From contig CAWCUS010000002.1 in the NCBI GenBank assembly GCA_963798845.1, positions 128,001 to 192,000 on the forward strand: a stretch of 64,000 nt of DNA, written 5' to 3'. Of the stretch, positions 1 to 64,000 are shown piece after piece; the first letter of the stretch is position 1, and every line of letters begins with the position of its first letter. The notes beneath the pieces were generated by a model. The model was given only the letters and a program-made list of their open reading frames with translations, had not been told where the DNA came from and ran no database searches. This stretch comes from an uncultured Gemmatimonadales bacterium (GTDB lineage: Bacteria; Gemmatimonadota; Gemmatimonadetes; Longimicrobiales; RSA9). The position numbers and the translations under genes were made by a program.

Positions 1-821
1 AGGCTGATGACCACGCCCACGAAGCCATAGGCGCGGCGCGGATTGTGGGCGGGCCGGAGCTCCAGCACCATCTGCTGCTCCTCTCCCAGCGACAGCGCCT
101 CCAGGTGCTTGCGGGACTTCAGGTCCCAGATGTGGAGCGAGTTGCCGTACTTCCCGCCCATGAGGAGATCACCGTTCACGCCGTCCTTCACCATGTTCGG
201 CGTCCCCCACTCGCTGGTGATCAGGGTGTCGTAGCCGAGGTGCCACCAGAAATCGTACGACAGCTGTTGCGGGCCCCGCTCCCTCTCCCATGCCCCCTTC
301 AGCTCGAACGTCTCGTGGTCGAGCATGAAGATCCCGCCGGGACCATTCCCGTCGGGCGCGCCCAGCGCGTTCATGTAGATGCCGTCGGGGCCGCAGTGCA
401 CCGTGTGAGGCGCGGCGTAGCCGGTCCGCCGCATGACCTCCTCAGGCTCGATCACCTTCACGAGCGTGGGGGAGCGGGGGTCCGGCTTCGTGTCCACGAC
501 GTGGATCCGGGAGCTGTTGGTTCCGGGCACCACCAGGTAGCGGCGCTCCATGTGGGGGTTGGCGGCATAGCCGCACAGGTGCGAGCTGCACGCGTTCCAG
601 CCGAAGTGGTGCAGCTCGTTGCCGGCGTCCGGGAAGTCCACGCGGCCGATCAGGGTGCCGTAGTCGCCCGACGCGGGGTCCGTGTCGATCACGCCGAGCG
701 CGTCGGTCTTGCCGTTGCCGGCGTCGGCGAGGAGCGCCACGTACGCGAGCTTCTCCGCCGGGGCTTCGCCCGCCAGCGCAGGCGAGGGGTAGAACGTCGG
801 GTCCGGAAGCATGCGAGCCAT
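1..821 (-). CDS. Selenium-binding protein SBP56 family (methanethiol oxidase-like); runs off the left edge of the window
   Basis: Not in the ORF track (no stop in window). Manual translation from ATG 821 (AGGAG upstream): MARMLPDPTFYPSP...NELHHFGWNACSS...PHTVHCGPDG...YDFWWH...TSEWGTP, motifs typical of SBP56/SELENBP1. Confidence 0.9.
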   Translation of the reverse strand, partial: MARMLPDPTFYPSPALAGEAPAEKLAYVALLADAGNGKTDALGVIDTDPASGDYGTLIGRVDFPDAGNELHHFGWNACSSHLCGYAANPHMERRYLVVPGTNSSRIHVVDTKPDPRSPTLVKVIEPEEVMRRTGYAAPHTVHCGPDGIYMNALGAPDGNGPGGIFMLDHETFELKGAWERERGPQQLSYDFWWHLGYDTLITSEWGTPNMVKDGVNGDLLMGGKYGNSLHIWDLKSRKHLEALSLGEEQQMVLELRPAHNPRRAYGFVGVVIS

Positions 822-1065
822 CTCTTCATCTCCTGTCGCGGGTCTTGTCGGTTCTCGGATGGGGATGCGCGGAAAGGCGGAGGGAGCGGACACGCGGGTG
901 CGGACTGGACGTCGCGGCCTCGCCGGAAGGGGGGGCGCTGCGGCGATCGGGAGGGCGGCGCTGCGGCGCCAGGAGGGCGGGTCCTGGCGGCGCTCGGAGG
1001 GGGCGCTCGCGGACTCGGCGAGGGGCCCGGCTGCGGCGCGCGGCGCGTGGAGGTGTGCGGCGGAT

Positions 1066-3789
1066 CTACAGCGTGGCGCGATCCACGGCGGCGAGGTCGG
1101 ATAGGGCGGCCTGGACCCGGGCGTCCTGCTCGGGGGTGCGGCTGGCGCGGAAGATGACGAGGGCGGCGGTCAGCTCGGAACGGGCCTCGTCGTAGCGGTG
1201 CTCGTCGAGCAGCAGGGAGCCGAGAGCCGCTCGCATCATGGCCACGTTGCGGGTCCGGGGTCCGTTGGCGCGGCTTCGGATCTCGATTCCGCGCCGGAGG
1301 TCCGCCTCGGCATCCGCCGTGCGCCCGCCGAGCCGGCGGACGCGCGCGCGGTCCACCAGGAGGTCACCGTACATCTGGTGGTCTTCGCCCCAGTCCCGCC
1401 GTGCGAGGACGAGCGCCTCTTCGACGGCGGCATCGGCCTCCTCGAGGCGGCCCAGGAGCGCCAGCTCGCGCGAGATGGTCCCGAGCAGCGGGGCGAGGTT
1501 GGCGAAGTCGTGGCCGTAGGTGCGACGGAGGATGCCCATCTCTTCCCGGAACATCGCGACGGCCCGGGCATGGTCGCCGCGGGCGGAGAGAACTTCGGCC
1601 AGGTCCCCGAGGGTGTAGGCGTAGCTCGGGTGCCCCGCTCCCACGGTGCGGCGGCGGATGTCGACCACGCGCGCGAGGAGCGAATCCGCTTCGTCCAGCC
1701 GGCCGAGATCGGTGTTCAGATAGGCAAGGTGATTCATGGGGACGGCGGTGAACGGGTGCTCGGGCCCGTACCGTCGCTCGGCGATGGCGATCGCCCGGCG
1801 GAGGTGCCCTTCCGCTTCGTCGTATTCGCCGAGGCGCCGGATCACCGCTGCCAGATGGACCAGGCTCGTGATGACCAGCGAATCATCGGGCTGGGGCGCG
1901 TTCTCCTGGATCGCCAGCGCGCGGCGAGCCAGCGTATCGGCGGCGGCGAGGTCACCCCGGTAGATGGTCAGGCCGGACAGCTGCACCAGGGCCGCGGCCA
2001 CTTCCGGGTCGTCGCTGCCCAACACCTCCTCTTCGATCCGCAGCGCCTCGCGGGCGAGGGCTTCCGCCTCGGGGTAGCGTCCCTGCCGCCGGGCGACATC
2101 GGCCAGGAACGCGCGCGTGCGCGCCACTTCGATGTCGTCCTCGCCGAGCCGGGCGCGCCGGACCGCCAGCGCCCGCTCCGCCAGCGCCCGGGCGTCCGCC
2201 GGCTTGCCGATGCTCAGGTACACGCGGGCGACGGCGTCCATCACCCTGGCCTGCACGAGCGGCTGATCGGACAGGCGCTCGATCCGCGCCGCGCCCCGCC
2301 GGAGCAGGTCGCGCGCAGTGACATCCGTTTCCGCGGATTCCGCGGGATCGCTGGCTTCGAACAGGCCCACCAGGAAGCCGGTGACCGCCTCCGACTCGCT
2401 CAGCGCGGCTTCGGCGTGGACCCTGGCGGCATCCGCCCGGTCGCGCTCGGCGCGGGCAATGGATGCTTGCCAGAGCGCGGTGCCCGCGCCGGTGACGAGG
2501 GAGACGACCGCGGTGGCGGTGATGATGACGGCCGCCCGGTGCCGTCGCATGAACTTGCCGACGTAGTAGCGTCGGCTGCCGCGGTGGGCGAGGACGGGGA
2601 GCCCTTCGAGGTGGCGGTGGATGTCCTCCATGAGGAGGTCCGCGGACCCGTAGCGGCGATCGGACTCGGCGCGCAGCGCCATGAGGATGATGGCATCCAG
2701 GTCGCCGCGGAGCGTTCGACAGAGGTGCTCGGGGGTGGAAGCGCGGGCTGCGGCCACGGCGGAGGAGCCGGCCGCCACGGCGGCGCTGGGGCGCGCCACG
2801 CGTCGCTCGCCCGGGTAGTTGAGGAAGCCCGGATCGCTGCCGCCCGTGGACGGCTCCGCATCGCCGGGCCGGCAGCCGGCCAGGAGCTCGTACAGGATGA
2901 CGCCGAGCGCATAGACGTCGCTCGCGGTGGAAAGCGATTCGCCGCGCAGCTGCTCGGGGCTGGCGTATTCCGGGGTCAGCACGCGCACCCCCGTGCGCGT
3001 GACGGGCATGGCCATGGCGCTCAGGCCGGGATTGAGGAGCTTGGCGATGCCGAAGTCGAGCAGCTTCACGCCGCCGGCCTGGGTCACCAGGATGTTGCCC
3101 GGCTTCAGGTCGCGGTGCAGGACGAGGTTGCGGTGGGCATGGTGGACCGCGGCGCAGACGTCCTGGAAGAGCCGGAGCCGTGGCTCGATCCCGAGCCGCC
3201 GACGGTCGCAGTACTCGGTGAGGGGAATGCCGTCGACGTACTCCATCACCAGGTACGGGAGCTGTCCATCGGCGACGCCGGCGTCGAGCAGCCGGGCGAT
3301 GTTCGGGTGGTCCAGGGAAGCCAGGATCTGGCGCTCGGCCCGGAAGCGGTCGCGGAGCTCGTCGCCCTCCGCCGCGCCGCGCAAGAGCTTGATCGCCACC
3401 CGGCGACGGAACTGCCCGTCATCCCGCTCCGCCAGGTACACCACGCCCATCCCGCCCCGCCCCAGCTCCCGCAGGAGACGGTACGGGCCCACGTGGCGAG
3501 CCTCCGCCGGAGAGTCGGGGGAGCGGGCAGCCGAGGGGCGGCCGGGGCGGTGGTCGGCGCCGGGGCCCGGCCCGCTCGCCACCGACGCTTCGGCGGCCAT
3601 GTCCACGTCGAGGATCCCCCCGGCCATCTCGTGGGCCCGGAGCAGCTCCTCCACTTCGGCCCGCAGCTCCGGGTCGTCTGCGCAGCGGGCGTCGAGCCAG
3701 GCCGATCGCTCGGGCGGGTGCCGGTCGAGCGCGTCCGCGAACAGCTCGTCGGCGAGGTCGCGGCGCGCCGGATCGTCGAGCGGGCTCAC
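1066..3789 (-). CDS. Ser/Thr protein kinase with one TM helix and C-terminal TPR repeats
   Basis: LGRGGMGVVY, VAIK, HRDLKPGN, DFGIAK, TPEYASPE, SDVYALG motifs; TM segment; kinesin-light-chain-like TPRs. GTG start at 3789 overlaps the sigma-factor stop (GTGA). Confidence 0.93.
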   Translation of the reverse strand: MSPLDDPARRDLADELFADALDRHPPERSAWLDARCADDPELRAEVEELLRAHEMAGGILDVDMAAEASVASGPGPGADHRPGRPSAARSPDSPAEARHVGPYRLLRELGRGGMGVVYLAERDDGQFRRRVAIKLLRGAAEGDELRDRFRAERQILASLDHPNIARLLDAGVADGQLPYLVMEYVDGIPLTEYCDRRRLGIEPRLRLFQDVCAAVHHAHRNLVLHRDLKPGNILVTQAGGVKLLDFGIAKLLNPGLSAMAMPVTRTGVRVLTPEYASPEQLRGESLSTASDVYALGVILYELLAGCRPGDAEPSTGGSDPGFLNYPGERRVARPSAAVAAGSSAVAAARASTPEHLCRTLRGDLDAIILMALRAESDRRYGSADLLMEDIHRHLEGLPVLAHRGSRRYYVGKFMRRHRAAVIITATAVVSLVTGAGTALWQASIARAERDRADAARVHAEAALSESEAVTGFLVGLFEASDPAESAETDVTARDLLRRGAARIERLSDQPLVQARVMDAVARVYLSIGKPADARALAERALAVRRARLGEDDIEVARTRAFLADVARRQGRYPEAEALAREALRIEEEVLGSDDPEVAAALVQLSGLTIYRGDLAAADTLARRALAIQENAPQPDDSLVITSLVHLAAVIRRLGEYDEAEGHLRRAIAIAERRYGPEHPFTAVPMNHLAYLNTDLGRLDEADSLLARVVDIRRRTVGAGHPSYAYTLGDLAEVLSARGDHARAVAMFREEMGILRRTYGHDFANLAPLLGTISRELALLGRLEEADAAVEEALVLARRDWGEDHQMYGDLLVDRARVRRLGGRTADAEADLRRGIEIRSRANGPRTRNVAMMRAALGSLLLDEHRYDEARSELTAALVIFRASRTPEQDARVQAALSDLAAVDRATL

Positions 3790-4406
3790 GGCAGGGTCGT
3801 CGCCGCGGGGACGTCCTCCGCGTCCGTGCCGCCGTCCATATAGAGCGCGCGGTAGAGACGGGCGCGGGCCTTGACCCAGTCGCGGCGCACGGTGCGGTCG
3901 GAGAGGCCGAGCGCGCGGGCTACCTCCGTCTCCTCCAGCCCGGCGAAGAAGCGCATCTCGACAACCTGGCGCTGGCGTTCGTCGAGCTGCGCGAGGGCGC
4001 TGTCCAGGGCGAGCAGCTGGTCCGGGTCGACCTCGAGAGCGCCAGCGCCGGTGGACAGCGTGGTGCGCGCCCACCCGCCGCCCCGCTTCGACGCCGACCG
4101 GCGTCGAGCCTGGTCGACCAGCACCTGGCGCATGGCGCGCGCCGCGATGGCCAGGAAGTGGGCCCGGTCCTCCACCGGCAGCGACCCGCCGCTGGCGAGT
4201 TTCAGGTACGCTTCGTGGACCAGCGAGGTGGCGTGCAGCGTCCGCGGCGCGGCCTCACGGCGCAGCTCCCGCTTCGCCAGTCGGCGCAGGTCGTCGTACA
4301 CCAGCGGGATCACGCGGTCGAGAGCGGCGGCGTCGCCGGCGCGGGCCGCCTGGAGCAGCCGCGTAACATTGCCGGGGGATGCCGGCGCCGTTCCACCCAT
4401 GCGCAT
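3786..4406 (-). CDS. ECF RNA polymerase sigma factor (kinase-associated, TIGR02999-like)
   Basis: VTRLL..ARAGD..ALDR..PLVYDDLRRLA; TLHATSLVHEAYLKL; AARAMRQVLVD.ARRR...KRGGG; region 4 VEMRFFAGL...TVRRDW..ARA. AGGAG upstream. Confidence 0.92.
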   Translation of the reverse strand: MRMGGTAPASPGNVTRLLQAARAGDAAALDRVIPLVYDDLRRLAKRELRREAAPRTLHATSLVHEAYLKLASGGSLPVEDRAHFLAIAARAMRQVLVDQARRRSASKRGGGWARTTLSTGAGALEVDPDQLLALDSALAQLDERQRQVVEMRFFAGLEETEVARALGLSDRTVRRDWVKARARLYRALYMDGGTDAEDVPAATTLP

Positions 4407-4543
4407 GCGAGGCTCCTGGCCCGGCGGCCGTCGTGGCCGGGCCGGAAGCGGAGAATGGGGCCTGGGTTGCGCGATGAGAGCCCAAGATGCCCGCTCCGGC
4501 GCGGCCGAAGCAAGGGCGATGATGCGGTCCCGACGACTGCCTT

Positions 4544-5053
4544 CTAGCGGTCTTCCGCCGCTCGCTTTCGCGCCGCCGACAGGTAGCCGGGCTCCAGGTC
4601 AAGAAGGTTGGCGATCTTCCGCAGCATGTAAGCCTCGTGCCGCGCGATCTCGCCGTCCGCCAGGATCAGCCCCCACATGATCTCCGCCAGCAACGTCTTC
4701 TGGCCCAGGTCGTAGCTGGAGCGGATCAGGTTCGTGAACTGGAACAGGTCGATGGCGGACTGGCGCTCCTCCTCCGCCAGCTCCAGCAACTCCTGCGCGG
4801 TCCCCTCGTCCAGGTCGAAATGCCGGCGCAGCACCGCCTCGATGTGCATCCGCTCGATGCCGCTGAACTCGTCGTCCGCGTGCGCGAGCTCCAGGAGAAG
4901 CGCGCACGCGGCCACGTGCAGACGCTTCCGCTCCTCCTCCGACGCCGGGCTACGCCCGCGCACGTCTCCCGGCTTCGACTCCCTGCCGCCCCCGTTGCCG
5001 CGGGGCTGGACGTGCATGCGTCGCTCGAAGAACGATCGGATCGACTCTCTCAT
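4544..5053 (-). CDS. TerB family (tellurite resistance) protein
   Basis: AACALLLELAHADDEFS..E, DLFQFT.LI, WGLILADGEI..HE...LRKIANLL. Probable start ATG 5053; the longer ORF-track version reads through the repeat array. Confidence 0.85.
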   Translation of the reverse strand: MRESIRSFFERRMHVQPRGNGGGRESKPGDVRGRSPASEEERKRLHVAACALLLELAHADDEFSGIERMHIEAVLRRHFDLDEGTAQELLELAEEERQSAIDLFQFTNLIRSSYDLGQKTLLAEIMWGLILADGEIARHEAYMLRKIANLLDLEPGYLSAARKRAAEDR

Positions 5054-5120
5054 CCGGCCATGATGAGGACGCCGCACCCGCGCGGCAAGCCGGGGCGGCG
5101 CACTTGCGCGGCGGCGGCGA

Positions 5121-5590
5121 AGGTGCGGACAACCCCCGACGGGCGGGCCGCGCGGTGGCGGGACGTGGCGTTTGCCCGCCACAGGCCGGACAACCCCCGA
5201 CGGCCGGGCCGCGCCGGGGCCGGACGTGGCGTTTGCCAGTCCCAGGCCGGACAACAGGTGCGGACAACCCCCGACGGGCGGGCCGCGCCGGGGCCGGACG
5301 TGGCGTTTGCCCGCCACAGGCCGGACAACCCCCGACGGGCGGTCCGCGCGGGGCGGGACGTGGCGTTTGCCCGCCACAGGCCGGACAACAGGCCGGACAA
5401 CCCCTGACGGCCGGGCCGCGCGGGGGCCGGACGTGGCGTTTGCCAGTCCCAGGCCGGACAACAGGTGCGGACAACCCCCGACGGGCGGGCCGCGCGGGGG
5501 CGGGACGTGGCGTTTGCCCGCCACAGGCCGGACAACCCCCGACGGCCGGGCCGCGCCGGGGCCGGACGTGGCGTTTGCCAGTCCCAGGCC
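5121..5590. repeat. Intergenic tandem array of seven ~60-62 bp GC-rich units with three extra 12-bp AGGCCGGACAAC inserts
   Basis: Unit consensus AGG(T/C)..GGACAACCCCCGACGG.CGGGCCGCGC.GGGG(C/G)..GGACGTGGCGTTTGCC(CGCCAC|AGTCCC); seen directly. Confidence 0.95.
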
Positions 5591-5615
5591 GCCAGTCGCC
5601 GCCGGCCGCCGGCGG

Positions 5616-7211
5616 CTAGGATCGAGCGGTGACGGTGGGCTGCGGGGTCGGCACGGCCGGGAGCGTGAAGTAGAAGAGGCTTCCCCCTCCCGGCGCCGCC
5701 TCCATGCCGACCTGGCCGCCCAGTTTTTCGACGATCTGGAGGACGATGGAGAGGCCCAGGCCGTGCCCGGCCCCGCGGCGCGAGTCTTTGCCGAACTGGC
5801 TGAAGGGGATGAAGAGGCGCGGACGGAGGTCGTCGGGAACGCCGGGGCCGTGATCCCTGACCCAGAAGCGGACGGCGCCGTCCGGAGCCGGATCGGCGCC
5901 GATCTCGATTTCGGGGGGGTGGCCGCCGTAGCGAAGGGCGTTGCTGAGGTAGTTCGCCCAGACCTCCTCGATCCACGGCGCGTAGCCGAGCGCCAGCGGC
6001 CACACGTCGGGTTGGGAGATGCGGGCCCCGCTGGCAGCGATCATCTCGCAGAGCCCGTCGCGCGCGTGGGCGACGATGCCTGCCATGTCCAGCACCTCCG
6101 CGGGGGCCTGGGCCCTGCGTACCTGGGCCAGGGACAGGAGCCCCTCGATGATCCGGTTCATCTTCTCCGCGGTGATCGTGATCCGATCGAGGAGAGTCTC
6201 CGTCCTTCCCGGCGGCAGCGCCGAGGTCTCCGTGACCATGCGGGCGTTGGTGAGGATGATCGCGAGAGGGTTCTTCAGGTCGTGGGCCACGGTATGCGCG
6301 TAGGCGTCCAGCTCCTGGTTCCGCTGCTGGAGCTCGACCGCGCGTTCTCGCAGCTGCTGCTCGGAGCGAAACAGCTCCTGGTTGCGGCGCTCGAGCGTGG
6401 CGGCGTAGTCGCGCAGCTGCTCCTGCGAACTGCGCAGGTCGCGCAGCAGAATGCCCTGCGGCCGGACGAGCCCGGTCTCGATGACGGCCTTGTACAGGAC
6501 GTAGAACGCCAGCAGGCGCAGGAAGTGTCCGACGAGGTTCGTCCTGCCATAGACGCTGAAGTAGAAGCTGAACGTCAGCTCCGAGGCCGCCGTGAGCACC
6601 AGGGAGGTGGTCAGAAGCCGCAACACCGTCGCGTCGAAGGCGCCGCGCTTCCACCAGAGCAGCGCTGTCGCGCCGAGGAGGACGAGCGAGGTGGCATACT
6701 CGCTCATTCGCTTGAACGTCGTCAGCCCCGCCCCCTCCACGTACGCGGTCGGGAAGATCCTCCAGTCGAAGATGGAGAGGAGCAGGACGGCGGTGAGGAT
6801 CGCGAATCCTCCGGCAACGGCGGCGATCCGGATTCGGCGGCCGAGGAAGAAGGGAGCGGTGGCGAGGGCGATGGCCTGGATCCACCGGCCGGCGAGCCAG
6901 AGCTGTGTGGCCAGGTCGGCGCCGTCGCCGGCGAACACGCCCATGCCGTCGTAGGCGAGGGCGTGGAGGAGGTCCACCAGCGCCACGAAGATGGACGACA
7001 CGCCGACTACGAGGAGGTAGTTGTTCTGGAGGTTGTGGCGCGCGTTCCAGGCGATGACGAACACGCCACTCGCCACCACGACCGTGAACATCTCGGTCAG
7101 GGTGTGGAACAGCAGATAGCTGTCGCGGCTGGTGAGGAACAGCCCGAACAGGAGCAGCGTGCCGCCGGTGAGGCGGACGGCGGTTCGCCTGGTGCGCGTC
7201 ATATCCGCCAT
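5616..7211 (-). CDS. Sensor histidine kinase with MASE3 membrane domain
   Basis: N-terminal SYLLFHTLTEMF..VVA..VFVIAWN (MASE3-like); HisKA AHDLKNPL; HATPase NYLSNALRYG, DHGPG, GHGLGL. Confidence 0.9.
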   Translation of the reverse strand: MADMTRTRRTAVRLTGGTLLLFGLFLTSRDSYLLFHTLTEMFTVVVASGVFVIAWNARHNLQNNYLLVVGVSSIFVALVDLLHALAYDGMGVFAGDGADLATQLWLAGRWIQAIALATAPFFLGRRIRIAAVAGGFAILTAVLLLSIFDWRIFPTAYVEGAGLTTFKRMSEYATSLVLLGATALLWWKRGAFDATVLRLLTTSLVLTAASELTFSFYFSVYGRTNLVGHFLRLLAFYVLYKAVIETGLVRPQGILLRDLRSSQEQLRDYAATLERRNQELFRSEQQLRERAVELQQRNQELDAYAHTVAHDLKNPLAIILTNARMVTETSALPPGRTETLLDRITITAEKMNRIIEGLLSLAQVRRAQAPAEVLDMAGIVAHARDGLCEMIAASGARISQPDVWPLALGYAPWIEEVWANYLSNALRYGGHPPEIEIGADPAPDGAVRFWVRDHGPGVPDDLRPRLFIPFSQFGKDSRRGAGHGLGLSIVLQIVEKLGGQVGMEAAPGGGSLFYFTLPAVPTPQPTVTARS

Positions 7212-7224
7212 CGCGGGCAGTCGT

Positions 7225-10200
7225 TCAGGTGACGGGTTTCGACGCGGTCGTCACCACGTAGGGGATCCCGAGGCGGTCCGCCATCGTGTTGATCTCTGCC
7301 AGGTCCGTGGCCAGGAGCGAATCCAGCTCATCCAGGTAGCCCTGCAGCTCCTCCTCCTGCGCGGCCCAGACCTCCCGCATGCCCTGCGTGGGCGCGCCAT
7401 CGCCTTCTGCCGCCCACATGTAAAGCGGCGTCAGGCGCGAGTAGAAGCGGCTTCCCTTCGCCAGGATGTCGTACGTGACTTCGGCCTCCGGGCTGTACAT
7501 CCGGCGCGCCAGCGAGTCCAGCTTCGCCACCAGAGACTCGGATCTCGCCCGCAGCTCAGCGGCATCCGGACGGTCGGCCAGCGCCGAGTCCCGGGCCACC
7601 AGCTGCCCGCGCACGCTCCGCAGCCGGGCGACGCCATCCGCCAGGCGGTTGAGCGCGCTCCGCAGCTCCAGGGCGAACGCCAGCTGGGCGGCACGGTCTT
7701 CGTCCGGGACGCGCAGACGAGGATCAGGGACGACCACGAGCGGCGCAGTGGCCGTGTCGCCGTCGGCGGAGAGGCGGAGAGTGTAGCGGCCGGAGGGCGC
7801 CGACGGCGCGTCCGCCGGATCCCCGGTGTCGATCATGGCGCCCGGGATCCGCTTCGCTCCCTCGAGTCGGAGGTCCCAGACCGCTCGCTGGACCTCGGCC
7901 GAGTCCGCCGAAAGCTCCGGCTCCGGCTGCTTCTCGTACTCGGAGTAGTGGTCCAGCGGCTTCGCGACACTGCTCAGCGTGCGGATCACCGCGCCCGCCG
8001 AGTCGAGGACCTCCAGCTTCAGCTCGCCTGCCGGCTTCGCCCTCAGCCAGTAGTTGACGATGGCGCCGGCGGGCGGGTTCGCACCCGTGGGCCCGTCCGC
8101 CCAGGTGTAGCGGTAGCGCCAGGCGGTGGTGGTGACGGGCGGGAAGAGGGCGAGTGGCTTCGCGGCGATGGCGTCTCCCCACTGCCGGAGCGGGGTCAGG
8201 TCATCCAGGATCCAGACGCCGCGGCCGTGGGTCCCGAGCACGAGGTCGTTGTCCTTCACGGCCAGGTCGTGCACGGCCACCGTGGGGAGATTGAGGTCGA
8301 GCCCCACCCACGTCTCGCCATCATCCGGCGACATCGCCACCCCGTGCTCCGTCCCCACGTACAGCTGCCCGGGCTTCTCCGGGTCCGCGCGCACGGCGTG
8401 CAGGTACGTGTGGCGCGGGAGGCCCGCGTCCATCCGCTGCCACGACTTCCCGTAATCGGTGGTGCGGAAGAGATAGGGGGTCATGTCGTCCAGCCTGTGG
8501 GCGTCCACCACCACGTACGCCGTGGCCGCATCGAACGGGGACGGCTCGATCATGTCGATGGTGCCCCATTCGGGGATCCCCTTCATCCCTTTCGTGACAT
8601 CCGTCCAGTGCTGCCCGCCATCGCGCGTGACGTGGACCAGGCCGTCGTCGCTTCCCACCCAGATCAGCCCCTGCTCCATCGGCGATTCCGCGATGGCGAA
8701 GATGGTGGAGTAGTACTCGACGCCCGTGTTGTCGCCGGTGATCGGGCCGCCCGTCCAGCGCTGCTTCGTCGTGTCGTTGCGCGTGAGGTCGGGGCTGATC
8801 CGCGTCCACGTCTGTCCGCCGTCGGCACTCCGGAATAGCACCTGGGCGCCATGATAGATGACGCCGGGCTCGTTCGGGGAGGCCGCGATCGGGGCGGTCC
8901 ACTGGAAGCGGTAGTCGGCATCGACGTCTCCGTGGCCGCTCGGGTTCTCCGGGTACGCGCTCACGTTCCGCGATTCCCCCGTGCGCTCGTCGTGGCGGGT
9001 GATGATCCCCAGGTACTCGCCCGCGTAGACGACGTCCGGGTCCTGCGGATCCGAGACCACGAAGCCGGCTTCGCCGCCGCCCACGTCCCGCCAGTCCGCG
9101 TCCGTGATCCCGCCGGCGCGCAGCGTGTTGTTCGGCGCCTGCGCCGTGCCCAGGTCCTGCATGGCCCCCTGCACCCGGTAGGGGTTCCGGCTGTCCGTGG
9201 CGATGTGGTAGAACTGGCCGAGCGGGAGCGGCGGGCTCATCCACGTCTCGCCGCCGTCGGTGGAGATGGCCACGCCCCCGTCGTGCCCGTCGATCATCCG
9301 CTTCGCGTTCTCCGGGTCGATCCAGACGTCGTGGTGGTCGCCGTGGGGCGCGTCGACGATCTCCACGGTCTTGCCTCCGTCGATGGTGCGGACCAGCGGC
9401 ACCTGGGGGAACCAGACGCGGTCCGGGTTGGTCGGGTCGATGGTGAGGGTGGCGTAGTACCAGGCGCGCTGCGTGAGCATGTGGGAGTCGTTGACCCGGT
9501 CCCACGTGTCGCCGCCGTCGTCGGAGCGGAACAGACCGCCATCATCGGCCTCGATGATGGCGTAGACCCGGTTCCCGTCCGACGGCGCCACCGCCACGCC
9601 CACCTTCCCCCAGGTCCCGCCGGGCAGGCCGTGCCCGGTGAGCTGTGTCCAGCTGTCGCCGCCGTCGCGGGACACGTACAGCCCGCTTCCCGGCCCGCCG
9701 CTGGTCATGGACCACGGCGTGCGCCGCATCTGCCACAAGCCGGCGAAGACGACATTGGGGTTGGAAGGGTCCAGCGCGACCGCCGAAGCCCCCGTGCTCG
9801 CATCCTTCTTCAGCACCTGCACCCAGCTCGTGCCGCCGTCCGTGGTGCGGTAGACGCCGCGCTCGGGATTGGGGCCGAACGCGTGGCCGAGCACCGCCGC
9901 AAAGGCGACGCGGGCGTCCCTCGGGTCCACGGCGACCTGCCCGATCTGCCCCTCCTGCTTCCACACGTGCTCCCAGGTCCTGCCCGCGTCCAGGGAGCGA
10001 TAGATGCCGTCGCCAGGCGCCGTGTTCCCGCGCACGTTCGCCTCGCCCGCCCCGACGTAGACCACGTTCGGATCCGACGGTGCCACGGCGATGGCGCCGA
10101 TCGAGGACGTGGGCTGGTCATCGAAGATCGGCTTCCACTCGTGGCCGCCGTCCACGCTCTTCCACACGCCGCCCGACGAGGCGGCGATGTAGTAGGTGAA

Positions 10201-10407
10201 TGGGTCGCCCGGGATGCCCGCCACGCGTGTCAGGCGCCCGCCCGCGAACGGGCCCAGGAGCCGGTACTCCAGCCCGGCGAAAGCAGCTGGCTGCGCGAGC
10301 GCGGAGGGCGCGCTCCGCTGCTGCGCCGTGGCGGTGGCCGCCGTGAGGGCGAGGAGAAGGGCCGAGACGGGCAACGGCAGAGGCCGGCCTCGAGGCGAGA
10401 GCCGCAT
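7225..10407 (-). CDS. Secreted BNR/Asp-box (VPS10/sortilin-like) glycosyl hydrolase family protein
   Basis: Signal peptide; repeated S.DGG.TW Asp-boxes; GGRLT.VAG, RFQWTAPI motifs. Start ATG 10407 with GGAG upstream. Confidence 0.88.
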   Translation of the reverse strand: MRLSPRGRPLPLPVSALLLALTAATATAQQRSAPSALAQPAAFAGLEYRLLGPFAGGRLTRVAGIPGDPFTYYIAASSGGVWKSVDGGHEWKPIFDDQPTSSIGAIAVAPSDPNVVYVGAGEANVRGNTAPGDGIYRSLDAGRTWEHVWKQEGQIGQVAVDPRDARVAFAAVLGHAFGPNPERGVYRTTDGGTSWVQVLKKDASTGASAVALDPSNPNVVFAGLWQMRRTPWSMTSGGPGSGLYVSRDGGDSWTQLTGHGLPGGTWGKVGVAVAPSDGNRVYAIIEADDGGLFRSDDGGDTWDRVNDSHMLTQRAWYYATLTIDPTNPDRVWFPQVPLVRTIDGGKTVEIVDAPHGDHHDVWIDPENAKRMIDGHDGGVAISTDGGETWMSPPLPLGQFYHIATDSRNPYRVQGAMQDLGTAQAPNNTLRAGGITDADWRDVGGGEAGFVVSDPQDPDVVYAGEYLGIITRHDERTGESRNVSAYPENPSGHGDVDADYRFQWTAPIAASPNEPGVIYHGAQVLFRSADGGQTWTRISPDLTRNDTTKQRWTGGPITGDNTGVEYYSTIFAIAESPMEQGLIWVGSDDGLVHVTRDGGQHWTDVTKGMKGIPEWGTIDMIEPSPFDAATAYVVVDAHRLDDMTPYLFRTTDYGKSWQRMDAGLPRHTYLHAVRADPEKPGQLYVGTEHGVAMSPDDGETWVGLDLNLPTVAVHDLAVKDNDLVLGTHGRGVWILDDLTPLRQWGDAIAAKPLALFPPVTTTAWRYRYTWADGPTGANPPAGAIVNYWLRAKPAGELKLEVLDSAGAVIRTLSSVAKPLDHYSEYEKQPEPELSADSAEVQRAVWDLRLEGAKRIPGAMIDTGDPADAPSAPSGRYTLRLSADGDTATAPLVVVPDPRLRVPDEDRAAQLAFALELRSALNRLADGVARLRSVRGQLVARDSALADRPDAAELRARSESLVAKLDSLARRMYSPEAEVTYDILAKGSRFYSRLTPLYMWAAEGDGAPTQGMREVWAAQEEELQGYLDELDSLLATDLAEINTMADRLGIPYVVTTASKPVT

Positions 10408-10628
10408 CGATGTCTCCGGGTAGAGTGGGGTGTGGGAAGCCGCCGGCACGGACCGGCGGGAGAGGGAAGATACGGGCTGGAGCGCGCGCGGTACAGTCGA
10501 GAGCGCCGCGCTGGCCTTCTGAGCCGTACACCCCGTGGCAGGATGCGTCCGCCCGCCCGACACGCGCGCCGGCAGCGCATCCGAGCACCCGGTTGCGCAC
10601 CCGGGGCGGAGGGTGACAGAGTGGGCCC

Positions 10629-11390
10629 ATGCGTAGCGTCATCTCCTGGGTGATCTGGGGCGGCATCGGCCTGGTGGCCCTCCTCTGGCTGCCGCTGCTG
10701 GCGGTGATCTTCGCGGTCACCGCCCCGTTCGACCCTGGCCGCTATACCGTGGGGCGCTGGTTCCGCCGGGCAGGCGTGGCTGCCGTCCGGCTCATCCCGT
10801 TCTGGCACTTCGAGACTCGCGGCGTGGACATTCGCGACCCGCGGCGACCTTACGTCGCGGTGGCGAACCACGAATCCTACGCCGACGTATTTCTCATCTC
10901 CCACCTGCCCTGGGAGATGAAGTGGCTGTCGAAGGAGGCGATCTTCCGCATCCCGGTCATGGGGTGGATGATGCGGATGGCCGGCGACATCCCGGTGGAG
11001 CGGGGCAGCCTGCGGAGCCGCGCGGGAGCGCTGGAGCAGATCGGCGACCGGCTCGACAAGCGCGTCTCCGTCATGGTGCTGCCCGAGGGCACCCGCTCCC
11101 GCACGGGCGCGCTGCTCCCCTTCCACGACGGCGCCTTCCGGGTGGCCGTGGACAGGCAGGTTCCGATCCTCCCGATCGCCGTGGCCGGGACGCGCGACGC
11201 CATGGCCAAGCACTCCATGCGCTTCAACCGCGCCCGCGCCATCGTCCGGGTGCTGGAGCCGGTCCCCACGGCGGGTCTGGGGCCGGCCGACGTGGGGCAG
11301 CTCCGCGACCACGTCCGCGACCTCATCGACAGGGCGCGACGCGAGCTCCGCGACGAGCTGATGGGGGCCGACTCGGGGCCATCGGCGTGA
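10629..11390 (+). CDS. plsC: 1-acyl-sn-glycerol-3-phosphate acyltransferase
   Basis: NHESYAD (HX4D) and PEGTRS motifs. Confidence 0.88.
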   Translation: MRSVISWVIWGGIGLVALLWLPLLAVIFAVTAPFDPGRYTVGRWFRRAGVAAVRLIPFWHFETRGVDIRDPRRPYVAVANHESYADVFLISHLPWEMKWLSKEAIFRIPVMGWMMRMAGDIPVERGSLRSRAGALEQIGDRLDKRVSVMVLPEGTRSRTGALLPFHDGAFRVAVDRQVPILPIAVAGTRDAMAKHSMRFNRARAIVRVLEPVPTAGLGPADVGQLRDHVRDLIDRARRELRDELMGADSGPSA

Positions 11391-11498
11391 TGGCCCCGTC
11401 GCCCCGGTCCTGGACCGGCGCAACGCCCCCCTGTCGCCAGGCCGGGGAACCAGTGCACATTAGAAGAACAGGCCGCTCTCCCCGCACCCTGCCCACAC

Positions 11499-13373
11499 AT
11501 GCAGGATCTCACTGAACGCCTCCTCGCCCTGGCGAGGGAGCTCCGCCGTCGCCGTGTCCTGCACACCGCGGGTATCTACCTCGTGGCGGCGTGGGCGGCC
11601 GTGGAGGTCACGTCCACGGTCTTCCCGCTCCTCTTCCTGCCGGACTGGGCCGCGCGCGCCGTGGTCGTGGCCGCGTTCCTCGGTCTCCCCGTGGTGCTGG
11701 TGCTGGCGTGGGCCTTCGATGTCACGCCCGAGGGGGTGCAGCGCGCGGAATCGGCGCCCGGTCGGAAAGTCCCCGTGGAGGCGAGAGTCGCGTTGGTCGC
11801 CGTCACTGTCGTGGTGACGGGGCTGGCCGGGTGGGGAGCGCGGGGATTCTGGCTGCGGGAGCCGGCCGACTCGACGGCGTCACTGGACCCGGCGCGCGTC
11901 GCCGTCCTCTACTTCGATGATTTCTCGGAAGGCCACCAGCTCGGGTACGTGGCGGATGGCCTGACGGAGGCGCTGATCCACGAGCTGGCGCAGATCGGGC
12001 CGCTCGAGGTGGTGTCGCGCAACGGCGTGAAGCCGTTCCGCAACCACTCGGTCCCCGAGGATAGCCTGGCCCTCCTGCTGAACGCGGGGACGATCGTGGA
12101 GGGGAGCGTGGAGTCGGACGGCGACCAGCTGCGCGCCACGGTGCAGATGATCGATGCCCGGACTGGGGTGCACACGTTGAGCGTGCGCCTTCAGCGCAGC
12201 GGGGACGACGTGCTGGAGCTGCGCGACGAGATCGTCCGGGAAGCGGCGAGGCGGCTCGGCCAGACGCTGGGGCGTGAGCTGGAGCTGGCCCGCGTCGGGC
12301 ACGGCCCGCACAGCGGCACGGCGTGGTCCGCGGTCCAGCAGGCGCACGCCCTCATGGACCAGGCGGACACGCTGGCGTGGACACTGGGCGATCAGCCCGG
12401 CGCGCTCGCGACCCTCGGCCGGGCCGACTCGCTTTTCGCCATCGCCATGCGCCACGACCCGCGCTGGATCGAGCCGTTGATCGGGCGGGCGGCCGTACGG
12501 CTCGTGCGCACCGTGATCATTACCGGCGCGGTTCGGGCGGAGCTCCCGGACAGTGCGGCGGAGCCGCTGCGGCAGGGACTTCTGTTCGTGAACCAGGCGC
12601 TTCAGATGGAGCCGCGCAGCTCGGAGGCGCTGTCGTGGCGAGGAAGGTTGCGCTACCGGCTGAGCTGGATCGGCGGCGACGCCGCGCCGAGCCTCGTGGA
12701 GGAGGCCGAGTCGGATTACCGCCAGGCGGTGGCCGTGGACTCCAGCAACGCCGAAGCGTGGGTCGGGCTGGCCGAAGCGCTCCGGTCGCGCGGCGAGTTC
12801 GGGGAGGCGGCGCTGGCCGCTGACCGTGCGCTGGCGGCGGACCCGTTCCTGATCCACGCGGAGAAGGACATCCTGTTCACGCTCTCGCACGTCTGGCTGG
12901 AGCTGGAGCGTTTCGACCGCGCGGCCGAGTTCGCAGCGGAGGGGCGTAGGCGCTACCCGGCCGAGCCCATGTTCGCCGCGGAGCTGCTGGTGCTCTCCGC
13001 CGGCTGGGCGGGCCCGCACATCCCGGTCGACTCGGCCTGGGCGCTGGTGCACGCGGTGGAGAACGGGTTCAGCATGACGTTCTGGCCCCACGGCCACCTC
13101 CAGGTGGCCGCCGTCCTGGCCCGGGCCGGACAGCCGGACAGCGCTCTGGCCGTGGTGGCCAGGGTCAAGTCCGGGGAGCCCAGCCCGTGGCTGGACTATT
13201 TCGAGGCCAACGTACGACTCCAGCTCGGGGAGCCCGGGGAGGCCATCGATCGCCTGGCCGACTTCGTCCGGGCCGTGCCCCACCGCAGGGACTACATCGC
13301 GCAGGACTGGTGGTGGCGACCGCTGGCCGACTCCACCCGGTTCAAGGAGCTGGTGGCGGACTCCACCGAGTAG
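11499..13373 (+). CDS. Membrane-anchored TolB-like/TPR protein (no catalytic domain evident)
   Basis: ELRRRRV..YLVAAW..VEV N-terminal TM domain; VAVLYF..ADGLTEALI..L..I..L.VVSR TolB-like domain; TPRs. Confidence 0.8.
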   Translation: MQDLTERLLALARELRRRRVLHTAGIYLVAAWAAVEVTSTVFPLLFLPDWAARAVVVAAFLGLPVVLVLAWAFDVTPEGVQRAESAPGRKVPVEARVALVAVTVVVTGLAGWGARGFWLREPADSTASLDPARVAVLYFDDFSEGHQLGYVADGLTEALIHELAQIGPLEVVSRNGVKPFRNHSVPEDSLALLLNAGTIVEGSVESDGDQLRATVQMIDARTGVHTLSVRLQRSGDDVLELRDEIVREAARRLGQTLGRELELARVGHGPHSGTAWSAVQQAHALMDQADTLAWTLGDQPGALATLGRADSLFAIAMRHDPRWIEPLIGRAAVRLVRTVIITGAVRAELPDSAAEPLRQGLLFVNQALQMEPRSSEALSWRGRLRYRLSWIGGDAAPSLVEEAESDYRQAVAVDSSNAEAWVGLAEALRSRGEFGEAALAADRALAADPFLIHAEKDILFTLSHVWLELERFDRAAEFAAEGRRRYPAEPMFAAELLVLSAGWAGPHIPVDSAWALVHAVENGFSMTFWPHGHLQVAAVLARAGQPDSALAVVARVKSGEPSPWLDYFEANVRLQLGEPGEAIDRLADFVRAVPHRRDYIAQDWWWRPLADSTRFKELVADSTE

Positions 13374-13388
13374 GGCGTTCCAGGCCGA

Positions 13389-13799
13389 TCAGTGCTTCCC
13401 GACGATGATCTCCGGGTCCAATACCCGGACGTTCGCGCCGTCCCACACGCCGACCGAGTACTTGTAGCTCCCTTGCGGGGCGTTCGCATGCACCGCGGCC
13501 CGGAACGGGCGGTTCTTCTGCCCGTGCATGGCCTGTGGCGGGAGCGTGGGGCCGAACAGGTCGGCGTGCCGCTGCACCGCCAACCCGAAATCCAGGTCGC
13601 TGGCCCACTCGATCCGGGTGCCGGGGGTGACGTGAACCTGCATCGAGTCCACGACGACGGCCCCCGCGCTGTCCAGCGAGATCGTGATCGTGACGGGCCG
13701 CTGCACCCGATTCGCCGGAGCTGCCGCCGCGAGGGTCAGGAGCGCGGCAACGGCGAACAGGGAGGCGACGCGGATCCGGGGAGAAGTGAGACGCGACAT
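13389..13799 (-). CDS. Small secreted cupredoxin-like protein with C-terminal YKY...DP motif
   Basis: Signal peptide; V.V.PG.RIEW and G.YKYSV...LDPEII patterns; GAGG upstream of ATG 13799. Confidence 0.65.
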   Translation of the reverse strand: MSRLTSPRIRVASLFAVAALLTLAAAAPANRVQRPVTITISLDSAGAVVVDSMQVHVTPGTRIEWASDLDFGLAVQRHADLFGPTLPPQAMHGQKNRPFRAAVHANAPQGSYKYSVGVWDGANVRVLDPEIIVGKH

Positions 13800-14181
13800 G
13801 TGTCTTTCCTCACGGGGGTGGGGGCTCGTCCCCGGGCACCGATCGCCCGGGCGCCACAGGCAGTGGCGCGTACATAGTACCTGAGGTGCTGCCGCGCAGA
13901 AAGGATCTCGTTGGCACGATGCCGCTCCCTTGACGCGCTCCACCGGCCGGCCGACTTTGAACCCGAACGCCGGGACGTCGCCCCCTACCCACGGCTCCGG
14001 CGGGCAGCATGGCTTCGCCGGAGGCTACCCTCATGCGTTCGCTGCCACACCGCAGACCGTCACGCGGTCTCGGCCCCCGTGCGTTCCGACGAGGCCGCGA
14101 GACCGGTGCGCCCCGAGCGTTCCGCGCACTCCCTGACGCTCGCGGTCCGATCCTCGCCCACGTCCCACGGCTGGAGGTCCC

Positions 14182-15228
14182 ATGGCAGGCATAGTCGGCT
14201 ACGGCGCGTACATCCCCCGCAACCGGATCCGGGCGGAGGAGATCGCGCACCAGTGGGGAAAGGACGCCGAGTCGATCCGCGCCGGGCTGCTGCTCCAGGA
14301 GAAGTCGGTACCCGGCCTGGACGAGGACACGATCACGATCTCCGTGGCGGCCGGGCGCGCCGCGCTGGCGAGGGCGGGCGTCGACCCGCAGAAGGTCGGG
14401 GCACTGTACATCGGCTCGGAAAGCCACCCGTACGCGGTGAAGCCGAGCGGCACGGTGGTCTCGGAGGCGCTGGGGATCGGGCCGCATGTGCACGTGGCGG
14501 ACTTCGAGTTCGCTTGCAAGGCCGGAACGGAGGCGATGTTCGTGGCGCTGGGGCTGGTGGAGTCCGGCCGCGTGGAATACGCCATGGGGATCGGGGCGGA
14601 CACGTCGCAGGGGGCGCCGAGCGACGCGCTGGAGTACTCCGCGTCCGCGGGAGGGAGCGCGTACATCTTCGGCAAGGACAATGTCATGGCCGACGTGGTG
14701 GACGCGGTCAGCTACACCACGGACACGCCGGACTTCTGGCGTCGGGAGGGTGAGTTCTACCCCCGCCACGGCGGACGCTTCACGGGCGAGCCCGCGTACT
14801 TCAAGCACGTGCTGAGCGCCACGAAGCTGATCCTGGAGCGCACTGGGCTGAAGCCGGCCGATTTCCGCTATGCGGTCCTCCACATGCCGAACGGCAAGTT
14901 CCCGCTGAGCGCGGGGAAACAGCTCGGCTTCACGCGCGAGCAGCTCGAGCCGGGGTGGATCGTGCCCACCATGGGCAACACGTATTCCGGCAGCTCGCCC
15001 ACCGGCCTGGCGGCGACGCTGGACATCGTGGAGCCGGACCGGCTCATCCTCATCACCTCGTTCGGGTCCGGCGCGGGCAGCGATTCGTTCGTGCTGCGCA
15101 CCACCGACGCCCTGGTGGAACGGCGCGGCCGTGCGCCTTCCGTGCGCTCGATGCTGGACGGTCCTCGGCGGTACCTGACCTACGGGGAGTACGTGAAGCT
15201 GCGCGAGAAGATCCGGATGAACGACTGA
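14182..15228 (+). CDS. Hydroxymethylglutaryl-CoA synthase, archaeal type
   Basis: GIVGYGAYIPR.RI, GSESHPYAVKP (Glu), EFACKAGT (Cys), HMPNGKF (His), GNTYSG, SFGSGAGSD; GGAGG RBS. Confidence 0.9.
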   Translation: MAGIVGYGAYIPRNRIRAEEIAHQWGKDAESIRAGLLLQEKSVPGLDEDTITISVAAGRAALARAGVDPQKVGALYIGSESHPYAVKPSGTVVSEALGIGPHVHVADFEFACKAGTEAMFVALGLVESGRVEYAMGIGADTSQGAPSDALEYSASAGGSAYIFGKDNVMADVVDAVSYTTDTPDFWRREGEFYPRHGGRFTGEPAYFKHVLSATKLILERTGLKPADFRYAVLHMPNGKFPLSAGKQLGFTREQLEPGWIVPTMGNTYSGSSPTGLAATLDIVEPDRLILITSFGSGAGSDSFVLRTTDALVERRGRAPSVRSMLDGPRRYLTYGEYVKLREKIRMND

Positions 15229-15305
15229 CCGCGCGGCAGGCGCGGGGGGCGGGGGGCGGACCTGGGCCGGCGCGAGCCGGCAGGCGGAGAACCCGAGGAG
15301 GTTGC

Positions 15306-16454
15306 ATGCGCGACGTCGCCATTGTGAGTGCCGGGATGACCAGCTTCGGCGAGCTCTGGGATTCGAGCTTGCGCCAGAATGTTCGCGGAGGCCGCGCTGG
15401 AAGCGCTGCGCGGCGCGGGCGTGGACCACCTGGACGCGATCTACGTGGGGAACATGGCCGGGGGCCAGTTCGTGGGGCAGGAGCACCTCGGCCCGATTGC
15501 CGCGGACCAGCTGGGGATGGCCGGCGTGCCCGTGACGCGGGTGGAGTCGGCCTGCGCGTCGGGGGGATGGCGCTGCGGGCGGCGTGGATCGAAGTCGCCT
15601 CGGGGCTGAGCGACGTCGTGCTGGCCGCGGGCGTCGAGAAGATGACCAATGGCGCCGACGCCACCAACGTCCTGGCCACGGCGGCGGACCAGGAGCTGGA
15701 AGCGTATCACGGGATCACGTTCCCCGGGCTCTACGCCATGATCGCGCGGGCCCACATGGCTACGCGTGGAACCACGCTGGAGGACATGGCGTGGGTTTCA
15801 GTGAAGAACCACCGGCACGGTGCGCTCAACCCGCGTGCGCAGTACCGGCGCGAGATCACCGTGGAGGACGTCATGGGCTCGTCCCTGGTGGCCGAGCCGT
15901 TGCGGCTGCTCAACTGCTCGCCCGTGAGCGACGGGGCGGCGGCGGTGCTCGTGGTGCCGCTCGAGCGGGCGAAGGAGTTCACCGACCGGCCGGTGGCGAT
16001 CCGCGGGAGCGGGGCCGCCACGGCGCCGCCCGCGCTGGCGGACCGCGAGGACCCGTCGGTGCTCACGGCGGTGAGGCTGTCGGCGGAGCGCGCGTACGCC
16101 ATGGCCGGCATCAAGCCGTCGAACGTGGACGTGGCCGAGGTCCACGACTGCTTCTCCATCGCCGAGATCTGCTGCATCGAGGCCATGGGCCTCACCGACG
16201 GCTGCAACCCGGCGCAGGCGGCGAAGAGCGGCTTCACGGCGCTGGGCGGACGCCGCCCGGTGAACACGAGCGGCGGACTGAAGGCGAAGGGTCACCCCGT
16301 AGGCGCCACGGGGGTGGCGCAGGCGATCGAGATCTTCGAGCAGCTGCGGGGGGAGGCGGGCAACCGCCAGGTGGAGAATGCACACATCGGCGTCGCGCAG
16401 AACATGGGCGGCTCCGGTGGCAGCTCCGTGGTCCACGTTTTCGAGAGGGTGTGA
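15306..16454 (+). CDS. Acetyl-CoA acetyltransferase (archaeal/SCP2-type thiolase); two compensating frameshifts (~15379 and ~15566)
   Basis: VESACASGG (alternate frame, 15379-15566), GVEKM, KNH.HG..NP.AQ, CSPVSDGAAA, EVHDCF, SGGLKAKGHPVGATG, NMGG. Confidence 0.88.
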   Translation: MRDVAIVSAGMTSFGELWDSSLRQNVRGGRAGSAARRGRGPPGRDLRGEHGRGPVRGAGAPRPDCRGPAGDGRRARDAGGVGLRVGGMALRAAWIEVASGLSDVVLAAGVEKMTNGADATNVLATAADQELEAYHGITFPGLYAMIARAHMATRGTTLEDMAWVSVKNHRHGALNPRAQYRREITVEDVMGSSLVAEPLRLLNCSPVSDGAAAVLVVPLERAKEFTDRPVAIRGSGAATAPPALADREDPSVLTAVRLSAERAYAMAGIKPSNVDVAEVHDCFSIAEICCIEAMGLTDGCNPAQAAKSGFTALGGRRPVNTSGGLKAKGHPVGATGVAQAIEIFEQLRGEAGNRQVENAHIGVAQNMGGSGGSSVVHVFERV

Positions 16455-16456
16455 CA

Positions 16457-16858
16457 ATGCCGAGTCCCAGGTACTGGCGAGAGATCCCGGCCCGCTACCG
16501 GCTCGAGGGCAGCCGCTGCACCGCATGCGGCAAGGTGGTCTTTCCGAAGCGGCAGGTCTGTCCCGCGTGCAGGGGCGAGGAAATGGAAGAGCTGCGGCTC
16601 TCGGCGCGCGGACGCGTGGTCACCTCCACGGTGATCCACGTGGCGCCGGACGAGCTCACCCCCGAGGCGCCGTACGCCATGGCCATCATCGAGACTCCGG
16701 AAGGCGCGCGGTTGATGGCGCAGGTAGTGGACTGCGTCCCGGAGGAGATCCTCCCTGGCGTGGAGGTGGCGCTCGAGTTCCGCCGCATACGCGCGGAGGG
16801 ACACGGCGGCATCCTTTGCTACGGTCACAAGGCCGTGCCGGTCGGAGGCGCATCGTGA
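16457..16858 (+). CDS. DUF35 Zn-ribbon/OB-fold protein (thiolase/HMG-CoA synthase scaffold)
   Basis: PRYWR.IP.RYRLEGS.CTACG...FPKR.VCPAC (two CxxC); OB fold; FRRI..EG..G.L.YG.K. Confidence 0.9.
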   Translation: MPSPRYWREIPARYRLEGSRCTACGKVVFPKRQVCPACRGEEMEELRLSARGRVVTSTVIHVAPDELTPEAPYAMAIIETPEGARLMAQVVDCVPEEILPGVEVALEFRRIRAEGHGGILCYGHKAVPVGGAS

Positions 16859-17061
16859 ACGGCGTGGTGGAGGTCCCGGTCGTCGCCCGGGTCAGCGACG
16901 AGCACTACCGCGCCTATCAGGCCGAAGCCCGGCGCCGCGGCGTCCCGGTGGAGCAGCTGGTGGCGCACACCGTGAACTGCCTGCTCGAGGAGCTCGAGCG
17001 GGAAGAGAACGAGTGCCGCGACGTGCTTCGCCGGACGACCCCCGCCGGCGGCTCCGCGTAG
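16855..17061 (+). CDS. Small hypothetical protein, ribbon-helix-helix-like
   Basis: GTG start overlaps the DUF35 stop; GGAGG upstream; VVARVSDEHYRAYQAEARRRGVPVEQLV pattern. Confidence 0.55.
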   Translation: MNGVVEVPVVARVSDEHYRAYQAEARRRGVPVEQLVAHTVNCLLEELEREENECRDVLRRTTPAGGSA

Positions 17062-17340
17062 ACCCGGGCCCCGACCGCCGGGCTGTTCCTCGGTGACGTA
17101 GCCGGCTCCGCGACCAGGAAGACCTTCCTGTGCGCGGCGATGTACCGCGGCGCGTCGTCCACCGAGCCCTCCGAGATCTGCGACAGATCCCCTTCGTCGC
17201 GCAGCGTCGCTCCGCGGATCCGCTTCACGGCTACGGGGTCCATTCGCGGCCTCGTGCGGTTCGAGCGGCGAAGTCGGCACGGGACGGCTCGCCTGTTGCG
17301 TTCGTGAAGGTGGGAGCATCCACCAGACCGGAGGGGGCCG

Positions 17341-18402
17341 ATGTCGAGCGATCGGAAGAGTCAAAGCGAAGGCACGGAGCGCAGGAAGTGGGCCGGGGGA
17401 CGGGAGCGTTTCCGGGAGGCGGCGGAGCGCACGGCGGAGGCGCAGCGGCGGATCCAGGCCGAGCTGGAGCGGAGAGAGGCGGAGCGCGAGCGCGGGGGCT
17501 CCGATGGCGAGGGTGGTGATGCGACGGAGGCGGTGCAGGCGAGCGCTCGCGAAGAGCCGGAGTCGCCCGTCCCGGAGCAGCACCAGGCCAAGCCGGGGCG
17601 GGAGTCGGAGCTGGAGCCGGCGCCGCGCTTCGCGGGCCACGGGTACAGAGGGTCGGGGAAGCTCGAAGGGCGGGTGGCGCTGGTCACCGGCGGCGATAGC
17701 GGGATCGGCAGGTCGGTGGCGGTCCTGTTCGCCCGGGAAGGGGCGGACGTTGCAGTCGTCTACCTGAGCGAGCACGAGGACGCCGAGACCACGAAGCGCG
17801 CCGTGGAGGCGGAAGGGCAGCGCTGCATCACGCTCTCCGGCAATGTACGGGATTCCGCCTTCTGCGAGTTCGCCGTGGAGCGCACCGTTGAAGAGCTCGG
17901 CGGTCTGGACGTGCTGGTGAACAACGCGGCGTTCCAGGAGCACGCCAGGTCGCTCGAGGACCTCACGGATGACCACATCCGGATGACTCTGGAGACGAAC
18001 ATCCTGGGCTACATGGCCATGGCGAGGGCCGCGCTCCCTCACCTGGGCGAAGGAAGCGCCATCGTGAACACGGGGTCGGAGACGGGGCTGTTCGGGCAAC
18101 CGATGCTGCTGGACTACTCCGCGACGAAAGGGGCGATCCATGCCTTCACGCGCGCCCTCGCCCAGAACCTGGCCGACCGCGGGATCCGCGTGAACGCCAT
18201 CGCGCCCGGACCGGTGTGGACGCCCCTCAACCCGGCCGACCGGGCGGCAGAGGCAGTGCCGGAGTTCGGGAGCGACACGGCCATGCACCGGCCCGCCCAG
18301 CCGGAGGAGCTCGCGCCCGCGTACGTCTTCCTCGCCTCGCCCGTCACGGCCGGGTACATCACGGGCGCCGTGCTCCCGGTCATGGGCGGCGTAAAGGGGT
18401 AA
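17341..18402 (+). CDS. SDR family oxidoreductase (YhdF/YghA-like)
   Basis: Y.GSGKL.GRVALVTGGDSGIG, NNAAFQ, YSATK, PGPVWTP. Confidence 0.92.
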   Translation: MSSDRKSQSEGTERRKWAGGRERFREAAERTAEAQRRIQAELERREAERERGGSDGEGGDATEAVQASAREEPESPVPEQHQAKPGRESELEPAPRFAGHGYRGSGKLEGRVALVTGGDSGIGRSVAVLFAREGADVAVVYLSEHEDAETTKRAVEAEGQRCITLSGNVRDSAFCEFAVERTVEELGGLDVLVNNAAFQEHARSLEDLTDDHIRMTLETNILGYMAMARAALPHLGEGSAIVNTGSETGLFGQPMLLDYSATKGAIHAFTRALAQNLADRGIRVNAIAPGPVWTPLNPADRAAEAVPEFGSDTAMHRPAQPEELAPAYVFLASPVTAGYITGAVLPVMGGVKG

Positions 18403-18436
18403 CGATCGCGACGCCGCGTCTCGAACCGTCGAGCCG

Positions 18437-19267
18437 ATGAGAGAACGACGCAGCATATCCCGCCCCGCGCTGGCCGTCGTTCTCGCCCTGTGCGTGCTCC
18501 CCGGCGCGGCAGGTGCGCAGGGGAGTCAGGCCGGGGACGCCGGGCCGCGCCCGCTCTTCGACCAGCGCGACGCCTGGATCGCAGCCGCCTACGTGGGCGG
18601 CGCCGCCCTGTCCTTCCCCTTCGACGAGCGCGTGGCCATGGCCATCCGCGATTCCGTGTTCCAGGAGTCGCGTGGACTCAAGCCGGCGGCGCGCGCGTTC
18701 AACTTCCTGGGATTTCCAGGCTCGCTGCTGATAAGCGCCGTGGTCTACGGCGGCGGGCTCGCCGCGGGAAGCCACGACGTGAGCGGCATGGGTCTGCACA
18801 TGGGCGAGGCCATCATGATGGCGGAAGGATTCACGTATGCCATCAAGACGCTGGCGGGGCGCGCTCGTCCCGCCCTGGACATCCACGCCCCATTCAACTT
18901 CCGCCTCGCGCGCGGCATCCGGGGGAGTCCGTACCAGTCCTTCCCATCCGGGCATTCCACCGCCGCGTTCGCCACCGCGGCGGCGGCCGCCCACGAGCTG
19001 CGGAACGTCTGGCCCGGGCACGACATCCTGGTGGGCATGGTGACGTACGGAGCCGCCACGATGGTGGGGCTGAGCCGGATGTTCGACAATCGCCACTGGA
19101 CCAGCGACGTGGTGTTCGGCGCCGCCATCGGCGCGTTCAGCGGATGGAAGGTCGTACGCTACAACGACGAGCACCCGGGCAACCGGCTGAACCAATGGCT
19201 GCTGGTGGGCTCGTTCGTGCCCGGCCGCGGCGGTGGCTTGGCCGTCGGCCTGCTGCCCGCCATGTGA
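18437..19267 (+). CDS. PAP2 family phosphatase
   Basis: K.LAGR.RP, SFPSGHS, SRM..NRHW.SDV motifs. Confidence 0.88.
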   Translation: MRERRSISRPALAVVLALCVLPGAAGAQGSQAGDAGPRPLFDQRDAWIAAAYVGGAALSFPFDERVAMAIRDSVFQESRGLKPAARAFNFLGFPGSLLISAVVYGGGLAAGSHDVSGMGLHMGEAIMMAEGFTYAIKTLAGRARPALDIHAPFNFRLARGIRGSPYQSFPSGHSTAAFATAAAAAHELRNVWPGHDILVGMVTYGAATMVGLSRMFDNRHWTSDVVFGAAIGAFSGWKVVRYNDEHPGNRLNQWLLVGSFVPGRGGGLAVGLLPAM

Positions 19268-19285
19268 TGGCCAGGCGCGCCGGGC

Positions 19286-20023
19286 CTACAGCCAGTGCTG
19301 GAAGAGGACCATGCTGATCGCGGCCGCGCTGGCCAGGCTCGCCACCGCCGCGCGCGTGCCCTGGTGGAACGCTTCCGGGAGCAGCTCCACGAGCACCATG
19401 AACACCATGGCGCCCGCGGCGAACCCCAGACCGTATGGCAGGGCGCTCCGGAACGCCTCGACGAAGAGAAACGCGGGCACGGCCATCACGGGCTGCGGCA
19501 GCGACGATATGATGCTCCAGCCCGCGCAGCGGGCCACGCTCACACCCTGCGGCCGGAACACGGCGCTGATCGCCACACCTTCCGGGATGTTGTGGATGGC
19601 GATGGCGATCGTGATGAGCGCGGCGAGGGTCATCCCGCCGCCGAAGGAGACGCCCACGGCCACACCCTCGGAGAACGAGTGCACGGTCATCACCACCATC
19701 ATGAGCAGCATCTTCTTCGCGCCCTCGCCACGCGCGGCCTCGAACACCAGCTCCTCCTCGTCGCGGTCGCCGAGGATCCGCTGCGTGACCAGGATGAAGA
19801 GCACACCGACGACGCCGCCCACCACCACCTCCACCCTCCCGTAGCCCGACCCCTCCGACACCAGCCCGAAGCTCGCCCCGAGCATCAGCCCGGCCGCCAC
19901 CGCGTTGGAATACGCGATCAGGCGAACGGACGGCCGGCGAACGAAGGCGAAAGGAAGCGCGCCGAGACCCGTGGCGATCGCCGTCGCCAGGGCGTAGAGG
20001 AAGACCAGGACGACCGTGCTCAC
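19286..20023 (-). CDS. ZIP family metal transporter (GufA/ZupT-like)
   Basis: ATGLGALP, AAGLMLGAS, VHSFSEG, IHNIPEG, FAAGAM...ELLPEA; GTG overlaps the upstream ZIP stop. Confidence 0.9.
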   Translation of the reverse strand: MSTVVLVFLYALATAIATGLGALPFAFVRRPSVRLIAYSNAVAAGLMLGASFGLVSEGSGYGRVEVVVGGVVGVLFILVTQRILGDRDEEELVFEAARGEGAKKMLLMMVVMTVHSFSEGVAVGVSFGGGMTLAALITIAIAIHNIPEGVAISAVFRPQGVSVARCAGWSIISSLPQPVMAVPAFLFVEAFRSALPYGLGFAAGAMVFMVLVELLPEAFHQGTRAAVASLASAAAISMVLFQHWL

Positions 20024-20748
20024 GGAATGTGCCCGCCGAGCAGGACCACCAGCCCGAGGGCTACCATCGAGACGAGAGCGATGCTGGTGCTGCCAGCCTG
20101 CCGGTAGGACTCCGGCAGGAGCTCCACCAGCACCAGCTGGAACAGGGCGCCCACGGCGAAGCCGGTGGCCAGCGGAAGGAGCGCCGGGATGGCGGAGATC
20201 ATCGAGAAGGTGACCACCGCCAGCAGGACCTGGTTGATGTTCGTCGCCAGGGCGAGACCCAGCGACTGGACCACAGAGAGGCGCTGCCGCGTCAGCAGCG
20301 AGCTCAGCACCATCGCCTCGGGGATGTTGTGGACCGCCAGCGCCAGAGCCATCGAGATCCCCAGCGGGATCGAGACCAGCATGGCGACGCCGATCGCGAT
20401 CCCCTCGTGCGCCGCGTGGAGCGTGTCGGCCAGGATCACCTTGTAGCCGTGCTCGATGCTGTCCTCCTGTATGCGGTCGAGCTCGGCCGTTCCGGTGAGG
20501 GCGTGCGTGGCTCGCACGAAGCCGATCCCCACCACGGCACCCACCGCTCCCGCCAGCAGCCCCGTCTTCAGCCCGGCGGTCAGGAGCATGTAGGCCACGC
20601 CGAACATCAGACCGGCGGCCACGGCGTTCGCCCAGCCGATCACCGAAGTGCGCGGGCGGCCGCCCAGGACCTGCGGCAGCACGCCCAGCATGGCTGTGAA
20701 CGAGGCCACGGCCGAGTAGACGAAGACGGTGACAACCGGGTTGCGCAT
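20020..20748 (-). CDS. ZIP family metal transporter, divergent paralogue
   Basis: AAGLMFG, LHAAHEG, VHNIPEA, FAVGA...ELLPES. Confidence 0.82.
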   Translation of the reverse strand: MRNPVVTVFVYSAVASFTAMLGVLPQVLGGRPRTSVIGWANAVAAGLMFGVAYMLLTAGLKTGLLAGAVGAVVGIGFVRATHALTGTAELDRIQEDSIEHGYKVILADTLHAAHEGIAIGVAMLVSIPLGISMALALAVHNIPEAMVLSSLLTRQRLSVVQSLGLALATNINQVLLAVVTFSMISAIPALLPLATGFAVGALFQLVLVELLPESYRQAGSTSIALVSMVALGLVVLLGGHIP

Positions 20749-20998
20749 CGGCACGGAGGTATTGTGGCACCCGCCCGGGCATTCCGCGAGAGGCGCTTGC
20801 TGCTCATGACGCCGTGGAGCGGGCGGCTCGGCGCGCACCACGCGACGCACCGGCCGGCACCCGCGCGGGCCCCCCGGCGCCGTTCCTGCATGACGACGCA
20901 CCGGAACCCGCGCGCGGAACCCGCGCGGGCGGGGCACTCCAGCGCGCCGGTCGCCGCTGGCCCGCGACGCTCTGACCACCACATGGCTCGACGACCCA

Positions 20999-21818
20999 AT
21001 GACGATCCGATCCGCCCTGGCCGCCGCTCTCCTTCTTTCCGCTTCCGCCTGCGCGGGAGGCACGGCGGGCGCGCCCGGCCGGACCGGCGCCCGGGATGAC
21101 GGCGAGGGGCGTCCCCGGGTTCGACACCCGCGACTACCCCGGCGAGGATGCCCTCACACGCTGGCGCGAGCAGTCCCCCTATCGGTGGGTCGGGTTCTAC
21201 CTCGCCGCGCCCTGCTACACCGGCACCAGCTGGCAGGGGAAGCGCACACGCCTCGAGGCAATGGGGTGGGGCCTCGCCGTGATCTTCGTGGGAGAGCAGG
21301 ACTGGCCCCAGCACGTGGGCCCCACCCCCGACAGCGAGGCCACCGCGCCTTCGTGCACGCGCGGCAACGTCTCACCGCAGAAGGGTAGCGCCGACGGCGC
21401 GGCCGCCGTCCGTGCCGCCGCCGCCGAGGGGTTCCCGGACTCCACCGTCGTATACCTCGATGTCGAGCGAGTGGACAGCGTCGCCGATCCCCTGGTGGCC
21501 TACGTGCACGCATGGGCGGAGGCGCTCCTTGCGGACGGGCGATTCCTCCCCGGGCTGTACGCCCACGCGGGCAACGCGCCACGGCTCCTCGACGCGGTCG
21601 AGGATGCCTTCGGTGCCGCAGGCCGCACCGGGCCGCCGAGCCTCTGGCTGGTGGACACCACCGGTTTCAACCTGCGTCGCGCCCCGGCCGAGTCCGGCTT
21701 CCCGGACGCTCGGGTATGGCAGGGCCGCCTCGACGTCCGGGAGTCGTGGGGCGGCATCGAGCTGCCCATCGACGTCAACGTCGCGGCGTCGAGCGCACCA
21801 TCGCAGGGAGGAGGCTGA
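20999..21818 (+). CDS. DUF1906 (Rv2525c-like glycoside hydrolase) lipoprotein; +1 frameshift between ~21070 and 21096
   Basis: Lipoprotein signal (LLLSASAC) in the 20999 frame; catalytic domain GFDT..YPG, WVGFYL, VYLDVE, PGLY, WQG..D in the 21096 frame. Confidence 0.78.
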
Positions 21819-21914
21819 GCCAGGGGACATCGCGACCCCCCGGGCCCCATCCCCGCTCCGGATGGAGGCCTGCCCCGCAGCCCGTGCTCCGGAGCAGGCC
21901 TCCCGCAACGCCCG

Positions 21915-22475
21915 CTACTGCCTCACCGTCTGGGCTTCGATCTCGATACGCACCTCGTTGCCCACGAGCAGGCCGCCGGTCTCCAGCGCCTGGTTCCACT
22001 TCAGGCCGAAATCACGCCGGTCGACAGTCGTCTGCGCGCTGAACGCGGCCCGCTCACCGCCCCACGGGTCCTGGTTCGTGCCACCGAACACCGCGTCCAG
22101 CGTCACCTCCTTCGTCACCCCGCGGATCGTCAGCTCCCCTACCACCTCGAAACGGCTTCCCGGCTCCAGCGCCGCGCCCTTCACCCGAGTGCTCACGAAC
22201 CGGATCTCCGGGTACTCCTCGGCGTCCAGGAAGTCCGCCGAGCGCAGGTGCGCATCCCGGTCCTCCGTCCCCGTATCGATGCTCGCCGCCCCGATCTCCA
22301 CCTCCACACGGCTCGCCCCGGGGTCGTCCACGTCGAGCTCCACCGCTCCCGTCACGTCCGGGAACTGGCCTCGCACCTTCGTGATCATCATGTGCTTCAC
22401 CGTGAACTCGACCTGCGAGTGTGCCGGGTCGATCTCCCACGTCGTGGTTCCCACGGTCATCTGAGTATCACCCAT
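21915..22475 (-). CDS. yceI: YceI family polyisoprenoid-binding protein
   Basis: W.IDPAHS.VEF.VKHMM, SIDTG...RD.HLRS.DF, G.LTIRGVTK, DPWG..R, RRDFG..WN; GGAGG RBS. Confidence 0.92.
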   Translation of the reverse strand: MGDTQMTVGTTTWEIDPAHSQVEFTVKHMMITKVRGQFPDVTGAVELDVDDPGASRVEVEIGAASIDTGTEDRDAHLRSADFLDAEEYPEIRFVSTRVKGAALEPGSRFEVVGELTIRGVTKEVTLDAVFGGTNQDPWGGERAAFSAQTTVDRRDFGLKWNQALETGGLLVGNEVRIEIEAQTVRQ

Positions 22476-22500
22476 CGTGCCCTCCAAGCTAGGATCAAAG

Positions 22501-22519
22501 ATTCTCTGTTTCGAGATAA
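22501..22519. promoter_or_regulatory. Putative MhqR-type operator upstream of yceI
   Basis: Minus strand reads TTATCTCGAAACAGAGAAT; shares TTATCTCGAA with the palindrome upstream of the marR gene. Confidence 0.6.
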
Positions 22520-22525
22520 CTACCG

Positions 22526-22556
22526 AAAAAAAACCCGTCGAACGAACGGCCCGTTT
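22526..22556 (-). terminator. Possible weak intrinsic terminator after the marR gene
   Basis: Short imperfect stem (CCGT/ACGG) followed by T8 on the minus strand. Confidence 0.3.
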
Positions 22557-23107
22557 CATCCCCCGGCCGGGCTGGCCGGCTCGCCCGCGCGCCTCGTGAG
22601 GGTCCCGGCGGCGCCGGAATCCGGTGCGCGGAACCCCGTGCGCGGGGCCATGCGCCCGGCGTCGCCCGGCAGCGGTCGCCGCTCGGCGCCCAGTCCCAGG
22701 CGCTTCAACAGATCGGCCGCCTCCGCCTTCTCGGCGGCCGTGAGCTCGCCCTGCGCCGTCGTCAGCGCGGCTGCGTGCTCGGGGAAGATGCGGTCCAGCA
22801 GCTCCTCGCCCTCTGCCGTCAGCTCGGCGTACACCGCGCGACGATCCTCCGGGCACGGGCGACGTCGCACGAACCCCTTCCGCTCGAGACGGTCGATCAC
22901 GTAGGTGATGCCGCCGCTCGACTTGAGCACCGCGCGCTGGAGTGCGCCCACCAGGAGCGGTCCCTTGTGGTACAGCGCCTCGAGTGCCGCGAAGTCGGCC
23001 AGGGAGAGTCCATGGCGCGCCACGTCCGCCTCGGCATGGGCCGTGAGGCTGGCGTGAGTGCGGCTCAGGATCACCCAGAGCCGGAGAGCTGTCTGGCAGT
23101 CGTCCAC
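22556..23107 (-). CDS. MarR family transcriptional regulator, MhqR-like
   Basis: L.LW..LSR...HGL...FA.LE.LYHKG...L.SSG.ITYVID.LE.KG...DRR resembles Bacillus MhqR as recalled; GTG 23107 with GGAGG RBS. Confidence 0.88.
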   Translation of the reverse strand: MDDCQTALRLWVILSRTHASLTAHAEADVARHGLSLADFAALEALYHKGPLLVGALQRAVLKSSGGITYVIDRLERKGFVRRRPCPEDRRAVYAELTAEGEELLDRIFPEHAAALTTAQGELTAAEKAEAADLLKRLGLGAERRPLPGDAGRMAPRTGFRAPDSGAAGTLTRRAGEPASPAGG

Positions 23108-23122
23108 CGGACCTCCCGCGGT

Positions 23123-23144
23123 ATTATCTCGAACCAAAGATAAT
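23123..23144. promoter_or_regulatory. Palindromic operator ATTATCT-N8-AGATAAT (MarR/MhqR autoregulatory site)
   Basis: Perfect 7-bp inverted repeat, AT-rich in a GC-rich background, directly upstream of the marR RBS; contains TATCTCGAA. Confidence 0.7.
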
Positions 23145-23234
23145 CCGTCCGGGCGGGTCGGTCAAGGGGCGGGGCAGAGGAAGGAGAGACGGGCCCGGGT
23201 GGTGCAGTCGGCGCGGGTCTCCAATGTTGAGCGC

Positions 23235-23912
23235 ATGGAGAACGATTTCTGGGAGGATCCGGAGCGGGTGGCGCGGTTCGGGGAGCGTGAGCCGGACCAC
23301 CGGCTGAAGGCGCTGGCGGAGGAGTACGCCGAGCCGGCGTCGACGCGTGTGCTGGACCTGGGGTGCGCGGGTGGTCGGAACACCGTGATGCTGGCGCGTC
23401 TTGGGTTCGACGTACAGGCGCTGGACGCGTCGCGGTCAATGGTGGAGCACACGCGGGCGCGCCTGGCGGAGGTCGTGGGGGAGGAGGAGGCGGAGTCGCG
23501 GGTGCGGCGGGGTCGCATGGACCGCCTGTCGGCCTACGGAGACGGGATCTTCGACGTCGTCGTGGCGCTCGGTGTGCATCACAGTGCCTCGACGCGGGAA
23601 GAATGGGAGCGTGCCGCGGACGAGCTGGCGCGGGTGGTGGCGCCGGGAGGGACGGTGCTCTTCAACCAGTTCACGCCGGAGGTGGACCTGACGGGCCGCG
23701 GCGTCCGGCCGGTCGCGGGGGAGCCGGGCGTGTACGAGGGCATGCCGTCGGGACGTGGGGTGCTGCTGACTGCGGCCGAGCTGGACCGTGCGATGGCGGC
23801 GCGGGGGCTTTTTCCCCGGGTGCCCAGCGAGACCGTTCGAGTGCAGCTCGAGGAGGGTCGTCGGGTGAGCGTGAACGCGCTGTACGAGAAGGTCGGCCCC
23901 GGGGCCGGATGA
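23235..23912 (+). CDS. Class I SAM-dependent methyltransferase
   Basis: VLDLGCAGGRN, ALDAS, FDVVVA.GV.H, PGG motifs. Confidence 0.85.
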   Translation: MENDFWEDPERVARFGEREPDHRLKALAEEYAEPASTRVLDLGCAGGRNTVMLARLGFDVQALDASRSMVEHTRARLAEVVGEEEAESRVRRGRMDRLSAYGDGIFDVVVALGVHHSASTREEWERAADELARVVAPGGTVLFNQFTPEVDLTGRGVRPVAGEPGVYEGMPSGRGVLLTAAELDRAMAARGLFPRVPSETVRVQLEEGRRVSVNALYEKVGPGAG

Positions 23913-24207
23913 CCTACCCCCGGCCGCGTCGAAGGGCTCCGGGTGGCTGAGCTCCGCTTCGTGGTTTCCGGTCAGGTCAGCAGGTGGAGTGAATGAGCGC
24001 GCCGACCGGCCAGAGCTTGGCGTCCTTGAAGACGCGCCCGTCCGCCAGCTCGATCCGGCCCCAGGCGTCGGAGACAATGCGGGGGGAACGCGCGTGCGGG
24101 CTCAGGTCTTCACGATGCGTGAGCGGGCCGGCAGGCTCAAGGGGGCACCCTCTTTCACGCTACTTGCGTCGTGGGATCCACCTCAGCCCCATCACCGGCG
24201 GAGGTGA

Positions 24208-25194
24208 GTGATGCGTCCGGACGGAGACACCCTGAAGCGCGGGGCCATGGCGGGCGTGCTGGCCGCCACTGCAGTGGCCGGCTGGTTCCTCCTGGTCGAC
24301 ATCCTGGCCGGGCAGCCGCTCCACACCCCGAACTATCTCGCCGCCGCCGTGCTCGGGCCGGAACGCGTCGGCACGGGGCTCACTGCGGCCACCGTCCTGT
24401 ACACCGTGTTCCACTACTTCGTCTTCACGGCCCTCGGCATCGCCGCGGCGGCGGCCCTGCGCCGCGTCGGCCGCATCCCGGCTCTGCTGCTCGGCCTCGC
24501 GTTGGGGTTCGTCCTTTTCGATGTGATGTTCTACGCCGGCCTGCTCGTGAACGGGGCGAACGTGCTGGATGAGCTCGGCTGGCCGCAGGTGCTGGTCGCG
24601 AACGTGCTCGCGGGCGTCGTGTTCATGGGCGTCCTCGCGGCCACGGGCGTGGTCACGGAGCTCGACTGGGGGGCGGTGCTGCGCAGGCACCGTGCAGTGC
24701 GGGAAGGGATCGCCGCCGGGCTCATCGGCGCCGCCGCGGTGGCGGTTGTGTTCTTCATCTTCGACGCCGCTTCGGGCCGCCTCCTCTTCACGCCCGCGGC
24801 GCTCGGCTCGGCGCTTTTCCACGGCGCCCGCGAGGCCGCGGCAGTACAGGCGGACGCTGCCACCATCGTGGCGTACACCGCGGTCCACGTCGCCGCGTTC
24901 CTCGTGGTCGGGTTGGTCGCCGCGGGTCTGGCCGCCGAAGCGGAACGTGAGCCGCCGGTCGTGCTGGGGATCTTCCTCCTGTTCATCACCTACGAGACCC
25001 TGTTCGTCGGGCTGCTCGCCATCTTTGCCGACTGGCTGCTCGCCTCCCTCCCGTGGTGGAGCGTCGCGGCCGGGAACATCCTTTCGGCGATGGCCATGGG
25101 CGTGTATCTGTGGCGGGCGCACCCGGCGCTCGGGGCGGCGCTACGCGAGAAGGACCGGGCGCTGGAAGCGCCCTCCCCGGCCCCCCGCCGCTAG
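24208..25194 (+). CDS. Integral membrane protein with internal duplication
   Basis: Two homologous halves (G..AG..AA.AVA..F..D...G....TP..L / Y..[FV]H..[VA]F); GGAGG RBS. Confidence 0.75.
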   Translation: MMRPDGDTLKRGAMAGVLAATAVAGWFLLVDILAGQPLHTPNYLAAAVLGPERVGTGLTAATVLYTVFHYFVFTALGIAAAAALRRVGRIPALLLGLALGFVLFDVMFYAGLLVNGANVLDELGWPQVLVANVLAGVVFMGVLAATGVVTELDWGAVLRRHRAVREGIAAGLIGAAAVAVVFFIFDAASGRLLFTPAALGSALFHGAREAAAVQADAATIVAYTAVHVAAFLVVGLVAAGLAAEAEREPPVVLGIFLLFITYETLFVGLLAIFADWLLASLPWWSVAAGNILSAMAMGVYLWRAHPALGAALREKDRALEAPSPAPRR

Positions 25195-26108
25195 GACCCC
25201 GCTTCGCCGGCCAGGATTTGGTCGACTTCCCGCAGGTCGTCCTCGTCGAGGGGCCAGGCCGCGACCGCCGACGCGTTGGACCGCGCCTGCTCCGGCCGGG
25301 TCGCCCCGGCGATGACCGAGGCCACCACGTGGTGGGCGGCCAGCCACGCGAACGCGAGCTCAAGGAGCGTGTGGCCGCGCTCTTCGGCGAACACCGCCAG
25401 GCGGTCCACCGTGTCCAGGCGCTCGTCCGTGAGCCGATCGCTCCGGCCGCCGCTGGTCAGACGGGTGCCCTCCGGCATCGGCCGCCCCTTGCGGTACTTG
25501 CCGGTGAGCAGCCCGCTCGCGAGAGGGAAGAAGGGGATGAGCGCCAGGTCACGGCGGGCGCACTCGTCCAGGACTCCGCTCTCCGGCTCGCGGGACAGAA
25601 GGCTGTACTCGTTCTGCACGCTGACGAAGCGCACACCCGCCTCCTCGGCGGCCGCGTCCGCTTCCCGGATCTGGGCGACGGAGAAATTGGAGCACCCGAC
25701 AGCCCTCACCTTGCCGGCGTCCACCAGCTCTCTGAGCGCGCCTAGCGTGGCGACGATCGGGACGGACGGGTCCGGCTTGTGGAGCTGGTAGAGGTCAATG
25801 CGGTCGAAGCCCAGCCGTCGCAGGCTGGCGTCAGCGGCCTCGCGCACCGCGTCCGGGGCGGCGCCCTCCCTCCAGCCGAACTTCGTGGCGACGACCGCGC
25901 GCTGTCGTCGTCCGCGCAGCGCCCGGCCGAGATACTCCTCGCTGCGCCCGTCGCCGTACGAGTTGGCGGTATCGAAGAAGTCGATCCCCGCGTCCAGGGC
26001 CGCGTGGACCACGTCGGCGGTGGCCGCGCCGTCCAGGCGCGTGCCGAAGTTGTTGCAACCAAGCCCGACGACGGTGACGTCGAGGGTCCCGATGGAGCGG
26101 CGTTCCAT
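25191..26108 (-). CDS. Aldo/keto reductase
   Basis: GLGCNNFG, DTANSY, ATKFG, IDLYQLH.PD, QNEYSLL, PLASGLL. Confidence 0.93.
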   Translation of the reverse strand: MERRSIGTLDVTVVGLGCNNFGTRLDGAATADVVHAALDAGIDFFDTANSYGDGRSEEYLGRALRGRRQRAVVATKFGWREGAAPDAVREAADASLRRLGFDRIDLYQLHKPDPSVPIVATLGALRELVDAGKVRAVGCSNFSVAQIREADAAAEEAGVRFVSVQNEYSLLSREPESGVLDECARRDLALIPFFPLASGLLTGKYRKGRPMPEGTRLTSGGRSDRLTDERLDTVDRLAVFAEERGHTLLELAFAWLAAHHVVASVIAGATRPEQARSNASAVAAWPLDEDDLREVDQILAGEAGS

Positions 26109-26251
26109 GCATTCCCTCCGGTCCGGGTTCGCGACAGTGTTCCGGGGGCGGCTGGCACCCGGCTCCCTCCGTGCGCATCATCCAAGCCGGATTGCGGTTT
26201 CCGCAGCAGGCGAGAACCGCATGATCGGACGGCCGTGGACAGGAGCGTGAC

Positions 26252-27196
26252 GTGGCCGATTTCGCCGTGGAGACCGTGGAGCTCGGGAAGCGGTTCGGGG
26301 ACGTACGGGCGGTGGAAGCCCTCGACCTGCGCGTCCGGCGCGGCGAGATCTACGGCTTTCTCGGGCTGAACGGGGCGGGCAAGTCCACGACGATCCGGAT
26401 GCTCCTTGCGATGATCGCCCCCAGCGCCGGAACCGCGTCACTGCTGGGCGAGCCGGTGCGGCCGGGCGCGGGCCGCCTGTGGCTGCGCGTGGGGCACCTG
26501 GTGGAGTCGGCGGTGGCGTACCCGGAGCTGACGGTGCGGGAGAACCTCGAGGTGTCGGCTCGCCTGACGGCGGTCCGCGACGCCCGGGCGGTGTCACGCC
26601 GGATCGAGGAGCTGGCGCTGGCGCCGTACGCGGATCGACGGGCGAGGACGCTGTCACGGGGGAACCTGCAGCGGCTGGCGCTGGCGCGCGCCCTCCTGGG
26701 TGACCCGGACCTCCTGGTGCTGGACGAGCCGGCGAACGGGCTGGATCCTGCCGGCGTCGTGGAGGTGCGCGAGCTCCTGCGCAGCCTCGCCCGGGACGCC
26801 GGCGTCACGGTTTTCATGTCCAGCCACCACCTTGCCGAAGTGGACCGCCTGGCCACGCGCATCGGCATCGTCCACGGTGGCCGCCTCGTCGAGGAGATGG
26901 GCACGGCCGAGATGGAGGCGAAGCGGGACCGCCGACTGGAGGTGGGCTCGCGCGACCCGGACGCTGCGGCCGCTGCGCTCGAGGGAGCCGGCTTCGGGCC
27001 GGTGGTCCGTGGGGGTCAACCCGGAGGCGGGGGTCGAATCCTGGAGCTGCGCGCCAGGCGGGCCGTGGACGCGCCTGACGAGGTGGCGCGCGCGCTCGTG
27101 ACGGCGGGAACGGCGCCCACCCGTCTGGCCGTCGTGCAGGAGGACCTGGAACAGCATTTCCTCCGTCTGACGCGGGATGCGGGAGGGGTGGCGTGA
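26252..27196 (+). CDS. ABC transporter ATP-binding protein (BcrA/lantibiotic-resistance-like)
   Basis: GLNGAGKST, LSRGN.QRL, LDEPANGLDP, SSH. Confidence 0.92.
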   Translation: MADFAVETVELGKRFGDVRAVEALDLRVRRGEIYGFLGLNGAGKSTTIRMLLAMIAPSAGTASLLGEPVRPGAGRLWLRVGHLVESAVAYPELTVRENLEVSARLTAVRDARAVSRRIEELALAPYADRRARTLSRGNLQRLALARALLGDPDLLVLDEPANGLDPAGVVEVRELLRSLARDAGVTVFMSSHHLAEVDRLATRIGIVHGGRLVEEMGTAEMEAKRDRRLEVGSRDPDAAAAALEGAGFGPVVRGGQPGGGGRILELRARRAVDAPDEVARALVTAGTAPTRLAVVQEDLEQHFLRLTRDAGGVA

Positions 27197-27981
27197 GCGG
27201 ATACGGCGCGGCGCTCGCCGCCGAGACGGTGAAGGCGAGGCGCGCCCGCGTCCTCTGGATCCTCATGGGCGGCTTCTCGATCGCACCGCTGGCGGGCGGG
27301 TTGTTCATGGTGATCCTGAAGGACCCCGATCGGGCCAGGCAGATGGGGCTGATCGGGCAGAAGGCGCAGATCGTGGCGGGAACCGCCGACTGGCCTGCAT
27401 TCCTCGCCCTCCTGGCGCAGAGCGTGGCGGGCGGAGGCCTGATCATCTTCGCGTTCGCCACCGCCTGGATCTTCGGCCGGGAGTTCTCGGACCGCACGGT
27501 TCGCACGCTGCTGGCGCTTCCCACTTCACGGCGGGCCATCGTGGCCGCGAAGGCGACGGTGGCGGCGACGGTGTGCTCCGCAATGGCGGTCTGGGTGTTC
27601 GTTCTCGGTGTGGCCGTGGGCGGCGTAGTGGGGCTGCCCGGCTGGTCGCCGCGGCTCCTGGCCGCGAGCGCCGCGACCATCCTCCTCGTGGCCGGCGCCA
27701 CCATTGCCCTCCAGAGCGTGACGGCGTTCCTGGCCAGTGCGGGACGCGGCTACCTGGCCCCGATCGGCTGGACCTTCTTCTCCCTCGTCCTGGCCAACAT
27801 GCTCGGGGTCCTCGGCCGGGGTGGCTGGTTCCCGTGGGCGGTGCCGATGCTGTACACCGGCGTGGCAGGGCCGGAAGGGGAGGCCGTGGGTGTGGGGAGC
27901 TTCGTACTGCTGGGAGCGACGTCCGTCGCCGGTCTCATCGCCACCTTCACGTGGTGGGACAGGGCGGACCAGGCCGGATGA
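27193..27981 (+). CDS. ABC-2 type permease (BcrB-like)
   Basis: Six TM segments; FGREF.DRT...LL.LP..R.....AK; overlaps the ATPase stop. Confidence 0.88.
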   Translation: MSGYGAALAAETVKARRARVLWILMGGFSIAPLAGGLFMVILKDPDRARQMGLIGQKAQIVAGTADWPAFLALLAQSVAGGGLIIFAFATAWIFGREFSDRTVRTLLALPTSRRAIVAAKATVAATVCSAMAVWVFVLGVAVGGVVGLPGWSPRLLAASAATILLVAGATIALQSVTAFLASAGRGYLAPIGWTFFSLVLANMLGVLGRGGWFPWAVPMLYTGVAGPEGEAVGVGSFVLLGATSVAGLIATFTWWDRADQAG

Positions 27982-28091
27982 CGCGGCGGCTCACGTCCCG
28001 GCGGACGGCGCCGCCACCCCGCGGGCGAACGCCGCCAGCTCGCCCATCGTGTCCAGGCGGTGCACGGTCGAGGGGCGGCGGCGAAGTAGAC

Positions 28092-28277
28092 GTGCTTCTG
28101 CATGGATTCGGGCACGTGTCGGCAGCGCTGGGCAAGGAGGATCGGCGCGGCTTCCTGGAGGCGGTGGAGGAGTACCGCAGGGGGGCAGTGCCGCTGGAGG
28201 CGCCGCTGGCGCTGCTGCGCTCGTGGGCGAGGGAGGGCGCTTCGTCGTGGCTGGCGGCGCAGACCTACCTGGCGTGA
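28092..28277 (+). pseudogene. C-terminal fragment of a YbgA/DUF1722 family protein
   Basis: VLLHGFGHVS..L..EDR..FL..VEEYR.G.VPL.APL.LL........WL..QTYL matches the DUF1722 C-terminal pattern; no N-terminal part upstream. Confidence 0.55.
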
Positions 28278-28771
28278 GCGCGCCGGTGCTGCGGAACCGG
28301 GAGCACGTGCTGCGGACGCGGATGACGCTGCCGCTGTCGCCCGACGAGGTGTTCCCGTTCTTCGCGGAAGCGAAGAACCTGGAGCGAATCACGCCGCGGG
28401 AGCTTGGATTCCGGATCATGTCGCCGGTGCCGGTGGCGATGGGGCAGGGGGCGAGGATCGACTACCGGCTGTCGCTGTTCGGCGTGCCGTTCGCCTGGAA
28501 CACGGAGATCACGACGTGGCGGCCGCCGCACGAGTTCGTCGACAGGCAGGTGAGGGGCCCGTACGCGCAGTGGGTCCACCGCCACCGCTTTCGCGCGACG
28601 CCCTCGGGCACGGAGATCGAGGACGAGGTGCGCTATCGTCTGCCCGTGCCGCTGCTGGGGGAGGTGGCCCATCCGCTGGTGCGGCTCCAGCTCCGCCGCA
28701 TCTTCCGGCACCGGCAGGCGAGCATCCGGGCGATCCTGGTTGACGGGGCGAGAGGCCACGAGGTAGCGTAG
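28274..28771 (+). CDS. SRPBCC/START-fold protein
   Basis: VFPFF....NLERITP, G.RIDY.L, W.TEI..W.PP..F.D.Q.RGPY..W.H.H.F, IF..R. Confidence 0.88.
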   Translation: MSAPVLRNREHVLRTRMTLPLSPDEVFPFFAEAKNLERITPRELGFRIMSPVPVAMGQGARIDYRLSLFGVPFAWNTEITTWRPPHEFVDRQVRGPYAQWVHRHRFRATPSGTEIEDEVRYRLPVPLLGEVAHPLVRLQLRRIFRHRQASIRAILVDGARGHEVA

Positions 28772-28818
28772 GAATCTGGCGATGCCCCTCGTCGTTCATC
28801 TCACCGGAAGCGAACACC

Positions 28819-29421
28819 ATGCGCGTCGTCGAAGTCAGCCGCCGGCCGGACGAAACAGGCCACCGCGGCGGGCCGCTGCGCCTGGCCCGATCCATCGTCC
28901 TTGCCGCGGGCACCCTGGTCGCCGCCTGCGCCACCGGGTCTTCCGGCGCGTCGGAGCCGGCCGCCACCACGCGCACCGGCGTCGTCGTGCAGACGCCGGG
29001 GAGCTCCGACGCGTTCACGCTCACCCGGGACGCAAACATCTCCACCATGACGGTCCCGGCTTCGCCGGAATCCCTGTGGCCGGTGCTGGTCACGGCGTAC
29101 GGTGACGCAGGGCTCGACGTGAGCGGCGCCGACAGCGACCGCCGCATCCTGGTGAGCAGCGGAAGCCGCGTGCGGCGCATTGCCGGGGACCGGGTGGACC
29201 GGTTCTTCGACTGCCCCGGGACCGCCTACGGCAACACCGCCTCGAGCGGCGACGTCTATCCCCTGGTCCGGACGGAGCTCATCAGCGCCTCGGAAGGCGC
29301 CACCGTGGTCCGGATGCAGGTGGAGGCGGTCTCCGTCAGCAACACGGGCAACCGCGGCCAGTGCCGGAGCACAGGCCGGCTCGAGCGGATGCTGCGGGAC
29401 GCGCTCGTGGCCGGCCGCTGA
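28819..29421 (+). CDS. Hypothetical lipoprotein
   Basis: Lipobox-like LVAAC; Cys pair (FDCPG...C.STGRLE). Confidence 0.65.
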   Translation: MRVVEVSRRPDETGHRGGPLRLARSIVLAAGTLVAACATGSSGASEPAATTRTGVVVQTPGSSDAFTLTRDANISTMTVPASPESLWPVLVTAYGDAGLDVSGADSDRRILVSSGSRVRRIAGDRVDRFFDCPGTAYGNTASSGDVYPLVRTELISASEGATVVRMQVEAVSVSNTGNRGQCRSTGRLERMLRDALVAGR

Positions 29422-29430
29422 TCGCGGCGC

Positions 29431-30042
29431 CTACCGCCCGCCGAACTGATAGGCGAAGCCAATCCCGACCGCGGCGTACCCGACGCCGACGCTCACGGAC
29501 TCGCCGCCGAGGACGATATCGCCGGAGTACCCGCGGTAGCGGACGGCGGGCTGGATACGGAGTCCGCTCTCGCCGAGGGCAAGGTCGAGCCCGGCTCCTA
29601 CCTCGACCCCGAACGTCCGGTCGGACTCCACGGTGACGTCGGCCGTGCCGCCACTCACCTCGAGGCTGAACACGTCGTACAGTGCGCCGAAACGCACCCA
29701 CGGCGTGACCGGGGCGCTGGCGCCGAGCGGAATGGTGAAGCGCAGACCGCCGGTGAAGCCCGCGTCGCCGTACTGGCCGTCCATCCCCGGGTCATTCTCG
29801 TCGACGTCGAAGGTGAACTTGCCGTAGGCGGCGTAGATGCCGATCACCGGCGTGAGCTGGGCCAGTCCCTCCACCCCGAAGCCGGTCCCCGTCTTCGCGT
29901 CGCTGAGATCGTTGGACACGGGGAAGGCGAAGTCACCCCGGCCAGATATGGCGAATCCGACCGAGCCCTGGGCGGCGGCGGGCGAGGCGGCAAAGGACGT
30001 CGCAAGAACGAGCGCAGCGACCCGGGGAAGGTGTTTCGGCAC
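29431..30042 (-). CDS. Outer membrane beta-barrel protein
   Basis: Signal peptide (AAAQ), alternating beta strands, C-terminal G.AYQF. Confidence 0.75.
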   Translation of the reverse strand: MPKHLPRVAALVLATSFAASPAAAQGSVGFAISGRGDFAFPVSNDLSDAKTGTGFGVEGLAQLTPVIGIYAAYGKFTFDVDENDPGMDGQYGDAGFTGGLRFTIPLGASAPVTPWVRFGALYDVFSLEVSGGTADVTVESDRTFGVEVGAGLDLALGESGLRIQPAVRYRGYSGDIVLGGESVSVGVGYAAVGIGFAYQFGGR

Positions 30043-30132
30043 GGGGACTCTCCGTCTCAGGGGGAACGGCAGCGTTCTTTCGCGACGTCAAGTTGGACCG
30101 GACCCGGCGCGGGGGCAATGTCGGCGTCGCCC

Positions 30133-30540
30133 TCACTCCGCCGGGCGCTCGCACAGGAGCATCCACGACGTGCCGAAGCGATCGCGCAGCATGGCGAAAC
30201 GCGCCGCGAAGAAGGTCTCCTCCATTTCCATGAAGACCTCGCCGCCTTCACGGAGAAGGCCGTATACGCGCTCCGCTTCCTCGGGGGTGCCCAGCGTCAG
30301 CGAGAGATACGCGCTCCGCATGGGCTGCGCGGACGGGATGTCCGCTCCCCGGAGGAGCATGCCCCCGATCTCGATCTGCGCGTGCAGGATGGCATCCCCC
30401 CACTCCGGCGGCATCTGCGAGCTCCCGGGCCCCTCGGAGTGCGTGGTCATCATGGTGATCTTCCCGCCGAGGTGCTGCTCGTAGAAGCGGAACGCGTCCG
30501 CGCAGGTGCCGGGATAGTTGACGTAGACGTCCAGCTTCAT
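30133..30540 (-). CDS. VOC/PhnB family protein
   Basis: Y.NY.G.C..AF.FY...LGG, ILHA.I.IG, FFA.RF..L.DRFG.SW. Confidence 0.9.
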   Translation of the reverse strand: MKLDVYVNYPGTCADAFRFYEQHLGGKITMMTTHSEGPGSSQMPPEWGDAILHAQIEIGGMLLRGADIPSAQPMRSAYLSLTLGTPEEAERVYGLLREGGEVFMEMEETFFAARFAMLRDRFGTSWMLLCERPAE

Positions 30541-30664
30541 GGTGTCTGCCGGTGGATCGTGTGGGTCGGAAATGACATGCCCGGACCTGCCTTCCGGACC
30601 GCCAGAGGCGGGCTTACGCGGAGAGGCCCCACGGCCACGGGGGCCGCGGGACCTCTCCGCCGAG

Positions 30665-30738
30665 TCGGGCAGGCCGGATTCGAACCGGCGACCCCCTGAA
30701 CCCCATTCAGGTGCGCTACCGGACTGCGCCACTGCCCG
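30665..30738 (-). tRNA. tRNA-Pro (anticodon GGG); CCA not encoded
   Basis: CGGGCAGTGGCGCAGTCCGGTAGCGCACCTGAATGGGGTTCAGGGGGTCGCCGGTTCGAATCCGGCCTGCCCGA folds as a cloverleaf with a GTTCGAA T-loop. Confidence 0.97.
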
Positions 30739-30891
30739 ATGTGGTGTGCTGCGAGTGGGGAAGATAGTGCGGGACGGCGCCGGCTACAACCCGCTGCGGC
30801 AACGTGCGCGGCCCGTTCCCCGTGCGCGCGGCAGAGCGCTTGCGGTATCTTTCTGCGGTGATCGCGGACGGCAGCGGAGGGAAGGGCGGCC

Positions 30892-31314
30892 ATGGGAAAA
30901 GAGAAGTCGCAGCGGGAACAGGAAGGGCTGGAGGGGATGGGGCTGGGACTCCGGCTCGGCATCGGCGTGGCGGTGGCCATGGGCGCCCTGGTGAGCGGCT
31001 TCCTGGTCTCCCGGCGTGGTCGTCGGCTGGTGGCCGACACGTTCCGCGGCCGGCGGCCGTCGCCGCTGGCGGACCGCGTGCTCGACCGGCTCTGGGACGA
31101 CGCGCTGCTCGGGCGCCGGCGCCTCGACGTGGACGAGCCGAGCGACGGCGTGGTGGTGATCATGGGGTCGGTCGCTTCGGACGACGAGCGACTGCGGGCG
31201 CTGGAGCTTGCGCGCGCGGTGGACGGGGTGGCGAAGGCGGAGGACCGATTGGTCCTGGATCCCACGATTCGGCGGCGTCGCGTGAAGCAGCTGTCCGGGA
31301 ACGGCCGGGGCTGA
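30892..31314 (+). CDS. BON domain protein with N-terminal TM helix
   Basis: LDV....GVV...G.V....E...A..LA..V.GV...EDRL. Confidence 0.75.
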   Translation: MGKEKSQREQEGLEGMGLGLRLGIGVAVAMGALVSGFLVSRRGRRLVADTFRGRRPSPLADRVLDRLWDDALLGRRRLDVDEPSDGVVVIMGSVASDDERLRALELARAVDGVAKAEDRLVLDPTIRRRRVKQLSGNGRG

Positions 31315-31459
31315 GGGAGAGGCGGGGGAGCCGATCGATCCGGGGCTGAACGAGCCGGAGGCGTCGCAGCGGATCGGCGCACTGCAGGAGAAAACGGGTC
31401 GCAGGCGCCGCGCGTGGCCGGACTGGTCAGGCGGCCGCCCCGTCGACATCTTCGGGGGT

Positions 31460-31846
31460 ATGACCGAGCGACGGCGAGTGCCCACGGGCGCCCCGTGGGC
31501 GGAGAAGGTCGGCTACTCCCGGGCCATCCGGGTCGGTGACACCATCTACGTCTCGGGGACGGCGCCGGTGGATGCGGCCGGCGGCATCGCGTTTCCGGGG
31601 GACGTGTACGGGCAGGCCAAGCGGTGCCTGGACATCATCGTGGCGGCGCTGGGCGAAGCGGGTGCCCGACCCGAGCACGTCGTGCGCACGCGCATCTTCG
31701 TCCGTGACGCCTCGGCCTGGGAGGCCGTGGGCCGGGCGCACGGCGAGGTCCTGGGCCACGCCAGGCCCGCCACGACGCTCGTCGAGGTGAACGGCTTCAT
31801 CCATCCGGAGATCCTCGTGGAGATCGAGGCAGTCGCGGTGGTCTAG
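31460..31846 (+). CDS. RidA/Rid family protein
   Basis: W...VGYSRA.R.G..I.VSGT, VVRTR.FV, RPATT, VEIEA.A. Confidence 0.92.
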   Translation: MTERRRVPTGAPWAEKVGYSRAIRVGDTIYVSGTAPVDAAGGIAFPGDVYGQAKRCLDIIVAALGEAGARPEHVVRTRIFVRDASAWEAVGRAHGEVLGHARPATTLVEVNGFIHPEILVEIEAVAVV

Positions 31847-32062
31847 CGCGCGGCCGGACGCGCGTGAGGCGTGTCCGGCATTCTTCGCGCGTGCCGCGCG
31901 CATCCCAGCACGTGCCCAGAATTATTACAGGCGTTCCTCTTTCCGGCGGGGTCCAGTCACGGCAGGAAGGGTCCGCGCGTTGTTGGGTGAGCGCGGGCGC
32001 GGGCGATCCTGGCGCGGGAGCCACGGGTCGTGAAGCACAGGAGCCGGAGGATAGGAGAGCGG

Positions 32063-33682
32063 ATGAAGCGGGAGCGAGTATGGCGTCGCCGGGTGGGCGG
32101 GAGCGTGGTGGCGGCGCTGGCCGCCTGGTCGGTCGCGGCCGGCGCGGCGGCGCAGGCGGGGGACAGCACGGCGTCGGGCGCGGAGGGCGATTCACCGGGG
32201 CTGCGACTCCCCGTGGTGGAGGACACGCTGTCGAACGGGATGCGGATTCTCGTGCTGCGGCAGCCGGGTGCGCCGACCGTATCGTTCGTGATCCGTTACG
32301 AGGTCGGGTCGGTGAACGAGGTGCTGGGGGAAACGGGGATCGCGCATTTCCTGGAGCACCTCCTGTTCAAGGGGACGACCACCGTGGGGACGACGTCGCT
32401 CGCCGGGGAGCTGGCGCTGTTCCCGCTCATGGACTCGGTGGCGGACACGCTGCTGCTGGTGCGGGCGGGGCGGGTGGCCGCGAGCGCGGACGTGCGGCTC
32501 CGGCGTCGCCTGAAGATGCTGGAGGACAGCGCGCGGGCGGTCGTGGTGCCGAACGAGTACGACCGGCTGTTCACGGAGGAGGGTGGTCGTGACCTGAACG
32601 CGGTGACCACGTACGACGGGACGACGTACTTCGTGAGCGTGCCGTCGAACAAGGCGGAGCTCTGGTTCGTCATGGAGGCGGACCGGATGGCGAACCCGGT
32701 GTTCCGGGAGTTCTACGCCGAGCGGGACGTGGTGGCGGAAGAGCGGCGCCAGCGGGTGGAGACGAGCCCGGACGGTCGGCTCGCGGAGGAGTTCTACGCG
32801 GTGGCGTACCGGGTCCACCCGTACGGCGTGCCGGCGATCGGGAACATGTCGGACATACAGAGCTACACGCGCGCGCAGGTGCGCGATTATCACCGCCGCT
32901 TCTACGGTCCGAACAACGCGGTGGTGGCGGTGGTCGGGGACGTGGACCCGAAGCAGGTGGTGAGGTGGGCACGGAAGTACTTCGGTCCGATCCCCCCTGG
33001 CGATGTCCCTGCGCCGGTGCTGGCGACGGAGCCGCCGCAGCGCGGGGAGCGGCGAGTGGAGGTGCTGTTCGACGCGGCCCCGGAGCTGATGCTGGGGTGG
33101 CACATCCCGAGCGGCTACGACCGGGACACGCCGGCCCTGACGGCGCTCGGACGGATCCTGGCGGGTGGGAAGACGTCGCGCCTGTACCGCAGGCTCGTGC
33201 TGGACGACGACCTGGCCACCTCCGTCTCCTTCTCCACGGGACCGGGTTTCCGCTACCCTACCATGTTCACGCTCTCGACGCAGCCGCTCACGGGCCACAG
33301 CACGGACGAGCTCGAGGCGGCGATCTACGAGGAGATCCGGAAGATCCAGGCGGAGCCGCCCACGGCGAAGGAGATGCAGCGGGTCCGGAACCAGAGCGAG
33401 GCGTCGGAGGTCCGACGCGTCGGGTCGCACCTGGGGCTCGGGTTCCAGCTCGCGGAGTCGGTGGCGTTCTACGGAGACTGGCGCCAAACCTTCCGCTCCG
33501 CGGACCGCCTCATGGAAGTGACGCCCGCGGACGTCCAGCGGGTCGCGAAGGAGTACCTGACGCGGGAGAACCGGACGGTGGGGGTGCTGCGCCGCCCCGG
33601 GGACGCGCCGCCCGCCACGCCCACGCCGACCCGCGTGAGCGCTTCCGCGGCCGCCGGGGACGCCGAAGGAGGCCAGCGATGA
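32063..33682 (+). CDS. M16 family zinc metallopeptidase, catalytic subunit
   Basis: L.NG, GS.NE..G.TGIAHFLEHLLFKGT (HXXEH), NA.T, ER.VV.EE, Y.PNN. Confidence 0.92.
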   Translation: MKRERVWRRRVGGSVVAALAAWSVAAGAAAQAGDSTASGAEGDSPGLRLPVVEDTLSNGMRILVLRQPGAPTVSFVIRYEVGSVNEVLGETGIAHFLEHLLFKGTTTVGTTSLAGELALFPLMDSVADTLLLVRAGRVAASADVRLRRRLKMLEDSARAVVVPNEYDRLFTEEGGRDLNAVTTYDGTTYFVSVPSNKAELWFVMEADRMANPVFREFYAERDVVAEERRQRVETSPDGRLAEEFYAVAYRVHPYGVPAIGNMSDIQSYTRAQVRDYHRRFYGPNNAVVAVVGDVDPKQVVRWARKYFGPIPPGDVPAPVLATEPPQRGERRVEVLFDAAPELMLGWHIPSGYDRDTPALTALGRILAGGKTSRLYRRLVLDDDLATSVSFSTGPGFRYPTMFTLSTQPLTGHSTDELEAAIYEEIRKIQAEPPTAKEMQRVRNQSEASEVRRVGSHLGLGFQLAESVAFYGDWRQTFRSADRLMEVTPADVQRVAKEYLTRENRTVGVLRRPGDAPPATPTPTRVSASAAAGDAEGGQR

Positions 33683-35199
33683 GTGCGGGCATGCGGCCGC
33701 GTGCGGGCGCCGTGGCGCTTGCCGTGGCGGTGGCGTCGTGCGGGGTGCTGCGGCACCCGGAGCCGGTCGCGCCCGGGTCGCCTCCCACGGTGGAACAGGT
33801 GGCGCAGGCCGAAGCGGACTCGCTCCTGCACCGTCCCGGTCCGCCGGTGGGGCTGGACGTCGTGGAAGGCCTGAAGTACCCGTCGCTGCGTTTCGACCCG
33901 CCGCAGCCGGAGCAGTTCAAGCTGTCGAACGGCGTGACGGTGTTCTTCCTGGAGGACCACACGCTCCCGGTGGTGGACGCGTTCATCGACATGAAGGGCG
34001 GCTACGTCTACTTCGACCGGGGGCGCTACGCGGCCGCGGCGGCGCTGCTTCCGCTGATGCGGAACGGGGGAACGCGAGCGCTGTCCTCGGACTCGGTGGA
34101 CGAGATCATCGAGTTCAACGCGCTGGGGATGAACACCTCCACGGACGGGGCGAGGATGGTGTTCGGCGTGAGCGGGCTGCGCCGGCAGCTCGACCTGACC
34201 CTGGGGCTGTGGGGCGACATCCTGCTGCACCCGCGCTTCGAAGCGGCCGCCGTGGAAAGGTGGCGGCTGCGCGAACTGGAGTCGGTGCGCAGGATCGCGG
34301 ACTTCCCCGGCTCTCTGGCGGTGCTGGAGTTCAATCGCCTCATGTACGGCACGCACCCCACCGGCTGGATGATGCGCGAGTCGGACCTGTCGCCGGACAA
34401 GCTCACGCCGGCCCGGCTGCGCGACATGCACCGGCGCACGGTCTGCCCCGAGGGCGCGGTCATCGGTGCCGCGGGCGACGTGACGCGGGAGGAGATCCGG
34501 GCGGCGCTCGAGAAGGCCCTGGCCGGGTGGAAGCCGTGCGGTCACGAGCTCCAGACTCCGCCGCCGCCGACGCTCCTTCACCAGCCGGGGATCTACGTGA
34601 TCCCGAAAGCCCTGAGCCAGAGCACGATCGTCGTGGGGCAGCCCGGGGGCGTGCTGCTGGGCGAGTCGCCGGAGTACTTCGCGTCGCGCATCGCGAACTG
34701 GGTGATCGGCGGGAGCGGTTTCACGAGCCGGCTCATGACGCGGCTGCGGACCGAAGAGGGACTGGCCTACAGCGCGGCGTCGATCTGGGGCGCGGCGCGG
34801 GACCACGAGCGGATCTTCGGCGCCATCACCCACACCAAGAGCGAGAGCACGCTGGACGCCGTGGCCATGCTGGTCGGGACGCTCGACCAGGCGCTCACCA
34901 ACCCGCCCGACAGCCAGGAGGTGAAACTCGCGCGCGAGGCGATCGTGAACGGGTTCGTCTTCGGCTTCAGCAGCCCGGTGGAGGTGGTGGCGCGGCAGGT
35001 GACCTACATGGCCGACGGCTTCCCCTCCGACTGGCTGACGCGCTACCTGAACGGCATCCGCGCCGTCGACTCCGCCTCCGTGGCCGACGTCCTGCACAGG
35101 CGCCTGGACCCGAAGGGATTCAGCATCCTCATCGTGGGTGATACGACCGCGTTCGACATGCGGACGCTGGGAGATTATCGGGTGCTGGCGGGGCGGTAG
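33679..35199 (+). CDS. M16 family peptidase, non-catalytic (beta) subunit
   Basis: LSNG.TV...EDH.LP; lacks HXXEH; SRL...LR...GLAY motif; ATGA overlap with the upstream gene. Confidence 0.9.
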   Translation: MSAGMRPRAGAVALAVAVASCGVLRHPEPVAPGSPPTVEQVAQAEADSLLHRPGPPVGLDVVEGLKYPSLRFDPPQPEQFKLSNGVTVFFLEDHTLPVVDAFIDMKGGYVYFDRGRYAAAAALLPLMRNGGTRALSSDSVDEIIEFNALGMNTSTDGARMVFGVSGLRRQLDLTLGLWGDILLHPRFEAAAVERWRLRELESVRRIADFPGSLAVLEFNRLMYGTHPTGWMMRESDLSPDKLTPARLRDMHRRTVCPEGAVIGAAGDVTREEIRAALEKALAGWKPCGHELQTPPPPTLLHQPGIYVIPKALSQSTIVVGQPGGVLLGESPEYFASRIANWVIGGSGFTSRLMTRLRTEEGLAYSAASIWGAARDHERIFGAITHTKSESTLDAVAMLVGTLDQALTNPPDSQEVKLAREAIVNGFVFGFSSPVEVVARQVTYMADGFPSDWLTRYLNGIRAVDSASVADVLHRRLDPKGFSILIVGDTTAFDMRTLGDYRVLAGR

Positions 35200-35302
35200 C
35201 GCGGTTGGAGCTCGCTGCTTCCGGCCGTTGCGCCAGGCCGGCGCTCGCGGGCGCCGGGACGTAGCGGCGGCCGGCGAAGCGGCCGCCGCGGGAGCCGCGA
35301 CC

Positions 35303-35410
35303 GAGTGAGCCCCCTCTGCGCGCCTCCGGCGCGCCCCTCTGCGAACGAAGTGAGCCCCTCTGCGAACGAAGTGAGCCCCTCTGCGCGCCTCCGGCGCGCC
35401 CCTCTGCGAG
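35303..35410. repeat. Intergenic array of five GCCCCTCTGCG cores with two spacer types
   Basis: Spacers in order: CGCCTCCGGCGC, AACGAAGTGA, AACGAAGTGA, CGCCTCCGGCGC. Confidence 0.85.
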
Positions 35411-35564
35411 GCCAGAGGCCGAGCGACCGGTTTGCCTACACCAATATCGGGAAAACCCCCACGCGCGCCGGACTGGCTTCGCCGTGCATCAGGCTTAGAT
35501 TGTGGGCGGCCGCGTGGAAGCGCCAGACGCGGTGGACACGCCCGATCCGAAGGAGGAAACGCCG

Positions 35565-36711
35565 ATGAAGGTAGGAGTGCCGCGGGAGGTGGCCCGGGGT
35601 GAGCGTCGGGTTGCCCTGGTCCCGGACACGGTGGCGAAGCTGGTGGGCTCGGGGATGGAAGTGGTGGTGGAGAAGGGGGCGGGGACCGAGGCAGGTTTCG
35701 CCGATTCTGCATACGCCAATGCGGGCGCGACGGTGGCGGATGACGCTGCCGTTTTTGCTGCCGACGTGGTCGTGAAGGTGGCGCCGCCGATGGTGGGCGC
35801 CGGCGCGGACGAGGTGGCGAAGCTGAAGGCCGGGGGCGCGCTGATCGCCTTCCTTCAGCCGCTGGTCTCGCCCGAGCTCGTGAACGGCCTGGCCGCGGCG
35901 AAGGTGACCAGCTTCAGCATGGAGCTGGTGCCGCGGATCACCGTGGCCCAGCGCATGGATGCTCTCTCGAGCCAGGCTACCGCCGCGGGCTACGTCGCCG
36001 CGCTGCGAGGGGCGCTGGATGTCGACGTTTTCTTCCCCATGCTCACCACGGCAGCGGGGACCATCCCGCCGGCCAAGGTGCTGGTGATCGGGGCCGGGGT
36101 AGCGGGGCTGCAGGCGATCGCCACGGCGAAGCGCCTGGGCGCGCGGGTGAAGGGCTTCGATATCCGCCCGGCCGCGGCCGAGCAGGTGGAGAGCCTGGGT
36201 GCCCAGTTCGTGGGCATCACGCTGGAGGAAGCCGAGACCAAGGGCGGCTACGCCAAGGAAGTGACGGCGGACCAGCAGAAGAAGGAGCACGAGCTGCTCC
36301 AGAAGATCTGCGCGGAGAGCGACGTCGTGATCACCACCGCTCAGGTGCCGGGCCGGAAGGCGCCGGTGCTGATCACGCGGGACATGGTGGAGGCCATGCG
36401 TCCGGGGTCGGCGATCGTGGACCTGGCCGCGGAGTCGGGCGGGAACTGCGAGCTGACGAAGGCGGGCGAGACGGTGGTGGAGAACGGCGTGCAGATCATC
36501 GGCCTCGTGGACGCGGCCAGTGTGCTGCCGAAAAACTCCAGCCAGAATGTACTCGAAGAACATCCACGAGCTGCTGAAGCACCTGTATGACGAGGAGGCG
36601 AAGCAGCTGAAGCTGGACTTCGAGGACGAGATCACGCGGGAGTCGTGCGTGACGCACGACGGGACAGTCGTGCACGAACGGACGCGCGCCGCCATCGGCG
36701 CGGGCGCCTGA
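35565..36711 (+). CDS. pntA: NAD(P) transhydrogenase subunit alpha part 1 (PntAA); +1 frameshift at ~36547
   Basis: GVPRE..GERRVA..P, PRI..AQ.MD.LSSQ, GAGVAGLQA, VDLAAE.GGNC; the C-terminal S.MYSKN...D..DEI continues in another frame. Confidence 0.92.
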
Positions 36712-36725
36712 GGAGGGGAAAGCAC

Positions 36726-37028
36726 ATGCAAGGCTACGACCTGCTGTTTTCGATCTACATCCTCGTACTCGCGATCTTCGTGGGCTTCGAGGTCATCACG
36801 AAGGTGCCGACGATCCTCCACACGCCGCTGATGTCCGGGTCCAACGCGATCTCGGGGATCACCATCGTGGGCGCGATCCTGGTGCTGTCGGCTCTCACCG
36901 AGGGAACGATTTCAACGATCCTGGGCGTGATCGCGCTCATCATGGCGACGATCAACGTGGTCGGCGGATTCGTGGTGACCGATCGCATGCTCCAGATGTT
37001 CAAGAAGAAGGAAGAACGGGAGGCCTGA
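36726..37028 (+). CDS. NAD(P) transhydrogenase subunit alpha part 2 (PntAB)
   Basis: KVP..LHTPLMSGSNAISG, NVVGGF.VTDRML.MF. Confidence 0.95.
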   Translation: MQGYDLLFSIYILVLAIFVGFEVITKVPTILHTPLMSGSNAISGITIVGAILVLSALTEGTISTILGVIALIMATINVVGGFVVTDRMLQMFKKKEEREA

Positions 37029-37029
37029 C

Positions 37030-38445
37030 GTGGATGCACAAATTGGAGGACCGCTGCCGGTCTTCATCAAGATTGCGTACCTGGTCGCGTCCGTCCTGTT
37101 CATCCTGGGGCTGAAGCGCCTCAGCTCCCCCAAGACGGCGCGGCAGGGCAACATGCTGGGCGCCCTCGGGATGCTCCTGGCCATCGTCGCCACGATGGTG
37201 GACGGCCAGGTGCTGCAGGGCGGGCTGGACTGGCTGTGGATCGTCGCGGGCATCGCCGCCGGCACCGGCATCGGCTGGTTCCTGGCGAAATGGGTGAAGA
37301 TGACGGCCATGCCGCAGATGGTGGCCATCTTCAACGGCTTCGGCGGCGGCGCGTCGGCGCTGGTCGCGGCGGTGGAGTTCCTGAAGCCGACGACGGCGGA
37401 CGCGACGACCACCGTCGCCCTCACCATAGTTCTGTCGGTGCTCATCGGCGCCGTGACGCTGTCGGGGAGCTTCCTGGCGTGGGCCAAGCTCGAAGGCCAC
37501 TTCGAGAAGGCGCTCACCTATCCGGGCGGCAACTTCGTCAACCTGCTCGTCTTTCTGGGCACGCTGGCGATCGGCGGCTACCTGACGGCCGTGCCCGGTG
37601 CGGATCCTTGGTGGTTCGTCGGCCTGTCGGCGCTCGCGCTCATCTTCGGCATCATGTTCGTCATGCCCATTGGCGGAGCGGACATGCCCGTGGTGATCGC
37701 GCTGCTGAACTCGTATTCCGGGCTCGCGGCTTCGGCCACCGGCTTCGTGCTGAACAACAACGTGCTGATCATCGCCGGGGCGCTGGTGGGGGCGTCGGGC
37801 ATCATCCTGAGCGCCATCATGTGCCGCGCGATGAACCGGTCGCTGGCCAACGTGCTCTTCAGCGCGTTCGGCTCGCAGACGGCGGCCGTGACGGCGGGCG
37901 AGGGTGGGCCGAAGATCGTCAAGGAGATCAACGCCGAGGATACCGCCGTGCTCATGTCCTACTCGGAGAGCGTGGTGATCGTCCCCGGCTACGGGCTGGC
38001 CGTGGCCCAGGCGCAGCACCAGGCGAGGGAGCTGGCCGACCTGCTGGCCGAGAAGGGTGTGAGCGTGAAGTTCGCGATCCACCCCGTGGCCGGCCGCATG
38101 CCCGGTCACATGAACGTGCTGCTGGCCGAGGCCAATGTGCCTTATGACCAGCTGTACGAGGCGGATGACATCAACAGCGAGCTCGAGCGCACCGACGTGG
38201 TGCTGATCCTCGGCGCCAACGACGTGGTGAACCCGGACGCGCGGACGAACGAGTCGAGCCCGCTGTATGGGATGCCCATCATCAACGCCGACCACGCGAA
38301 GAACACCATCGTGGTGAAGCGGAGCCTGAACCCGGGCTTCGCGGGGACGGACAACCCGTTGTTCTACAAGGACAACAACCGGATGCTGTTCGGCGATGCG
38401 AAGAAGGTGCTGACGGCGCTGGTGAGCGAGCTGAAGAAGGTGTAG
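37030..38445 (+). CDS. pntB: NAD(P) transhydrogenase subunit beta
   Basis: MT.MPQMVA.FNGFGG, IGGADMPVVI.LLNSYSG, PGYG.AVAQAQH, HPVAGRMPGHMNV. Confidence 0.96.
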   Translation: MDAQIGGPLPVFIKIAYLVASVLFILGLKRLSSPKTARQGNMLGALGMLLAIVATMVDGQVLQGGLDWLWIVAGIAAGTGIGWFLAKWVKMTAMPQMVAIFNGFGGGASALVAAVEFLKPTTADATTTVALTIVLSVLIGAVTLSGSFLAWAKLEGHFEKALTYPGGNFVNLLVFLGTLAIGGYLTAVPGADPWWFVGLSALALIFGIMFVMPIGGADMPVVIALLNSYSGLAASATGFVLNNNVLIIAGALVGASGIILSAIMCRAMNRSLANVLFSAFGSQTAAVTAGEGGPKIVKEINAEDTAVLMSYSESVVIVPGYGLAVAQAQHQARELADLLAEKGVSVKFAIHPVAGRMPGHMNVLLAEANVPYDQLYEADDINSELERTDVVLILGANDVVNPDARTNESSPLYGMPIINADHAKNTIVVKRSLNPGFAGTDNPLFYKDNNRMLFGDAKKVLTALVSELKKV

Positions 38446-38473
38446 GCCGGGCAGGGCAGCAAGGGGGTGGGGG

Positions 38474-38509
38474 AACCCGGCGCCGAGCGATCGGCGCCGG
38501 GTTATTTTT
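38474..38509 (+). terminator. Intrinsic terminator of the pnt operon
   Basis: Perfect 13-bp stem AACCCGGCGCCGA/TCGGCGCCGGGTT, GCGA loop, followed by ATTTTT. Confidence 0.85.
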
Positions 38510-39534
38510 CGGACCTGGTACCAGAATCCACATTTCTCCCCAGCTCGAGCCGCCGCGGGGCGCTGTTGTGCTCACCGCCGCAGGGGGTTTTGGGCGCCGT
38601 CGGCCGCAAATAGTTGGACACGCACTGCCGACTTACCCGCAGGTAGCGGGCGATGGCGCAGCGCGGGTATCCCTCCTCGCTCATTCGTCGAGCCATGGCG
38701 CGCCGCGCGCGCACGTGGTCACGGCGCTTGTCTCCGCACCGTACGGCGTCGATGTCCAGGCGGCGGCCCGGCTCGGCGGCAAGGGTACTCCGGGCAAGGT
38801 CGCGGAGGTCTGGGCGGCGGGGCCGGGGCGACCCGGCGACCGGCGGGGAACAGAACAGCGGGGCGAAGGCCTCAGCCCACCGCCCATCCCTACCGAGGAA
38901 TGGCGGCGGAGGAGGCGGCTCGATGGCCGGCGAACCGTCCAGTCTCTGGGCTCCGTCGCATGCCAGTCGCCAGGCGAGGTAACGATCGTAGCTCCTGCGC
39001 TGGCCGCCGGTCGCCGCTCCGCGCCGTGCGGCGAAAAGCTTCAGCCCCACGCGAACATCCACGGAAGAGGCGACCAAGTCGTTGATCGGGGCAGCGCCAC
39101 GAGCGTACAGCAGGTGCGAAGTCCATCGGTATTCAGACGCGTCCTGGCAGAGATCGGCGCGGACCGGGTTCAGGTGCGTGTAGACGATCGCGTTGCGGGC
39201 GTGGTCCGGGTCGATGCACGCCCGCTCGCGGAAGCGTCGCTCGAAGACGTGGCCTTCGATCGCGTGGCGGCGGTGGAGCAGTAGCGCGCTGCGTCGAAGG
39301 AGCGGGTGAAGAACGCGTCCGAGTGCGCAATCACCCTGCTGCACAACAAGAATGCAGGTGGTTCGGCATGACGGCGAATGCCAGGAGACGCGCGTCGGAC
39401 CCGGTGATGGCTGAAGCCATGAAGGCTGTGATCGAGTCGCGGACGTCCGGCGTGAACCAGGCGGCGTGCCCCTGCGTGCGCGCGGTCACGTGGAAGATGG
39501 TCCCGGGCAGGTACGGACGAGCAATGCGTGCCAT
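38502..39534 (-). mobile_element. Y1 HUH transposase (RAYT/IS200-like) with C-terminal DnaA_C-like HTH; +1 frameshift at ~39351
   Basis: MARIAR...PG..FHVT.R, AFAVMPNHLH (HUH), GHVFERRF, YTHLNPVRA.L......Y.W.SH (catalytic Tyr); C-terminal AR.....IAR.L.VS...VS. Confidence 0.88.
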
Positions 39535-39670
39535 GCGGGGGAGTTTGCACCGGTCCGGCGGGCAGAGGGATAGCTCGGCCGGACAAATATTGAATGTGGA
39601 TCCAGGTCCGAGTATGGTCCGAGTATGGCGGGTCCTCCCGAGATCCCTCTGCAGCCGTTACTTTCCCGGC

Positions 39671-40589
39671 GTGCCTGCGACCACGAGAGCGACGACGGGG
39701 AGAAAGGCGACGAAGTCGGCGAGCTTCCGGACCGTGTTCGGCGACCTGGCCGAGCTGACCAAGCCGGGCATCACGCGGCTCGTCGTATTCACCACGGGCG
39801 CGGGCTACCTCATGGCGGCGGGGCGGGAGATGGACTTCCTGCGCCTGTTCAACACCGTTTTCGGGGCCGCGCTGGCGTCGGCGGGGGCGAACGCGCTGAA
39901 CATGTGGTGGGAGCGGGAGACGGACGGGCACATGAAGCGGACGCGGATGCGGCCGCTGCCCGCCGGGCGAGTCTCGCCGCGGACGGCGCTGGGGCTGGCA
40001 CTGGTTCTGTCCGTTCTCGGGCTCGCGCACCTCGCCCTGTTCGTGAACCTGGAGACGCTGCTGCTGGTGGCGACCAGTCTGGTCACGTACATCCTCGTCT
40101 ACACGCCGCTCAAGCGACGGACCCACCACGCCACGCTCATCGGCGCGCTCCCGGGCTCGCTCCCGACGCTGGCCGGGTGGACGGCGGCCGGGCACCCGAT
40201 CACGCTCACCGCGCTGGCGCTCATGGGGGTCGTCTTCTTCTGGCAGAATGCCACACTTCTACGCGCTGGCCTGGGTTTATCGCGACGACTACGCCCGGGG
40301 AGGCATGCGCATGCTGACCTCGGTGGACCCGCGAGGGACGCGGCTCGGGCTCGAGAGCACGCTTTACTCGGCGCTGCTCCTCGTGACGAGCATGGTGCTG
40401 GTGGCCACGGGGCTGATCGACTGGGTCTACGGCGTGGGCGCGCTGGCGCTCGGCACGGTCATGGTCGTCCTGGGCGGGCGGCTCTGGCGGGTGCGGGAGG
40501 ACCGTCGCGCGTGGCATCTGTTCTTCGGCTCCATTCTTTATCTCCCCGCCCTCCTCGTCCTGATGCTGGTCGACCGCTTCTTCCTGTAG
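39671..40589 (+). CDS. cyoE: Protoheme IX farnesyltransferase (heme O synthase); +1 frameshift at ~40248
   Basis: LTKPGI, N...E...D..M.RT..RPLP.G, YT.LKR, IG..PG..P.L.GW, FWQ/MPHF.AL...Y..DY. Start position approximate. Confidence 0.92.
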
Positions 40590-40699
40590 ACGACGACGCC
40601 CTGCGGCTGCGCGGCGGATTCCCGCCGAGGCCGGCCCGGAGTTGCCTGCCGGGGGGCGGGGATGCTATCCGTTCCCGCCACGAGAGGAGGGGTAGGTCC

Positions 40700-41257
40700 A
40701 TGACGGCGACTGGGACGAGGGAGGGGCTCCGCCACAATGTCGAGCGGCTCTGGCCGGAGCTGGAGTGGATCGAGGATGGGGAGCTGCGGGAGCGGGTGGC
40801 GCGGACCTGGGAGCTGGCGCTGGAGCGGAGCCCGCTGGCGGCCGATGACCTGGAGCGGATCCCGTTCACGCTCCTGGTGAAGGACTGCGGCGCCACGTTC
40901 ATGCAGCACAAGCGCTGCGTGGTGCACATCGCCCGCGATGGCGCCCGCGCAATGCACGCGTTCATGGGCCATGCCCTGGCGATCGACACGGACACGGTGA
41001 TCGCCGGGGCGATCCTGGCCGATGTGGGCAAGCTCCTCGAGTACGAGAAGGAAGGCGACCAGACCCGCCAGAGCGCCCGCGGCCAGGCGCTCCGGCACCC
41101 GTTCACCGGCGTCGCCCTGGCGCTGGAGGCGGGCGTGCCCGACGCGATCTGCCACATCATCGCCGCGCACGCCGGGGAGGGCGACCTGGTGAAGCGGAGC
41201 ACGGAGGCGATCATCGTCCATCACGCAGACTTCATGGCCTACCTTCCGTTCCGGTAG
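40700..41257 (+). CDS. HD-domain (YhaM-like) protein with an AD variant motif
   Basis: H...V, AILADVGKLLEY, LRH...G, HII..H..EG, EA.IVH.AD; GGAGG RBS. Confidence 0.8.
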   Translation: MTATGTREGLRHNVERLWPELEWIEDGELRERVARTWELALERSPLAADDLERIPFTLLVKDCGATFMQHKRCVVHIARDGARAMHAFMGHALAIDTDTVIAGAILADVGKLLEYEKEGDQTRQSARGQALRHPFTGVALALEAGVPDAICHIIAAHAGEGDLVKRSTEAIIVHHADFMAYLPFR

Positions 41258-41374
41258 CCCGCCCCCGTCCACCGGGGACCGGCCGCCGGGCCGTTCAAGA
41301 CGCGCGGCCCTGCCTCCGAGCCGGGCGAGTCGGCCGAGCCGAGCCCCCTCTGCGCCCGTAGGGCCGAGCCAATC

Positions 41375-41451
41375 CTGTAAGGGAATCCCTCCTCCTGTCC
41401 GTCCGCCATCGTCGTCCGTCCCCGCGCGCGATTTCAAGGGATTCCCCACAG
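41375..41451. promoter_or_regulatory. Pair of GGGA(A/T)TCCC palindromic boxes upstream of prpD
   Basis: CTGTAAGGGAATCCCT (41375-41390) and AGGGATTCCCCACAG (41437-41451) are near reverse complements. Confidence 0.5.
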
Positions 41452-41512
41452 CCCCGGGTAGTCCTGTGCGGTAGCTTCGCAGGAGGACCGACTCTGACCC
41501 TCCGGAGGACTC

Positions 41513-42914
41513 ATGGCCACCACCGTCTCTTCCACGCCCGTCGGCACGGTCAGCGCGCGGCTGGCGGACCTGGGCGGCGGATCTCTCGTTCGACGATCTC
41601 GGCCCGGAGGCGATCCACGAGGCCAAGCGCTACCTGCTGGACTCGCTGGGGTGTGCGCTGGGGGGCTTCCGGCAGCACGACGTGAAGATCGCGCTGCAGG
41701 TGCTGGACGAGGTGGCGGGGGAGGGCCGGGCGACGGTGCTGGGGAGCGGCCGGCGGATGGACGTGGTGTCGGCGTCGCTGGCGAACGCGTTGATGATCCG
41801 CGTGATGGACTACAACGACATCTACTGGCAGCAGGACCCGTCGCACCCATCGGACCTGATCCCGGCGGCGCTGGCAATGGCGGAGCGGCAGGGACTGGGC
41901 GGGCGCGACGCGATCCTGGGGATCGTGCTGGGGCACGAGCTGGAGATGCGTTTCTGTGAAGCGGCGTTTCCGGGGATCCGGGAGCGCGGCTGGCACCACG
42001 CCACGCTGACGGCGTTCGTGTCGCCGGTGGTAGCAGGTCGGCTTCTGGGGCTGGACGCGGAGCGGATCCGGCACGCCATCGGGATCAGCGGCTCGAGCCA
42101 CGCCACCGTGGGCGGCGTGGTGGCGGGCAAGCTGTCGATGATGAAGAACACGGCGGACCCGATGGCCACGCAGGCGGGCGTGATGGCCGCGCTGCTGGCG
42201 GAGCGGGGCTACACGGGCCCTGAGGGGGTGGTGGAGGGGAAGGAAGGGCTGGTCCACGTCATGGGCCCGGAATGGAAGCTGGAGGTCCTGACCGAGGGCC
42301 TGGGGGAGAGCTGGCGGATCGAGCGGTGCGGGATGAAGGCGTTCCCGACGGAGGCGCTGACGCACGCGCCGATCTCCGCGGTGCTGGACGTGGTGATGGA
42401 GCACGACCTGAAGCCGGCTGAGATCGAGAAGGTGCGGATCCGGTCGCTGGCCCGGGCGGCGGACATCCTTGCGGACGCGAGCAAGTACGACCCGCGCACG
42501 AAGGAGACGGCGGACCACAGCCTGCCGTACGTGATCGCGGCTGCGATCGTGGACCGTCAGGTGACGCCGCGTCAGTTCGAGGCGGAGCGCATCATGGACC
42601 CTGAAGTCCGGGCCCAGCTGGCGAAGGTGGAAGTGGTGGCGGACGCGGAAATCGAGGCGGTGTTCCCGAAGCTGCAGCGTGTGCACGTGACCGTGCTGAC
42701 GAGGGACGGCCGCGAGCTGACGAAGCAGCTGGACTATCCGAAGGGGGATCCGCGGAACCCGCTCACGGATGCGGAGGTGGAGGCGAAGTTCGCGGCGCTG
42801 GCGGAGCCCGTGATGACGGGGGCGTCGCAGCGTCGGCTGGTGGACGCCGTCTGGTCGCTGGAGCGGCAGGACAGCGTGTCGGCGCTCATGCGGCTCGCGC
42901 GGGCGGACCGCTAG
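41513..42914 (+). CDS. prpD: MmgE/PrpD family dehydratase (2-methylcitrate dehydratase-like); +1 frameshift at ~41569
   Basis: LLDSLGCA.G, AN...IR..DYND, HPSD.IP, GWHH.T, G.LS.MK, K.FP.E...H, KETADHSLPY, YPKG.PRNP; GGAGG RBS. Confidence 0.88.
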
Positions 42915-43005
42915 GCCACGTGGGCGGGCCACCCCGGCCCGTCCGGCAATCCCAGTGGACCGCGGTCCCGAGGCGCGCGAGATCGGGCTGCGGGGAGGAG
43001 GATCG

Positions 43006-44955
43006 ATGGGCGCGACAATGGTCGAGAAGATCGCACGGGCCCACATGGTCGACGGGCCCGATCGCCCGCTCCGGCCCGGGGACATGATTTCGCTCCGGCC
43101 GCGGCACATACTGACGCACGACAACACGGCCGCGGTGATGTCGAAGTTCCGCGCAATCGGCGTGGAGCGGATCCATGACCCGCGTCAGCCGGTGATCGTG
43201 CTGGATCACGAGATCCAGAACCGCTCGCCCGAGAACCTGGAAAAGTACACGCGGATCCGTGCCTTCGCCCGTGAGCACGGGCTGGACTTCCATCCGGCGG
43301 GGACGGGGATCGGGCACCAGATCATCGTCGAGCGCGGCTATGCGCTCCCCGGCACGCTGGTGGTGGCGTCCGACTCCCACGCCAACACGTATGGCGCGGT
43401 TGGCGCGCTGGGCACGCCCGTGGTGCGCACGGACGCCGCCGCGATCTGGGCCACGGGGGAGTTCTGGTGGCAGGTGCCGGCGACCGTGCAGGTGGTGCTG
43501 GAAGGGGAGCTGCGACCGGGCGTCAGCGGCAAGGACCTGATCCTCACCCTGTGCTCGCTCTATCCGGCCGGGGAAGTGCTGAACCGGGTCGTGGAGTTCG
43601 CCGGGCCCGGGGTCGCCTCGCTGGACATGGCGGCGCGCATGACGGTGGCGAACATGACCACGGAGTGGGGGGCGCTCGGCGGGTGGTTCCCTGTGGACTC
43701 GCGCACGCTCGAGTTCCTGCGGGAGCGGAAGGCGAGGCTGGAGGCGGCGGACCACCATCGGATCACCGACGCGCAGCTCTTCGCGTGGGGCGCGGCTCCG
43801 CCGCGGCCGGACTCGGACGCCCGCTACGTGGCCCGGATCATCGTGGACCTGGGCAGGGTCAGCCCGTTCCTGGCCGGGCCGGACACGGTGCAGACGGGGC
43901 GGCCGGTGGCGGAGACGGAGGCGGACGGGATCCGCATCGACAAGGCGTACCTCCTTTCCTGCGTGAACGGTCGGCTGGAAGACCTGGAAGCGGCTGCGGA
44001 CGTGGTCCGCGGGCGTCGCGTCGCGCCGCACGTCTCGTTCTTCGTGGCGGCGGCGAGCCGGGAGATCCAGGAGAAGGCCGAGGCGAGCGGGGCGTGGGGC
44101 ACGCTCCTGGACGCGGGCGCCCGGGTGCTCCCGCCCGGCTGCGGCCCGTGCATTGGACTGGGAGAGGGGCTGCTCCAGGACGGGGAGGTCGGGATCTCGG
44201 CCACGAACCGGAACTTCAAGGGACGGATGGGCTCCCGCGACGCCCGCGTGTACCTGGCCAGCCCGGCCGTGGTGGCGGCGTCGGCGCTGGCCGGACGCGT
44301 AAGCAATGGGCGCGTCGCCGGCGGCATCCCGCCGTACGAGTTTCACCGGCTCGACCTGGCCGAGGAGGGCCCGGAGTCGGTGGAGATCATGGCGGGGTTC
44401 CCCGAACGGATCACGGGCCGCCTGGTCTTCGTTCCGCAGGAGAACCTGAACACGGACGGGATCTACGGTAAGGAGCACACGTACCGGGATCGGTCGGTGG
44501 CGGAGATGGCGGCAGCGGTCATGGCGAACTACGATCCGGAATTCGCGAGCCGCACCGCCGCGGGCGACGTCCTGGTGGGGACGCGGAACTTCGGCACGGG
44601 ATCCAGCCGGGAGCAGGCGGCCACCGCTCTCCAGGCGAAGGGGATCGCGCTGGTGATCGCGGAGAGCCTGTCGCAGACGTACCAGCGGAACGCGTTCAAC
44701 AACGGCTTCATCTGCCTGGAGTGCCCGTCGCTGGTGCAGTCGATCGAAAAGGCGCTGGCCGGGGAGATCGCGGAAGGGGAGCCCACGATCGTCACGGGTG
44801 ACGAGCTGAGCGTGGACTTCCGACGGGGGACCATCGAGTGGCGGCGCAAGACGTACCGTTTCCCGGCGCTCGGGCGGGTGCCGCAGAGCCTGGTGGTCGC
44901 GGGGGGCGTCGAGGCGAAGATCCGGGCGACGCTCGGGGGCAACGCAGACCGTTGA
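43006..44955 (+). CDS. lysF: Homoaconitase-like, large and small subunits fused (fungal Lys4/LysF type)
   Basis: THDNT, GIGHQ, SDSHAN.YG, RTDAAAIWATG..WWQVP, SCVN.R, CGPCIGLG.GLL..GEVGISATNRNFKGRMGS, NTDGIY.K, NFGTGSSREQAATAL. Confidence 0.85.
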   Translation: MGATMVEKIARAHMVDGPDRPLRPGDMISLRPRHILTHDNTAAVMSKFRAIGVERIHDPRQPVIVLDHEIQNRSPENLEKYTRIRAFAREHGLDFHPAGTGIGHQIIVERGYALPGTLVVASDSHANTYGAVGALGTPVVRTDAAAIWATGEFWWQVPATVQVVLEGELRPGVSGKDLILTLCSLYPAGEVLNRVVEFAGPGVASLDMAARMTVANMTTEWGALGGWFPVDSRTLEFLRERKARLEAADHHRITDAQLFAWGAAPPRPDSDARYVARIIVDLGRVSPFLAGPDTVQTGRPVAETEADGIRIDKAYLLSCVNGRLEDLEAAADVVRGRRVAPHVSFFVAAASREIQEKAEASGAWGTLLDAGARVLPPGCGPCIGLGEGLLQDGEVGISATNRNFKGRMGSRDARVYLASPAVVAASALAGRVSNGRVAGGIPPYEFHRLDLAEEGPESVEIMAGFPERITGRLVFVPQENLNTDGIYGKEHTYRDRSVAEMAAAVMANYDPEFASRTAAGDVLVGTRNFGTGSSREQAATALQAKGIALVIAESLSQTYQRNAFNNGFICLECPSLVQSIEKALAGEIAEGEPTIVTGDELSVDFRRGTIEWRRKTYRFPALGRVPQSLVVAGGVEAKIRATLGGNADR

Positions 44956-44985
44956 CGGGTCCCGGCGAGCGGATCCCGGTCAACG
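44950..44985. other. Intergenic stem-loop between the aconitase and dehydrogenase genes
   Basis: CGTTGAC/GTCAACG outer stem with GGG/CCC and TCC/GGA inner pairs, directly before the AGGAGG RBS. Confidence 0.45.
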
Positions 44986-44998
44986 CAAAAGGAGGAGC

Positions 44999-46213
44999 AT
45001 GAAGCACACGGTCGTGACAATGCCTGGGGACGGGATCGGCAAGGTGGTGCTGCCGGAGGCGCTGCGGGTGCTGGACGCGGTGGGTTTCGAGGCGGAGTAC
45101 GTCCACGGCGACATCGGCTGGGACTTCTGGGTCAGCGAGGGGAACGCGCTGCCGGAGCGGACCGTGGCGCTGCTGGCGCAGCACAGGCTGGGGCTGTTCG
45201 GCGCGATCACGTCGAAGCCGAAGACGGAGGCGGCGCGTGAGCTGAAGCGCGAGCTGAAGGACCAGGGCTACGTGTATTTCAGCCCCATCGTAGGACTGCG
45301 GCAGCGCTTCGATCTCGACATCTGCATCCGCCCCTGCCGTTCCTTCCCGGGGAACCCGCTGAACTTCGTCCGGCGTGATCCGGCGGGAGGCGTGGCCGAG
45401 CCGGCGGTGGATTCGGTGATCTTCCGTCAGAACACGGAAGGGCTGTATTCGGGGGTGGAGTGGACGAACCCGCCGAAGGGCGTGCGGGACGCGCTGGCGA
45501 CGCACCCGAAGTTCAAGCCGTTCACCGACACGCCGTCGCACGACCTGGCGATCTCGACGCGGATCTTCACGCGCCGCGCCTGCGCGCGGATCACGCGCGC
45601 CGCCTTCGAGTACGCGGTGAAGCACGGTTACGAGAGCGTGACGGTGTGTGAGAAGCCGAACGTGCTGCGGGAGACCAGCGGGATGATGGAAGAGGAAGCG
45701 AAGAAGGCGCACGAGGACTTCCCCGACATCCAGCTCTGGTCGACGAACATCGACGCGCAGATGATGTGGCTGACGAAGAACCCTGAAGACTACGGGGTCA
45801 TCGTCGCCGGGAACATGTTCGGCGACATCGTGAGCGACGGCTTCGCGGGGCTGGTCGGTGGCCTCGGTTTCGCCTGCTCGGGGAACCTGGGCGACAATGT
45901 GGCCGTCTTCGAGCCGACGCACGGCTCGGCGCCCAAGTACGAGAAGCTGGATCCGCCCATCGTGAACCCGATCGCCATGGTCCTGAGCGCGGCCATGCTC
46001 CTGGACCACGTGGGCGAGCGGGAGAAGGCGGAGCAGGTGCGGGCCGCGGTGGCGGCCGTGGTGCGCGATGGCAGCGTCCGCACCTACGACATGATGCGGA
46101 TCCCCGGCGGGCCCGGCGCGATCGCGCAGGGGGCCGCCAGCACCACTGAGCTGACCGACGCCATCATCGCCGCGCTGTCCGCGCGCGCAGTCGCGAGCGG
46201 GCAGGCGGGATGA
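44999..46213 (+). CDS. Isocitrate/isopropylmalate dehydrogenase family, homoisocitrate-dehydrogenase-like
   Basis: PGDGIG, LFGAITS, YFSPIVGLRQ.FDL...RP (similar to yeast Lys12 YSSPIVALR as recalled), RQNTEGLY, K.NV, NMFGDI.SD, FEP.HGSAP. Confidence 0.85.
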   Translation: MKHTVVTMPGDGIGKVVLPEALRVLDAVGFEAEYVHGDIGWDFWVSEGNALPERTVALLAQHRLGLFGAITSKPKTEAARELKRELKDQGYVYFSPIVGLRQRFDLDICIRPCRSFPGNPLNFVRRDPAGGVAEPAVDSVIFRQNTEGLYSGVEWTNPPKGVRDALATHPKFKPFTDTPSHDLAISTRIFTRRACARITRAAFEYAVKHGYESVTVCEKPNVLRETSGMMEEEAKKAHEDFPDIQLWSTNIDAQMMWLTKNPEDYGVIVAGNMFGDIVSDGFAGLVGGLGFACSGNLGDNVAVFEPTHGSAPKYEKLDPPIVNPIAMVLSAAMLLDHVGEREKAEQVRAAVAAVVRDGSVRTYDMMRIPGGPGAIAQGAASTTELTDAIIAALSARAVASGQAG

Positions 46214-47565
46214 GCGGGCCGGAGGCCGGCGTTTCGCCGGGCGCCCGAATGGCCGCCGGAGCGGCGGTGGTGGCGGGTCGGGGAGAGGCGGGGCGAGCCG
46301 GCGATGACGTCCGCTCCGACCTGCACGTCGTCGTGGAAGCGGGCGGCGACGCCGTGACGCTGGACGTGAGGTCGAAGGTGGCGTCGTTGTTCGGCGACGC
46401 GATCCGCGCCACCGTCCTCGAGACCCTCAATGCGTTCGGGGTGAGCGCCGCTCGCGTGGTCGTGGATGACAAGGGCGCCGTGCCCTGGGTGATCGCGGCG
46501 CGCGTGGAAGCCGCGGCCCGCGCCGCCGGCCTGGTGGAGCGGACCGGCGCCGCCGTTCCCTGCGCCGGAGGACGAGGGCCGGCGCTGGGTTTTCCGGCGA
46601 CGAGCCCGACCCCGAGGGACCGGCTCCGCCGGTCCCGCCTCTACGTCCCCGGAAACGAGCCCAAGTTCATGCCGAACGCGGGGCTGCACCGTCCGGACGG
46701 CGTGATCCTGGACCTCGAGGACTCGGTCCACCGGGGCGCGAAGCCGGCGGCCCGCCTGCTGGTCCGGAACGCGCTGCGCTGCGTCGATTTCGGCGCGGCC
46801 GAGCGGATGGTTCGCATCAATCAGCTTCCGCTCGGGCTGGAGGACCTGGAGGCCATCGTCCCGGAGCTCCCCAACCTGGTGCTGGTCCCGAAAGTGGAGG
46901 AGGCTGCGCAGGTGGCGGAGGTGGCCGCGCGGATCGAGGCGATCCGGTCGTCCGCTGGGCTGCCGTCGAAGGAGGCGCACCCGATCTGGCTGATGCCGAT
47001 CCTCGAGTCCGCGCTCGGGATCGAGAACGCGTTCGCGATCGCGCGCGCGTCGGTCACGGTTGCGGCGCTGACCATCGGGCTGGAGGACTACACGGCCGAC
47101 CTGGGCGTTGTGAAGACGAAGGAAGGTGCCGAGACGCTGTGGGCGAGGGCGCGTCTGGTGAACGCGGCCAGGGCGGCGGGCGTCCAGGCCATCGACTCGG
47201 TGTACGGCGACGTGGCGGACGTGGACGGGCTGCTGGCGTGGGCGCGGGCGTCGCACGCCATGGGCTTCGTGGGCATGGGGTGCGTGCACCCCCGCCAGAT
47301 CCGGGTGATCCACGCGGGCTTCGCCCCCACGCCGGAGGAGCTGGAGAAGGCACAGAAGATCGTGGCGGCGTTCCACGACGCGGAGGCGCGGGGCCTGGGC
47401 GTGGTGAGCCTGGGGAGCAAGATGATCGACCCGCCGGTAGTGCTGCGGGCCACGCGGCTGGTGGAGCGGGCGAGGGAGATGGGGGTTCTGGACGCAAGCG
47501 CGGCCGACGCGGGTGCGGTTGCGGCGTCGCCGGCCTCGAACGGGTCGGAGGGGGGTGGCGAGTGA
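46210..47565 (+). CDS. citE: Citrate lyase ACP (CitD)-beta subunit (CitE) fusion
   Basis: N-terminus AG....RSD..V...S.V...FG..I...V...L...GV......DKGA...I.ARV.AA (CitD); C-terminus RRS.LY.PGN, ILDLEDSV, VRIN, GLEDYTADLG, AIDSVY.D, HPRQI (CitE). Confidence 0.88.
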   Translation: MSGPEAGVSPGARMAAGAAVVAGRGEAGRAGDDVRSDLHVVVEAGGDAVTLDVRSKVASLFGDAIRATVLETLNAFGVSAARVVVDDKGAVPWVIAARVEAAARAAGLVERTGAAVPCAGGRGPALGFPATSPTPRDRLRRSRLYVPGNEPKFMPNAGLHRPDGVILDLEDSVHRGAKPAARLLVRNALRCVDFGAAERMVRINQLPLGLEDLEAIVPELPNLVLVPKVEEAAQVAEVAARIEAIRSSAGLPSKEAHPIWLMPILESALGIENAFAIARASVTVAALTIGLEDYTADLGVVKTKEGAETLWARARLVNAARAAGVQAIDSVYGDVADVDGLLAWARASHAMGFVGMGCVHPRQIRVIHAGFAPTPEELEKAQKIVAAFHDAEARGLGVVSLGSKMIDPPVVLRATRLVERAREMGVLDASAADAGAVAASPASNGSEGGGE

Positions 47566-49175
47566 GCGTGATGACGAAGGTCTCCACGGCGCCGTGGCTG
47601 GACGGGCCGGCGTGGGCGGAGCTGGTGGAGAACGCCGCGGGGCGGCAAGTGCCGCGGGTGGTGAACGGGGAGGCGCAGACGCCGTACGCCGGCGTGGCCG
47701 GCCATGCACCCGACGGCCGGAAGGCCGGTGCGGCCATCCGCTCCGCGCGCGACTATCCGGCGAGCGGCGACAAGCGATCGGGGACCCTGCGCGCGGCGCT
47801 GGAGGCGTGCGGGCTGCGGGATGGGATGACCCTCTCGACGCATCATCATTTCCGGAACGGCGACCGGGTGGCGGTGGCGGCGCTCCAGGCGGCCGCGGAG
47901 CTCGGGGCGAAAGGTCTGCGCTGGTTCCCCAGCGCATCGTTCCCCGCCCATGCGCCGGTGGTGGAGCTGATGGATCGGGGGGTGGTGCACCACATCGAGG
48001 GGAGCATGAACGGCGCCCTCGGCGACTACACGTCGAAGGGAAAGATGGCGGGACTCGGGGTCCTGCGCTCGCACGGCGGCCGGTGGCAGGCGATCCAGGA
48101 CGGCGAGGTGCACGTGGACATCGCGGTGATCGCGGCGCCGACGGCCGACCTGTTCGGCAACGCGGACGGCTCGCATGGCCCTTCCGCCTGCGGCTCGCTC
48201 GGCTTCGCTCTGGCCGACTCCATGTACGCCGACCGCGTGATCGTGGTGACGGACAACGTGGTGCCCTTCCCGTGCATCCCGTGGCAGATCCAGGGGAACA
48301 ACGTGGACCACGTGGTGGTGGTGGACTCGGTCGGGGATCCGTCGAAGATCGTTTCCGGCACCACCGAGATCACCAGGAGTCCCGACCGGCTGCTGATCGC
48401 GGAGTACGTGGCGCGTTTCCTCAAGGATGCGGGGATCATGCGCGACGGCTTCAGCTTCCAGGCCGGCGCCGGAGGGATCGCGCTGGCCTTCGTCGGCTAC
48501 CTGAAGGAAATGATGAAGGAAGCCGGGGTGAAGGCGAGGTTCGTCCGGGGCGGCTCGACGAAGTACCTGGTGGACCTGCTGCGGGAGGGGCTCACCGATT
48601 ACATCCTGGACGGGCAGACCTTCGACCTGGCGGGCGTCGCGTCCATCGGCAGCGACCCGCGCCACGTCGCCACGTCGCCGTTCACGTCCTACAACTACCA
48701 CGGCAAGGGGAACTTCGCCTCCATGGTGGATGCCGTCGTGCTCGGCGCCACGGAAGTGGATTTGGACTTCAACGCGAACGTGGTCACCCATTCCGACGGG
48801 ATGCTCCTGCACGGCATCGGCGGCTGGCAGAACTGCCTGTTCAGCGGGTGCACCATCCTGGCCGTGCCCGCGTTCAGGGACCGGATCCCTGTGCTGGTGG
48901 ACCGGGTCACCACGCTGACCGGGCCCGGCGAGCTGATCGACGTGGTAGTGACGGAGCGAGGGATCGCGATCAACCCGCGACGCGACGACCTGATCCGCGC
49001 CGCCGCTGGCTCCGACCTCCCGATCCGCCCACTGGCCGAGATCAAGGTGGAAGTGGACCGGATGATCGGGGGCGCGCCCTCGCCGGCGCGCGTGACCGAG
49101 CGCCCCGTCGCCATCGTGAAATGGGTGGACGGGACCGTGCTGGACACGGTGTACCAGGTGGCCAGTCCCGCGTAA
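47562..49175 (+). CDS. citF: Citrate lyase alpha subunit / CoA-transferase
   Basis: GMT.S.HHH.RNGD, RSHGGR..AI..GE, CGSLG.A..D, FSFQ.GAGG..LA, LGA.E.D..FN.NV, T.PG..ID..VTE.GIA.NP.R.DL, DGTV.D.V. Confidence 0.9.
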   Translation: MSVMTKVSTAPWLDGPAWAELVENAAGRQVPRVVNGEAQTPYAGVAGHAPDGRKAGAAIRSARDYPASGDKRSGTLRAALEACGLRDGMTLSTHHHFRNGDRVAVAALQAAAELGAKGLRWFPSASFPAHAPVVELMDRGVVHHIEGSMNGALGDYTSKGKMAGLGVLRSHGGRWQAIQDGEVHVDIAVIAAPTADLFGNADGSHGPSACGSLGFALADSMYADRVIVVTDNVVPFPCIPWQIQGNNVDHVVVVDSVGDPSKIVSGTTEITRSPDRLLIAEYVARFLKDAGIMRDGFSFQAGAGGIALAFVGYLKEMMKEAGVKARFVRGGSTKYLVDLLREGLTDYILDGQTFDLAGVASIGSDPRHVATSPFTSYNYHGKGNFASMVDAVVLGATEVDLDFNANVVTHSDGMLLHGIGGWQNCLFSGCTILAVPAFRDRIPVLVDRVTTLTGPGELIDVVVTERGIAINPRRDDLIRAAAGSDLPIRPLAEIKVEVDRMIGGAPSPARVTERPVAIVKWVDGTVLDTVYQVASPA

Positions 49176-49199
49176 CGGGAAGCGGCCAGAGGAGGAGGC

Positions 49200-49457
49200 A
49201 TGATCAAGATCCACATGGACCCGGGGCGGCTCTCGATCGAGGAGCTGCAGAACATCAGCCGGGCATTGCGCGGCACGTGCATCGACTGCGTGGAGCGGAG
49301 CGTGCCGGAGTGCTGCCGTCACAGCGACGAGGTCCGCCACTTCCTGGGCGCCATGGCGGACGCGGTGGACAGCGTGCGGCTGCGGAGGGAGCAGCGGGAT
49401 ACCGAGCTGGCGCTCGGCGTGGACCCCGACTCGGGGGAGTGGCTGGCGGGAGCCTGA
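49200..49457 (+). CDS. Small hypothetical protein with CxxC...CCxH motif
   Basis: Strong GGAGGAGG RBS; TCIDC...ECCRH. Confidence 0.65.
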   Translation: MIKIHMDPGRLSIEELQNISRALRGTCIDCVERSVPECCRHSDEVRHFLGAMADAVDSVRLRREQRDTELALGVDPDSGEWLAGA

Positions 49458-49465
49458 GCCGGGAC

Positions 49466-49879
49466 TCAGCCTGCGCGGCGATGCGCGCGGCGCTCGAGCA
49501 CCACCTGGCCGTCCACGACCATGAACCGGATGGCGCGGCTCGCGGCGTCGGGGAAAGCGGCCTGCAGGTGGCGGAAGCGGTCGTTGGAGACCACGCGGGC
49601 GTCCAGCTCGCGGGCGAAGGAGAGGATGAAGTAATCGGCGTCCGTACCCGCGGGGGCCTGCCGGATCCGACCGGCCGCCACGAGGGCCTCGTAGCCGTCG
49701 GGATCATCGATGGTGTGCCGCAGCGTCGCATCGACCAGGACGAGAGGGTCGAGGCCCTCCTCCTCCAGCTTCTGGCATACGGCCCGGATGTTGGCCAGAC
49801 GCGCCCCGCGACCCTCCACGGCGTGCGCGACGTTGGACCCATCGACGAGCACCACTTCCCGGCCTTCCCCTTCGGCCAT
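49466..49879 (-). CDS. Stand-alone NYN/PIN-fold ribonuclease (Zc3h12a-like)
   Basis: V.VDGSNVA, DADYFIL..A......VVSND.FR acidic active-site motifs; GGAG upstream. Confidence 0.8.
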   Translation of the reverse strand: MAEGEGREVVLVDGSNVAHAVEGRGARLANIRAVCQKLEEEGLDPLVLVDATLRHTIDDPDGYEALVAAGRIRQAPAGTDADYFILSFARELDARVVSNDRFRHLQAAFPDAASRAIRFMVVDGQVVLERRAHRRAG

Positions 49880-50094
49880 GAGACTCTCCTCCCGCGCGGC
49901 CGCCGGCTTTCACGGGCGTGCAACTGCCGTACCCGTCGCGGGCGCTGGCGGGGCGGTGCTGGCCGCGCCGCTCGCGGTTCGCTAACGTGATGCGTTCCGC
50001 GTCGTCGCGTCGGGCGGCCGCGGCACACCCCGACCGTTGCGCGGCCGGGGTCTTGCACTGCTCTCAACGGGTGCGACCCGCGAGGCATGCGCGC

Positions 50095-50961
50095 ATGAAC
50101 AAGGTCTCCATCCTCAGCTACGCCGCTCTGCTCGCAGTGAAGCACGCGAGCCGCGCGCTGTACCGCATCCATACCGAATGGGTGGGGGACGTCCCGCCGG
50201 ATCCCTGGGATGGAGTGCGCCTGATCGCGGTCGTGCACCACACGAGCCTGGCGGAAGCGATCTACCTGGCCGTGGTGCCGAACCGCATCCTGCGGAAGAT
50301 GTCCCGGCACGCCGTGCTTCCGGTGGCGCGGGAGACGATGGCGCGACCGATCGAAGGGCGCATCTTCCGGCTGCTGGTGCCGAATGCCGTGCCGATCACG
50401 CGGCGTCGCGACCAGAGCTGGGCACGGGTGCTGGACGAGATCGACGATCCCGACTCCATGATGGCGATGTTCCCGGAAGGCCGGATGATGCGGCCCGACG
50501 GCCGGGACAAGAGCGGCGCCCCGATGACCGTCAAGCCGGGGGTCGTGGAAGTGCTCCAGGCGCTCGGCCACGGGCGCATGATCCTGGCCTACAGTGGGGG
50601 GCTGCACCACGTCTTCGCGCCCGGCGCCTCTCTGCCGCGCTTCCTGCAGCCGCTGTCGCTCCGGCTCGAGTCGCTCGACATCGCCGCGTACCTGGAGGAG
50701 CGGGGCCGGGAGCTGCCGTCGCTGACCGACGCAGTGGTCCGGGACCTCACGCGAAGGCGGGACCTGTACACGCCGATCGCGCCCGGGACCCCGCCGGCCG
50801 TGGCGGCGGAAGTCGTTCGGCGTCGACAGCAGGCTTGGCTGCAGCGCTCGCTCGCCGGCGCTGTCAAGCGCCGCCCGAGGGCTTCCGCGGCACGATCATC
50901 GGTCGTCCGGCCAGGCGCTCCACCCCCTCCAGCAGCTCCGCCAGATCGAGCGGCGGGGTGA
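50095..50961 (+). CDS. PlsC-family acyltransferase, divergent
   Basis: HHTSLAE (HX4E) and FPEGRM.R motifs. Confidence 0.75.
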   Translation: MNKVSILSYAALLAVKHASRALYRIHTEWVGDVPPDPWDGVRLIAVVHHTSLAEAIYLAVVPNRILRKMSRHAVLPVARETMARPIEGRIFRLLVPNAVPITRRRDQSWARVLDEIDDPDSMMAMFPEGRMMRPDGRDKSGAPMTVKPGVVEVLQALGHGRMILAYSGGLHHVFAPGASLPRFLQPLSLRLESLDIAAYLEERGRELPSLTDAVVRDLTRRRDLYTPIAPGTPPAVAAEVVRRRQQAWLQRSLAGAVKRRPRASAARSSVVRPGAPPPPAAPPDRAAG

Positions 50962-51074
50962 GGCTGCCGTCCACCCCCGCCGCCAGCGCGGCCTGAGGGC
51001 AGCCGCAGCGCCCGGAGCCGAAGGGTCCGGCGGCCGTTGACCCGGGACCCGGTGCGGGCGAACCTTCCCCCGGC

Positions 51075-52559
51075 ATGAGACCCGGGCGCGACCGAAGGAT
51101 CGTCACGGCGGCCCTCATCCTCGGGATGTTCCTGGCTGCCCTCGAAGCCACTGCGGTGGGCACGGCGATGCCGACGGCCGTGGCCGAGCTGGGGGGCGTG
51201 GCCCGCTATTCGTGGGTGTTCTCCGCCTACCTGCTCACCTCCACGACCGTGGTCCCGCTGTTCGGGAAGCTGGCCGACCTGTACGGGCGACGCCGGATCT
51301 ACGTCCTGAGCGCGCTGCTCTTCATGGCGGGGTCGATGCTGTCCGGGCTCGCCGGCAGCTTCAACCAGCTGATCGCGTTCCGGGCCATCCAGGGGCTGGG
51401 CGCCGGCGGGGTCATGCCGGTGGCCACGACGCTCATCGGCGACATCTACCCGCTGGAGGAGCGCGGGAAGATCCAGGGGCTCTTTTCCGGTGTCTGGGGC
51501 GTTTCCAGCCTGGTGGGCCCCGCGGTGGGTGGGCTCGTGACGCAGCTTCTCAGCTGGCGCTGGGTCTTCTACCTGAACGTCCCTTTCGGCATCGCATCGG
51601 TGGTACTGCTCCAGCTCTACCTGACGGAGCGGCAGGTGAGGCGGGAGCACCGGCTCGACATCATGGGCACCGTGCTGCTGACGCTGTCGGTGACCGTCCT
51701 CCTGCTCACGCTCCTGGAGGGGACCGAGCTCTTCGGGTGGGGCGACTGGCGCACCCTCGGCCTGCTGGGGCTGTCGATGCTCGGGACCGCCCTCTTCCTC
51801 CTCCAGGAGCGACGCGCGGCCGAGCCGATGCTCCCCCTCGCCCTCTTCCGCAACCCGGTGATCTCGGTGTCCAGTGCCGGGAACGTGGTCCTGGGCACGG
51901 TCCTGTTCTGCGCCACGGCGTTCGTCCCCATGTTCACGCAGGGCGTGCTGGGGGGCACGGCAGTCGACGCGGGGATGAGCCTGGCGCCCATGTCCATCGG
52001 GTGGCCGATCGCGAGCACCGCGGCCGGGTGGCTCCTGTTGCGCGTCGGATACCGCCCGCTCGGCGTGATGGGCGCGCTGGCGACGTTCGCCGGCACGGCC
52101 GTCCTTCTCGGCGCCGGCCCGGAGTCCTCGCGTACCCTGCTCATGGCGGCAATGCTGGTGACGGGGGTGGGGCTCGGGCTCGTCTCCACGCCGTACCTCG
52201 TGGCGGTGCAGAACGCAGTGCCCTGGCAGCTGCGCGGCGTGGCCACGAGCAGCACGCAGTTCTTCCGCACGATCGGCGGCGCCATCGCCGTGGCGGGGCT
52301 CGGCGCGGTCCTCACCACGCACCTGAACGAGGCCAACGTGCAGCTGGATCCCAACATGGCGCTGAATCCCGCCCTGCGGGGCGCCGTGCCGCCCGAACAG
52401 CTGGACGCGCTCCGGCAGGCGCTCGCGGGCGGGCTCCACTCCGTCTACATCGGCATGCTCGTCGTGGCTGCGGCTGGTGTGGCCGTGGCGCTGGTGTTCC
52501 CGCGCGGCAGCGCGCAGTCCCAGGCCCACGACGCTGCGGGCCCCGGGCGTCCGGGCTAG
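51075..52559 (+). CDS. MFS multidrug transporter (DHA2/MDR family)
   Basis: FLAALE.T.V.TAMP, W...AYLL......P.FGKL.D.YGRR, RAIQG.GAG, GP..GG, W.W.FY.NVP. Confidence 0.93.
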   Translation: MRPGRDRRIVTAALILGMFLAALEATAVGTAMPTAVAELGGVARYSWVFSAYLLTSTTVVPLFGKLADLYGRRRIYVLSALLFMAGSMLSGLAGSFNQLIAFRAIQGLGAGGVMPVATTLIGDIYPLEERGKIQGLFSGVWGVSSLVGPAVGGLVTQLLSWRWVFYLNVPFGIASVVLLQLYLTERQVRREHRLDIMGTVLLTLSVTVLLLTLLEGTELFGWGDWRTLGLLGLSMLGTALFLLQERRAAEPMLPLALFRNPVISVSSAGNVVLGTVLFCATAFVPMFTQGVLGGTAVDAGMSLAPMSIGWPIASTAAGWLLLRVGYRPLGVMGALATFAGTAVLLGAGPESSRTLLMAAMLVTGVGLGLVSTPYLVAVQNAVPWQLRGVATSSTQFFRTIGGAIAVAGLGAVLTTHLNEANVQLDPNMALNPALRGAVPPEQLDALRQALAGGLHSVYIGMLVVAAAGVAVALVFPRGSAQSQAHDAAGPGRPG

Positions 52560-53299
52560 GGGACGCGCAGCGTGGCCGCCGCGCGGCCGATGCGCGCGAG
52601 CTGGTACGGTCCGCTGGACGTGGCCGCGGTGGCCTCGAGCACGAGCTCCATCCCGACTCGGTAGCGTCCTCGCTCCAGCCGCACGCCGCCTATCGGACCG
52701 GAGAGGGTGCGGCTGTAGCGCCCGTTCGGCTGCAGAGCGTCGGTCGCGTCCGGGAACTGGTCGATGAGGACGGCGCCATCGGGGCGGATCTCGATGGTGA
52801 GGGCGCCAATGTCGCCGCCGGGGACGGGAGAGCCATCGTCGCCCAGGATGGTGCCCGAGACCTCTGCTCGGGGCAGGCCCGCCCCGCCGATCTCCACGTC
52901 GGCCAGCGTCAGGTCGATCTGGAGCTCCACCTTGCCGGCCGCTCGCACCTCCATGGGGAAGACGACGCGGCTGAGGGAGCGCGCCGTGGCATAGCGGACG
53001 TCCGGGCCGGCGGCCGTGTCCACGGGCTCGGCTGCCACGCCGCCCGCGAGTCGTCCGGGCCGTGGCTCCTCGGAATAGGCGGAAGTCAGGCTGTCCGCGG
53101 CCCAGAGCTCGGGATCGCCGGGGCCGTAGGAAGCGGGCGCACGCGAGGGGGACGCGTCGTCGGCGGAGCCACGGGCGGTGGCGGAGGTCGTACGGCCCTC
53201 GAGCCATATGTCGGCGCTCCGAGCGCACGCGGACGTCGCGGCGAGGGTGGCGGCGAGGACGATGTGGACGGCGCTGCGCGTCGTCGCGCGATGATCCAT
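52556..53299 (-). CDS. Hypothetical lipoprotein
   Basis: Hydrophobic signal ending ATSAC; GGAG upstream; beta-rich C-terminus. Confidence 0.55.
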   Translation of the reverse strand: MDHRATTRSAVHIVLAATLAATSACARSADIWLEGRTTSATARGSADDASPSRAPASYGPGDPELWAADSLTSAYSEEPRPGRLAGGVAAEPVDTAAGPDVRYATARSLSRVVFPMEVRAAGKVELQIDLTLADVEIGGAGLPRAEVSGTILGDDGSPVPGGDIGALTIEIRPDGAVLIDQFPDATDALQPNGRYSRTLSGPIGGVRLERGRYRVGMELVLEATAATSSGPYQLARIGRAAATLRVP

Positions 53300-53508
53300 G
53301 ATGGACTCCCGGCTCCGGGTGATCGCCGCGAGCGGACAGCGAGCGCACGGCGGACCGTGGCGCCGGCACCGGCCGCGCGGAGCGTCGGCCGCTGCGGTCG
53401 ACGTGGTCAATCTGGCCGTGCGGGGGCAGGGGCGCGATGAGCCGCACGGGGAACACCTCTTGCTCTCCCCACAGGTGAGTTGCTCGAGTCCTCCCACCCG
53501 GAGCCGTC

Positions 53509-55239
53509 ATGGGTCACGATCAGAACGGCGACCGTATGCCGCGCCCCGATCGTTCCGCCGCCCCCTCCGCTCAGCCCCATCCAGACCGCACCGGCTCCGG
53601 AGAGGCCGGGGGCGGGCACCCGCTGCGCCGGATTCTCTGCGTGTTCCCGCAGTACGCCCGCTCGTTCGGCACGCTGCACCACGCGTATCCGCTGCACGGC
53701 CGCGCCCGCGCGTTCATGCCCCCACAGGGGCTGCTGGTCGTGGCCGGCGCGATCCCGGACCATTGGGAAGTGCGCTTCGTGGACGAGAACCTGGGCCGGG
53801 CCAAGGACGAGGACTACGAGTGGGCGGACGCCGTGTTCATCACCGGGATGCACGTGCAGCGCGACCGGATCCGGGAAGTGAACGCCACCGCGCACCGGCA
53901 CGGCCTCGTGACCGCGCTGGGGGGGCCGTCGGTCTCGGCGTGCCCGGAGTGGTACCCGGACGTGGACCTGCTGCACATCGGCGAGCTCGGCGATGGCACG
54001 GACGCGCTCTTCGCCCGGGTCGGCCGGACAGTCGATCGCCCGCGGGACCAGCTCACCTTCGAGACCACGGAGCGGCGGCCGCTGCACGAGTTCCCGCTCC
54101 CCGCGTACGAGCACATCGACGTCCGCGACTACTTCCTGGCGAGCATCCAGTACTCCAGCGGCTGTCCCTTCCGCTGCGAGTTCTGCGACATCCCGGAGCT
54201 GTATGGCCGCGTCCCTCGGCTGAAGACGCCGGAGCAGGTGTGCGCGGAGCTGGACGCGCTCATGGCGTCGGGCCCGCCGGGCGCCGTCTACTTCGTGGAC
54301 GACAACTTCATAGGGAGCCAGAAGGCGGCGCTTCAGCTCCTCCCGCACCTGGTGGAATGGCAGCGGCGGAACGGCTATCCCCTGAGCCTGGCGTGCGAAC
54401 TGTCGATCAACGTCGCCCGCAACGAGCGGATCCTGGAGCTCATGCGCGAGGCGTGGTTCCACACGGTGTTCGTCGGGATCGAGACGCCGGACGAGGACTC
54501 GCTGCGCGGGATCTCGAAGAAGCAGAACCTGGGGATGCCGATCCTGGAGGCGGTGGAGATCCTCAACTCGTACGGGTTCGAGGTGGTGTCGGGGATCATC
54601 ATGGGGCTGGACACGGACACGGAGGAGACGCCCGACCGGATCCTCGAGTTCATCGAGGCGTCCGCCATCCCGATGCTCACGATCAACCTCCTGTACGCGC
54701 TTCCGCGGACACCGCTCTGGCGACGCCTGGAGAAGGAGGGGCGGATCCTCTCGGACGGGGCGGGCGGCGATGAGTCGAACGTGGATTTCAAGCTCCCCCG
54801 CGAAGTGGTGCGGGAGGGCTGGCTGCGGGCGGTGCGCGAAGCGAACGCGCCCGAGGCGCTCTACCGCCGCTTCCAGCACCAGGTGGACCACACCTACCGG
54901 AACCGCTTCGACCCGGGAGAGAACCGGAGGGTGCCCGAGGGATCGCTCCGGAAAGGGCTCGGGATGCTGGCGCGCATCTTCTGGGAGGTCGGCGTGCGCA
55001 GCGATTACCGCCGCACGTTCTGGCGCTTCGCCCTGCCTGCGCTCAGGGAAGGCAGGATCGAGTCGCTGGTGCACGTGCCGATGGTGGCGCACCACCTGAT
55101 CCAGTTCGCCCGTGACTGTGACGCCGGTGTGGGCGAGTACTCCTTCTACTCCCCCGAGGGCACGCCCGGCCGCGCCCCGGCTGGAAAGCGCCGTGGCCAA
55201 CACTCGCTCGTCCACCTCGAGATGGGCCGCAGCGGATGA
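53509..55239 (+). CDS. hpnP: B12-binding radical SAM protein, hopanoid C-2 methylase (HpnP)-like
   Basis: RILCVFP.Y..SFGT..H.YPL....AFMPPQGLL, WADAVF..GMH.QR, LGGPSVSACP..YP, H.GELGD.TD, SIQYSSGCP..CEFCDIP.LYGR.PRLK (CxxxCxxC), EVVSGII.GLDTD, ESNVDF, VAHHLI. Colinear with Rhodopseudomonas HpnP as recalled. Confidence 0.82.
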   Translation: MGHDQNGDRMPRPDRSAAPSAQPHPDRTGSGEAGGGHPLRRILCVFPQYARSFGTLHHAYPLHGRARAFMPPQGLLVVAGAIPDHWEVRFVDENLGRAKDEDYEWADAVFITGMHVQRDRIREVNATAHRHGLVTALGGPSVSACPEWYPDVDLLHIGELGDGTDALFARVGRTVDRPRDQLTFETTERRPLHEFPLPAYEHIDVRDYFLASIQYSSGCPFRCEFCDIPELYGRVPRLKTPEQVCAELDALMASGPPGAVYFVDDNFIGSQKAALQLLPHLVEWQRRNGYPLSLACELSINVARNERILELMREAWFHTVFVGIETPDEDSLRGISKKQNLGMPILEAVEILNSYGFEVVSGIIMGLDTDTEETPDRILEFIEASAIPMLTINLLYALPRTPLWRRLEKEGRILSDGAGGDESNVDFKLPREVVREGWLRAVREANAPEALYRRFQHQVDHTYRNRFDPGENRRVPEGSLRKGLGMLARIFWEVGVRSDYRRTFWRFALPALREGRIESLVHVPMVAHHLIQFARDCDAGVGEYSFYSPEGTPGRAPAGKRRGQHSLVHLEMGRSG

Positions 55240-56255
55240 GGAAGCCGACCGTGAAGGTCTGGGGCACCGTCCTGCTCCTGGTCGGGCTCGGCCTCACCAT
55301 ATTCTTCGTGGTCACGACGGGGCCCGCCCGCATCTGGGGAATGCTCCGGGAGGCAGGCTGGTGGGTGCTCGCCGTGGCGTTCGCCCACTTCGCCTACATC
55401 GCGATCCTCGCCATGGCATGGCGGACGCTGCTCCACGCCAATGGGGCCAGGGCCCCGTTCCGCGACATCTTCTACTACCGCTGGGTGGCCGACGGATCGC
55501 AGGCGCTCCTCCCGGGCCCCGAGGTCACCGGGGACGTCATGCGCGGCTACCTCCTGGCACGTCGGCGGCCGGAGGTCCAGGGACCCGTCTCGGCGGCGGT
55601 GATCATCGTGGAGCTCACGCTCCGGATGGTCTCGCTGATCCTGTTCATCGGGACCGGGCTCATCCTGCTGGCCATACGGGGCCAGGGCATGGTCAACACG
55701 CTGGTGGCGGGCGGGATCCTCGTCGCCATGCTGGCGTCCCTGGTCTACGTCCAGCGCGCGAGCCTCCTGCGCAAGCTGGCCACCAAGATGGAGCGCCGCG
55801 CGCAGCAGGAGCGCTGGCTCCGGTTCGCCGGAAGCATGAGCGGGGTGGACGCGGAGATCGGGACCATCTACGGAGAGACCGGCGCCCTCGCCCGCACCGC
55901 CGGCTGGCACTTCCTCGGCTTCTTCTTCGCCGCGGCCGAGATCTGGATGCTCCTCTACGCCGTCCACCACTACGTCGGCGCGCCGGACGTGGTGGTGTTC
56001 GAGAGCATCGGCCGCGCGGCCTCCAACGCCGGGTTCTTCATGCCCGCCGGCCTGGGGGCGCAGGAGGGCGGCTACCTGCTGGGCGCCCGCTTCGTCGGTC
56101 TGGCCGCCGCCGTGGGCGTGGCCATCTCGCTGCTGAAGCGGCTGCGCGACGTGCTGGTCGGGCTGCCGGCGCTGGGGCTGCTCTGGTTCCGGGAGATTCG
56201 CTCGCCCGCCGACCGGGAGGAGCTCCGCGAGGTCACCGCGCCACCGATCCCCTGA
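55236..56255 (+). CDS. HpnL-like / lysylphosphatidylglycerol-synthase TM (flippase-like) protein
   Basis: W..LL, RW......LLP...V.G...R, F..PAG.G.QEGGY, SL.KR.RD...G.P; ATGA overlap with hpnP. Confidence 0.78.
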   Translation: MRKPTVKVWGTVLLLVGLGLTIFFVVTTGPARIWGMLREAGWWVLAVAFAHFAYIAILAMAWRTLLHANGARAPFRDIFYYRWVADGSQALLPGPEVTGDVMRGYLLARRRPEVQGPVSAAVIIVELTLRMVSLILFIGTGLILLAIRGQGMVNTLVAGGILVAMLASLVYVQRASLLRKLATKMERRAQQERWLRFAGSMSGVDAEIGTIYGETGALARTAGWHFLGFFFAAAEIWMLLYAVHHYVGAPDVVVFESIGRAASNAGFFMPAGLGAQEGGYLLGARFVGLAAAVGVAISLLKRLRDVLVGLPALGLLWFREIRSPADREELREVTAPPIP

Positions 56256-56311
56256 AGGCCAGCGCCGCTGCCGATCGGCAGAGCGCCCGGTCCGGTTCCG
56301 ACACGAGGGGC

Positions 56312-56430
56312 CCGCCGGGTCAGCGGGCCTCGGCCGCCGGGTCAGCGGGCCTCGGCCGCCGGGTCAGCGGGCCTCGGCCGCCGCGTCAGCGGGCCTCGGC
56401 CGCCGGGTCAGCGGGCCTCGGCCGCCGCGT
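56312..56430. repeat. Five tandem copies of a 22-bp unit that includes the stop codon of the AI-2E gene
   Basis: GTCAGCGGGCCTCGGCCGCCG(G/C) at 56319, 56341, 56363, 56385 and 56407. Confidence 0.93.
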
Positions 56431-57508
56431 CCACGTCCGGCGAGGCGTCCACGGCTTCCCGCTCCTTCGGCGCCACCACCTCCAGCACGAACACGCGCAC
56501 CGCCGCCGCGGACGGGATCGCGACCAGGATCCCCAGGATGCCGCCGACGCCGCCGCCGACGATGATGGCGAACAGCACCAGGGTCTGCGGCACGTCCGTC
56601 TGGCTGCGCATGATGTTGGGCGTGAGCAGATGCCCTTCGACCTGCTCGAGGCCGGTGTAGAGGAGGATGGCGATGACGGCCTTGGTCAGCGACTGGAGGA
56701 GCGCGATCAGCGCCACGATCACCCCCACCACGATCGGGCCGATGAAGGGGACCACCTCGCCCAGCATGGTGAGCACTCCGAGCGCCAGCGGGTAACGCAC
56801 GCCGATCAGGAGCAGCCCCACGTAGGCCAGGATCCCCATGATCACCGCGTTGATCACCGCACCCCGCACGTAACCGCCCATGGTCTGACCCATCCGGTGC
56901 AGGACCTGGCGCGTCTTGCGGCGGTGGCGGTCCGGGACGAGGGACAGGGTGAAGTCGCGGATCGCGCGCGCCGTGATCAGCCAGTAGATGCTGAGGAAGA
57001 TCACCACCAGCACATCGATGGCCGCGCCCATGATCATCGTGGGGGCTGCGATCACGAGGTCGCCGAGGCGACCCTGCATCGACCCGGCGAAGCCGGCCAT
57101 GTCCTGCTGCGAGAGCAGGCCGATGCGGCTGAGTCGCTCCTGAACGTCGCCGATGAGCGACGGTGCGCGCTGCACCAGCTCCTGCCCCTGGTCCACCAGC
57201 GCGGGAGCGACGAACCAGCCGAGCCCCACGAGCACCGCGACGATGGCCAGATAGACCACCGTGACGGCGAGCGTGCGGCGGTGGATCCGCTCCTCCACCC
57301 AGCCGACCACCGGCGCCAGCGACTCCGCGAGCGTGATGGCCACGATCAGGAGCGCGAGCGGCCGGAGCATCATCCCGATCAGCTGGATCACGCCGAGCCC
57401 CAGGGCCAGGGCGGCGGCCAGCGGCAGGACCACCTCCCAGCGCATCCGGCTCAGCGTGGCGTGTACGACGCCTGGTTCCGACCCTTCCGTCTCGCGGTTC
57501 CGTGCCAT
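56408..57508 (-). CDS. AI-2E (PerM) family transporter
   Basis: L.P.V...E, P....Q, YVRG, VPFIGP, QVEG..L.P.IM, GG..GI.G..VAIP. Confidence 0.9.
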   Translation of the reverse strand: MARNRETEGSEPGVVHATLSRMRWEVVLPLAAALALGLGVIQLIGMMLRPLALLIVAITLAESLAPVVGWVEERIHRRTLAVTVVYLAIVAVLVGLGWFVAPALVDQGQELVQRAPSLIGDVQERLSRIGLLSQQDMAGFAGSMQGRLGDLVIAAPTMIMGAAIDVLVVIFLSIYWLITARAIRDFTLSLVPDRHRRKTRQVLHRMGQTMGGYVRGAVINAVIMGILAYVGLLLIGVRYPLALGVLTMLGEVVPFIGPIVVGVIVALIALLQSLTKAVIAILLYTGLEQVEGHLLTPNIMRSQTDVPQTLVLFAIIVGGGVGGILGILVAIPSAAAVRVFVLEVVAPKEREAVDASPDVDAAAEAR

Positions 57509-57696
57509 GGCGGCCCCAGGACCGGTCAAGATCCGCGCCACACAGCGGCGTTCCGCCTCGGTTTCCGCACGCGCACGGAGGCGCCGGGCGCGACCGTCCG
57601 ACGTGAACGTTGCCATGCCCGCGCGCTCGATGACGGCACCCGGGTGTTCGGCGCCGTGGCGATCACGCCCGGGCGGCTCCGCGTCGTCCTCGTTTC

Positions 57697-58593
57697 CTAG
57701 GCCGCGGCGAACCGGGCCGTCCACCAGCCCCGGTCCCGGGCCTCCTCGGCCACTCTCAGCCCGGCCGAAGCGGCCGCGGCCACGACCTCGTCGCGCTCGA
57801 CCCGCAGCACCCCCGACACCAACACGGACCCGCCGGACGCCAGCTGCGCCGCGAGGCCAGGAATCAGAGACACGACGGTGTCGGCGTCCAGATTCGCCAG
57901 CACCAGGTCGAACGGTCCCCGCCACGCCCAGCCGCCCAGCCGGGCCAGCCGGCCCAGGTCCCTCTCCGTCACCCGGCGCTCCACGACCTCCACTCGCCCG
58001 GCCACGCCGCTCGCCCGCGCGTTCTCGCGGGCTGCAGCGCAGGCCAGGGCGTCCGCCTCGATGGCCACGGCCCGATCGGCCCCCAGGAGCGCCGCGGCGA
58101 TGGAGAGCACGCCGGAACCGGCGCCGACATCGAGGACCCGCTTGCCGGCGAGCTGCGCCGAGGCAAGCAGGCGGAGGCACGCCCGCGTCGTCGGGTGCTC
58201 GGCCGTCCCGAAGGCGACGGCCGGATCCAGGCGGATCACCAGGTCCTCCGGCTCCCCGTCCCACGCGCTCCCCGTGGGCGCCACCACAACCCGCCCCGCC
58301 ACCCGCTCCGGCGGGTGTGCCGCCCGCCACGCCGCCGCCCAGTCGGCATGGCTCCGCCATTGCCATGAGAGCTGCGGTTCGGAGATCGAGGTGCTGGCGC
58401 GGATCGATGCCGCCGCGGCCGCGAGGAGCGACGCCGGCTCGACGGGAGCCGGGAAGAGCGCGGCTATGCGGTCGCCCTCACGCTCCACGGCCCGGGCGCC
58501 CACGCGCCGGAGCGCATCCACCAGGAGGAGCGCCTCGGCGGGCGAGCCGGCCGGGACGGTGAGCACGAGCCACCGGTCGGGGATTGCGTGCAC
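57697..58593 (-). CDS. prmA: Ribosomal protein L11 methyltransferase
   Basis: DW...W, I.LDP..AFGT..H.TT..CL, VLDVG.GSG.L.IAA, FD.V.AN, SG. Start position approximate. Confidence 0.85.
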   Translation of the reverse strand: MHAIPDRWLVLTVPAGSPAEALLLVDALRRVGARAVEREGDRIAALFPAPVEPASLLAAAAASIRASTSISEPQLSWQWRSHADWAAAWRAAHPPERVAGRVVVAPTGSAWDGEPEDLVIRLDPAVAFGTAEHPTTRACLRLLASAQLAGKRVLDVGAGSGVLSIAAALLGADRAVAIEADALACAAARENARASGVAGRVEVVERRVTERDLGRLARLGGWAWRGPFDLVLANLDADTVVSLIPGLAAQLASGGSVLVSGVLRVERDEVVAAAASAGLRVAEEARDRGWWTARFAAA

Positions 58594-58776
58594 CGGGTCG
58601 GATCTTCCTCGGGTTCGCGTCACGGGCGACACCGTGCGCTGCGTCGCCGGCATCCGCCGTGGAAGGTGGCGGCGCCCGGTCAGCAGCGCCACTTCCGTCG
58701 TGCCGGCGCGGACGTGAGGCGGCCGGCACGACGGGGACCCGCCCGTGGCCGGAGTGCGGCCCCAAGCAAAGCCCGG

Positions 58777-59208
58777 AACGGGATCGCCTACTTTGAAGGC
58801 GACCTGTACGTCACCAACTCGGAGAAAGGCCTGATCGTGCGGATCCCGGTGAACCCGGATGGCTCGGCAGGCGAGCCGGAGCAGGTTGCGGGCGGAGAGG
58901 CTCTGTTCGGCCTCGACGGCCTGGAAGTCGATGTCCACGGTCGGCTGTACGCCGCGCTGAACGTGCAGAACCGGGTGATCCGCGTGGATCCCGGGACGGG
59001 CGAGGTGACGGATGTGGCCGGCGCCGCGGGCGAGCCGGACCCCGCGCTCGACTTCCCGGCTTCGCTCGCGTTCGGCACCGCCCGCGGCATGCAGAAGACA
59101 CTCTTCATCACCAACTACGCCCTGCTCGACGACGGCACCGATCCGACCCTCGCGGGGCCTGGGATCGCGAAAATGGAGGTGGGCGTGCCGGGTCGGCCCC
59201 TGCCGTAG
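58777..59208 (+). pseudogene. C-terminal fragment of an SMP-30/gluconolactonase-like beta-propeller
   Basis: NGIA....LYV.N...G.I.RIPV..DGS.G, DG...D..G.LY, LDFP.S.AFG......LFITN. Homology starts abruptly and no plausible N-terminal half or start is visible. Confidence 0.6.
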
Positions 59209-59223
59209 CGGCCCGCGATCGCT

Positions 59224-60963
59224 TCACTGGGGCCCGATCCGGGCGACGAGCGCCTGGAAGCGGGGGTGGGAGCGCAGCGGCGCGAACAGGAACGACCCCC
59301 TGATGCCGCTGATGGCCGCGGCTCGTTCTTCGAATGCGCGCTCGAGGAGATCTATGGCGCGCTCGTGCTCGCCGAGACCGGTGTGGATGTAGGCCAGGTG
59401 GTACGGGGCCACGAACTCCGTGGCCGCGCGCTCGGAGAGTTGGTCCAGGATCCGCCGCGCGTCGTCGGTGCGGCCGGCCACGGCGAGGGCCTGTCCGAGC
59501 TGGGCGAGCCACTGCGGGCTGTCTGGCGCAAGCTCGACGGCGCGCTCGAGCTCGGCGACTCCCTCGTCGTGCCGGCCCTGCATCATGAGCGCCCAGCCGA
59601 GTGTCGCGTGGCCCCGATCCTGTTCCGGGTCGAACTCGATGGCGCGGACGGCCTCGGCCTCGGCTTCCTGGTGGCGGCCCGCCCGGAGCAGCGTGCTCGC
59701 CACGTCCAGGCGGTGGACCAGCGGGTCCAGCTCCTGTGCGTGCCGCTGGAGCTCGAGGGCCTCGTCGAATCGTCCCACTGAAGCGCACAGGCGGCCATAG
59801 AGGTCGTAGGCATCGGTGCTGCTGGGGCACAGCTCGATCGCTCGCCGGAAGCCCGCCTCGGCGGCCGCCCAGTCGAACTCCCAGATCGCCTGGAGCTGCG
59901 CCATGGCGCAATGGGCCTCGGCCAGGTTGGGATCCAGGCGGAGCGCCTTGCCCGCGGCGTCCATGGCCAGCGGCCGCGCGACCTCGGCGCGGGTGGCCCC
60001 GCCCTCCGCCAGCTCCGCGTGCGCGAGGGCGATGCCGGTGTAGGCGAGGGCATACCCGGGATCGACGGCCACCGCGCGGCCGTAGAAATGGAGGGCTCGT
60101 CTGAGCCCGGTGGGCGTGAAGCGGATGAACCAGTGGCGGCCCTTCAGGTAGAGCTGGTAGGCTTCCACGCTCGTGGTCGGCTCCTTGCCGACGCGGCTCC
60201 GCTCGTCGGGCGAGAGCTCGGCCTCCAGGGCGGCGGCGATCTGGAGCGCCACGTCCGTCTGGATCGCGAAAATGTCCGTCAGCTCGCGGTCGTAGGTGTC
60301 CGCCCAGACGTGGCGGTCGGAGCGCACGTCGACGAGCCGCGCCACGATGCGGACGCGCCCCCCCGAGCTGCGAACGCTGCCGTCCAGCACGGTGCTCGCC
60401 CCCACGGCGGCACCGATGTCCCGGAGGCTGTGCTCCCGTGACTTGAACCGCATCACGGAGGCGCGGGAGATCACCCGCAGCCCGCGGATCCTCGACAGGT
60501 GGGCGATCACGTCCTCCGTGATCCCGTCGGCGAAATAGTCGTTCTCCGACTCCGGACCCAGGTTGACGAACGGGACCACGGCGACCACCGGCGCCGTGGC
60601 CGCGGCGGTCGGGAGTGCCAAGATCGAGGCGTCCGCGGCCGGCACGATCGCCGGGGTCCCTCCGCCCGCGCTGGCCGCCGGGGAGGTGGAGTCCAGGAGC
60701 GTGGCGGGGGGGACCGGCGTCGGAGCGTCCGTCCGCTCGATGCCTCCGGGCACGATGTCGAAGACCCACGCCAGGACGATCGCGACCGGAAGGCCCAGGA
60801 TCGCGAGGACGACCAGCAGCGTCATGGTCCGGGCCGGCAGGTCGAGAGCGGGCACCAGAATGTCCGCGCCCTGGAGCACGCCGAACGCGGCTACCACGTA
60901 GATGATGCCGGCCTGCACCACGCGGCGCCGCCTCAGCTCTGCGACGAACGCTCGGACCCTCAT
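59224..60963 (-). CDS. Membrane-anchored TolB-like/TPR protein (paralogue of 11499..13373)
   Basis: ELRRRRV...Y.V.A....AD; VAV.PF.N.....YFADG.TED.I..LS.I..L.VISR.S; TPRs; P....LR..PRF..L. Confidence 0.85.
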   Translation of the reverse strand: MRVRAFVAELRRRRVVQAGIIYVVAAFGVLQGADILVPALDLPARTMTLLVVLAILGLPVAIVLAWVFDIVPGGIERTDAPTPVPPATLLDSTSPAASAGGGTPAIVPAADASILALPTAAATAPVVAVVPFVNLGPESENDYFADGITEDVIAHLSRIRGLRVISRASVMRFKSREHSLRDIGAAVGASTVLDGSVRSSGGRVRIVARLVDVRSDRHVWADTYDRELTDIFAIQTDVALQIAAALEAELSPDERSRVGKEPTTSVEAYQLYLKGRHWFIRFTPTGLRRALHFYGRAVAVDPGYALAYTGIALAHAELAEGGATRAEVARPLAMDAAGKALRLDPNLAEAHCAMAQLQAIWEFDWAAAEAGFRRAIELCPSSTDAYDLYGRLCASVGRFDEALELQRHAQELDPLVHRLDVASTLLRAGRHQEAEAEAVRAIEFDPEQDRGHATLGWALMMQGRHDEGVAELERAVELAPDSPQWLAQLGQALAVAGRTDDARRILDQLSERAATEFVAPYHLAYIHTGLGEHERAIDLLERAFEERAAAISGIRGSFLFAPLRSHPRFQALVARIGPQ

Positions 60964-60964
60964 G

Positions 60965-61471
60965 TCACGCGCGGCCCTGCTCCCGATCGCGGCTCGCTGC
61001 CAGGCGCTTCATCAGCTGGATCTGGCCGGCGTGATACGTGTCGTGGAGGACAACGCCCGTGATCAGGTCCGCGTACGTGGTGGCACCGCCGCCCGCGGGC
61101 TGGTCGAGACGGCCCGGGTCGAAGGCGCGCAGCGTCTCCAGGAGGCGCTCGTGCCACTCCCGCACGAGGCGCCGCTCCATTTCCCACGCGCCTTCCGAGA
61201 CCGGCCCCAGCTCCGGCCAGTTGGCCGGCGAGAGGGGGAACGCGCCTCGCTCGCCCTGGCTGCCGAGCCGCCGCCACACGGCGTAATTCCAGTAGGCCAC
61301 GTGCACGGCGAGCTCGCGGATGCTGTGCCGGTCGGGGTACGGCTTCCACCCGGCCATCGCCGCGGAGATCCCGCGGATCGAGCCGAGGACCGAGGCACCG
61401 CCGTGCCACGGCTTGAAGCCGGGGGGCGGGTGGAAATGGCGGATCGCCTCCTCGAGGCGGCGGTCGGTCAT
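60965..61471 (-). CDS. DinB family protein
   Basis: PWHG, HSI.EL..H...W, H..YH.GQI.L.K. Confidence 0.85.
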   Translation of the reverse strand: MTDRRLEEAIRHFHPPPGFKPWHGGASVLGSIRGISAAMAGWKPYPDRHSIRELAVHVAYWNYAVWRRLGSQGERGAFPLSPANWPELGPVSEGAWEMERRLVREWHERLLETLRAFDPGRLDQPAGGGATTYADLITGVVLHDTYHAGQIQLMKRLAASRDREQGRA

Positions 61472-61543
61472 GGCGGCTCACGGGCCGTAGTGGCGGCGGC
61501 ACGAAAGCGGGATCGCGGGTGAGCCCATGGTCGTTCTCCTCCG

Positions 61544-62642
61544 CTAGGGTGATCGGGAAAGCGTTGCGTCGACCTCTGGAGCGGCAGCGGTGAACACGGC
61601 TCCGTACAGCCGCAGGGCGTTGCCGCCCAGGATGCCGGCGACGTCGTCGTCGCTGAATCCCCGGCGGTCCAGGGCGTCGATGAACACGGGCAGGTGCGCC
61701 ACGTCCTCCGCGCCGGCGATGAAGCGGATCATGTCGGCGGAGAGATCGTCTCGCACGAGCATTCTGATGCATCGCGTCCATGTAGTAATCCGCATAGTCC
61801 GGGCCCAGCGCGAGGCACCCGGGGCCGGCGAGCCCGGCGATGTGCTCGGCGTGGTCCGCGAGCCGGTCGGGCGTGGTCCGGGCCGGATCGTCGTCGACGA
61901 ACATGCCGAGGAAGTTGAGGCCGATCACGCCGCCACGCTCCCCCACCAGCCGGATCTGCTCGTCCGTCAGGTTTCGCCGGTTCCCGCAAATCGTGCGCGC
62001 GTTCGAATGCGAAACCATGGGCGGGAGGTCGTAGATCTCGATGGCGTCGAAGAAGGAGGAGTCGGACAGGTGCACGAGGTCCAGCACCATGCCGAGTGCC
62101 CGAACCTCGCGCACGACTTTCCGCCCGAAGTTGCTCAGGCCGCCTGGATTCCGCTCGCCGCAGCCGTCGGCGGCGAGGTTGCGCTCGTTGTGGGTCAGGA
62201 TCACCGAGCGGAGGCCGGCCGCGTGCAGGGCCCGCAGCGTGGCGAGGTCCTCCACGCAGCGGATCCCCTCCAACGCGAGCATGAAATGCACGGGATCGCT
62301 CGCCGCCTCCCGGGTGCCGTCGCGGGAAGCCGCCTCCAGCAGGTCGTGCGCGTCGAGCACCAGCCGGAATCCATCGTGTGCCTCGATCTGACGCAGGGTC
62401 TCGTCCATGATGCGCAGCACCAGACGCAGGTCCCAGAGCTCCAGCGAGCCGACCTCGAAGTCCCCGCCCACCGTGAGCACTTCCATGCTCACCCCGCCCT
62501 CGCGCAGGTTCGGCAGGTGCTCGGCAAGGAGGGCGTCCGGCCGCCCCTCCGACGCGGCACGGTACAGCTGGATGGCGTAGTCGGAGTGAACGTCCACGAC
62601 GGGGTGGCGCGGGATGAGGTCGCCGATGGGGCGATCGGTCAT
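61544..62642 (-). CDS. Membrane dipeptidase (peptidase M19); +1 frameshift at ~61763
   Basis: DVHSD, ALEG, LTHN..N..ADG, G.S..G...V, DL.H, SHSN.R......RN..D, G.D; the C-terminal L..RGF......ILG.N.LR lies in the next frame. Confidence 0.88.
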
Positions 62643-62705
62643 GACGGGTCTCCTTCCGGTGCGGGGGCGTGGGCGCCGGTCCACAGGCGACCCGGTCCTC
62701 TCGGG

Positions 62706-63833
62706 TCAGCTCGCGGGCTCGAACCCCACGACCACCAGGCCGTACGCCCTGTAATCGCCGAATTCATCCACGTCGAAATAGCCCCTGAACCCGCCCAGGT
62801 TGTAGTCGATGTAGAACCGGTCCTGGGCGTCGTATCCCTCGATGTTGTACCAGTGACCGGCGACGTTTCCCGGCTCATCCGGCGCGGGAGAGTCCGCACT
62901 CCGGGCCGCGGTCATGAGGGGGCGGCCGTGGGCCAGCTCGTTCTTGAGCAGAGCGATCCACTCCGCCCTCGAGTACTCCCACCGCCTCGCGAATCGAACG
63001 TTGTCGCTGACGTTCAGATGTCTCTTGAGGCCGTCGATGAAGACCTCGCCAGGGGTCCCGACATCCATTTCGTTGGTCAGTCCGATGGCACCGGCGATGA
63101 GGAAGACCCTGGCCACGTCCTCGTACTGCTCGAACGTCGCGCCGGACCCCAGGGAGACCGGCAGGTTCGAATAGTCCACGACGAGCGTATCGAAGTCGAC
63201 CTGCATCTGCACGTCGCCCCACGTGTTCGGCGCGTCGATCTGGCCCGTGGCCGTGATCCTGCCTCCCCAGTACCCGAGGACGCGGGCGAAAGCGGTCGGG
63301 CCACACGCCGCCCCGAACCGGCCGTTCGGGGCTCCGTTGCCTTCGTATGGCGGATAGAACGCGTTGTAGGGCCAGTGGAAGACGTCCCACCTCGACGTCA
63401 TCAACGGGTCCACGGAAGCGGGAAGGGTGCCCTCATCCAGCGTCCTGAACGGCAGGTCCTCCCCCCAGGCGGTGCCCTGGCCGTTGGTGGCGTACCCGCG
63501 GACGTGGTAGTCGGTGTCGGCGTCCAGGTCGTGGATCAGGATCGTGAAGTCGTAGGCGGCTCCTGCGTCCGCCAGGCAGTGGTCGGCCATCGCCGGATCG
63601 GAATGCCCGGACCAGCAGATCCCCTTGTCCGTGACCGCATCCCCTCCGGTCGCCACGATCTGGACGCGCACCTTGGCGGCGCTATAGAGGATGTTGCTCA
63701 CCGCCATCGTCTTCACGGTCGGCGTCGTGTTCTCCGGGCCCGTGAGACCGGGGTCCCCGCCCCCTTCCCCGCACCCGAAAAGCACCACCATCGCCGCCAA
63801 AGTCGCCCGCGCCATCACGGGTCTCGCGCTCAT
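62706..63833 (-). CDS. Lipoprotein with FN3-like domain and C10 (streptopain-like) cysteine peptidase domain
   Basis: Lipobox LFGC; PTV.T..VSNI...GG..VT.KG.CWS...Y.VR.YA.N..G..WG (FN3); V.PL....W....PYN..P, ACGPTA.A....YW (Cys), EL..GRP, GH.....GYD (His). Confidence 0.7.
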   Translation of the reverse strand: MSARPVMARATLAAMVVLFGCGEGGGDPGLTGPENTTPTVKTMAVSNILYSAAKVRVQIVATGGDAVTDKGICWSGHSDPAMADHCLADAGAAYDFTILIHDLDADTDYHVRGYATNGQGTAWGEDLPFRTLDEGTLPASVDPLMTSRWDVFHWPYNAFYPPYEGNGAPNGRFGAACGPTAFARVLGYWGGRITATGQIDAPNTWGDVQMQVDFDTLVVDYSNLPVSLGSGATFEQYEDVARVFLIAGAIGLTNEMDVGTPGEVFIDGLKRHLNVSDNVRFARRWEYSRAEWIALLKNELAHGRPLMTAARSADSPAPDEPGNVAGHWYNIEGYDAQDRFYIDYNLGGFRGYFDVDEFGDYRAYGLVVVGFEPAS

Positions 63834-64000
63834 GGTCCCCTTCCTGTCTTCGGTCCGCGTCGCCGGGAAGCGCCTCGTGAGCGCCACCGCGGAAGGGCGT
63901 GCCCCGAAGCCTTGCATCGGGCAACGACACGGGGCGCCGCGGCCCGTTGCCGAGCCGTCGGCGGGGGGAGGGTACGCCCGAAGCGTGGGCGGCGTCAAGC

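Follow-up and report, generated by a model that had tools for sequence, protein, structure and literature searches.

Gene organization of the locus

The window, that is, the whole 64-kb stretch of Gemmatimonadota DNA analyzed here, carries three co-oriented genes on the + strand, located exactly at positions 14182 to 16858, as reported in the initial annotation. The first gene (14182 to 15228) encodes an archaeal-type HMG-CoA synthase (HMGS) of 348 aa, with the catalytic residues E80, C112, H234, and N266, and has a GGAGG sequence 6 nt 5' of its ATG. The second gene (15306 to 16454) encodes an acetoacetyl-CoA thiolase of the archaeal/SCP-x-like kind, which would comprise about 382 aa if read through and which, as assembled, falls into three pieces, namely, 15306 to 15377, 15379 to 15567 (in another frame, containing the CAS motif with the catalytic Cys), and 15567 to 16454 (containing the HDCF and GHP motifs). 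The third gene (16457 to 16858), which starts 2 nt past the thiolase stop, encodes a DUF35 scaffold protein of 133 aa with an OB fold and a zinc ribbon (C21xxC24 and C35xxC38); the two CxxC motifs described earlier correspond to CTAC (residue 21) and CPAC (residue 35).

Of 80 related loci, 71 have the same HMGS-thiolase-DUF35 order, 7 are truncated by the end of a contig, and 2 deviate from it. A scan of positions 13300 to 17500 returned no promoter-like sites and a single terminator-like site, upstream of the genes at 13498, which did not rise above shuffled sequences. The host is a soil or sediment bacterium, where the trio corresponds to the archaeal three-protein machine that makes HMG-CoA.

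Identity of the three proteins

The HMGS scored well above the cut-offs of both archaeal-type equivalog models, NF003274 (508.7 bits; cut-off, 244) and TIGR00748 (506.4 bits; cut-off, 353.35), and matched PDB chain 6esq_I with 426 bits. In particular, E80, C112, H234, and N266 align to E82, C114, H238, and N270 of this chain, so that the catalytic Glu/Cys/His previously described as intact is present, with the Asn kept as well. The MvaS-type HMGS was rejected, since TIGR01835 gave 95.8 bits (cut-off, 360.35) and the PDB chains of MvaS type gave at most 71 bits. For the thiolase, whose pieces were scored apart, the best models were NF053570 (381.4 and 68.3 bits; cut-off, 600) and the subfamily model NF004720 (383.4 and 64.5 bits; cut-off, 420), in agreement with the archaeal style proposed for this protein. 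The DUF35 protein contains the domains PF12172 (48.7 bits) and PF01796 (62.8 bits) and matched 6esq_E with 116.8 bits, compared to 50 bits for PhlB. The motif criteria applied to the trio (E-C-H-N tetrad, CxS, HDxF, and GHx) follow the accessible part of PMC12960953. Judged by these sequence comparisons, the trio is of the archaeal thiolase/HMGS/DUF35 type, with much closer matches to it than to PhlABC or the bacterial MvaS. Standard annotation models give the trio its correct name, and the trio itself is ordinary.

In the HMGS tree, the 80 bacterial rows form one clade that tracks phyla, with the Gemmatimonadota placed together; this is a quick tree, with one phylum, assumed to be archaeal, sampled on the archaeal side and with two very long outgroup branches, which makes its root and any donor tentative. 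Because the HMGS clade tracks phyla and the G+C content of the operon (0.703) equals that of the genome (0.705), nothing points to a recent transfer, and the horizontal acquisition considered in the initial annotation does not hold if a recent event is meant. Many bacterial phyla have this gene set, and the trio of the window is a regular representative of it.

Mevalonate, hopanoid, and MEP genes in the source genome

The genome profile search gave only two matches for HMG-CoA reductase (HMGR), at C1:683013 and C4:466867, while the window lies on contig C2, consistent with the reported lack of HMGR inside the 64-kb window. On C4, the HMGR belongs to a cluster with the order SHC-HpnH-HpnA-IDI2-HMGR-mevalonate kinase (MK)-decarboxylase-isopentenyl phosphate kinase (IPK)-squalene synthase-like gene. 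The decarboxylase of this cluster scored 184.6 bits, above the cut-off, and IDI2 scored 386.9 bits; MK (100.5 bits) and IPK (116.8 bits) were both below their cut-offs, each being aligned in separate pieces. The MEP genes DXR and IspH are also present. The genome check that had been proposed for HMGR, downstream mevalonate genes, and MEP genes yielded two HMGR matches, MK, a mevalonate (di)phosphate decarboxylase, IPK, IDI2, DXR, and IspH. No phosphomevalonate kinase (TIGR01220) was found in the source genome, a weak test because the control genomes were below the cut-off too.

The HMGS of the trio is a single copy, with no other HMGS in the genome. Since there is no other HMGS and since two HMGR matches and a lower-pathway cluster are present, a role of the trio as entry to the mevalonate route is plausible. 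The trio and the mevalonate cluster are located on separate contigs (C2 and C4), and a genome of the same genus, G201, retains both.

Moreover, no HMG-CoA lyase was detected in the source genome at an E value of 1e-40 or lower, and no clear leucine (liu) operon could be recognized. The top carboxyltransferase match (C4:165925) lies amid methylmalonyl-CoA mutase genes and NhaA, and the second is a propionyl-CoA-carboxylase-like pair.

Co-occurrence of the trio and mevalonate genes

In a sample of 151 Gemmatimonadota genomes, the trio with its HMGS was found in 22 and HMGR in 20, and both occurred together only in the source genome and in G018, compared to 2.9 genomes expected if they were independent. 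Of the proposed archaeal-like mevalonate entry, the archaeal rather than MvaS type and the presence of HMGR and lower-pathway genes in the genome stand, but the phylum-wide overlap of HMGS and HMGR lends it no support. The trio was present in two of the four decarboxylase-bearing genomes of the sample, against 0.58 expected, an enrichment short of significance (p of about 0.10, with kin that are not independent). Furthermore, G086 carries the same hopanoid-IDI2-HMGR-MK-decarboxylase-IPK cluster, and no HMGS of either type was detected in it. The 14 HMGR-positive genomes devoid of the trio that were tested all lacked an MvaS-type match; therefore, the HMGR of this phylum evidently obtains HMG-CoA in some other way. 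HMG-CoA lyase was found in 15 of the 151 genomes, 3 of which also have the trio, and 117 genomes have neither, so that no complementarity between trio and lyase was seen in the phylum sample.

Beyond the phylum, HMGR was present in 2 of 10 trio-bearing genomes. The trio loci number at least 591 among species-representative genomes, and because these are mostly without HMGR, the usual bacterial role of the trio is probably not mevalonate synthesis. At 14 of the 80 related loci, the trio is followed by the gene for a 535-aa carboxyltransferase and at 12 by that for an enoyl-CoA hydratase (top NCBIfam matches, PRK07468 and then gamma-carboxygeranoyl-CoA hydratase), and 7 loci contain an acyl-CoA dehydrogenase gene; mevalonate genes are not among the recurrent neighbors. 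The neighbors in the window (BNR, PlsC, TPR, SDR, PAP2, and ZIP) gave just two weak matches across the 80 loci, and no recurrent Pfam family emerged from 43 open reading frames (ORFs) that flank 11 trio loci in the Gemmatimonadota clade.

Proposed role of the trio

The thiolase/HMGS/DUF35 complex of Methanothermococcus thermolithotrophicus (PDB 6ESQ and 6ET9) was reportedly described by Vogeli et al. in PNAS in 2018. The trio of the window resembles it in having three subunits encoded by adjacent genes, in the scores of HMGS (426 bits) and DUF35 (117 bits), and in the conserved E-C-H-N tetrad, HDxF/CxS/GHx thiolase motifs, and four zinc-ribbon Cys residues. Different from the Methanothermococcus system, the host is a bacterium with MEP genes, HMGR is unlinked and was usually not detected in the relatives searched, the HMGS-thiolase-DUF35 order is conserved across bacterial phyla, and the complex is here a predicted one. 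By homology to the Methanothermococcus complex, the thiolase would join two acetyl-CoA molecules, an unfavorable step, and the synthase would receive the acetoacetyl-CoA within a common CoA-binding chamber and add a third acetyl-CoA to give HMG-CoA, with DUF35 bridging thiolase and synthase. As the only HMGS of the genome, the trio would then supply the class I HMGR, mevalonate kinase, decarboxylase, isopentenyl phosphate kinase, and IDI2.

Starting from the gene identity, motifs, operon order, and genome inventory observed, we infer the formation of such a complex, channeling within it, and a flow of HMG-CoA to mevalonate. The best explanation, which we regard as fairly probable, is that the trio makes HMG-CoA, its real thiolase gene being intact, and most likely feeds the mevalonate route encoded elsewhere in the genome, inside the hopanoid/squalene cluster and beside the MEP pathway. 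Against mevalonate supply stand the location of the trio and the mevalonate cluster on different contigs, the overlap of trio and HMGR in only 2 of 151 genomes, the occurrence in G086 of the mevalonate-hopanoid cluster without HMGS, and the fact that MK and IPK of the C4 cluster are broken in this assembly.

The main alternative, to which we assign a minor but substantial probability, is that the principal role of the trio is independent of HMGR, as a node of acetyl-CoA and leucine/isovaleryl-CoA metabolism, with mevalonate supply being incidental or absent. In the forward direction, HMG-CoA could be converted to methylglutaconyl-CoA, methylcrotonyl-CoA, and isovaleryl-CoA, providing primers for iso-fatty acids, as in the system of MvaS and the alternative isovaleryl-CoA (AIB) route in Myxococcus xanthus according to the accessible text of PMC5389471. 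That system illustrates that synthase-made HMG-CoA can serve nonmevalonate ends, but its MvaS is a bacterial-type synthase and lacks a DUF35 partner. In the reverse direction, leucine-derived HMG-CoA could be split to acetyl-CoA, replacing the missing HMG-CoA lyase; such a reversal of the trio is putative. This alternative is favored by the absence of HMGR from 20 of the 22 trio-bearing genomes of the phylum sample and from 8 of the 10 of other phyla, by the carboxyltransferase, enoyl-CoA hydratase, and acyl-CoA dehydrogenase genes at the related loci (14, 12, and 7 of 80, respectively), by the lack of a lyase match in the source genome, and by Cloacimonetes metagenome-assembled genomes that have a complete MEP pathway and only AACT and HMGS, as reported in the accessible part of Villanueva et al. 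(PMC7852524). However, the trio has no conserved neighbors whatsoever at the Gemmatimonadota loci, the distributions of trio and lyase across the phylum do not complement each other, the source genome has no clear liu cluster and its top carboxyltransferase lies amid methylmalonyl-CoA mutase genes, and the source genus retains the trio together with the full lower mevalonate pathway.

Returning to mevalonate supply, a more specific scheme can be put forward tentatively. It is possible to hypothesize that this Gemmatimonadota genus has two isoprenoid lines, the MEP pathway for general purposes and an archaeal-flavored mevalonate pathway built firmly into the hopanoid cluster and dedicated to hopanoids and squalene (channeling trio, class I HMGR, MK, phosphomevalonate-type decarboxylase, IPK, and IDI2). 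Elsewhere in the phylum, trio and HMGR would perform separate jobs, the former as a node at which HMG-CoA and acetyl-CoA are reversibly interconverted and the latter as a stand-alone enzyme acting on leucine-derived HMG-CoA. The dedicated hopanoid line, if true, would represent an MPD/IPK-type route outside Chloroflexi.

Integrity of the thiolase gene

The assembled thiolase gene contains two compensating 1-base indels, which put codons 25 to 87 (63 codons) in another frame, including the ACASGG sequence with the catalytic Cys; because no stop arises in the shifted stretch, a 499-aa ORF remains open by chance. The first indel is an extra base at position 15378, where the window reads CAGAATG and the relatives read CAG-ATG or CAG-CTG, and it is a probable consensus error. 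The second is a missing base at 15561 to 15566, a run of six G compared to seven bases (GGC/GGT/GGG GGG) in the relatives, by which the first frame is restored.

It could be argued that both indels are real and that the thiolase is a true pseudogene, either in a decaying operon or in one whose HMGS and DUF35 protein work with acetoacetyl-CoA from another thiolase. Both indels do stand in the assembly as given, a compensating pair only 189 nt apart would be odd for random error, and the second site is without independent read cover: the four runs used for the read check hold 0.06 to 0.19 of the words, several bins have no cover, and the site at about 15561 to 15566 lies outside all contigs. No RNA data set turned up for the stretch. 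On the other hand, the base at 15378 is absent from the short-read contigs of two runs of one study (X1 and X2), which are otherwise identical to the window over 125 and 262 bases. Moreover, errors occur systematically at CAGAATG in this assembly. The coding phase shifts at 21 of the 63 scorable CAGAATG sites genome-wide (at 16 of these by +1), compared to 3 to 12% at eight control motifs, and an unrelated UbiA-family gene of the respiratory type in the window is broken at CAGAATG as well. The miscalling of CAGATG is only partial, since CAGATG was counted 1,151 times and CAGAATG 179 times. At runs of six G or six C, phase shifts occur at about twice the background rate.

Comparison with related genomes leads in the same direction. 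Of 73 related loci, 72 have the thiolase pieces in a single frame, and in the same-genus genome G201, with the same neighbors, the thiolase is in one frame with 95 to 100% amino acid identity. Furthermore, the peptide encoded by the shifted stretch is still conserved (65 to 81% identity to the closest 16 loci and 95% to G201). MK, split between frames, and IPK, aligned only as two separate pieces, are likewise broken in the source assembly, and both are whole in G201. On the basis of these sequence data, the indels look like assembly errors, with the real gene intact, and a true pseudogene appears improbable. For scans of long-read metagenome assemblies, caution is suggested, given that one context (CAGAATG) accounts for breaks in several unrelated genes.

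Comparison with other bacterial systems

An archaeal-type (MPD/IPK) mevalonate pathway is described for Chloroflexi in the accessible parts of Dellas et al. 2013 (PMC3857490) and Hoshino and Gaucher 2018 (PMC6107057), and the portions available of that 2018 analysis and of a 2026 review (PMC13001223) name Chloroflexi as the sole bacterial case. The source genome is similar in that archaeal-type AACT and HMGS, IPK, decarboxylase, and IDI2 occur together in a bacterium, with no phosphomevalonate kinase found (by the weak TIGR01220 test). It differs in phylum, in its class I HMGR, in the concomitant presence of MEP genes, in the embedding of the lower pathway within a hopanoid cluster, and in its decarboxylase, the substrate of which is putative. 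Archaeal-type thiolase/HMGS/DUF35 genes also occur in bacteria in the mevalonate operons of CPR (Microgenomates), according to the accessible part of Hoshino and Gaucher 2018 (PMC6107057); different from the CPR trio, which lies inside the mevalonate operon, the trio of the window stands alone on another contig.

For the evolution of isoprenoids and lipids, the interest of these data lies in an archaeal-type entry complex that forms one large bacterial clade over many phyla and in a source genus that joins the trio with an IPK-type lower mevalonate pathway embedded in a hopanoid cluster, with MEP also in the genome.

PhlABC (PpATase; PDB 5M3K) and MucABC (SmaATase) are Friedel-Crafts acyltransferases with a homologous three-subunit bacterial architecture, in which, as stated in the accessible part of PMC12960953, PhlA/MucA lack the HMGS tetrad and PhlC/MucB lack HDxF, and HMG-CoA is no longer made. 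That the trio is a repurposed C-acyltransferase of this kind, acting in secondary metabolism, is highly improbable: the three-gene architecture and fold family are the same and PhlA and PhlB rank next among the PDB matches, but the trio retains both the tetrad and HDxF, no polyketide or tetramic-acid genes lie close by, and the PhlA-type chains scored 174 to 178 bits, compared to 426 bits for the archaeal HMGS, and PhlB 50 bits, compared to 117 bits for the archaeal DUF35 protein. A grouping with MvaS or PhlABC, named in the initial annotation as an outcome that would speak against its reading, is disfavored, for MvaS by model and PDB scores and for PhlABC by PDB scores and motifs.

The archaeal-type HMG-CoA synthase operon

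On the forward strand of the window (G+C content of 71%), which lies on contig C2 of the genome G000 (4.26 Mb, 6 contigs), a 348-aa HMG-CoA synthase (HMGS; 14182 to 15228) is followed by a thiolase (15306 to 16454) and a 133-aa DUF35 protein (16457 to 16858; PF12172 and PF01796), with GGAGG-like ribosome-binding sites 5' of the first two genes and the DUF35 start 2 nt past the thiolase stop. The HMGS scores 508.7 bits against NF003274 and 506.4 bits against TIGR00748, archaeal-type equivalogs whose cut-offs are well exceeded. Its top match among solved structures is 6esq_I, the HMGS chain of the Methanothermococcus thermolithotrophicus complex, with 426 bits compared to 174 to 178 for PhlA-type chains; likewise, the DUF35 protein reaches 117 bits to the DUF35 chain of that complex versus 50 to PhlB. 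The top models of the thiolase pieces are NF053570 (archaeal acetyl-CoA acetyltransferase) and subfamily NF004720.

According to the available portion of a 2026 paper on a homologous Streptococcus complex (PMC12960953), true HMG-CoA-forming complexes are set apart from the repurposed acyltransferases PhlABC and MucABC by the HMGS tetrad E-C-H-N and the thiolase motifs CxS, GHx, and HDxF. Here, we identified E80, C112, H234, and N266 in the HMGS, CAS, GHP, and HDCF in the thiolase, and the cysteine motifs CTAC and CPAC in the DUF35 protein. Since the tetrad and the thiolase motifs are all present, and coordinates, model scores, and motifs agree, the co-oriented trio described in the initial annotation is upheld, and grouping with PhlABC, against which the lower PhlA and PhlB scores also speak, is rejected, as is grouping with the bacterial-type MvaS (95.8 bits against a model cut-off of 360; structure chains at most 71 bits). 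The trio was correctly recognized and is an ordinary representative of the archaeal-type thiolase/HMGS/DUF35 family, widespread among bacteria.

Frameshifts in the thiolase gene

As assembled, the thiolase runs in more than one frame: the 63 codons that follow codon 24, among them that of the catalytic Cys, encode the conserved peptide in another frame, beyond which the original frame resumes. Alignment of the DNA with four close relatives revealed a single additional base (CAG-A-ATG) and, 189 nt beyond it, a single missing base in a G run. Five observations point to consensus errors. First, contigs from two public runs of one study, possibly on the source sample, have one base fewer at 15378 and match the window at every other position over 125 and 262 bases. 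Second, CAGAATG is over-represented relative to CAGATG in G000, about twice as much as similar contexts, and the coding phase shifts at 21 of 63 scorable CAGAATG sites (16 of the 21 by +1), compared to 3 to 12% for eight control motifs; in this assembly, CAGAATG thus acts as a systematic context for +1 frameshifts, and a base-modification motif (CAGATG) disturbing long-read base calling may be the cause. Third, other genes are broken: a UbiA-family gene in the window is interrupted at CAGAATG, and in the mevalonate cluster on contig C4, mevalonate kinase (MK) is split across two frames and isopentenyl phosphate kinase (IPK) is alignable only as two separate pieces. Fourth, in 72 of 73 related loci (from the best 80 of at least 591), the three thiolase pieces share a frame. 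Fifth, the operon of the same-genus genome G201 (86% nucleotide identity, same neighbors) has an uninterrupted thiolase, and MK and IPK are whole there. The second indel lies outside the read cover, and the one sign of error at it is a two-fold excess of phase shifts in G6/C6 runs, which leaves a very small probability that the thiolase is a real pseudogene.

The single exception among the 73 loci, L070 in an Ignavibacteriaceae metagenome-assembled genome, is probably another long-read assembly indel. A UbiA-family prenyltransferase gene in the window (39671 to 40586, forward strand), with the heme O synthase-like motif FFWQ/MPHFYALAW, changes frame near 40243, at the 7-mer (CAGAATG) that also marks the first frameshift of the thiolase.

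Distribution and descent

A genome-collection scan returned at least 591 confirmed relatives, the best 80 belonging to Gemmatimonadota, Ignavibacteriota, Bacteroidota, Kapabacteria, WOR-3, Zixibacteria, Cloacimonadota, Fidelibacterota, Acidobacteriota, and others; the order HMGS-thiolase-DUF35 occurs in 71 of these 80, while 7 end at a contig edge and 2 differ. Among the matches listed, those nearest to the window come from Gemmatimonadota metagenome-assembled genomes, where HMGS identity reaches 88%, and in an even sample of the phylum HMGS was present in 22 of 151 genomes (20 of 83 genera).

For a quick maximum-likelihood HMGS tree of 103 rows, the window was combined with 79 related bacterial loci, the archaeal row L098, 20 rows from the phylum to which one record titled as an archaeon belongs, and two outgroup rows on very long branches. 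All 80 bacterial rows fall into a single clade (SH-aLRT of 99), in which the window lies within an 18-row Gemmatimonadota-dominated clade (support of 100); Ignavibacteriota/Bacteroidota and Acidobacteriota rows also cluster, the root and donor being outside the tree's resolution. The horizontal acquisition initially considered does not stand as a recent event, which is at odds with this topology and with the matching G+C of operon (0.703) and genome (0.705). The data fit an ancient presence among bacteria followed by vertical inheritance and loss. The record titled Halobacteria archaeon (G156, 1.8 Mb; L098/L119) has no HMG-CoA reductase (HMGR) match and no DUF35 after the thiolase; either absence being odd for an archaeon, the bin may be incomplete.

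Mevalonate genes and the role of the operon

The genome search for HMGR, downstream mevalonate, and methylerythritol phosphate (MEP) genes yielded two class I HMGR matches (one on C4, one on C1), MK, decarboxylase, IPK, DXR, and IspH, the last two indicating that MEP also exists in G000. On C4 (458000 to 477000), genes for squalene-hopene cyclase, HpnH, HpnA, IDI2, HMGR, MK, mevalonate (di)phosphate decarboxylase, IPK, and a squalene-synthase-like protein form a hopanoid-mevalonate supercluster. No match to the Gram-positive-type phosphomevalonate kinase was found in G000, the control for this search being weak. The supercluster is common to G000, G201, and G086 (another family of the phylum), the latter with isoprenyl diphosphate synthase (IDS) and HpnN. 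The second HMGR stands alone (C1, 675000 to 692000), adjoining PHA-granule-protein-like, ArsA/GET3-family ATPase, and UbiB-like kinase genes.

We found neither a second HMGS, archaeal-type or MvaS, nor an HMG-CoA lyase in G000, and G201 retains both the trio and the hopanoid-mevalonate cluster. Because the trio encodes the sole HMGS, HMGR and the lower mevalonate genes lie on C4, no lyase was found, and G201 keeps both loci, we prefer the reading in which the trio would be the natural HMG-CoA supplier of the C4 cluster, and its link to mevalonate is plausible. The entry role proposed in the initial annotation thus gains from the gene content of G000, but not from the phylum, where HMGS and HMGR (20 of 151 genomes) overlap only in G000 and G018, compared to 2.9 genomes expected if independent.

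Indeed, only these 2 of the 20 HMGR-bearing phylum genomes have an archaeal-type HMGS, and 16 of the 20 are without mevalonate decarboxylase, which occurs in 4 of 151 genomes, two of them carrying the trio (p of about 0.10). No HMGS was found in G086, of either type, despite the same hopanoid-IDS-IDI2-HMGR-MK-decarboxylase-IPK arrangement, or in G051, whose cluster is of another, bacterial type (class II HMGR fused to MK, IDI1). The MvaS model, applied to 15 HMGR-bearing genomes (G076, G096, G146, and G150 were left out), gave none at cut-off and no match in any of the 14 lacking the trio, so that in this phylum HMGR usually functions with no recognizable HMGS.

It is possible to hypothesize that the trio has a role independent of HMGR, a serious rival, if the less probable one, and compatible with the supply of HMG-CoA to the C4 cluster. 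Besides the low overlap in the phylum, HMGR occurs in only 2 of 10 trio-bearing genomes outside it (both Zixibacteria), and the best 80 of at least 591 loci show as recurrent neighbors a methylcrotonyl-CoA-carboxylase-like carboxyltransferase (14/80), a methylglutaconyl-CoA-hydratase-like crotonase (12/80), and an acyl-CoA dehydrogenase (7/80). Furthermore, Cloacimonetes are described, in the accessible part of Villanueva et al. (PMC7852524), as having complete MEP and only AACT and HMGS. However, the idea that the trio stands in for HMG-CoA lyase in leucine breakdown found no confirmation in this phylum: no conserved trio neighbors were found at Gemmatimonadota loci, G000 showed no clear liu operon, and trio and lyase are not complementary in the 151 genomes (3 with both, 117 with neither). 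No paper describing a leucine- or isovaleryl-CoA-related role for an HMGS with DUF35 emerged from the literature accessible in part.

In L034, L040, L052, L095, and 10 more of the best 80 loci, the trio precedes genes for a carboxyltransferase of 535 aa, a 108-aa protein without an assigned family, an enoyl-CoA hydratase, and, in some cases, a biotin carboxylase; such loci occur in WOR-3, Stahlbacteria, Cloacimonadota, Aminicenantes, Zixibacteria, and others. In L034, CoA-transferase, methylmalonyl-CoA-epimerase-like, and methionine-gamma-lyase-like genes lie 5' of the trio.

More interesting than the trio itself are the uncoupled HMGS/HMGR distribution in the phylum and the IPK-type mevalonate genes that form part of a hopanoid cluster in a genome with MEP. 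In the available portions of PMC6107057 and a 2026 review (PMC13001223), the archaeal-type (MPD/IPK) route in bacteria is given for Chloroflexi (Chloroflexota) alone, and "Gemmatimonadota" has no occurrence. In the literature, likewise accessible in part, we found no paper on a Gemmatimonadota mevalonate pathway or its hopanoid link, on archaeal-type mevalonate in the FCB group, or on IPK with hopanoid genes; supplementary distribution tables may list genomes of this kind.

Other features of the window

Two tandem ZIP-family transporter genes (19289 to 20805, reverse strand; junction at about 20023 to 20026) each match the Pfam Zip model in its C-terminal half only. On the forward strand, a gene run (41529 to 49172) encoding PrpD/MmgE, aconitase, a member of the isocitrate/isopropylmalate dehydrogenase family, and the citrate lyase acyl carrier (PF06857), beta (HpcH/HpaI), and alpha (CitF) subunits is possibly a citrate/methylcitrate-type module.

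Follow-up and report, generated by a model that had tools for sequence, protein, structure and literature searches.

Citrate lyase of Enterobacteria (CitDEF, EC 4.1.3.6) and the clostridial citramalate lyase are built from an acyl carrier, the transferase CitF, and the C-C lyase CitE, and all three components recur in a gene cassette from an uncultured Gemmatimonadales bacterium. In contrast to citrate lyase, carrier and lyase are fused into a single protein in the cassette and the lyase genes are set among those of a homoaconitase-type hydratase and a dehydrogenase; CitD, CitE, and CitF of the window, i.e., the whole analyzed stretch of 64,000 nt, stay below the NCBIfam equivalog cut-offs. 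Moreover, unlike in E. coli and the clostridial clusters, no citC, citX, citG, citrate transporter, or regulator lies alongside.

In the fungal alpha-aminoadipate pathway (Lys20/21, Aco2, Lys4/LysF, and Lys12), the two halves of the isomerization are catalyzed by two enzymes, and Lys4/LysF performs only the homoaconitate/homoisocitrate half-reaction with no action on homocitrate according to Table 1 of PMC3556520, which agrees with what an earlier sequence-only reading of the locus had stated. The cassette shares the homoaconitase equivalog family and a beta-decarboxylating dehydrogenase with this pathway, but contains a lyase complex and no homocitrate synthase, its partner dehydratase is mostly a PrpD-family protein rather than an aconitase, its dehydrogenase is of NADP type and no closer to S. 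pombe Lys12 (140 bits) than to the Thermus enzyme (190 bits), and its direction is likely reversed. The 2-methylcitrate cycle (PrpC, PrpD or AcnD/PrpF, AcnB, and PrpB) likewise pairs a PrpD-family with an aconitase-family enzyme on a Si-type condensation product, and provides a precedent for the exchange of PrpD for an aconitase-family enzyme. However, PrpC and PrpB are missing from the cassette, its PrpD-family protein shares only 25% identity with E. coli PrpD, and its dehydrogenase needs a secondary alcohol, which is absent in 2-methylisocitrate. With methanogen 2-oxoacid elongation (AksA, AksD/E, and AksF), the cassette has in common that its dehydrogenase finds its top NCBIfam matches in AksF and AksF2 and that variant cassettes use HacA-family hydratases, whereas all scores miss the equivalog cut-offs by far, an AksA-type synthase is lacking, and the setting is bacterial and includes a lyase. 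Finally, 2-oxoadipate is the expected intermediate of lysine catabolism via saccharopine, and homologs of lysine-ketoglutarate reductase (LKR) and saccharopine dehydrogenase adjoin CitDE in two related loci. The known fates of 2-oxoadipate (PMC7286885) are glutaryl-CoA, via 2-oxoadipate dehydrogenase, and D-2-hydroxyglutarate, via HglS.

Families of the window genes were assigned by Pfam and NCBIfam cut-offs. All seven ORFs named in the sequence-only reading (HD, prpD, lysF, dehydrogenase, citD/E, citF, and a small ORF) are present on the plus strand and in the same order. The ATGA overlap of dehydrogenase and CitDE was confirmed, while the GTGA overlap between CitDE and CitF represents only one possible start, as ATG 47571 is equally possible. 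Among 63 translated stretches of the window scanned with Pfam, we saw no synthase for citrate, methylcitrate, or homocitrate and no PrpB, LysW/X/Z, or CitC/G/X, in agreement with the claim that the synthases, prpB, and lysW/X/Z are missing. The pntAB genes lie upstream of the cassette in the window as well as in locus L002.

Table. Genes of the cassette in the window.
Feature	Position	Strand	Basis
HD-fold protein, 185 aa, first gene of the cassette	40700..41257	+	TIGR00277 HDIG
MmgE/PrpD-family member, frame broken; candidate dehydratase acting on the tertiary-alcohol isomer	41513..42914	+	Pfam
Fused aconitase-family hydratase, fungal homoaconitase type, 649 aa	43006..44955	+	Pfam, TIGR00139
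Beta-decarboxylating dehydrogenase, isocitrate/homoisocitrate/isopropylmalate family, NADP-type signature	44999..46213	+	Pfam Iso_dh
CitD-CitE fusion, citrate-lyase-type ACP and lyase beta subunit	46210..47565	+	Pfam
CitF-type acyl-ACP:carboxylate transferase, lyase alpha subunit	47562/47571..49175	+	Pfam CitF
Small Cys-rich ORF, 85 aa, RBS present	49200..49457	+	no family

Conservation analysis of 80 related loci, a check proposed in the earlier reading, showed that the genes are kept together across several phyla, including Gemmatimonadota, Acidobacteriota, Latescibacterota, and Eisenbacteria. The identical six-gene order is found in 38 of the 80 loci, and three more (L002, L005, and L006) have the same order without PrpD; 26 loci have too little upstream DNA to judge, and of the 54 that offer 5.6 kb or more upstream, 41 keep the order HD-(PrpD)-Acn-IDH-CitDE-CitF. 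The proteins are 54–82% identical, the six-gene operon occurs in many bacteria from soil and sediment, and the clustering exceeds chance. No conserved regulator, transporter, or synthase was found in the flanks of the loci, so that the six-gene set behaves as a self-contained unit. In variant cassettes, two aconitase-family genes without PrpD (L059, L064, and L069) or a split aconitase-family enzyme together with PrpD (L073) are present, and the second dehydratase is thus replaced non-orthologously between cassettes. CitC, CitG, and CitX, which are needed for making and priming the prosthetic group of the carrier, were not found near any cassette. CitF is directly followed by a formiminotransferase-cyclodeaminase gene in L005 and L007, and genes for a peptidase and an ADP-forming acetyl-CoA synthetase lie near the cassette in several loci.

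The hydratase consists of fused Aconitase and Aconitase_C domains (Pfam) and scores 666.2 bits with the homoaconitase model TIGR00139 (cut-off 529.9). Its nearest Atlas cluster, ‘Homoaconitase, mitochondrial family’, mixes bacterial and fungal homoaconitases, and the lysF call of the sequence-only reading is supported by both the equivalog cut-off and this cluster. The ORF is open from GTG 42955, and an RBS precedes ATG 43006, where homologs start. Cys319, Cys379, and Cys382 are invariant, and Lys489 and Arg494 of the swivel loop are near-invariant.

The gene upstream, called prpD in that reading, belongs to the MmgE/PrpD family (MmgE_PrpD_N 239.5 bits, MmgE_PrpD_C 156.7 bits), but the name holds for the family only: all PrpD equivalog cut-offs of NCBIfam are missed (105.8 vs. 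950, 86.2 vs. 575, and 63.7 vs. 458), and among solved structures it lies closest to IDS epimerase (146 bits) and cis-aconitate decarboxylase (110 bits), with true PrpD at ∼58 bits. Its orthologs in the 38 canonical loci are 67–78% identical. In the window, the gene is interrupted by a one-base frame change near 41,570: ATG 41513, with a good RBS, opens one frame, in which the N-terminal 20 residues match the N-termini of homologs, and homology resumes in another frame from ∼41,571, where GTG 41682 is the first standard in-frame start. As neighboring housekeeping genes show similar frame changes, this is likely an assembly error. The proposal that PrpD supplies the missing homocitrate dehydration is supported insofar as a second dehydratase accompanies the homoaconitase, mostly of the PrpD family and elsewhere a second aconitase-family protein, but not as an indispensable function of PrpD in cis, since the gene is frameshifted here and absent from three otherwise identical cassettes.

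The dehydrogenase (Iso_dh 251 bits; AksF2 261 bits, cut-off 540) has Thermus homoisocitrate dehydrogenase as best PDB match, which favors the earlier HICDH-like call, but most substrate residues of isocitrate dehydrogenase are kept as well. All catalytic residues of E. coli Icd are present; S113, R119, R129, R153, Y160, K230, D283, D307, and D311 are kept, T105 is replaced by Ser, and the only isocitrate-binding residue lost is N115, which contacts the gamma-carboxylate of isocitrate and is Ile in 42 of 42 family members, in all of which the ‘SPIV’ motif is likewise invariant. The NADP determinants of Icd, K344, Y345, V351, Y391, and R395, are all conserved, suggesting use of NADPH.

The CitD-CitE fusion, present in all 120 homologs among the matches listed, contains an ACP (64.8 bits) and an HpcH_HpaI domain (167.6 bits), and scores 62.0 bits with the NCBIfam citD model (cut-off 63.5) and 262.8 bits with citE (cut-off 443.4); its CitE domain is 38% identical to E. 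coli CitE. MAFFT places Ser14 of E. coli CitD opposite an invariant Ala, whereas the HMM coordinates favor the invariant Ser36-Asp37 instead. CitF (Pfam CitF 425.5 bits), 39% identical to its E. coli counterpart, reaches 467 bits with TIGR01584 (cut-off 501.45), while that of the Cloacimonadota variant L069 passes with 528.6 bits. The gene follows CitDE in 77 of the 80 loci.

Two divergent loci from Cloacimonadota, L064 (55% GC) and L079 (38% GC), carry a saccharopine dehydrogenase (Sacchrp_dh_NADP and Sacchrp_dh_C) and an LKR homolog just upstream of CitDE and in the same orientation, at distances of 10 and 122 bases. The LKR homolog matches the LKR domain of human AASS with 267 bits (E 2e-78) and yeast Lys1 with 79 bits, and between L064 and L079 the saccharopine-pathway proteins share 71% and 55% identity. 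These neighbors tie the module to aminoadipate metabolism and represent independent context evidence. In L079, only CitDE-CitF follows before the contig end. Within ∼10 kb, saccharopine genes are absent from the window and the other 78 loci; next to the cassette we saw no aminoadipate-semialdehyde dehydrogenase, and the only aminotransferases nearby are a class-V enzyme in L059 and a DegT-type enzyme in L072.

From gene identities, residues, conservation, and adjacency we infer substrate, direction, and stereochemistry of a single module, 2-oxoadipate + CO2 + NADPH <-> 2-oxoglutarate + acetate, with the catabolic direction likeliest, a model to which we give about an even chance. It would form the lower half of lysine/aminoadipate breakdown. 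The NADP-type dehydrogenase would reductively carboxylate 2-oxoadipate to homoisocitrate, a reaction for which we know of no precedent, and the fungal-type homoaconitase would dehydrate this to cis-homoaconitate. The second enzyme, which is mostly the PrpD-family protein but in other cassettes a second aconitase-family protein, would then hydrate cis-homoaconitate to the tertiary alcohol homocitrate. As in the citrate-lyase cycle, CitF would exchange acetate on the carrier domain for this acid, which the CitE domain would then split into 2-oxoglutarate and the acetyl-carrier. Citrate lyase is pro-3S specific and aconitase-type enzymes act on the (R) isomer; a homologous lyase should therefore take (S)-homocitrate, and this mismatch would account for the need of a (syn) hydratase of PrpD type, parallel to the 2-methylcitrate cycle. 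Cleavage is the most likely direction, given a lyase without CoA thioester or ATP, the conserved NADP residues with pntAB upstream here and in L002, and an LKR homolog far nearer to catabolic AASS than to biosynthetic Lys1. The best matches of the dehydrogenase, homoisocitrate dehydrogenases, and the N115 to Ile exchange suggest a homo-substrate. Counted against it are the restriction of saccharopine genes to two of 80 loci, both from Cloacimonadota, the kept S113, T105 (as Ser), and all other isocitrate-binding residues except N115, with which isocitrate is possible, the L069 CitF above the citrate-lyase alpha cut-off, the lack of CitC/G/X near cassettes, the invariant Ala opposite Ser14 of E. 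coli CitD in the MAFFT alignment, and PrpD missing from three cassettes and broken in the window. Of the earlier scheme, in which PrpD dehydrates homocitrate and CitDEF cleaves it, co-conservation, the homoaconitase type, the second dehydratase, and the aminoadipate context are supported, whereas an indispensable PrpD is not, the dehydrogenase may also act on isocitrate, the HD protein has no place in the scheme, and the small ORF is no part of the conserved unit. Our literature search retrieved no description of such a route and no match for “homocitrate lyase”; if the model is true, it would add a third fate of 2-oxoadipate, via homoisocitrate to 2-oxoglutarate and acetate.

The same enzymes could instead form a reductive half of the citric-acid cycle that costs no ATP, from 2-oxoglutarate, CO2, and NADPH via isocitrate, cis-aconitate, and citrate to acetate and oxaloacetate, and serve glutamate, histidine, or peptide catabolism or fermentation. 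The enzyme from Thermus that is the best PDB match of the dehydrogenase is active on isocitrate too, and the conserved Icd substrate (S113 to D311) and NADP residues, a CitF near the alpha cut-off in the window and above it in L069, the formiminotransferase-cyclodeaminase, peptidase, and acetyl-CoA synthetase neighbors, and an HD homolog joined to urocanase in one database protein all agree with such a route. However, ordinary aconitase catalyzes both half-reactions on citrate, so that there would be no need for a second dehydratase, be it of the PrpD family or another aconitase; moreover, the hydratase is of homoaconitase type, N115 is consistently Ile, CitE is far below its equivalog cut-off, and the saccharopine genes indicate 2-oxoadipate more directly, which makes citrate an unlikely substrate.

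A lyase for (S)-citramalate or another 2-alkylmalate, converting 2-oxobutyrate (or another 2-oxo acid) and CO2 via 3-methylmalate and citraconate to pyruvate (or the next shorter acid) and acetate, appears improbable. A CitDEF-type complex with a non-citrate substrate is known from the clostridial citramalate lyase, which carries a citrate lyase annotation, but its clusters, as described in PMC4682846, include citCXG, which the cassettes lack. Among solved structures, the CitE domain is closest to human citramalyl-CoA lyase CLYBL (158 bits) and the large aconitase domain to the M. jannaschii isopropylmalate/citramalate isomerase (242 bits vs. 235 for homoaconitase), the dehydrogenase has Ile-Val at Icd N115/V116 where E. 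coli LeuB has Leu-Leu, and (S)-citramalate has the same stereochemical need of a syn-dehydratase. On the other hand, the near-invariant Lys and Arg of the swivel loop differ from the hydrophobic residues in M. jannaschii isopropylmalate isomerase, the hydratase passes the homoaconitase but not the LeuC/LeuD cut-offs, and saccharopine genes are unconnected with these substrates. We see an equally slim chance for the biosynthetic direction, i.e., synthase-free elongation of 2-oxoglutarate with acetate to 2-oxoadipate, which would supply lysine synthesis through aminoadipate and saccharopine or yield some other compound derived from aminoadipate. The enzymes would mirror the first half of the fungal pathway with a lyase replacing homocitrate synthase, saccharopine dehydrogenase and LKR/Lys1-type enzymes are also biosynthetic in fungi, and the cassette has housekeeping genes around it and no catabolic regulator or transporter. 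Yet condensation from free acetate is thermodynamically unfavorable in cells, as estimated from textbook values for citrate lyase, we saw neither aminoadipate reductase nor a LysW system in the window or loci, and both the NADP-type cofactor site and the similarity of LKR to AASS favor the catabolic module.

The HD protein, which the sequence-only reading listed but gave no role in its scheme, belongs to the constant core of the cassette. The window copy scores 28.9 bits with TIGR00277 (cut-off 27.6) and has no Pfam match, and Pfam HD matches 14 of 45 orthologs; its orthologs in 44 loci are 57–84% identical. Its AlphaFold model (pLDDT 91.2) has HD-domain proteins as best Foldseek PDB matches, YhaM (E 8e-5, TM 0.56) and cyanamide hydratase Ddi2, and Ala replaces the usual His of the ‘HD’ pair (LADVGK). 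The family is fused to an AcnX swivel domain in two proteins (P0129 and P0130). The small ORF has no Pfam or NCBIfam family; it is lineage-specific and probably outside the conserved module, with tblastn matches in only two of the 80 loci, L002 (74%) and L031 (49%).

Related loci were collected from one genome per species as pattern-matched stretches encoding a relative, and the best 80 of at least 590 were examined, with gene orders counted from the tblastn table. In 38 of these 80 loci the genes for the HD protein, PrpD-family protein, hydratase, dehydrogenase, CitD-CitE fusion protein (CitDE) and CitF follow one another in the identical order, with 54–82% identity, and three more (loci L002, L005 and L006) show this order without the PrpD-family gene. 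Upstream DNA is shorter than 5.6 kb in 26 loci, 14 of which still have the dehydrogenase gene adjoining that of CitDE, and the remaining 13 are arranged differently; CitF follows CitDE in 77 of the 80. The best 80 loci are labelled as Gemmatimonadota, Acidobacteriota, Latescibacterota, Eisenbacteria, Bacteroidota, Cloacimonadota, Chloroflexota and others, and the fusion itself is common, with both domains present in all 120 of the best database relatives listed. The cassette noted in the sequence-only reading of this DNA is a real, widely conserved operon. Clustering of the flanking ORFs of the best 80 loci revealed no common regulator, transporter, synthase or citC/X/G gene, only lineage-specific neighbours.

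In the window, whose G+C content is about 71%, the third-position G+C signal marks seven consecutive plus-strand genes between 40.7 and 49.5 kb. Families were assigned with Pfam and NCBIfam, and the Pfam search covered the window as 63 translated stretches.

Genes of the cassette region and the family evidence for each
Feature	Position	Strand	Family evidence
HD-like protein	40700-41257	+	TIGR00277 HDIG, 28.9 bits vs cut-off 27.6
MmgE/PrpD-family protein	41513-42914	+	both Pfam domains matched
Fused aconitase-family protein (hydratase)	43006-44955, ORF open from 42955	+	TIGR00139, 666.2 bits vs cut-off 529.9
Iso_dh-family dehydrogenase	44999-46213	+	top model AksF2, 261.2 bits vs cut-off 540
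CitD carrier and CitE lyase subunit in a single protein	46210-47565	+	Pfam ACP, HpcH_HpaI
CitF	47562/47571-49175	+	Pfam CitF
Cys-rich ORF, 85 residues, good ribosome-binding site	49200-49457	+	

The ATGA overlap reported between the dehydrogenase and CitDE genes is present. For the GTGA overlap claimed between CitDE and CitF, a GTG over the CitDE stop codon is a possible start, but an ATG five bases later is equally available. The small ORF, previously counted as part of the cassette, recurs among the best 80 loci solely in L002 and L031 and is probably not a member of it. Scanning 40400-49950 for promoters and terminators revealed no signal exceeding shuffled expectation. A small gene for an NYN-domain (Zc3h12a-like) ribonuclease (49466-49879, minus strand) converges on the operon end.

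The PrpD-family gene is not intact in the window: its first 20 codons, like the ATG, correspond to the N-termini seen in homologues, and the remainder lies in a different frame after a one-base change near 41,571. Similar single-base frame changes affect three neighbouring genes. A pntA1-pntA2-pntB transhydrogenase cluster (35502-38445) lies upstream of the cassette, as it does in the closest related locus, L002, by comparison with which the C-terminal ~48 residues of PntA1 are frame-shifted from ~36,544. A UbiA-family prenyltransferase gene (39782-40589), presumably heme O synthase-like, is in a single frame in L002 and is divided over two frames near 40,247 in the window. Between pntB and this gene, a further gene (38502-39534, minus strand), without a Pfam hit and taken from its sequence motifs to be IS200/Y1-transposase-like, also occupies two frames. 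We think assembly error likelier than gene decay because the frame-changed genes include housekeeping genes. Programmed frameshifting at the PrpD-family break was rejected, since no slippery or rare-codon context was seen there and the pntA, UbiA-family and IS200-like genes are similarly shifted. The four enzymes encoded downstream of this gene match their homologues over the full length.

Comparison of the cassettes separates constant parts, namely the lyase genes, the dehydrogenase (54–79% identity) and the HD protein, from a variable part, the isomerase. Most cassettes combine a fungal-type homoaconitase with a PrpD-family protein, whereas in L002, L005 and L006 the hydratase is the sole isomerase enzyme; two Cloacimonadota loci (L064 and L069) as well as L059 encode two HacA/LeuC-type aconitase-family enzymes and no PrpD, and in L073 the hydratase is split and PrpD is present. 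A second, interchangeable dehydratase thus usually stands beside the first. According to PMC3556520, the substrates of fungal Lys4/LysF are homoaconitate and homoisocitrate, with homocitrate not accepted, and the other half of the reaction is left to an aconitase. The two isomerase enzymes of the cassette correspond to this requirement of the fungal aminoadipate pathway.

The homoaconitase assignment of the fused aconitase-family protein was upheld at the family level, as it passes the TIGR00139 equivalog cut-off; the hydratases of variant cassettes, at 251–339 bits, fall below it. All 37 hydratase sequences compared share Cys319, Cys379 and Cys382, with a spacing that we take to be that of the Fe-S ligands of the aconitase family. 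In the swivel-domain loop Lys489 and Arg494 are near-invariant; at this position the isopropylmalate isomerase of M. jannaschii is hydrophobic and the homoaconitase of the same species has an Arg. The nearest Atlas cluster, "Homoaconitase, mitochondrial family", mixes bacterial and Mucoromycota members, which is a lead rather than a test. The name PrpD fared less well: the two-domain MmgE/PrpD architecture stands, but the equivalog scores (105.8 vs 950, 86.2 vs 575 and 63.7 vs 458) are far too low. The protein shares only 25% identity with E. coli PrpD and is nearer to IDS epimerase and cis-aconitate decarboxylase.

All components of citrate (pro-3S)-lyase, i.e., carrier, lyase and transferase, are encoded in the cassette, with CitD and CitE fused, but the NCBIfam equivalog cut-offs are missed (citD 62.0 vs 63.5; citE 262.8 vs 443.4; citF 467 vs 501.45). 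In contrast to the E. coli order citC-D-E-F-X-G, there are no adjacent citC, citX or citG genes, and none were found in the 63 stretches of the window or the scanned neighbours of the best 80 loci. In a MAFFT alignment the prosthetic-group Ser14 of E. coli CitD stands opposite an invariant Ala27, whereas HMM coordinates (carrier residues 30, 31 and 34 at profile positions 9, 10 and 10) favour the invariant Ser36-Asp37.

The dehydrogenase had been called HICDH-like. Its top matches are indeed AksF2 and AksF, but it misses both equivalog cut-offs (for AksF, 245.8 vs 500), as well as all IDH cut-offs. Aligned to E. coli isocitrate dehydrogenase (Icd), it keeps S113 and all of the catalytic and metal-binding residues R119, R129, R153, Y160, K230, D283, D307 and D311. 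Within the gamma-carboxylate-binding pair S113/N115 the Ser is retained and N115 is replaced by Ile in 42 of 42 members, all of which carry an "SPIV" motif. Icd K344, Y345, V351, Y391 and R395, presumably the NADP determinants, are all conserved.

The HD protein is as conserved as the enzymes (57–84% identity among 45 sequences). Its AlphaFold model (pLDDT 91.2) shows an HD-type helical domain far from any solved structure: the best Foldseek matches are YhaM (TM 0.56) and then cyanamide hydratase Ddi2, and a sequence search against the PDB gave none below E 0.18. The H...HD...D motif of HD phosphohydrolases is disrupted, the His of the HD pair being Ala in at least 90% of the 45 sequences, and Atlas matches are restricted to "HD domain protein" clusters. 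Two groups of database proteins (P0129, 16 members; P0130, 6 members) carry a 45%-identical HD copy fused after an aconitase-X swivel domain (PF01989). Because of these fusions, sequence comparison suggests that the HD protein may work with aconitase-type dehydratases. A complex prediction for the hydratase and the HD protein scored 0.00 in a run without controls and speaks neither for nor against binding. In another database protein, P0128, urocanase is joined to an HD homologue.

A homocitrate-type acid is suggested by the homoaconitase score, Atlas cluster and swivel-loop residues of the hydratase and by the dehydrogenase, which matches homoisocitrate dehydrogenases best. The strongest clue to the substrate is gene context. 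In two Cloacimonadota loci, L064 (55% G+C) and L079 (38% G+C), a pair of saccharopine-pathway genes immediately precedes CitDE in the same orientation, with gaps of 10 and 122 bases. The pair consists of a saccharopine dehydrogenase (SDH; Pfam Sacchrp_dh_NADP and Sacchrp_dh_C) and a lysine-ketoglutarate reductase (LKR) homologue, which matches the LKR domain of human aminoadipic semialdehyde synthase (AASS) with 267 bits (E 2e-78) and yeast Lys1 with 79 bits. The order in L064 is SDH, LKR, CitDE, CitF, dehydrogenase, HD, hydratase, hydratase. The pair is absent from the other 78 of the best 80 loci and from the window; of the five Cloacimonadota loci among the 80, two begin at CitDE, so that their upstream region could not be scored.

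Other neighbours are found at single loci or small groups of loci. A gene for an ADP-forming acetyl-CoA synthetase (ATP-grasp_5, CoA_binding_2, Succ_CoA_lig) comes after CitF in the same orientation in L003 (12776-14905), L015 (12776-14998) and L020 (10948-13245), with a gap of 29 bases in the first two and overlapping ORFs in L020. A formiminotransferase-cyclodeaminase gene (histidine to glutamate) directly follows CitF in L005 (12832-14649) and L007 (2902-4725), and peptidase genes lie near the cassette in some loci. In L065 (6194-9956) the stretch immediately upstream of CitDE encodes a Na+-translocating biotin decarboxylase, with genes for the carboxyltransferase, OAD gamma, the biotin carrier and OAD beta; of these, the carboxyltransferase alone was identified in L078 (7688-9244).

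The sequence-only reading had proposed that the PrpD-family protein, a homoaconitase, an HICDH-like dehydrogenase and a citrate-lyase-type complex form a homocitrate route. The saccharopine-gene context strengthens this proposal, which is the best available reading and to which we give an even chance of being correct. Under it, 2-oxoadipate would be reductively carboxylated with NADPH to homoisocitrate, which would be dehydrated to cis-homoaconitate, and the second enzyme would add water back to give homocitrate; CitF would then load homocitrate on the carrier in exchange for acetate, and cleavage by CitE would yield 2-oxoglutarate and acetyl-carrier. The arm that citrate lyase removes from its substrate is the pro-S one, and aconitase-type enzymes act on the pro-R arm, to which they transfer the hydroxyl. 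To release the arm that had carried the hydroxyl, a lyase would need the opposite enantiomer, (S)-homocitrate, and its formation would call for a hydratase of the syn type, a role that PrpD fills in the methylcitrate cycle. The stereochemistry would explain this odd pairing.

Several substrates other than homocitrate have to be weighed. Both the retained Icd residues and the CitF of L069, which exceeds the citrate-lyase equivalog cut-off (528.6 vs 501.45), count at the sequence level against homocitrate, or for citrate. A citramalate-type acid is what the nearest solved relatives point to, namely an archaeal isopropylmalate/citramalate isomerase for the large domain of the hydratase and human citramalyl-CoA lyase for CitE, and PMC4682846 describes citramalate lyase as a CitDEF-type complex. 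A methylcitrate variant was discarded, since 2-methylisocitrate offers the dehydrogenase no oxidisable secondary alcohol; PrpC and PrpB are absent from the 63 stretches of the window and the scanned neighbours of the loci. Earlier statements that the window lacks citrate, methylcitrate and homocitrate synthases, PrpB and LysW/X/Z also hold across these stretches, and no alpha-aminoadipate lysine biosynthesis genes (homocitrate synthase, LysW/X/Y/Z/J/K, Lys2) were found in the window. A secondary-metabolite cluster was also rejected, there being no PKS, NRPS or tailoring genes and the cassette contexts being varied housekeeping ones.

For the homocitrate route, we infer that the catabolic direction is favoured, on account of the NADP residues, the upstream pntAB genes, the LKR resembling the catabolic AASS, the acetyl-CoA synthetase or formiminotransferase-cyclodeaminase following CitF in some loci, and the nearby peptidases. 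Estimated from textbook values, cleavage would be favoured at cellular concentrations because the carrier-bound lyase uses neither thioester hydrolysis nor ATP. Combined with LKR, SDH, an aldehyde dehydrogenase and a transaminase, the cassette would convert lysine, 2-oxoglutarate and CO2 into two glutamate and acetate in redox balance. It is possible, though we lean against it, that this amounts to a widespread "reverse aminoadipate" route leading from lysine via saccharopine, aminoadipate, 2-oxoadipate, homoisocitrate and (S)-homocitrate to 2-oxoglutarate and acetate. Such a route would be redox-neutral and independent of oxygen, CoA, B12 and ATP, and would include a new HD-fold enzyme partnering aconitase-type dehydratases; fungal Lys4 would then have its closest prokaryotic relative in the bacterial hydratase.

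None of the enzyme families is new. The cassette comes nearest to the lyases of citrate and citramalate and, among pathways, to the fungal aminoadipate route, the methylcitrate cycle and the saccharopine pathway. Neither the cassette nor a "homocitrate lyase" was found in the literature covered, which excludes subscription journals, and the Cloacimonadota genome papers examined do not mention saccharopine, aminoadipate, homocitrate, homoaconit-, lysine or citrate lyase. In that literature we found no previous account of the gene combination, the carrier-lyase fusion without citCXG, or the implied homocitrate lyase. If the homocitrate reading is true, homocitrate lyase is an enzyme activity not described before, and there is a new breakdown of lysine or 2-oxoadipate, a third fate of the latter; the reading also extends the recruitment of citrate-lyase machinery beyond citrate and citramalate, and provides a bacterial counterpart of fungal homoaconitase as well as a function-linked context for an uncharacterised HD-fold family. 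Acidobacteriota, Gemmatimonadota, Cloacimonadota and the other phyla concerned are abundant in soils, sediments and digesters, with little biochemistry to date. Automatic annotation would label the genes citrate lyase, homoaconitase and 2-methylcitrate dehydratase and scatter them over three unrelated pathways.

Elsewhere in the window (53509-56255), the gene after that of a B12-binding radical SAM protein with DUF4070 encodes an HpnL-like flippase-family membrane protein (TIGR03476, 197.7 vs 195.65), and the pair looks lipid- or hopanoid-related. On the minus strand, a Ser/Thr kinase-TPR ORF (1069-4254) is overlapped over ~470 bases by an ECF sigma factor ORF in another frame (3786-4598), which could reflect a further frame change or two genes whose reading frames stay open far upstream.

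Follow-up and report, generated by a model that had tools for sequence, protein, structure and literature searches.

Introduction

2-Methylhopanes serve as molecular fossils and are key geological biomarkers, and their value as fossils hinges on which bacteria can produce the 2-methylhopanoid precursors. The hopanoid C-2 methylase, HpnP (KEGG K22705), reportedly owes its genetic definition to work by Welander et al. in 2010 on Rhodopseudomonas palustris TIE-1. The window analyzed here, by which we mean the whole 64-kb stretch of DNA, contains a gene that an earlier note, made from the letters of the sequence, read as hpnP-like, together with an hpnL-like gene, in what it regarded as an unexpected lineage. 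The locus therefore raises the question of whether the gene encodes a true HpnP or a paralogue, to which phylum its host belongs, and whether that host would have a hopanoid to methylate. The reading that we consider reasonably probable, if short of secure, is that the pair is an hpnP-hpnL operon encoding an HpnP orthologue and an HpnL-family membrane protein in a likely Longimicrobiales host, and that this HpnP belongs to a subclade shared with Thermoanaerobaculia-type Acidobacteriota.

Results

A translationally coupled hpnP-hpnL pair

Both open reading frames are intact and lie exactly where they were first noted (Table 1), and their composition is of the coding type, with a GC3 of 0.92 for hpnP and 0.95 for the hpnL-like gene, and a GC2 of 0.46 and 0.48, respectively. 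The genes overlap by 4 bp, neither shc nor hpnH is found within the 64 kb, and the pair is a translationally coupled two-gene operon; the earlier note had already described the two genes as coupled. A promoter scan around the pair returned 0 sites and no sigma-70 consensus, and a terminator scan returned one unconvincing candidate, inside hpnL. The genes around the pair encode an MFS efflux pump, a lipoprotein, an AI-2E transporter and PrmA. The window also carries an archaeal-type HMG-CoA synthase/thiolase set.

Table 1. Coordinates of the hpnP-hpnL locus within the window
Feature	Position	Strand	Description	Basis
hpnP	53509..55239	+	576 aa, HpnP-clade cobalamin-dependent (class B) radical SAM methylase	Pfam, trees, homologues, AlphaFold model
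hpnL-like	55236..56255	+	339 aa polytopic membrane protein, LPG_synthase_TM / TIGR03476 family	Pfam, NCBIfam
ATGA overlap, hpnP stop / hpnL start	55236..55239	+		Read from the sequence and ORF coordinates
Divergent intergenic region, ~210 bp	53300..53508	.	Presumed promoter region, between lipoprotein-like ORF and hpnP	
Lipoprotein-like ORF	52556-53497	-	Probable start Met67; translation MDHRATTRSAVHIVLAATLAATSAC, signal/lipobox-like	

The HpnL-like protein matches the Pfam domain LPG_synthase_TM (PF03706) at 1.4e-27, and an Atlas search with it did no more than confirm that family. Its NCBIfam match to the HpnL model TIGR03476 spans model positions 2-315 of 318 and passes marginally, by 2.5 bits (198.2 bits; cut-off, 195.65), which agrees with the HpnL-like identity first proposed for it. 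Its closest relative (P0123) scores 187.2, below the cut-off, which 17 of its 21 relatives pass; typical members of the family score 221-341. With one clear member (P0132, 303.6 bits) it shares 29% identity over 306 residues. Close relatives of the HpnL-like protein and close relatives of the window HpnP share contigs: P0123 is on a 1,412,694-bp contig with the HpnP relative P0003, and P0124 on a 4,456,228-bp contig with P0005. According to a Belin-lab preprint, the TIGR03476 domain occurs mostly in Pseudomonadota (PMC12324291).

The window protein falls within the HpnP clade

The hpnP product has Pfam matches to DUF4070 (1.7e-30) and Radical_SAM (8.1e-18), and its B12-binding match (2.4e-06) reaches 27.8 bits, short of the 32.1 bits set as gathering score; with this sub-threshold match the domain order is the B12-binding, radical SAM and DUF4070 succession required for HpnP. 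In the AlphaFold model (pLDDT 73.5, pTM 0.77) an N-terminal beta/alpha domain is visible. The radical SAM motif CxxxCxxC is formed by C219, C223 and C226 and is invariant in a 16-sequence alignment; the first ~39 residues form an extension with little conservation, and the conserved core begins at R40 (RRILCVFP). Identity to the listed homologues is 56-86%, and to the cyanobacterial and alphaproteobacterial ones it is 56-62% over ~510 residues, far beyond chance, so that the full-length, motif-by-motif resemblance to HpnP that had been claimed from the letters is borne out. The JGI name "hopanoid C-2 methylase" is attached to 12 of the 120 listed homologues, which are 58-72% identical to the window HpnP. 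We also considered the C-3 methylase HpnR (TIGR04367), which was rejected because the match scores 53 bits where the cut-off is 650, and the other NCBIfam B12-radical SAM families, which were ruled out by score.

The earlier note had proposed placing the protein in an HpnP tree with related B12 radical SAM proteins as the outgroup. Our trees comprise 55 rows, 41 from the HpnP clade and 14 HpnP-like, none of them an experimentally verified HpnP, with R. palustris TIE-1 and N. punctiforme PCC 73102 not included. In all three trees the window protein lies within the HpnP clade and all 14 HpnP-like rows lie outside, with a clade support of SH-aLRT 99 in the quick LG+G4 tree, SH-aLRT 99 in the quick LG+C20 PMSF tree, and UFBoot 100 / SH-aLRT 99 in the careful LG+G4 tree. 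The clade includes an Afipia (Nitrobacteraceae) sequence and those of Chlorogloeopsis fritschii PCC 6912, Stenomitos frigidus ULC18, Iningainema BLCC-T55 and Gloeomargaritaceae C42_A2020_066, the last four being HpnP ingroup strains in Hoshino et al. (PMC10697835). The window HpnP is 52-62% identical to the 27 reference HpnP-clade rows and 29-40% identical to the HpnP-like rows; it keeps 33 of 40 clade-specific columns, compared with 1-6 of 40 in the outgroups, and 169 of 181 near-invariant columns, the 12 departures being conservative or common to its subclade. Among representatives of 50%-identity clusters, an exhaustive profile search found a single full-length one at 56% (659 bits), and then a sharp gap to the next full-length protein at 43% (399 bits), all others being at or below 39%. 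On these trees and identities, the window protein is a member of the HpnP clade and not an HpnP-like paralogue. The competing view, that it is an HpnP-like B12/radical-SAM/DUF4070 paralogue such as the second homologue in cyanobacteria, formerly taken for HpnP, can appeal to the three-domain architecture common to both groups (PMC10697835) and to the NCBIfam search, which gave no HpnP-specific match and best matches far under their cut-offs, but the agreement of all three trees and the separation in identity and in clade-specific columns bring it close to refuted.

A sister clade in the Acidobacteriota with hopanoid gene clusters

The subclade of the window HpnP consists of the window protein, three proteins from metagenomes or genomes, and a Thermoanaerobaculia/Acidobacteriota group, its sister clade with a support of 100/100. 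Hoshino et al. do not have this group in their 135-taxon tree (PMC10697835). Among the listed matches, the nearest organism-named relatives are genes from metagenome-assembled genomes of this group (L001, L002, L003 and L026), at 69-72% identity. In three of these four sister loci (L001, L002 and L003) hpnP lies inside a hopanoid cluster with shc; the fourth is only 5.5 kb long. The L001 cluster encodes proteins that score above the cut-offs for SHC (TIGR01507, 693.5 bits against 431.1), HpnH (351.6 against 225.05) and HpnA (468 against 367.65), and it also encodes an HpnG-like protein, squalene synthase, DXS and IspH.

We examined 80 loci out of at least 599 matching stretches, all from outside the window's own genome and the HpnP relatives of 75-86% identity. 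Within the fetched flanks, shc accompanies hpnP in only six of the 80, an HpnL-like gene is near hpnP in only two, and a comparison of the 46 window proteins other than HpnP with the 80 loci revealed no conserved neighbors. Hoshino et al. observed hpnP-shc synteny in no phylum (PMC10697835); contrary to that, the subclade of the window HpnP, through its Thermoanaerobaculia loci, does show it. The existence of a distinct HpnP subclade common to the window and to Thermoanaerobaculia-type Acidobacteriota suggests an old horizontal exchange between two soil phyla, the Gemmatimonadota and the Acidobacteriota.

The host is most likely a member of the Gemmatimonadota

The lineage of the window was assessed with a single marker, PntB, for which 20 of the 21 organism-named matches are from Gemmatimonadota, 16 of these from Longimicrobiales, and in a 118-row tree the window PntB is nested among Gemmatimonadota. 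From this one marker the host is most likely a member of the Gemmatimonadota, order Longimicrobiales, in line with the Gemmatimonadota-like host that the earlier note had considered. A second gene, encoding a 1112-aa BNR/sortilin protein, is ambiguous, the commonest phylum being Acidobacteriota in three of the listed Atlas clusters and Gemmatimonadota in three.

If the host were instead of an acidobacterial lineage, for example Vicinamibacteria or Thermoanaerobaculia, hpnP would be in a phylum already known to have it and the claim of an unexpected lineage would fall. This possibility draws on the evenly divided BNR/sortilin clusters, on the Acidobacteriota/Thermoanaerobaculia label of the HpnP sister clade, and on the highest-scoring organism-named PntB match, which is labeled Vicinamibacterales (an order of Acidobacteriota) and is 80% identical. 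However, that lone label is nested within the 20 Gemmatimonadota matches, and the flanks of the Acidobacteriota loci have no close match to any window protein except HpnP. A weaker point against it is that the acidobacterial clusters encode DXS and IspH, whereas the window has the HMG-CoA synthase/thiolase set. We regard an acidobacterial host as rather improbable.

Hopanoid genes in the window

No SQHop_cyclase domain was detected by Pfam scans of the 46 called and 17 gap open reading frames of the 64-kb window, and tblastn of the L001 SHC, HpnH, HpnA, HpnG, squalene synthase, DXS and IspH proteins against the same 64 kb gave nothing at E<=1e-3. The absence of shc from the window, already remarked on in the earlier note, was thus confirmed by two methods, and the search for shc, hpnH and hpnG that it had named as a check found none of them in this 64 kb. 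Because the window, the only part searched, holds no shc or other hopanoid gene, 2-methylhopanoid production is something that we infer, with an shc that would lie elsewhere in the genome. It is known that myxobacteria possess HpnP-clade genes without a squalene cyclase (Hoshino et al., PMC10697835), and membership in the HpnP clade is consequently no proof of hopanoid methylation. Experimentally tested HpnP proteins include none from any "early-diverging" phylum or from the subclade of the window protein (PMC10697835).

The leading alternative is that the window protein, although of the HpnP clade, belongs to a genome lacking shc, where it would methylate another polycyclic or isoprenoid lipid, or hopanoids of external origin, and the host would make no 2-methylhopanoids. 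Such a genome would have the myxobacterial precedent (PMC10697835, section 7 and supplementary note 2), and would account for 64 kb devoid of hopanoid or squalene genes and for a pair that sits away from any cluster while the hpnP of the sister clade is inside one; our literature search found no report linking hopanoids or shc to Gemmatimonadota. Against this, the window HpnP is 69-72% identical to genes within shc/hpnH clusters, and it is coupled to a gene of the HpnL family, which, in a study of Alphaproteobacteria, is absent from genomes that lack hpnH (PMC12583986). Distance between hpnP and shc is also common, as seen in the few loci with shc in their fetched flanks and in the Alphaproteobacteria, where according to that study hpnP frequently lies away from the hpn cluster (PMC12583986), and the 64 kb represent only ~7% of a contig of 898,057 bp. 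We consider a genome lacking shc unlikely, though less so than an acidobacterial host.

Discussion

We present a model for the hpnP-hpnL operon as part of hopanoid metabolism. By the accepted class B mechanism, a [4Fe-4S] cluster bound by C219, C223 and C226 of HpnP would reductively cleave SAM, and the 5'-deoxyadenosyl radical would take a hydrogen from C-2 in ring A of a hopanoid. The resulting substrate radical would acquire a methyl group from methylcobalamin in the N-terminal B12 domain, and the cobalamin would be remethylated by a second SAM. The polytopic HpnL-like product is related to the flippase/transmembrane domain of lysyl-phosphatidylglycerol synthase and would most likely act on hopanoid lipids of the cytoplasmic membrane, either translocating them or modifying their head groups. 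A more far-reaching proposal, that Longimicrobiales-type Gemmatimonadota and Thermoanaerobaculia-type Acidobacteria share an HpnP subclade not described so far and genuinely produce 2-methylhopanoids, with HpnL acting on the (methylated) hopanoids, is possible but tentative, and we would put it below an even chance.

We know of no organism in which the function of HpnL is known. If the far-reaching proposal is correct, the coupling of hpnP to hpnL would be a first genetic handle on that function, and the operon is a compact construct for probing it. The Gemmatimonadota would then be the thirteenth phylum with HpnP, and 2-methylhopanes would have a terrestrial source that is neither cyanobacterial nor alphaproteobacterial. 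Judged by the sequence, the host of the window would be a probable source of 2-methylhopanoid biomarker lipids. The earlier note started from an outdated view, in which hpnP is found mainly in Cyanobacteria, Alphaproteobacteria and a few Acidobacteria; in 2023 HpnP was reported from 12 phyla, in most of them sporadically (Hoshino et al., PMC10697835). Its suggestion of a wider range of lineages stands to the extent that Gemmatimonadota are not one of the 12, whereas the word "unexpected" was too strong for a gene already sporadic in so many phyla. The main text and eight supplementary files of that survey contain 0 word matches for Gemmatimonadetes, and its HpnP tree, with 135 taxon labels, represents the 12 phyla, none of them Gemmatimonadota (PMC10697835). 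Because those 12 phyla had already been reported, hpnP in Gemmatimonadota would be an increment and no surprise. The two latest surveys, on which there is also a commentary, take different positions on origin, and both call for additional lineages and for benchmarking by experiment (PMC10697835; PMC12324291; PMC13712982); neither survey, in its text and readable supplements, includes a Gemmatimonadota carrier. The gain is modest, namely a further sporadic hpnP, probably obtained by horizontal transfer, in non-marine heterotrophs, and the Precambrian marine interpretation would be unaffected by it.

Comparison with known systems

The window HpnP has the three-domain architecture and the radical SAM motif of known HpnP proteins. 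It is 56% identical to the HpnP of Afipia and 56% identical to that of C. fritschii PCC 6912, which are 61% identical to each other. It differs from known HpnP proteins in its own subclade, its N-terminal extension and its direct coupling to hpnL, and, compared with the consensus of Cyanobacteria and Alphaproteobacteria, it carries the clade-specific substitutions R421D, Y431R and Y446N. With HpnP-like proteins and HpnR it shares the class B radical SAM fold and the order of the domains; it is separated from them by its identity, its place in the trees and its HpnR score, as described above. PDB sequence and Foldseek searches found no HpnP structure; there are weak sequence matches to PDB entries 9ccb, 9n1b and 6fd2, and the best fold matches of the model are the cobalamin-dependent radical SAM enzymes MgmA (9ccb), CysS (9n1b), TokK (7kdx), TsrM (6wte), OxsB (5ul4) and AprD4 (6fd2), with Foldseek E values of 6e-16 to 1e-10 and query-normalized TM scores of 0.49-0.56. 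These solved enzymes resemble the window HpnP in predicted fold but act on other substrates and are only 12-20% identical to it.

The HpnL-like protein likewise matches its family model at full length and above the cut-off and is genomically linked to a hopanoid gene, but unlike a typical HpnL its score is borderline and its gene is coupled to hpnP instead of lying beside shc. A hopanoid cluster with shc, hpnH, hpnA, squalene synthase, dxs and ispH surrounds hpnP in the sister loci L001, L002 and L003, whereas the window pair is isolated among unrelated genes. L003 resembles the window in having an HpnL-like gene directly after hpnP, but its product is only 30% identical to the window HpnL-like protein over 130 residues, and the two hpnP-hpnL adjacencies may therefore have arisen independently.

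The hpnP-hpnL gene pair

The window has a G+C content of ~71% along its whole length, and both hpnP and the hpnL-like gene show strong coding composition. The hpnP stop codon overlaps the hpnL-like start codon as ATGA, an arrangement typical of translationally coupled genes. On the upstream side, hpnP is set apart from a divergent lipoprotein-like ORF by ~210 intergenic bp; on the downstream side, the pair is followed by a convergent gene for an AI-2E-family transporter, with prmA beyond it. hpnP-hpnL is therefore a self-contained two-gene unit. The minus-strand ORF also separates the pair from two neighbours farther upstream, one weakly matching an acyltransferase and the other encoding an efflux pump of the DHA2 MFS type. 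This lipoprotein-like ORF resembles a lipoprotein precursor from Met67 (…LAATLAATSAC…), and the long part upstream of Met67 is probably not translated.

Just 3' of hpnL, at the 3' end of the transporter ORF, there is a tandem array of the unit CCGCCGGGTCAGCGGGCCTCGG. Every unit contains TCA, which is TGA in the minus-strand reading, and the array therefore repeats the end of the transporter gene, its final codons and stop codon, in tandem. Three window genes, those for heme o synthase/UbiA, an M19 dipeptidase and a thiolase, appear split between frames, which indicates indel errors of long-read assembly or pseudogenes; hpnP and hpnL are intact.

Features of the window and of the acidobacterial locus L001
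Feature	Position	Strand	Details
Archaeal-type HMG-CoA synthase, thiolase, DUF35/ChsH2 OB-fold protein	14182-16858		In this order; synthase TIGR00748, 506 bits (cut-off 353)
Thiolase	~15300-15560		Match begins at profile position 87 only
PntB	37030-38445		Host marker gene
Heme o synthase/UbiA	~40250 (39086-41257 vs 40248-40589)		Profile 1-159 in one frame, 152-247 in another
Organic-acid genes	41682-49175	same strand	PrpD/MmgE, aconitase-family, isocitrate/isopropylmalate dehydrogenase, fused ACP-citrate lyase beta (HpcH/HpaI), citrate lyase alpha (CitF)
Lipoprotein-like ORF	52556-53497	-	Divergent from hpnP; no family match
hpnP	53509-55239	+	576 aa; GC3 0.92
hpnL-like	55236-56255	+	339 aa; GC3 0.95
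CCGCCGGGTCAGCGGGCCTCGG array	56312-56431		22-bp unit, 5.5 times, 96% match
M19 dipeptidase	~61900 (60960-62705 vs 61544-61924)		Profile 5-274 and 278-316, two frames
L001 hopanoid cluster	4736-18055		ispH, dxs, two unknown ORFs, hpnP, squalene synthase, hpnG-like, hpnA, hpnH, shc
L001 ORFs directly 5' of hpnP	7903-8775; 8779-9942		No Pfam/NCBIfam match
L001 squalene-hopene cyclase	<~8 kb from hpnP		TIGR01507, 693.5 bits (cut-off 431.1)
L001 HpnH	<~8 kb from hpnP		351.6 bits (cut-off 225.05)
L001 HpnA	<~8 kb from hpnP		468 bits (cut-off 367.65)
L001 HpnG-like phosphorylase, squalene synthase, DXS, IspH	<~8 kb from hpnP		

The hpnP product belongs to the HpnP clade

The hpnP product matches Pfam DUF4070 (1.7e-30) and Radical_SAM (8.1e-18), with a sub-threshold match to the B12-binding domain, and its cluster motif is C219-x3-C223-x2-C226. 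It passes no NCBIfam model, and identity as HpnR is dismissed because the protein scores 53 bits on a model that requires 650. Among 5.8 billion proteins, a word-indexed search returned at least 120 homologues. The matches listed include P0003 (86% identity, on a 1.41-Mb contig), P0004 (79%) and P0005 (75%, on a 4.46-Mb contig), then a group at 66-72% and cyanobacterial proteins at 58-62%; 12 of 120 carry the JGI name "hopanoid C-2 methylase". HMMER, run exhaustively against 1.84 billion 50%-identity representatives, gave a single full-length representative at 56% (659 bits), followed by a sharp gap: the next full-length protein has 43% (399 bits) and the others at most 39%. The best matches of a fold model built on a 16-sequence alignment (pLDDT 73.5, pTM 0.77; weak at both termini and in the cluster loop) are the cobalamin-dependent radical SAM enzymes AprD4, MgmA, CysS, OxsB, TsrM and TokK. 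A sequence search of the PDB gave weak matches alone, to 9ccb, 9n1b and 6fd2.

According to the accessible text of Hoshino et al. (PMC10697835), HpnP is surrounded by several clades of uncharacterised HpnP-like proteins, and many cyanobacteria have one HpnP and one HpnP-like protein each. The distinction matters because the HpnP-like clades share the same three domains. Trees were built from 55 rows: the window protein, 14 search homologues, translations from 26 of the 80 fetched hpnP loci (the 54 left out are mostly redundant Nostoc and other cyanobacteria) and an outgroup of 14 full-length proteins, with 29-40% identity measured on the alignment of the residue comparison. A 41-row HpnP clade on a long stem includes the window protein (SH-aLRT 99 in quick trees under both LG+G4 and LG+C20 PMSF; UFBoot 100/SH-aLRT 99 in the careful LG+G4 tree). 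It takes in all cyanobacterial rows and an Afipia (Nitrobacteraceae) row, together with rows from Planctomycetota, Gammaproteobacteria, Armatimonadota, Vulcanimicrobiota and Acidobacteriaceae. Among its cyanobacteria are Chlorogloeopsis fritschii PCC 6912, Stenomitos frigidus ULC18, Iningainema BLCC-T55 and Gloeomargaritaceae C42_A2020_066, all four listed in the HpnP ingroup of Hoshino et al. (accessible parts of PMC10697835). Thirteen outgroup rows lie on the opposite side of the tree, and P0269, the 43% protein of the HMMER search, is a long-branched sister to the HpnP clade.

Residues were compared with 27 reference rows of the HpnP clade, none an experimentally verified enzyme; the HpnP sequences of R. 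palustris TIE-1 and N. punctiforme are outside these rows. The window protein agrees at 169 of the 181 columns that are near-invariant, its 12 departures being conservative or common to its own subclade; those at positions 421, 431 and 446 are common to it and its acidobacterial sister group. It also keeps 33 of 40 clade-specific columns, versus 1-6 in the 14 outgroup rows. An HpnP-like paralogue is made very unlikely by these columns and by the separation of the outgroup in all three trees. The earlier note had claimed a resemblance to HpnP coupled to an HpnL-like gene, and clade membership, the ATGA overlap and a pass of TIGR03476 uphold it: the gene is a real, intact hpnP of the HpnP clade, with an HpnL partner.

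The HpnL-like partner

The HpnL-like product, P0002, is an LPG_synthase_TM protein (Pfam) whose score on TIGR03476, the HpnL model, is 2.5 bits above the cut-off; 17 of its 21 relatives also pass, and typical members score 221-341 bits. Its relatives are few (22 proteins, query counted). The nearest relative, 79% identical, is on the same contig as P0003, and a 62% relative is on that of P0005, where there are also two paralogues; the remaining similarity is ~30% identity to clear TIGR03476 members. An HpnL-like gene lies near hpnP in just two of the 80 loci, directly 3' of it in L003 and ~5 kb off in L001, and the L003 protein shares only 30% identity with P0002 across 130 residues. Shared descent of the hpnP-hpnL adjacency is therefore uncertain. 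In the accessible parts of the literature, HpnL has no established function (PMC12324291; PMC12583986), and in Alphaproteobacteria hpnL is missing wherever a genome lacks hpnH, and hpnP frequently lies away from the hpn cluster (PMC12583986).

Host taxonomy

A Gemmatimonadota-like host, the condition set in the earlier note, is supported by one marker, PntB. Among the matches listed of at least 120 PntB homologues, 21 are organism-named: 16 Longimicrobiales (an order of Gemmatimonadota), four Gemmatimonadota/Gemmatimonadetes and one Vicinamibacterales. In a FastTree of 118 rows (P0185 and P0186 dropped for length) the window PntB is nested among Gemmatimonadota-labelled rows, with the Vicinamibacterales-labelled protein in the same 18-row clade. 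An Atlas search with the BNR/sortilin protein gave taxa split between Acidobacteriota and Gemmatimonadota. The HpnP homologue P0087, labelled "Gemmatimonadaceae bacterium", falls inside the cyanobacterial HpnP clade in three trees, and its 7.3-kb contig is probably mis-binned; MAG labels can thus mislead, including the host-taxonomy labels used here. From the single gene PntB, the host phylum is probably new for HpnP.

Possible capacity for 2-methylhopanoids

The class B radical SAM mechanism is established for the enzyme class, and by membership of that class the window HpnP would cleave SAM at its [4Fe-4S] cluster, abstract hydrogen from hopanoid C-2 and move a methyl group from methylcobalamin to the substrate. 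The B12 dependence of HpnP has been confirmed experimentally, as reported by Hoshino et al., who cite Elling et al. 2020 for it (PMC10697835). The 64-kb window, ~7% of the 898,057-bp contig, contains none of shc, hpnH, hpnA, hpnG, squalene synthase, dxs or ispH, in agreement with the earlier observation on shc. Genes of the HpnP clade also occur in myxobacteria that have no squalene cyclase (PMC10697835), and therefore 2-methylhopanoid production here is something we infer. Clade membership, the hopanoid clusters of the sister clade and the coupling to hpnL suggest that the organism may produce them.

Comparison with known HpnP lineages

The window HpnP groups with P0003, P0004 and P0005 (99/97), and sister to this group (100/100) are ten rows including L001, L002, L003 and L026, loci labelled as uncultured Acidobacteriota or Thermoanaerobaculia MAGs whose HpnP is 69-72% identical to that of the window. 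In three of the four, L001-L003, hpnP is within a hopanoid cluster (L026 is just 5.5 kb). The two unmatched ORFs of L001 also lie immediately 5' of hpnP in L002 and L003. The 290-aa one has 36-46% identical homologues a few kb from hpnP in Nostoc/Scytonema loci L031, L033, L040 and L072 and none within the window; it may be an uncharacterised gene associated with hpnP.

By 2023, HpnP had been reported from 12 phyla; most occurrences are in Cyanobacteria, Alphaproteobacteria and Rokubacteria, and those in other groups are sporadic (PMC10697835). A Belin-lab preprint agrees on the three main phyla, and its accessible text leaves Gemmatimonadota unmentioned (PMC12324291). In searchable text, outside figures and subscription journals, no paper was found that connects Gemmatimonadota or Longimicrobiales to hpnP, to shc or to hopanoids. 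The name Thermoanaerobaculia has no match in the text-readable supplements of PMC10697835, and the one cultured member covered by a 2017 analysis has neither shc nor hpnP (PMC5462960). Public databases already include the window sequence and its relatives; of more use are two by-products, the compact hpnP-hpnL operon and a distinct Thermoanaerobaculia/Longimicrobiales-type subclade with shc synteny. Hoshino et al. state that synteny of squalene cyclase and HpnP genes occurs in no phylum (accessible text of PMC10697835), which is contradicted by the L001-L003 clusters and by shc inside the fetched flanks of six of 80 loci (L001-L003, Scytonema HK-05, a Microcoleus MAG and the Afipia MAG).

Elsewhere in the window, the run from PrpD/MmgE to CitF is an organic-acid metabolism cluster of unusual make-up, and the HMG-CoA synthase set is the module of three proteins through which the mevalonate pathway is entered. 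The window has this module and neither dxs nor ispH, whereas the acidobacterial hopanoid clusters encode DXS and IspH.
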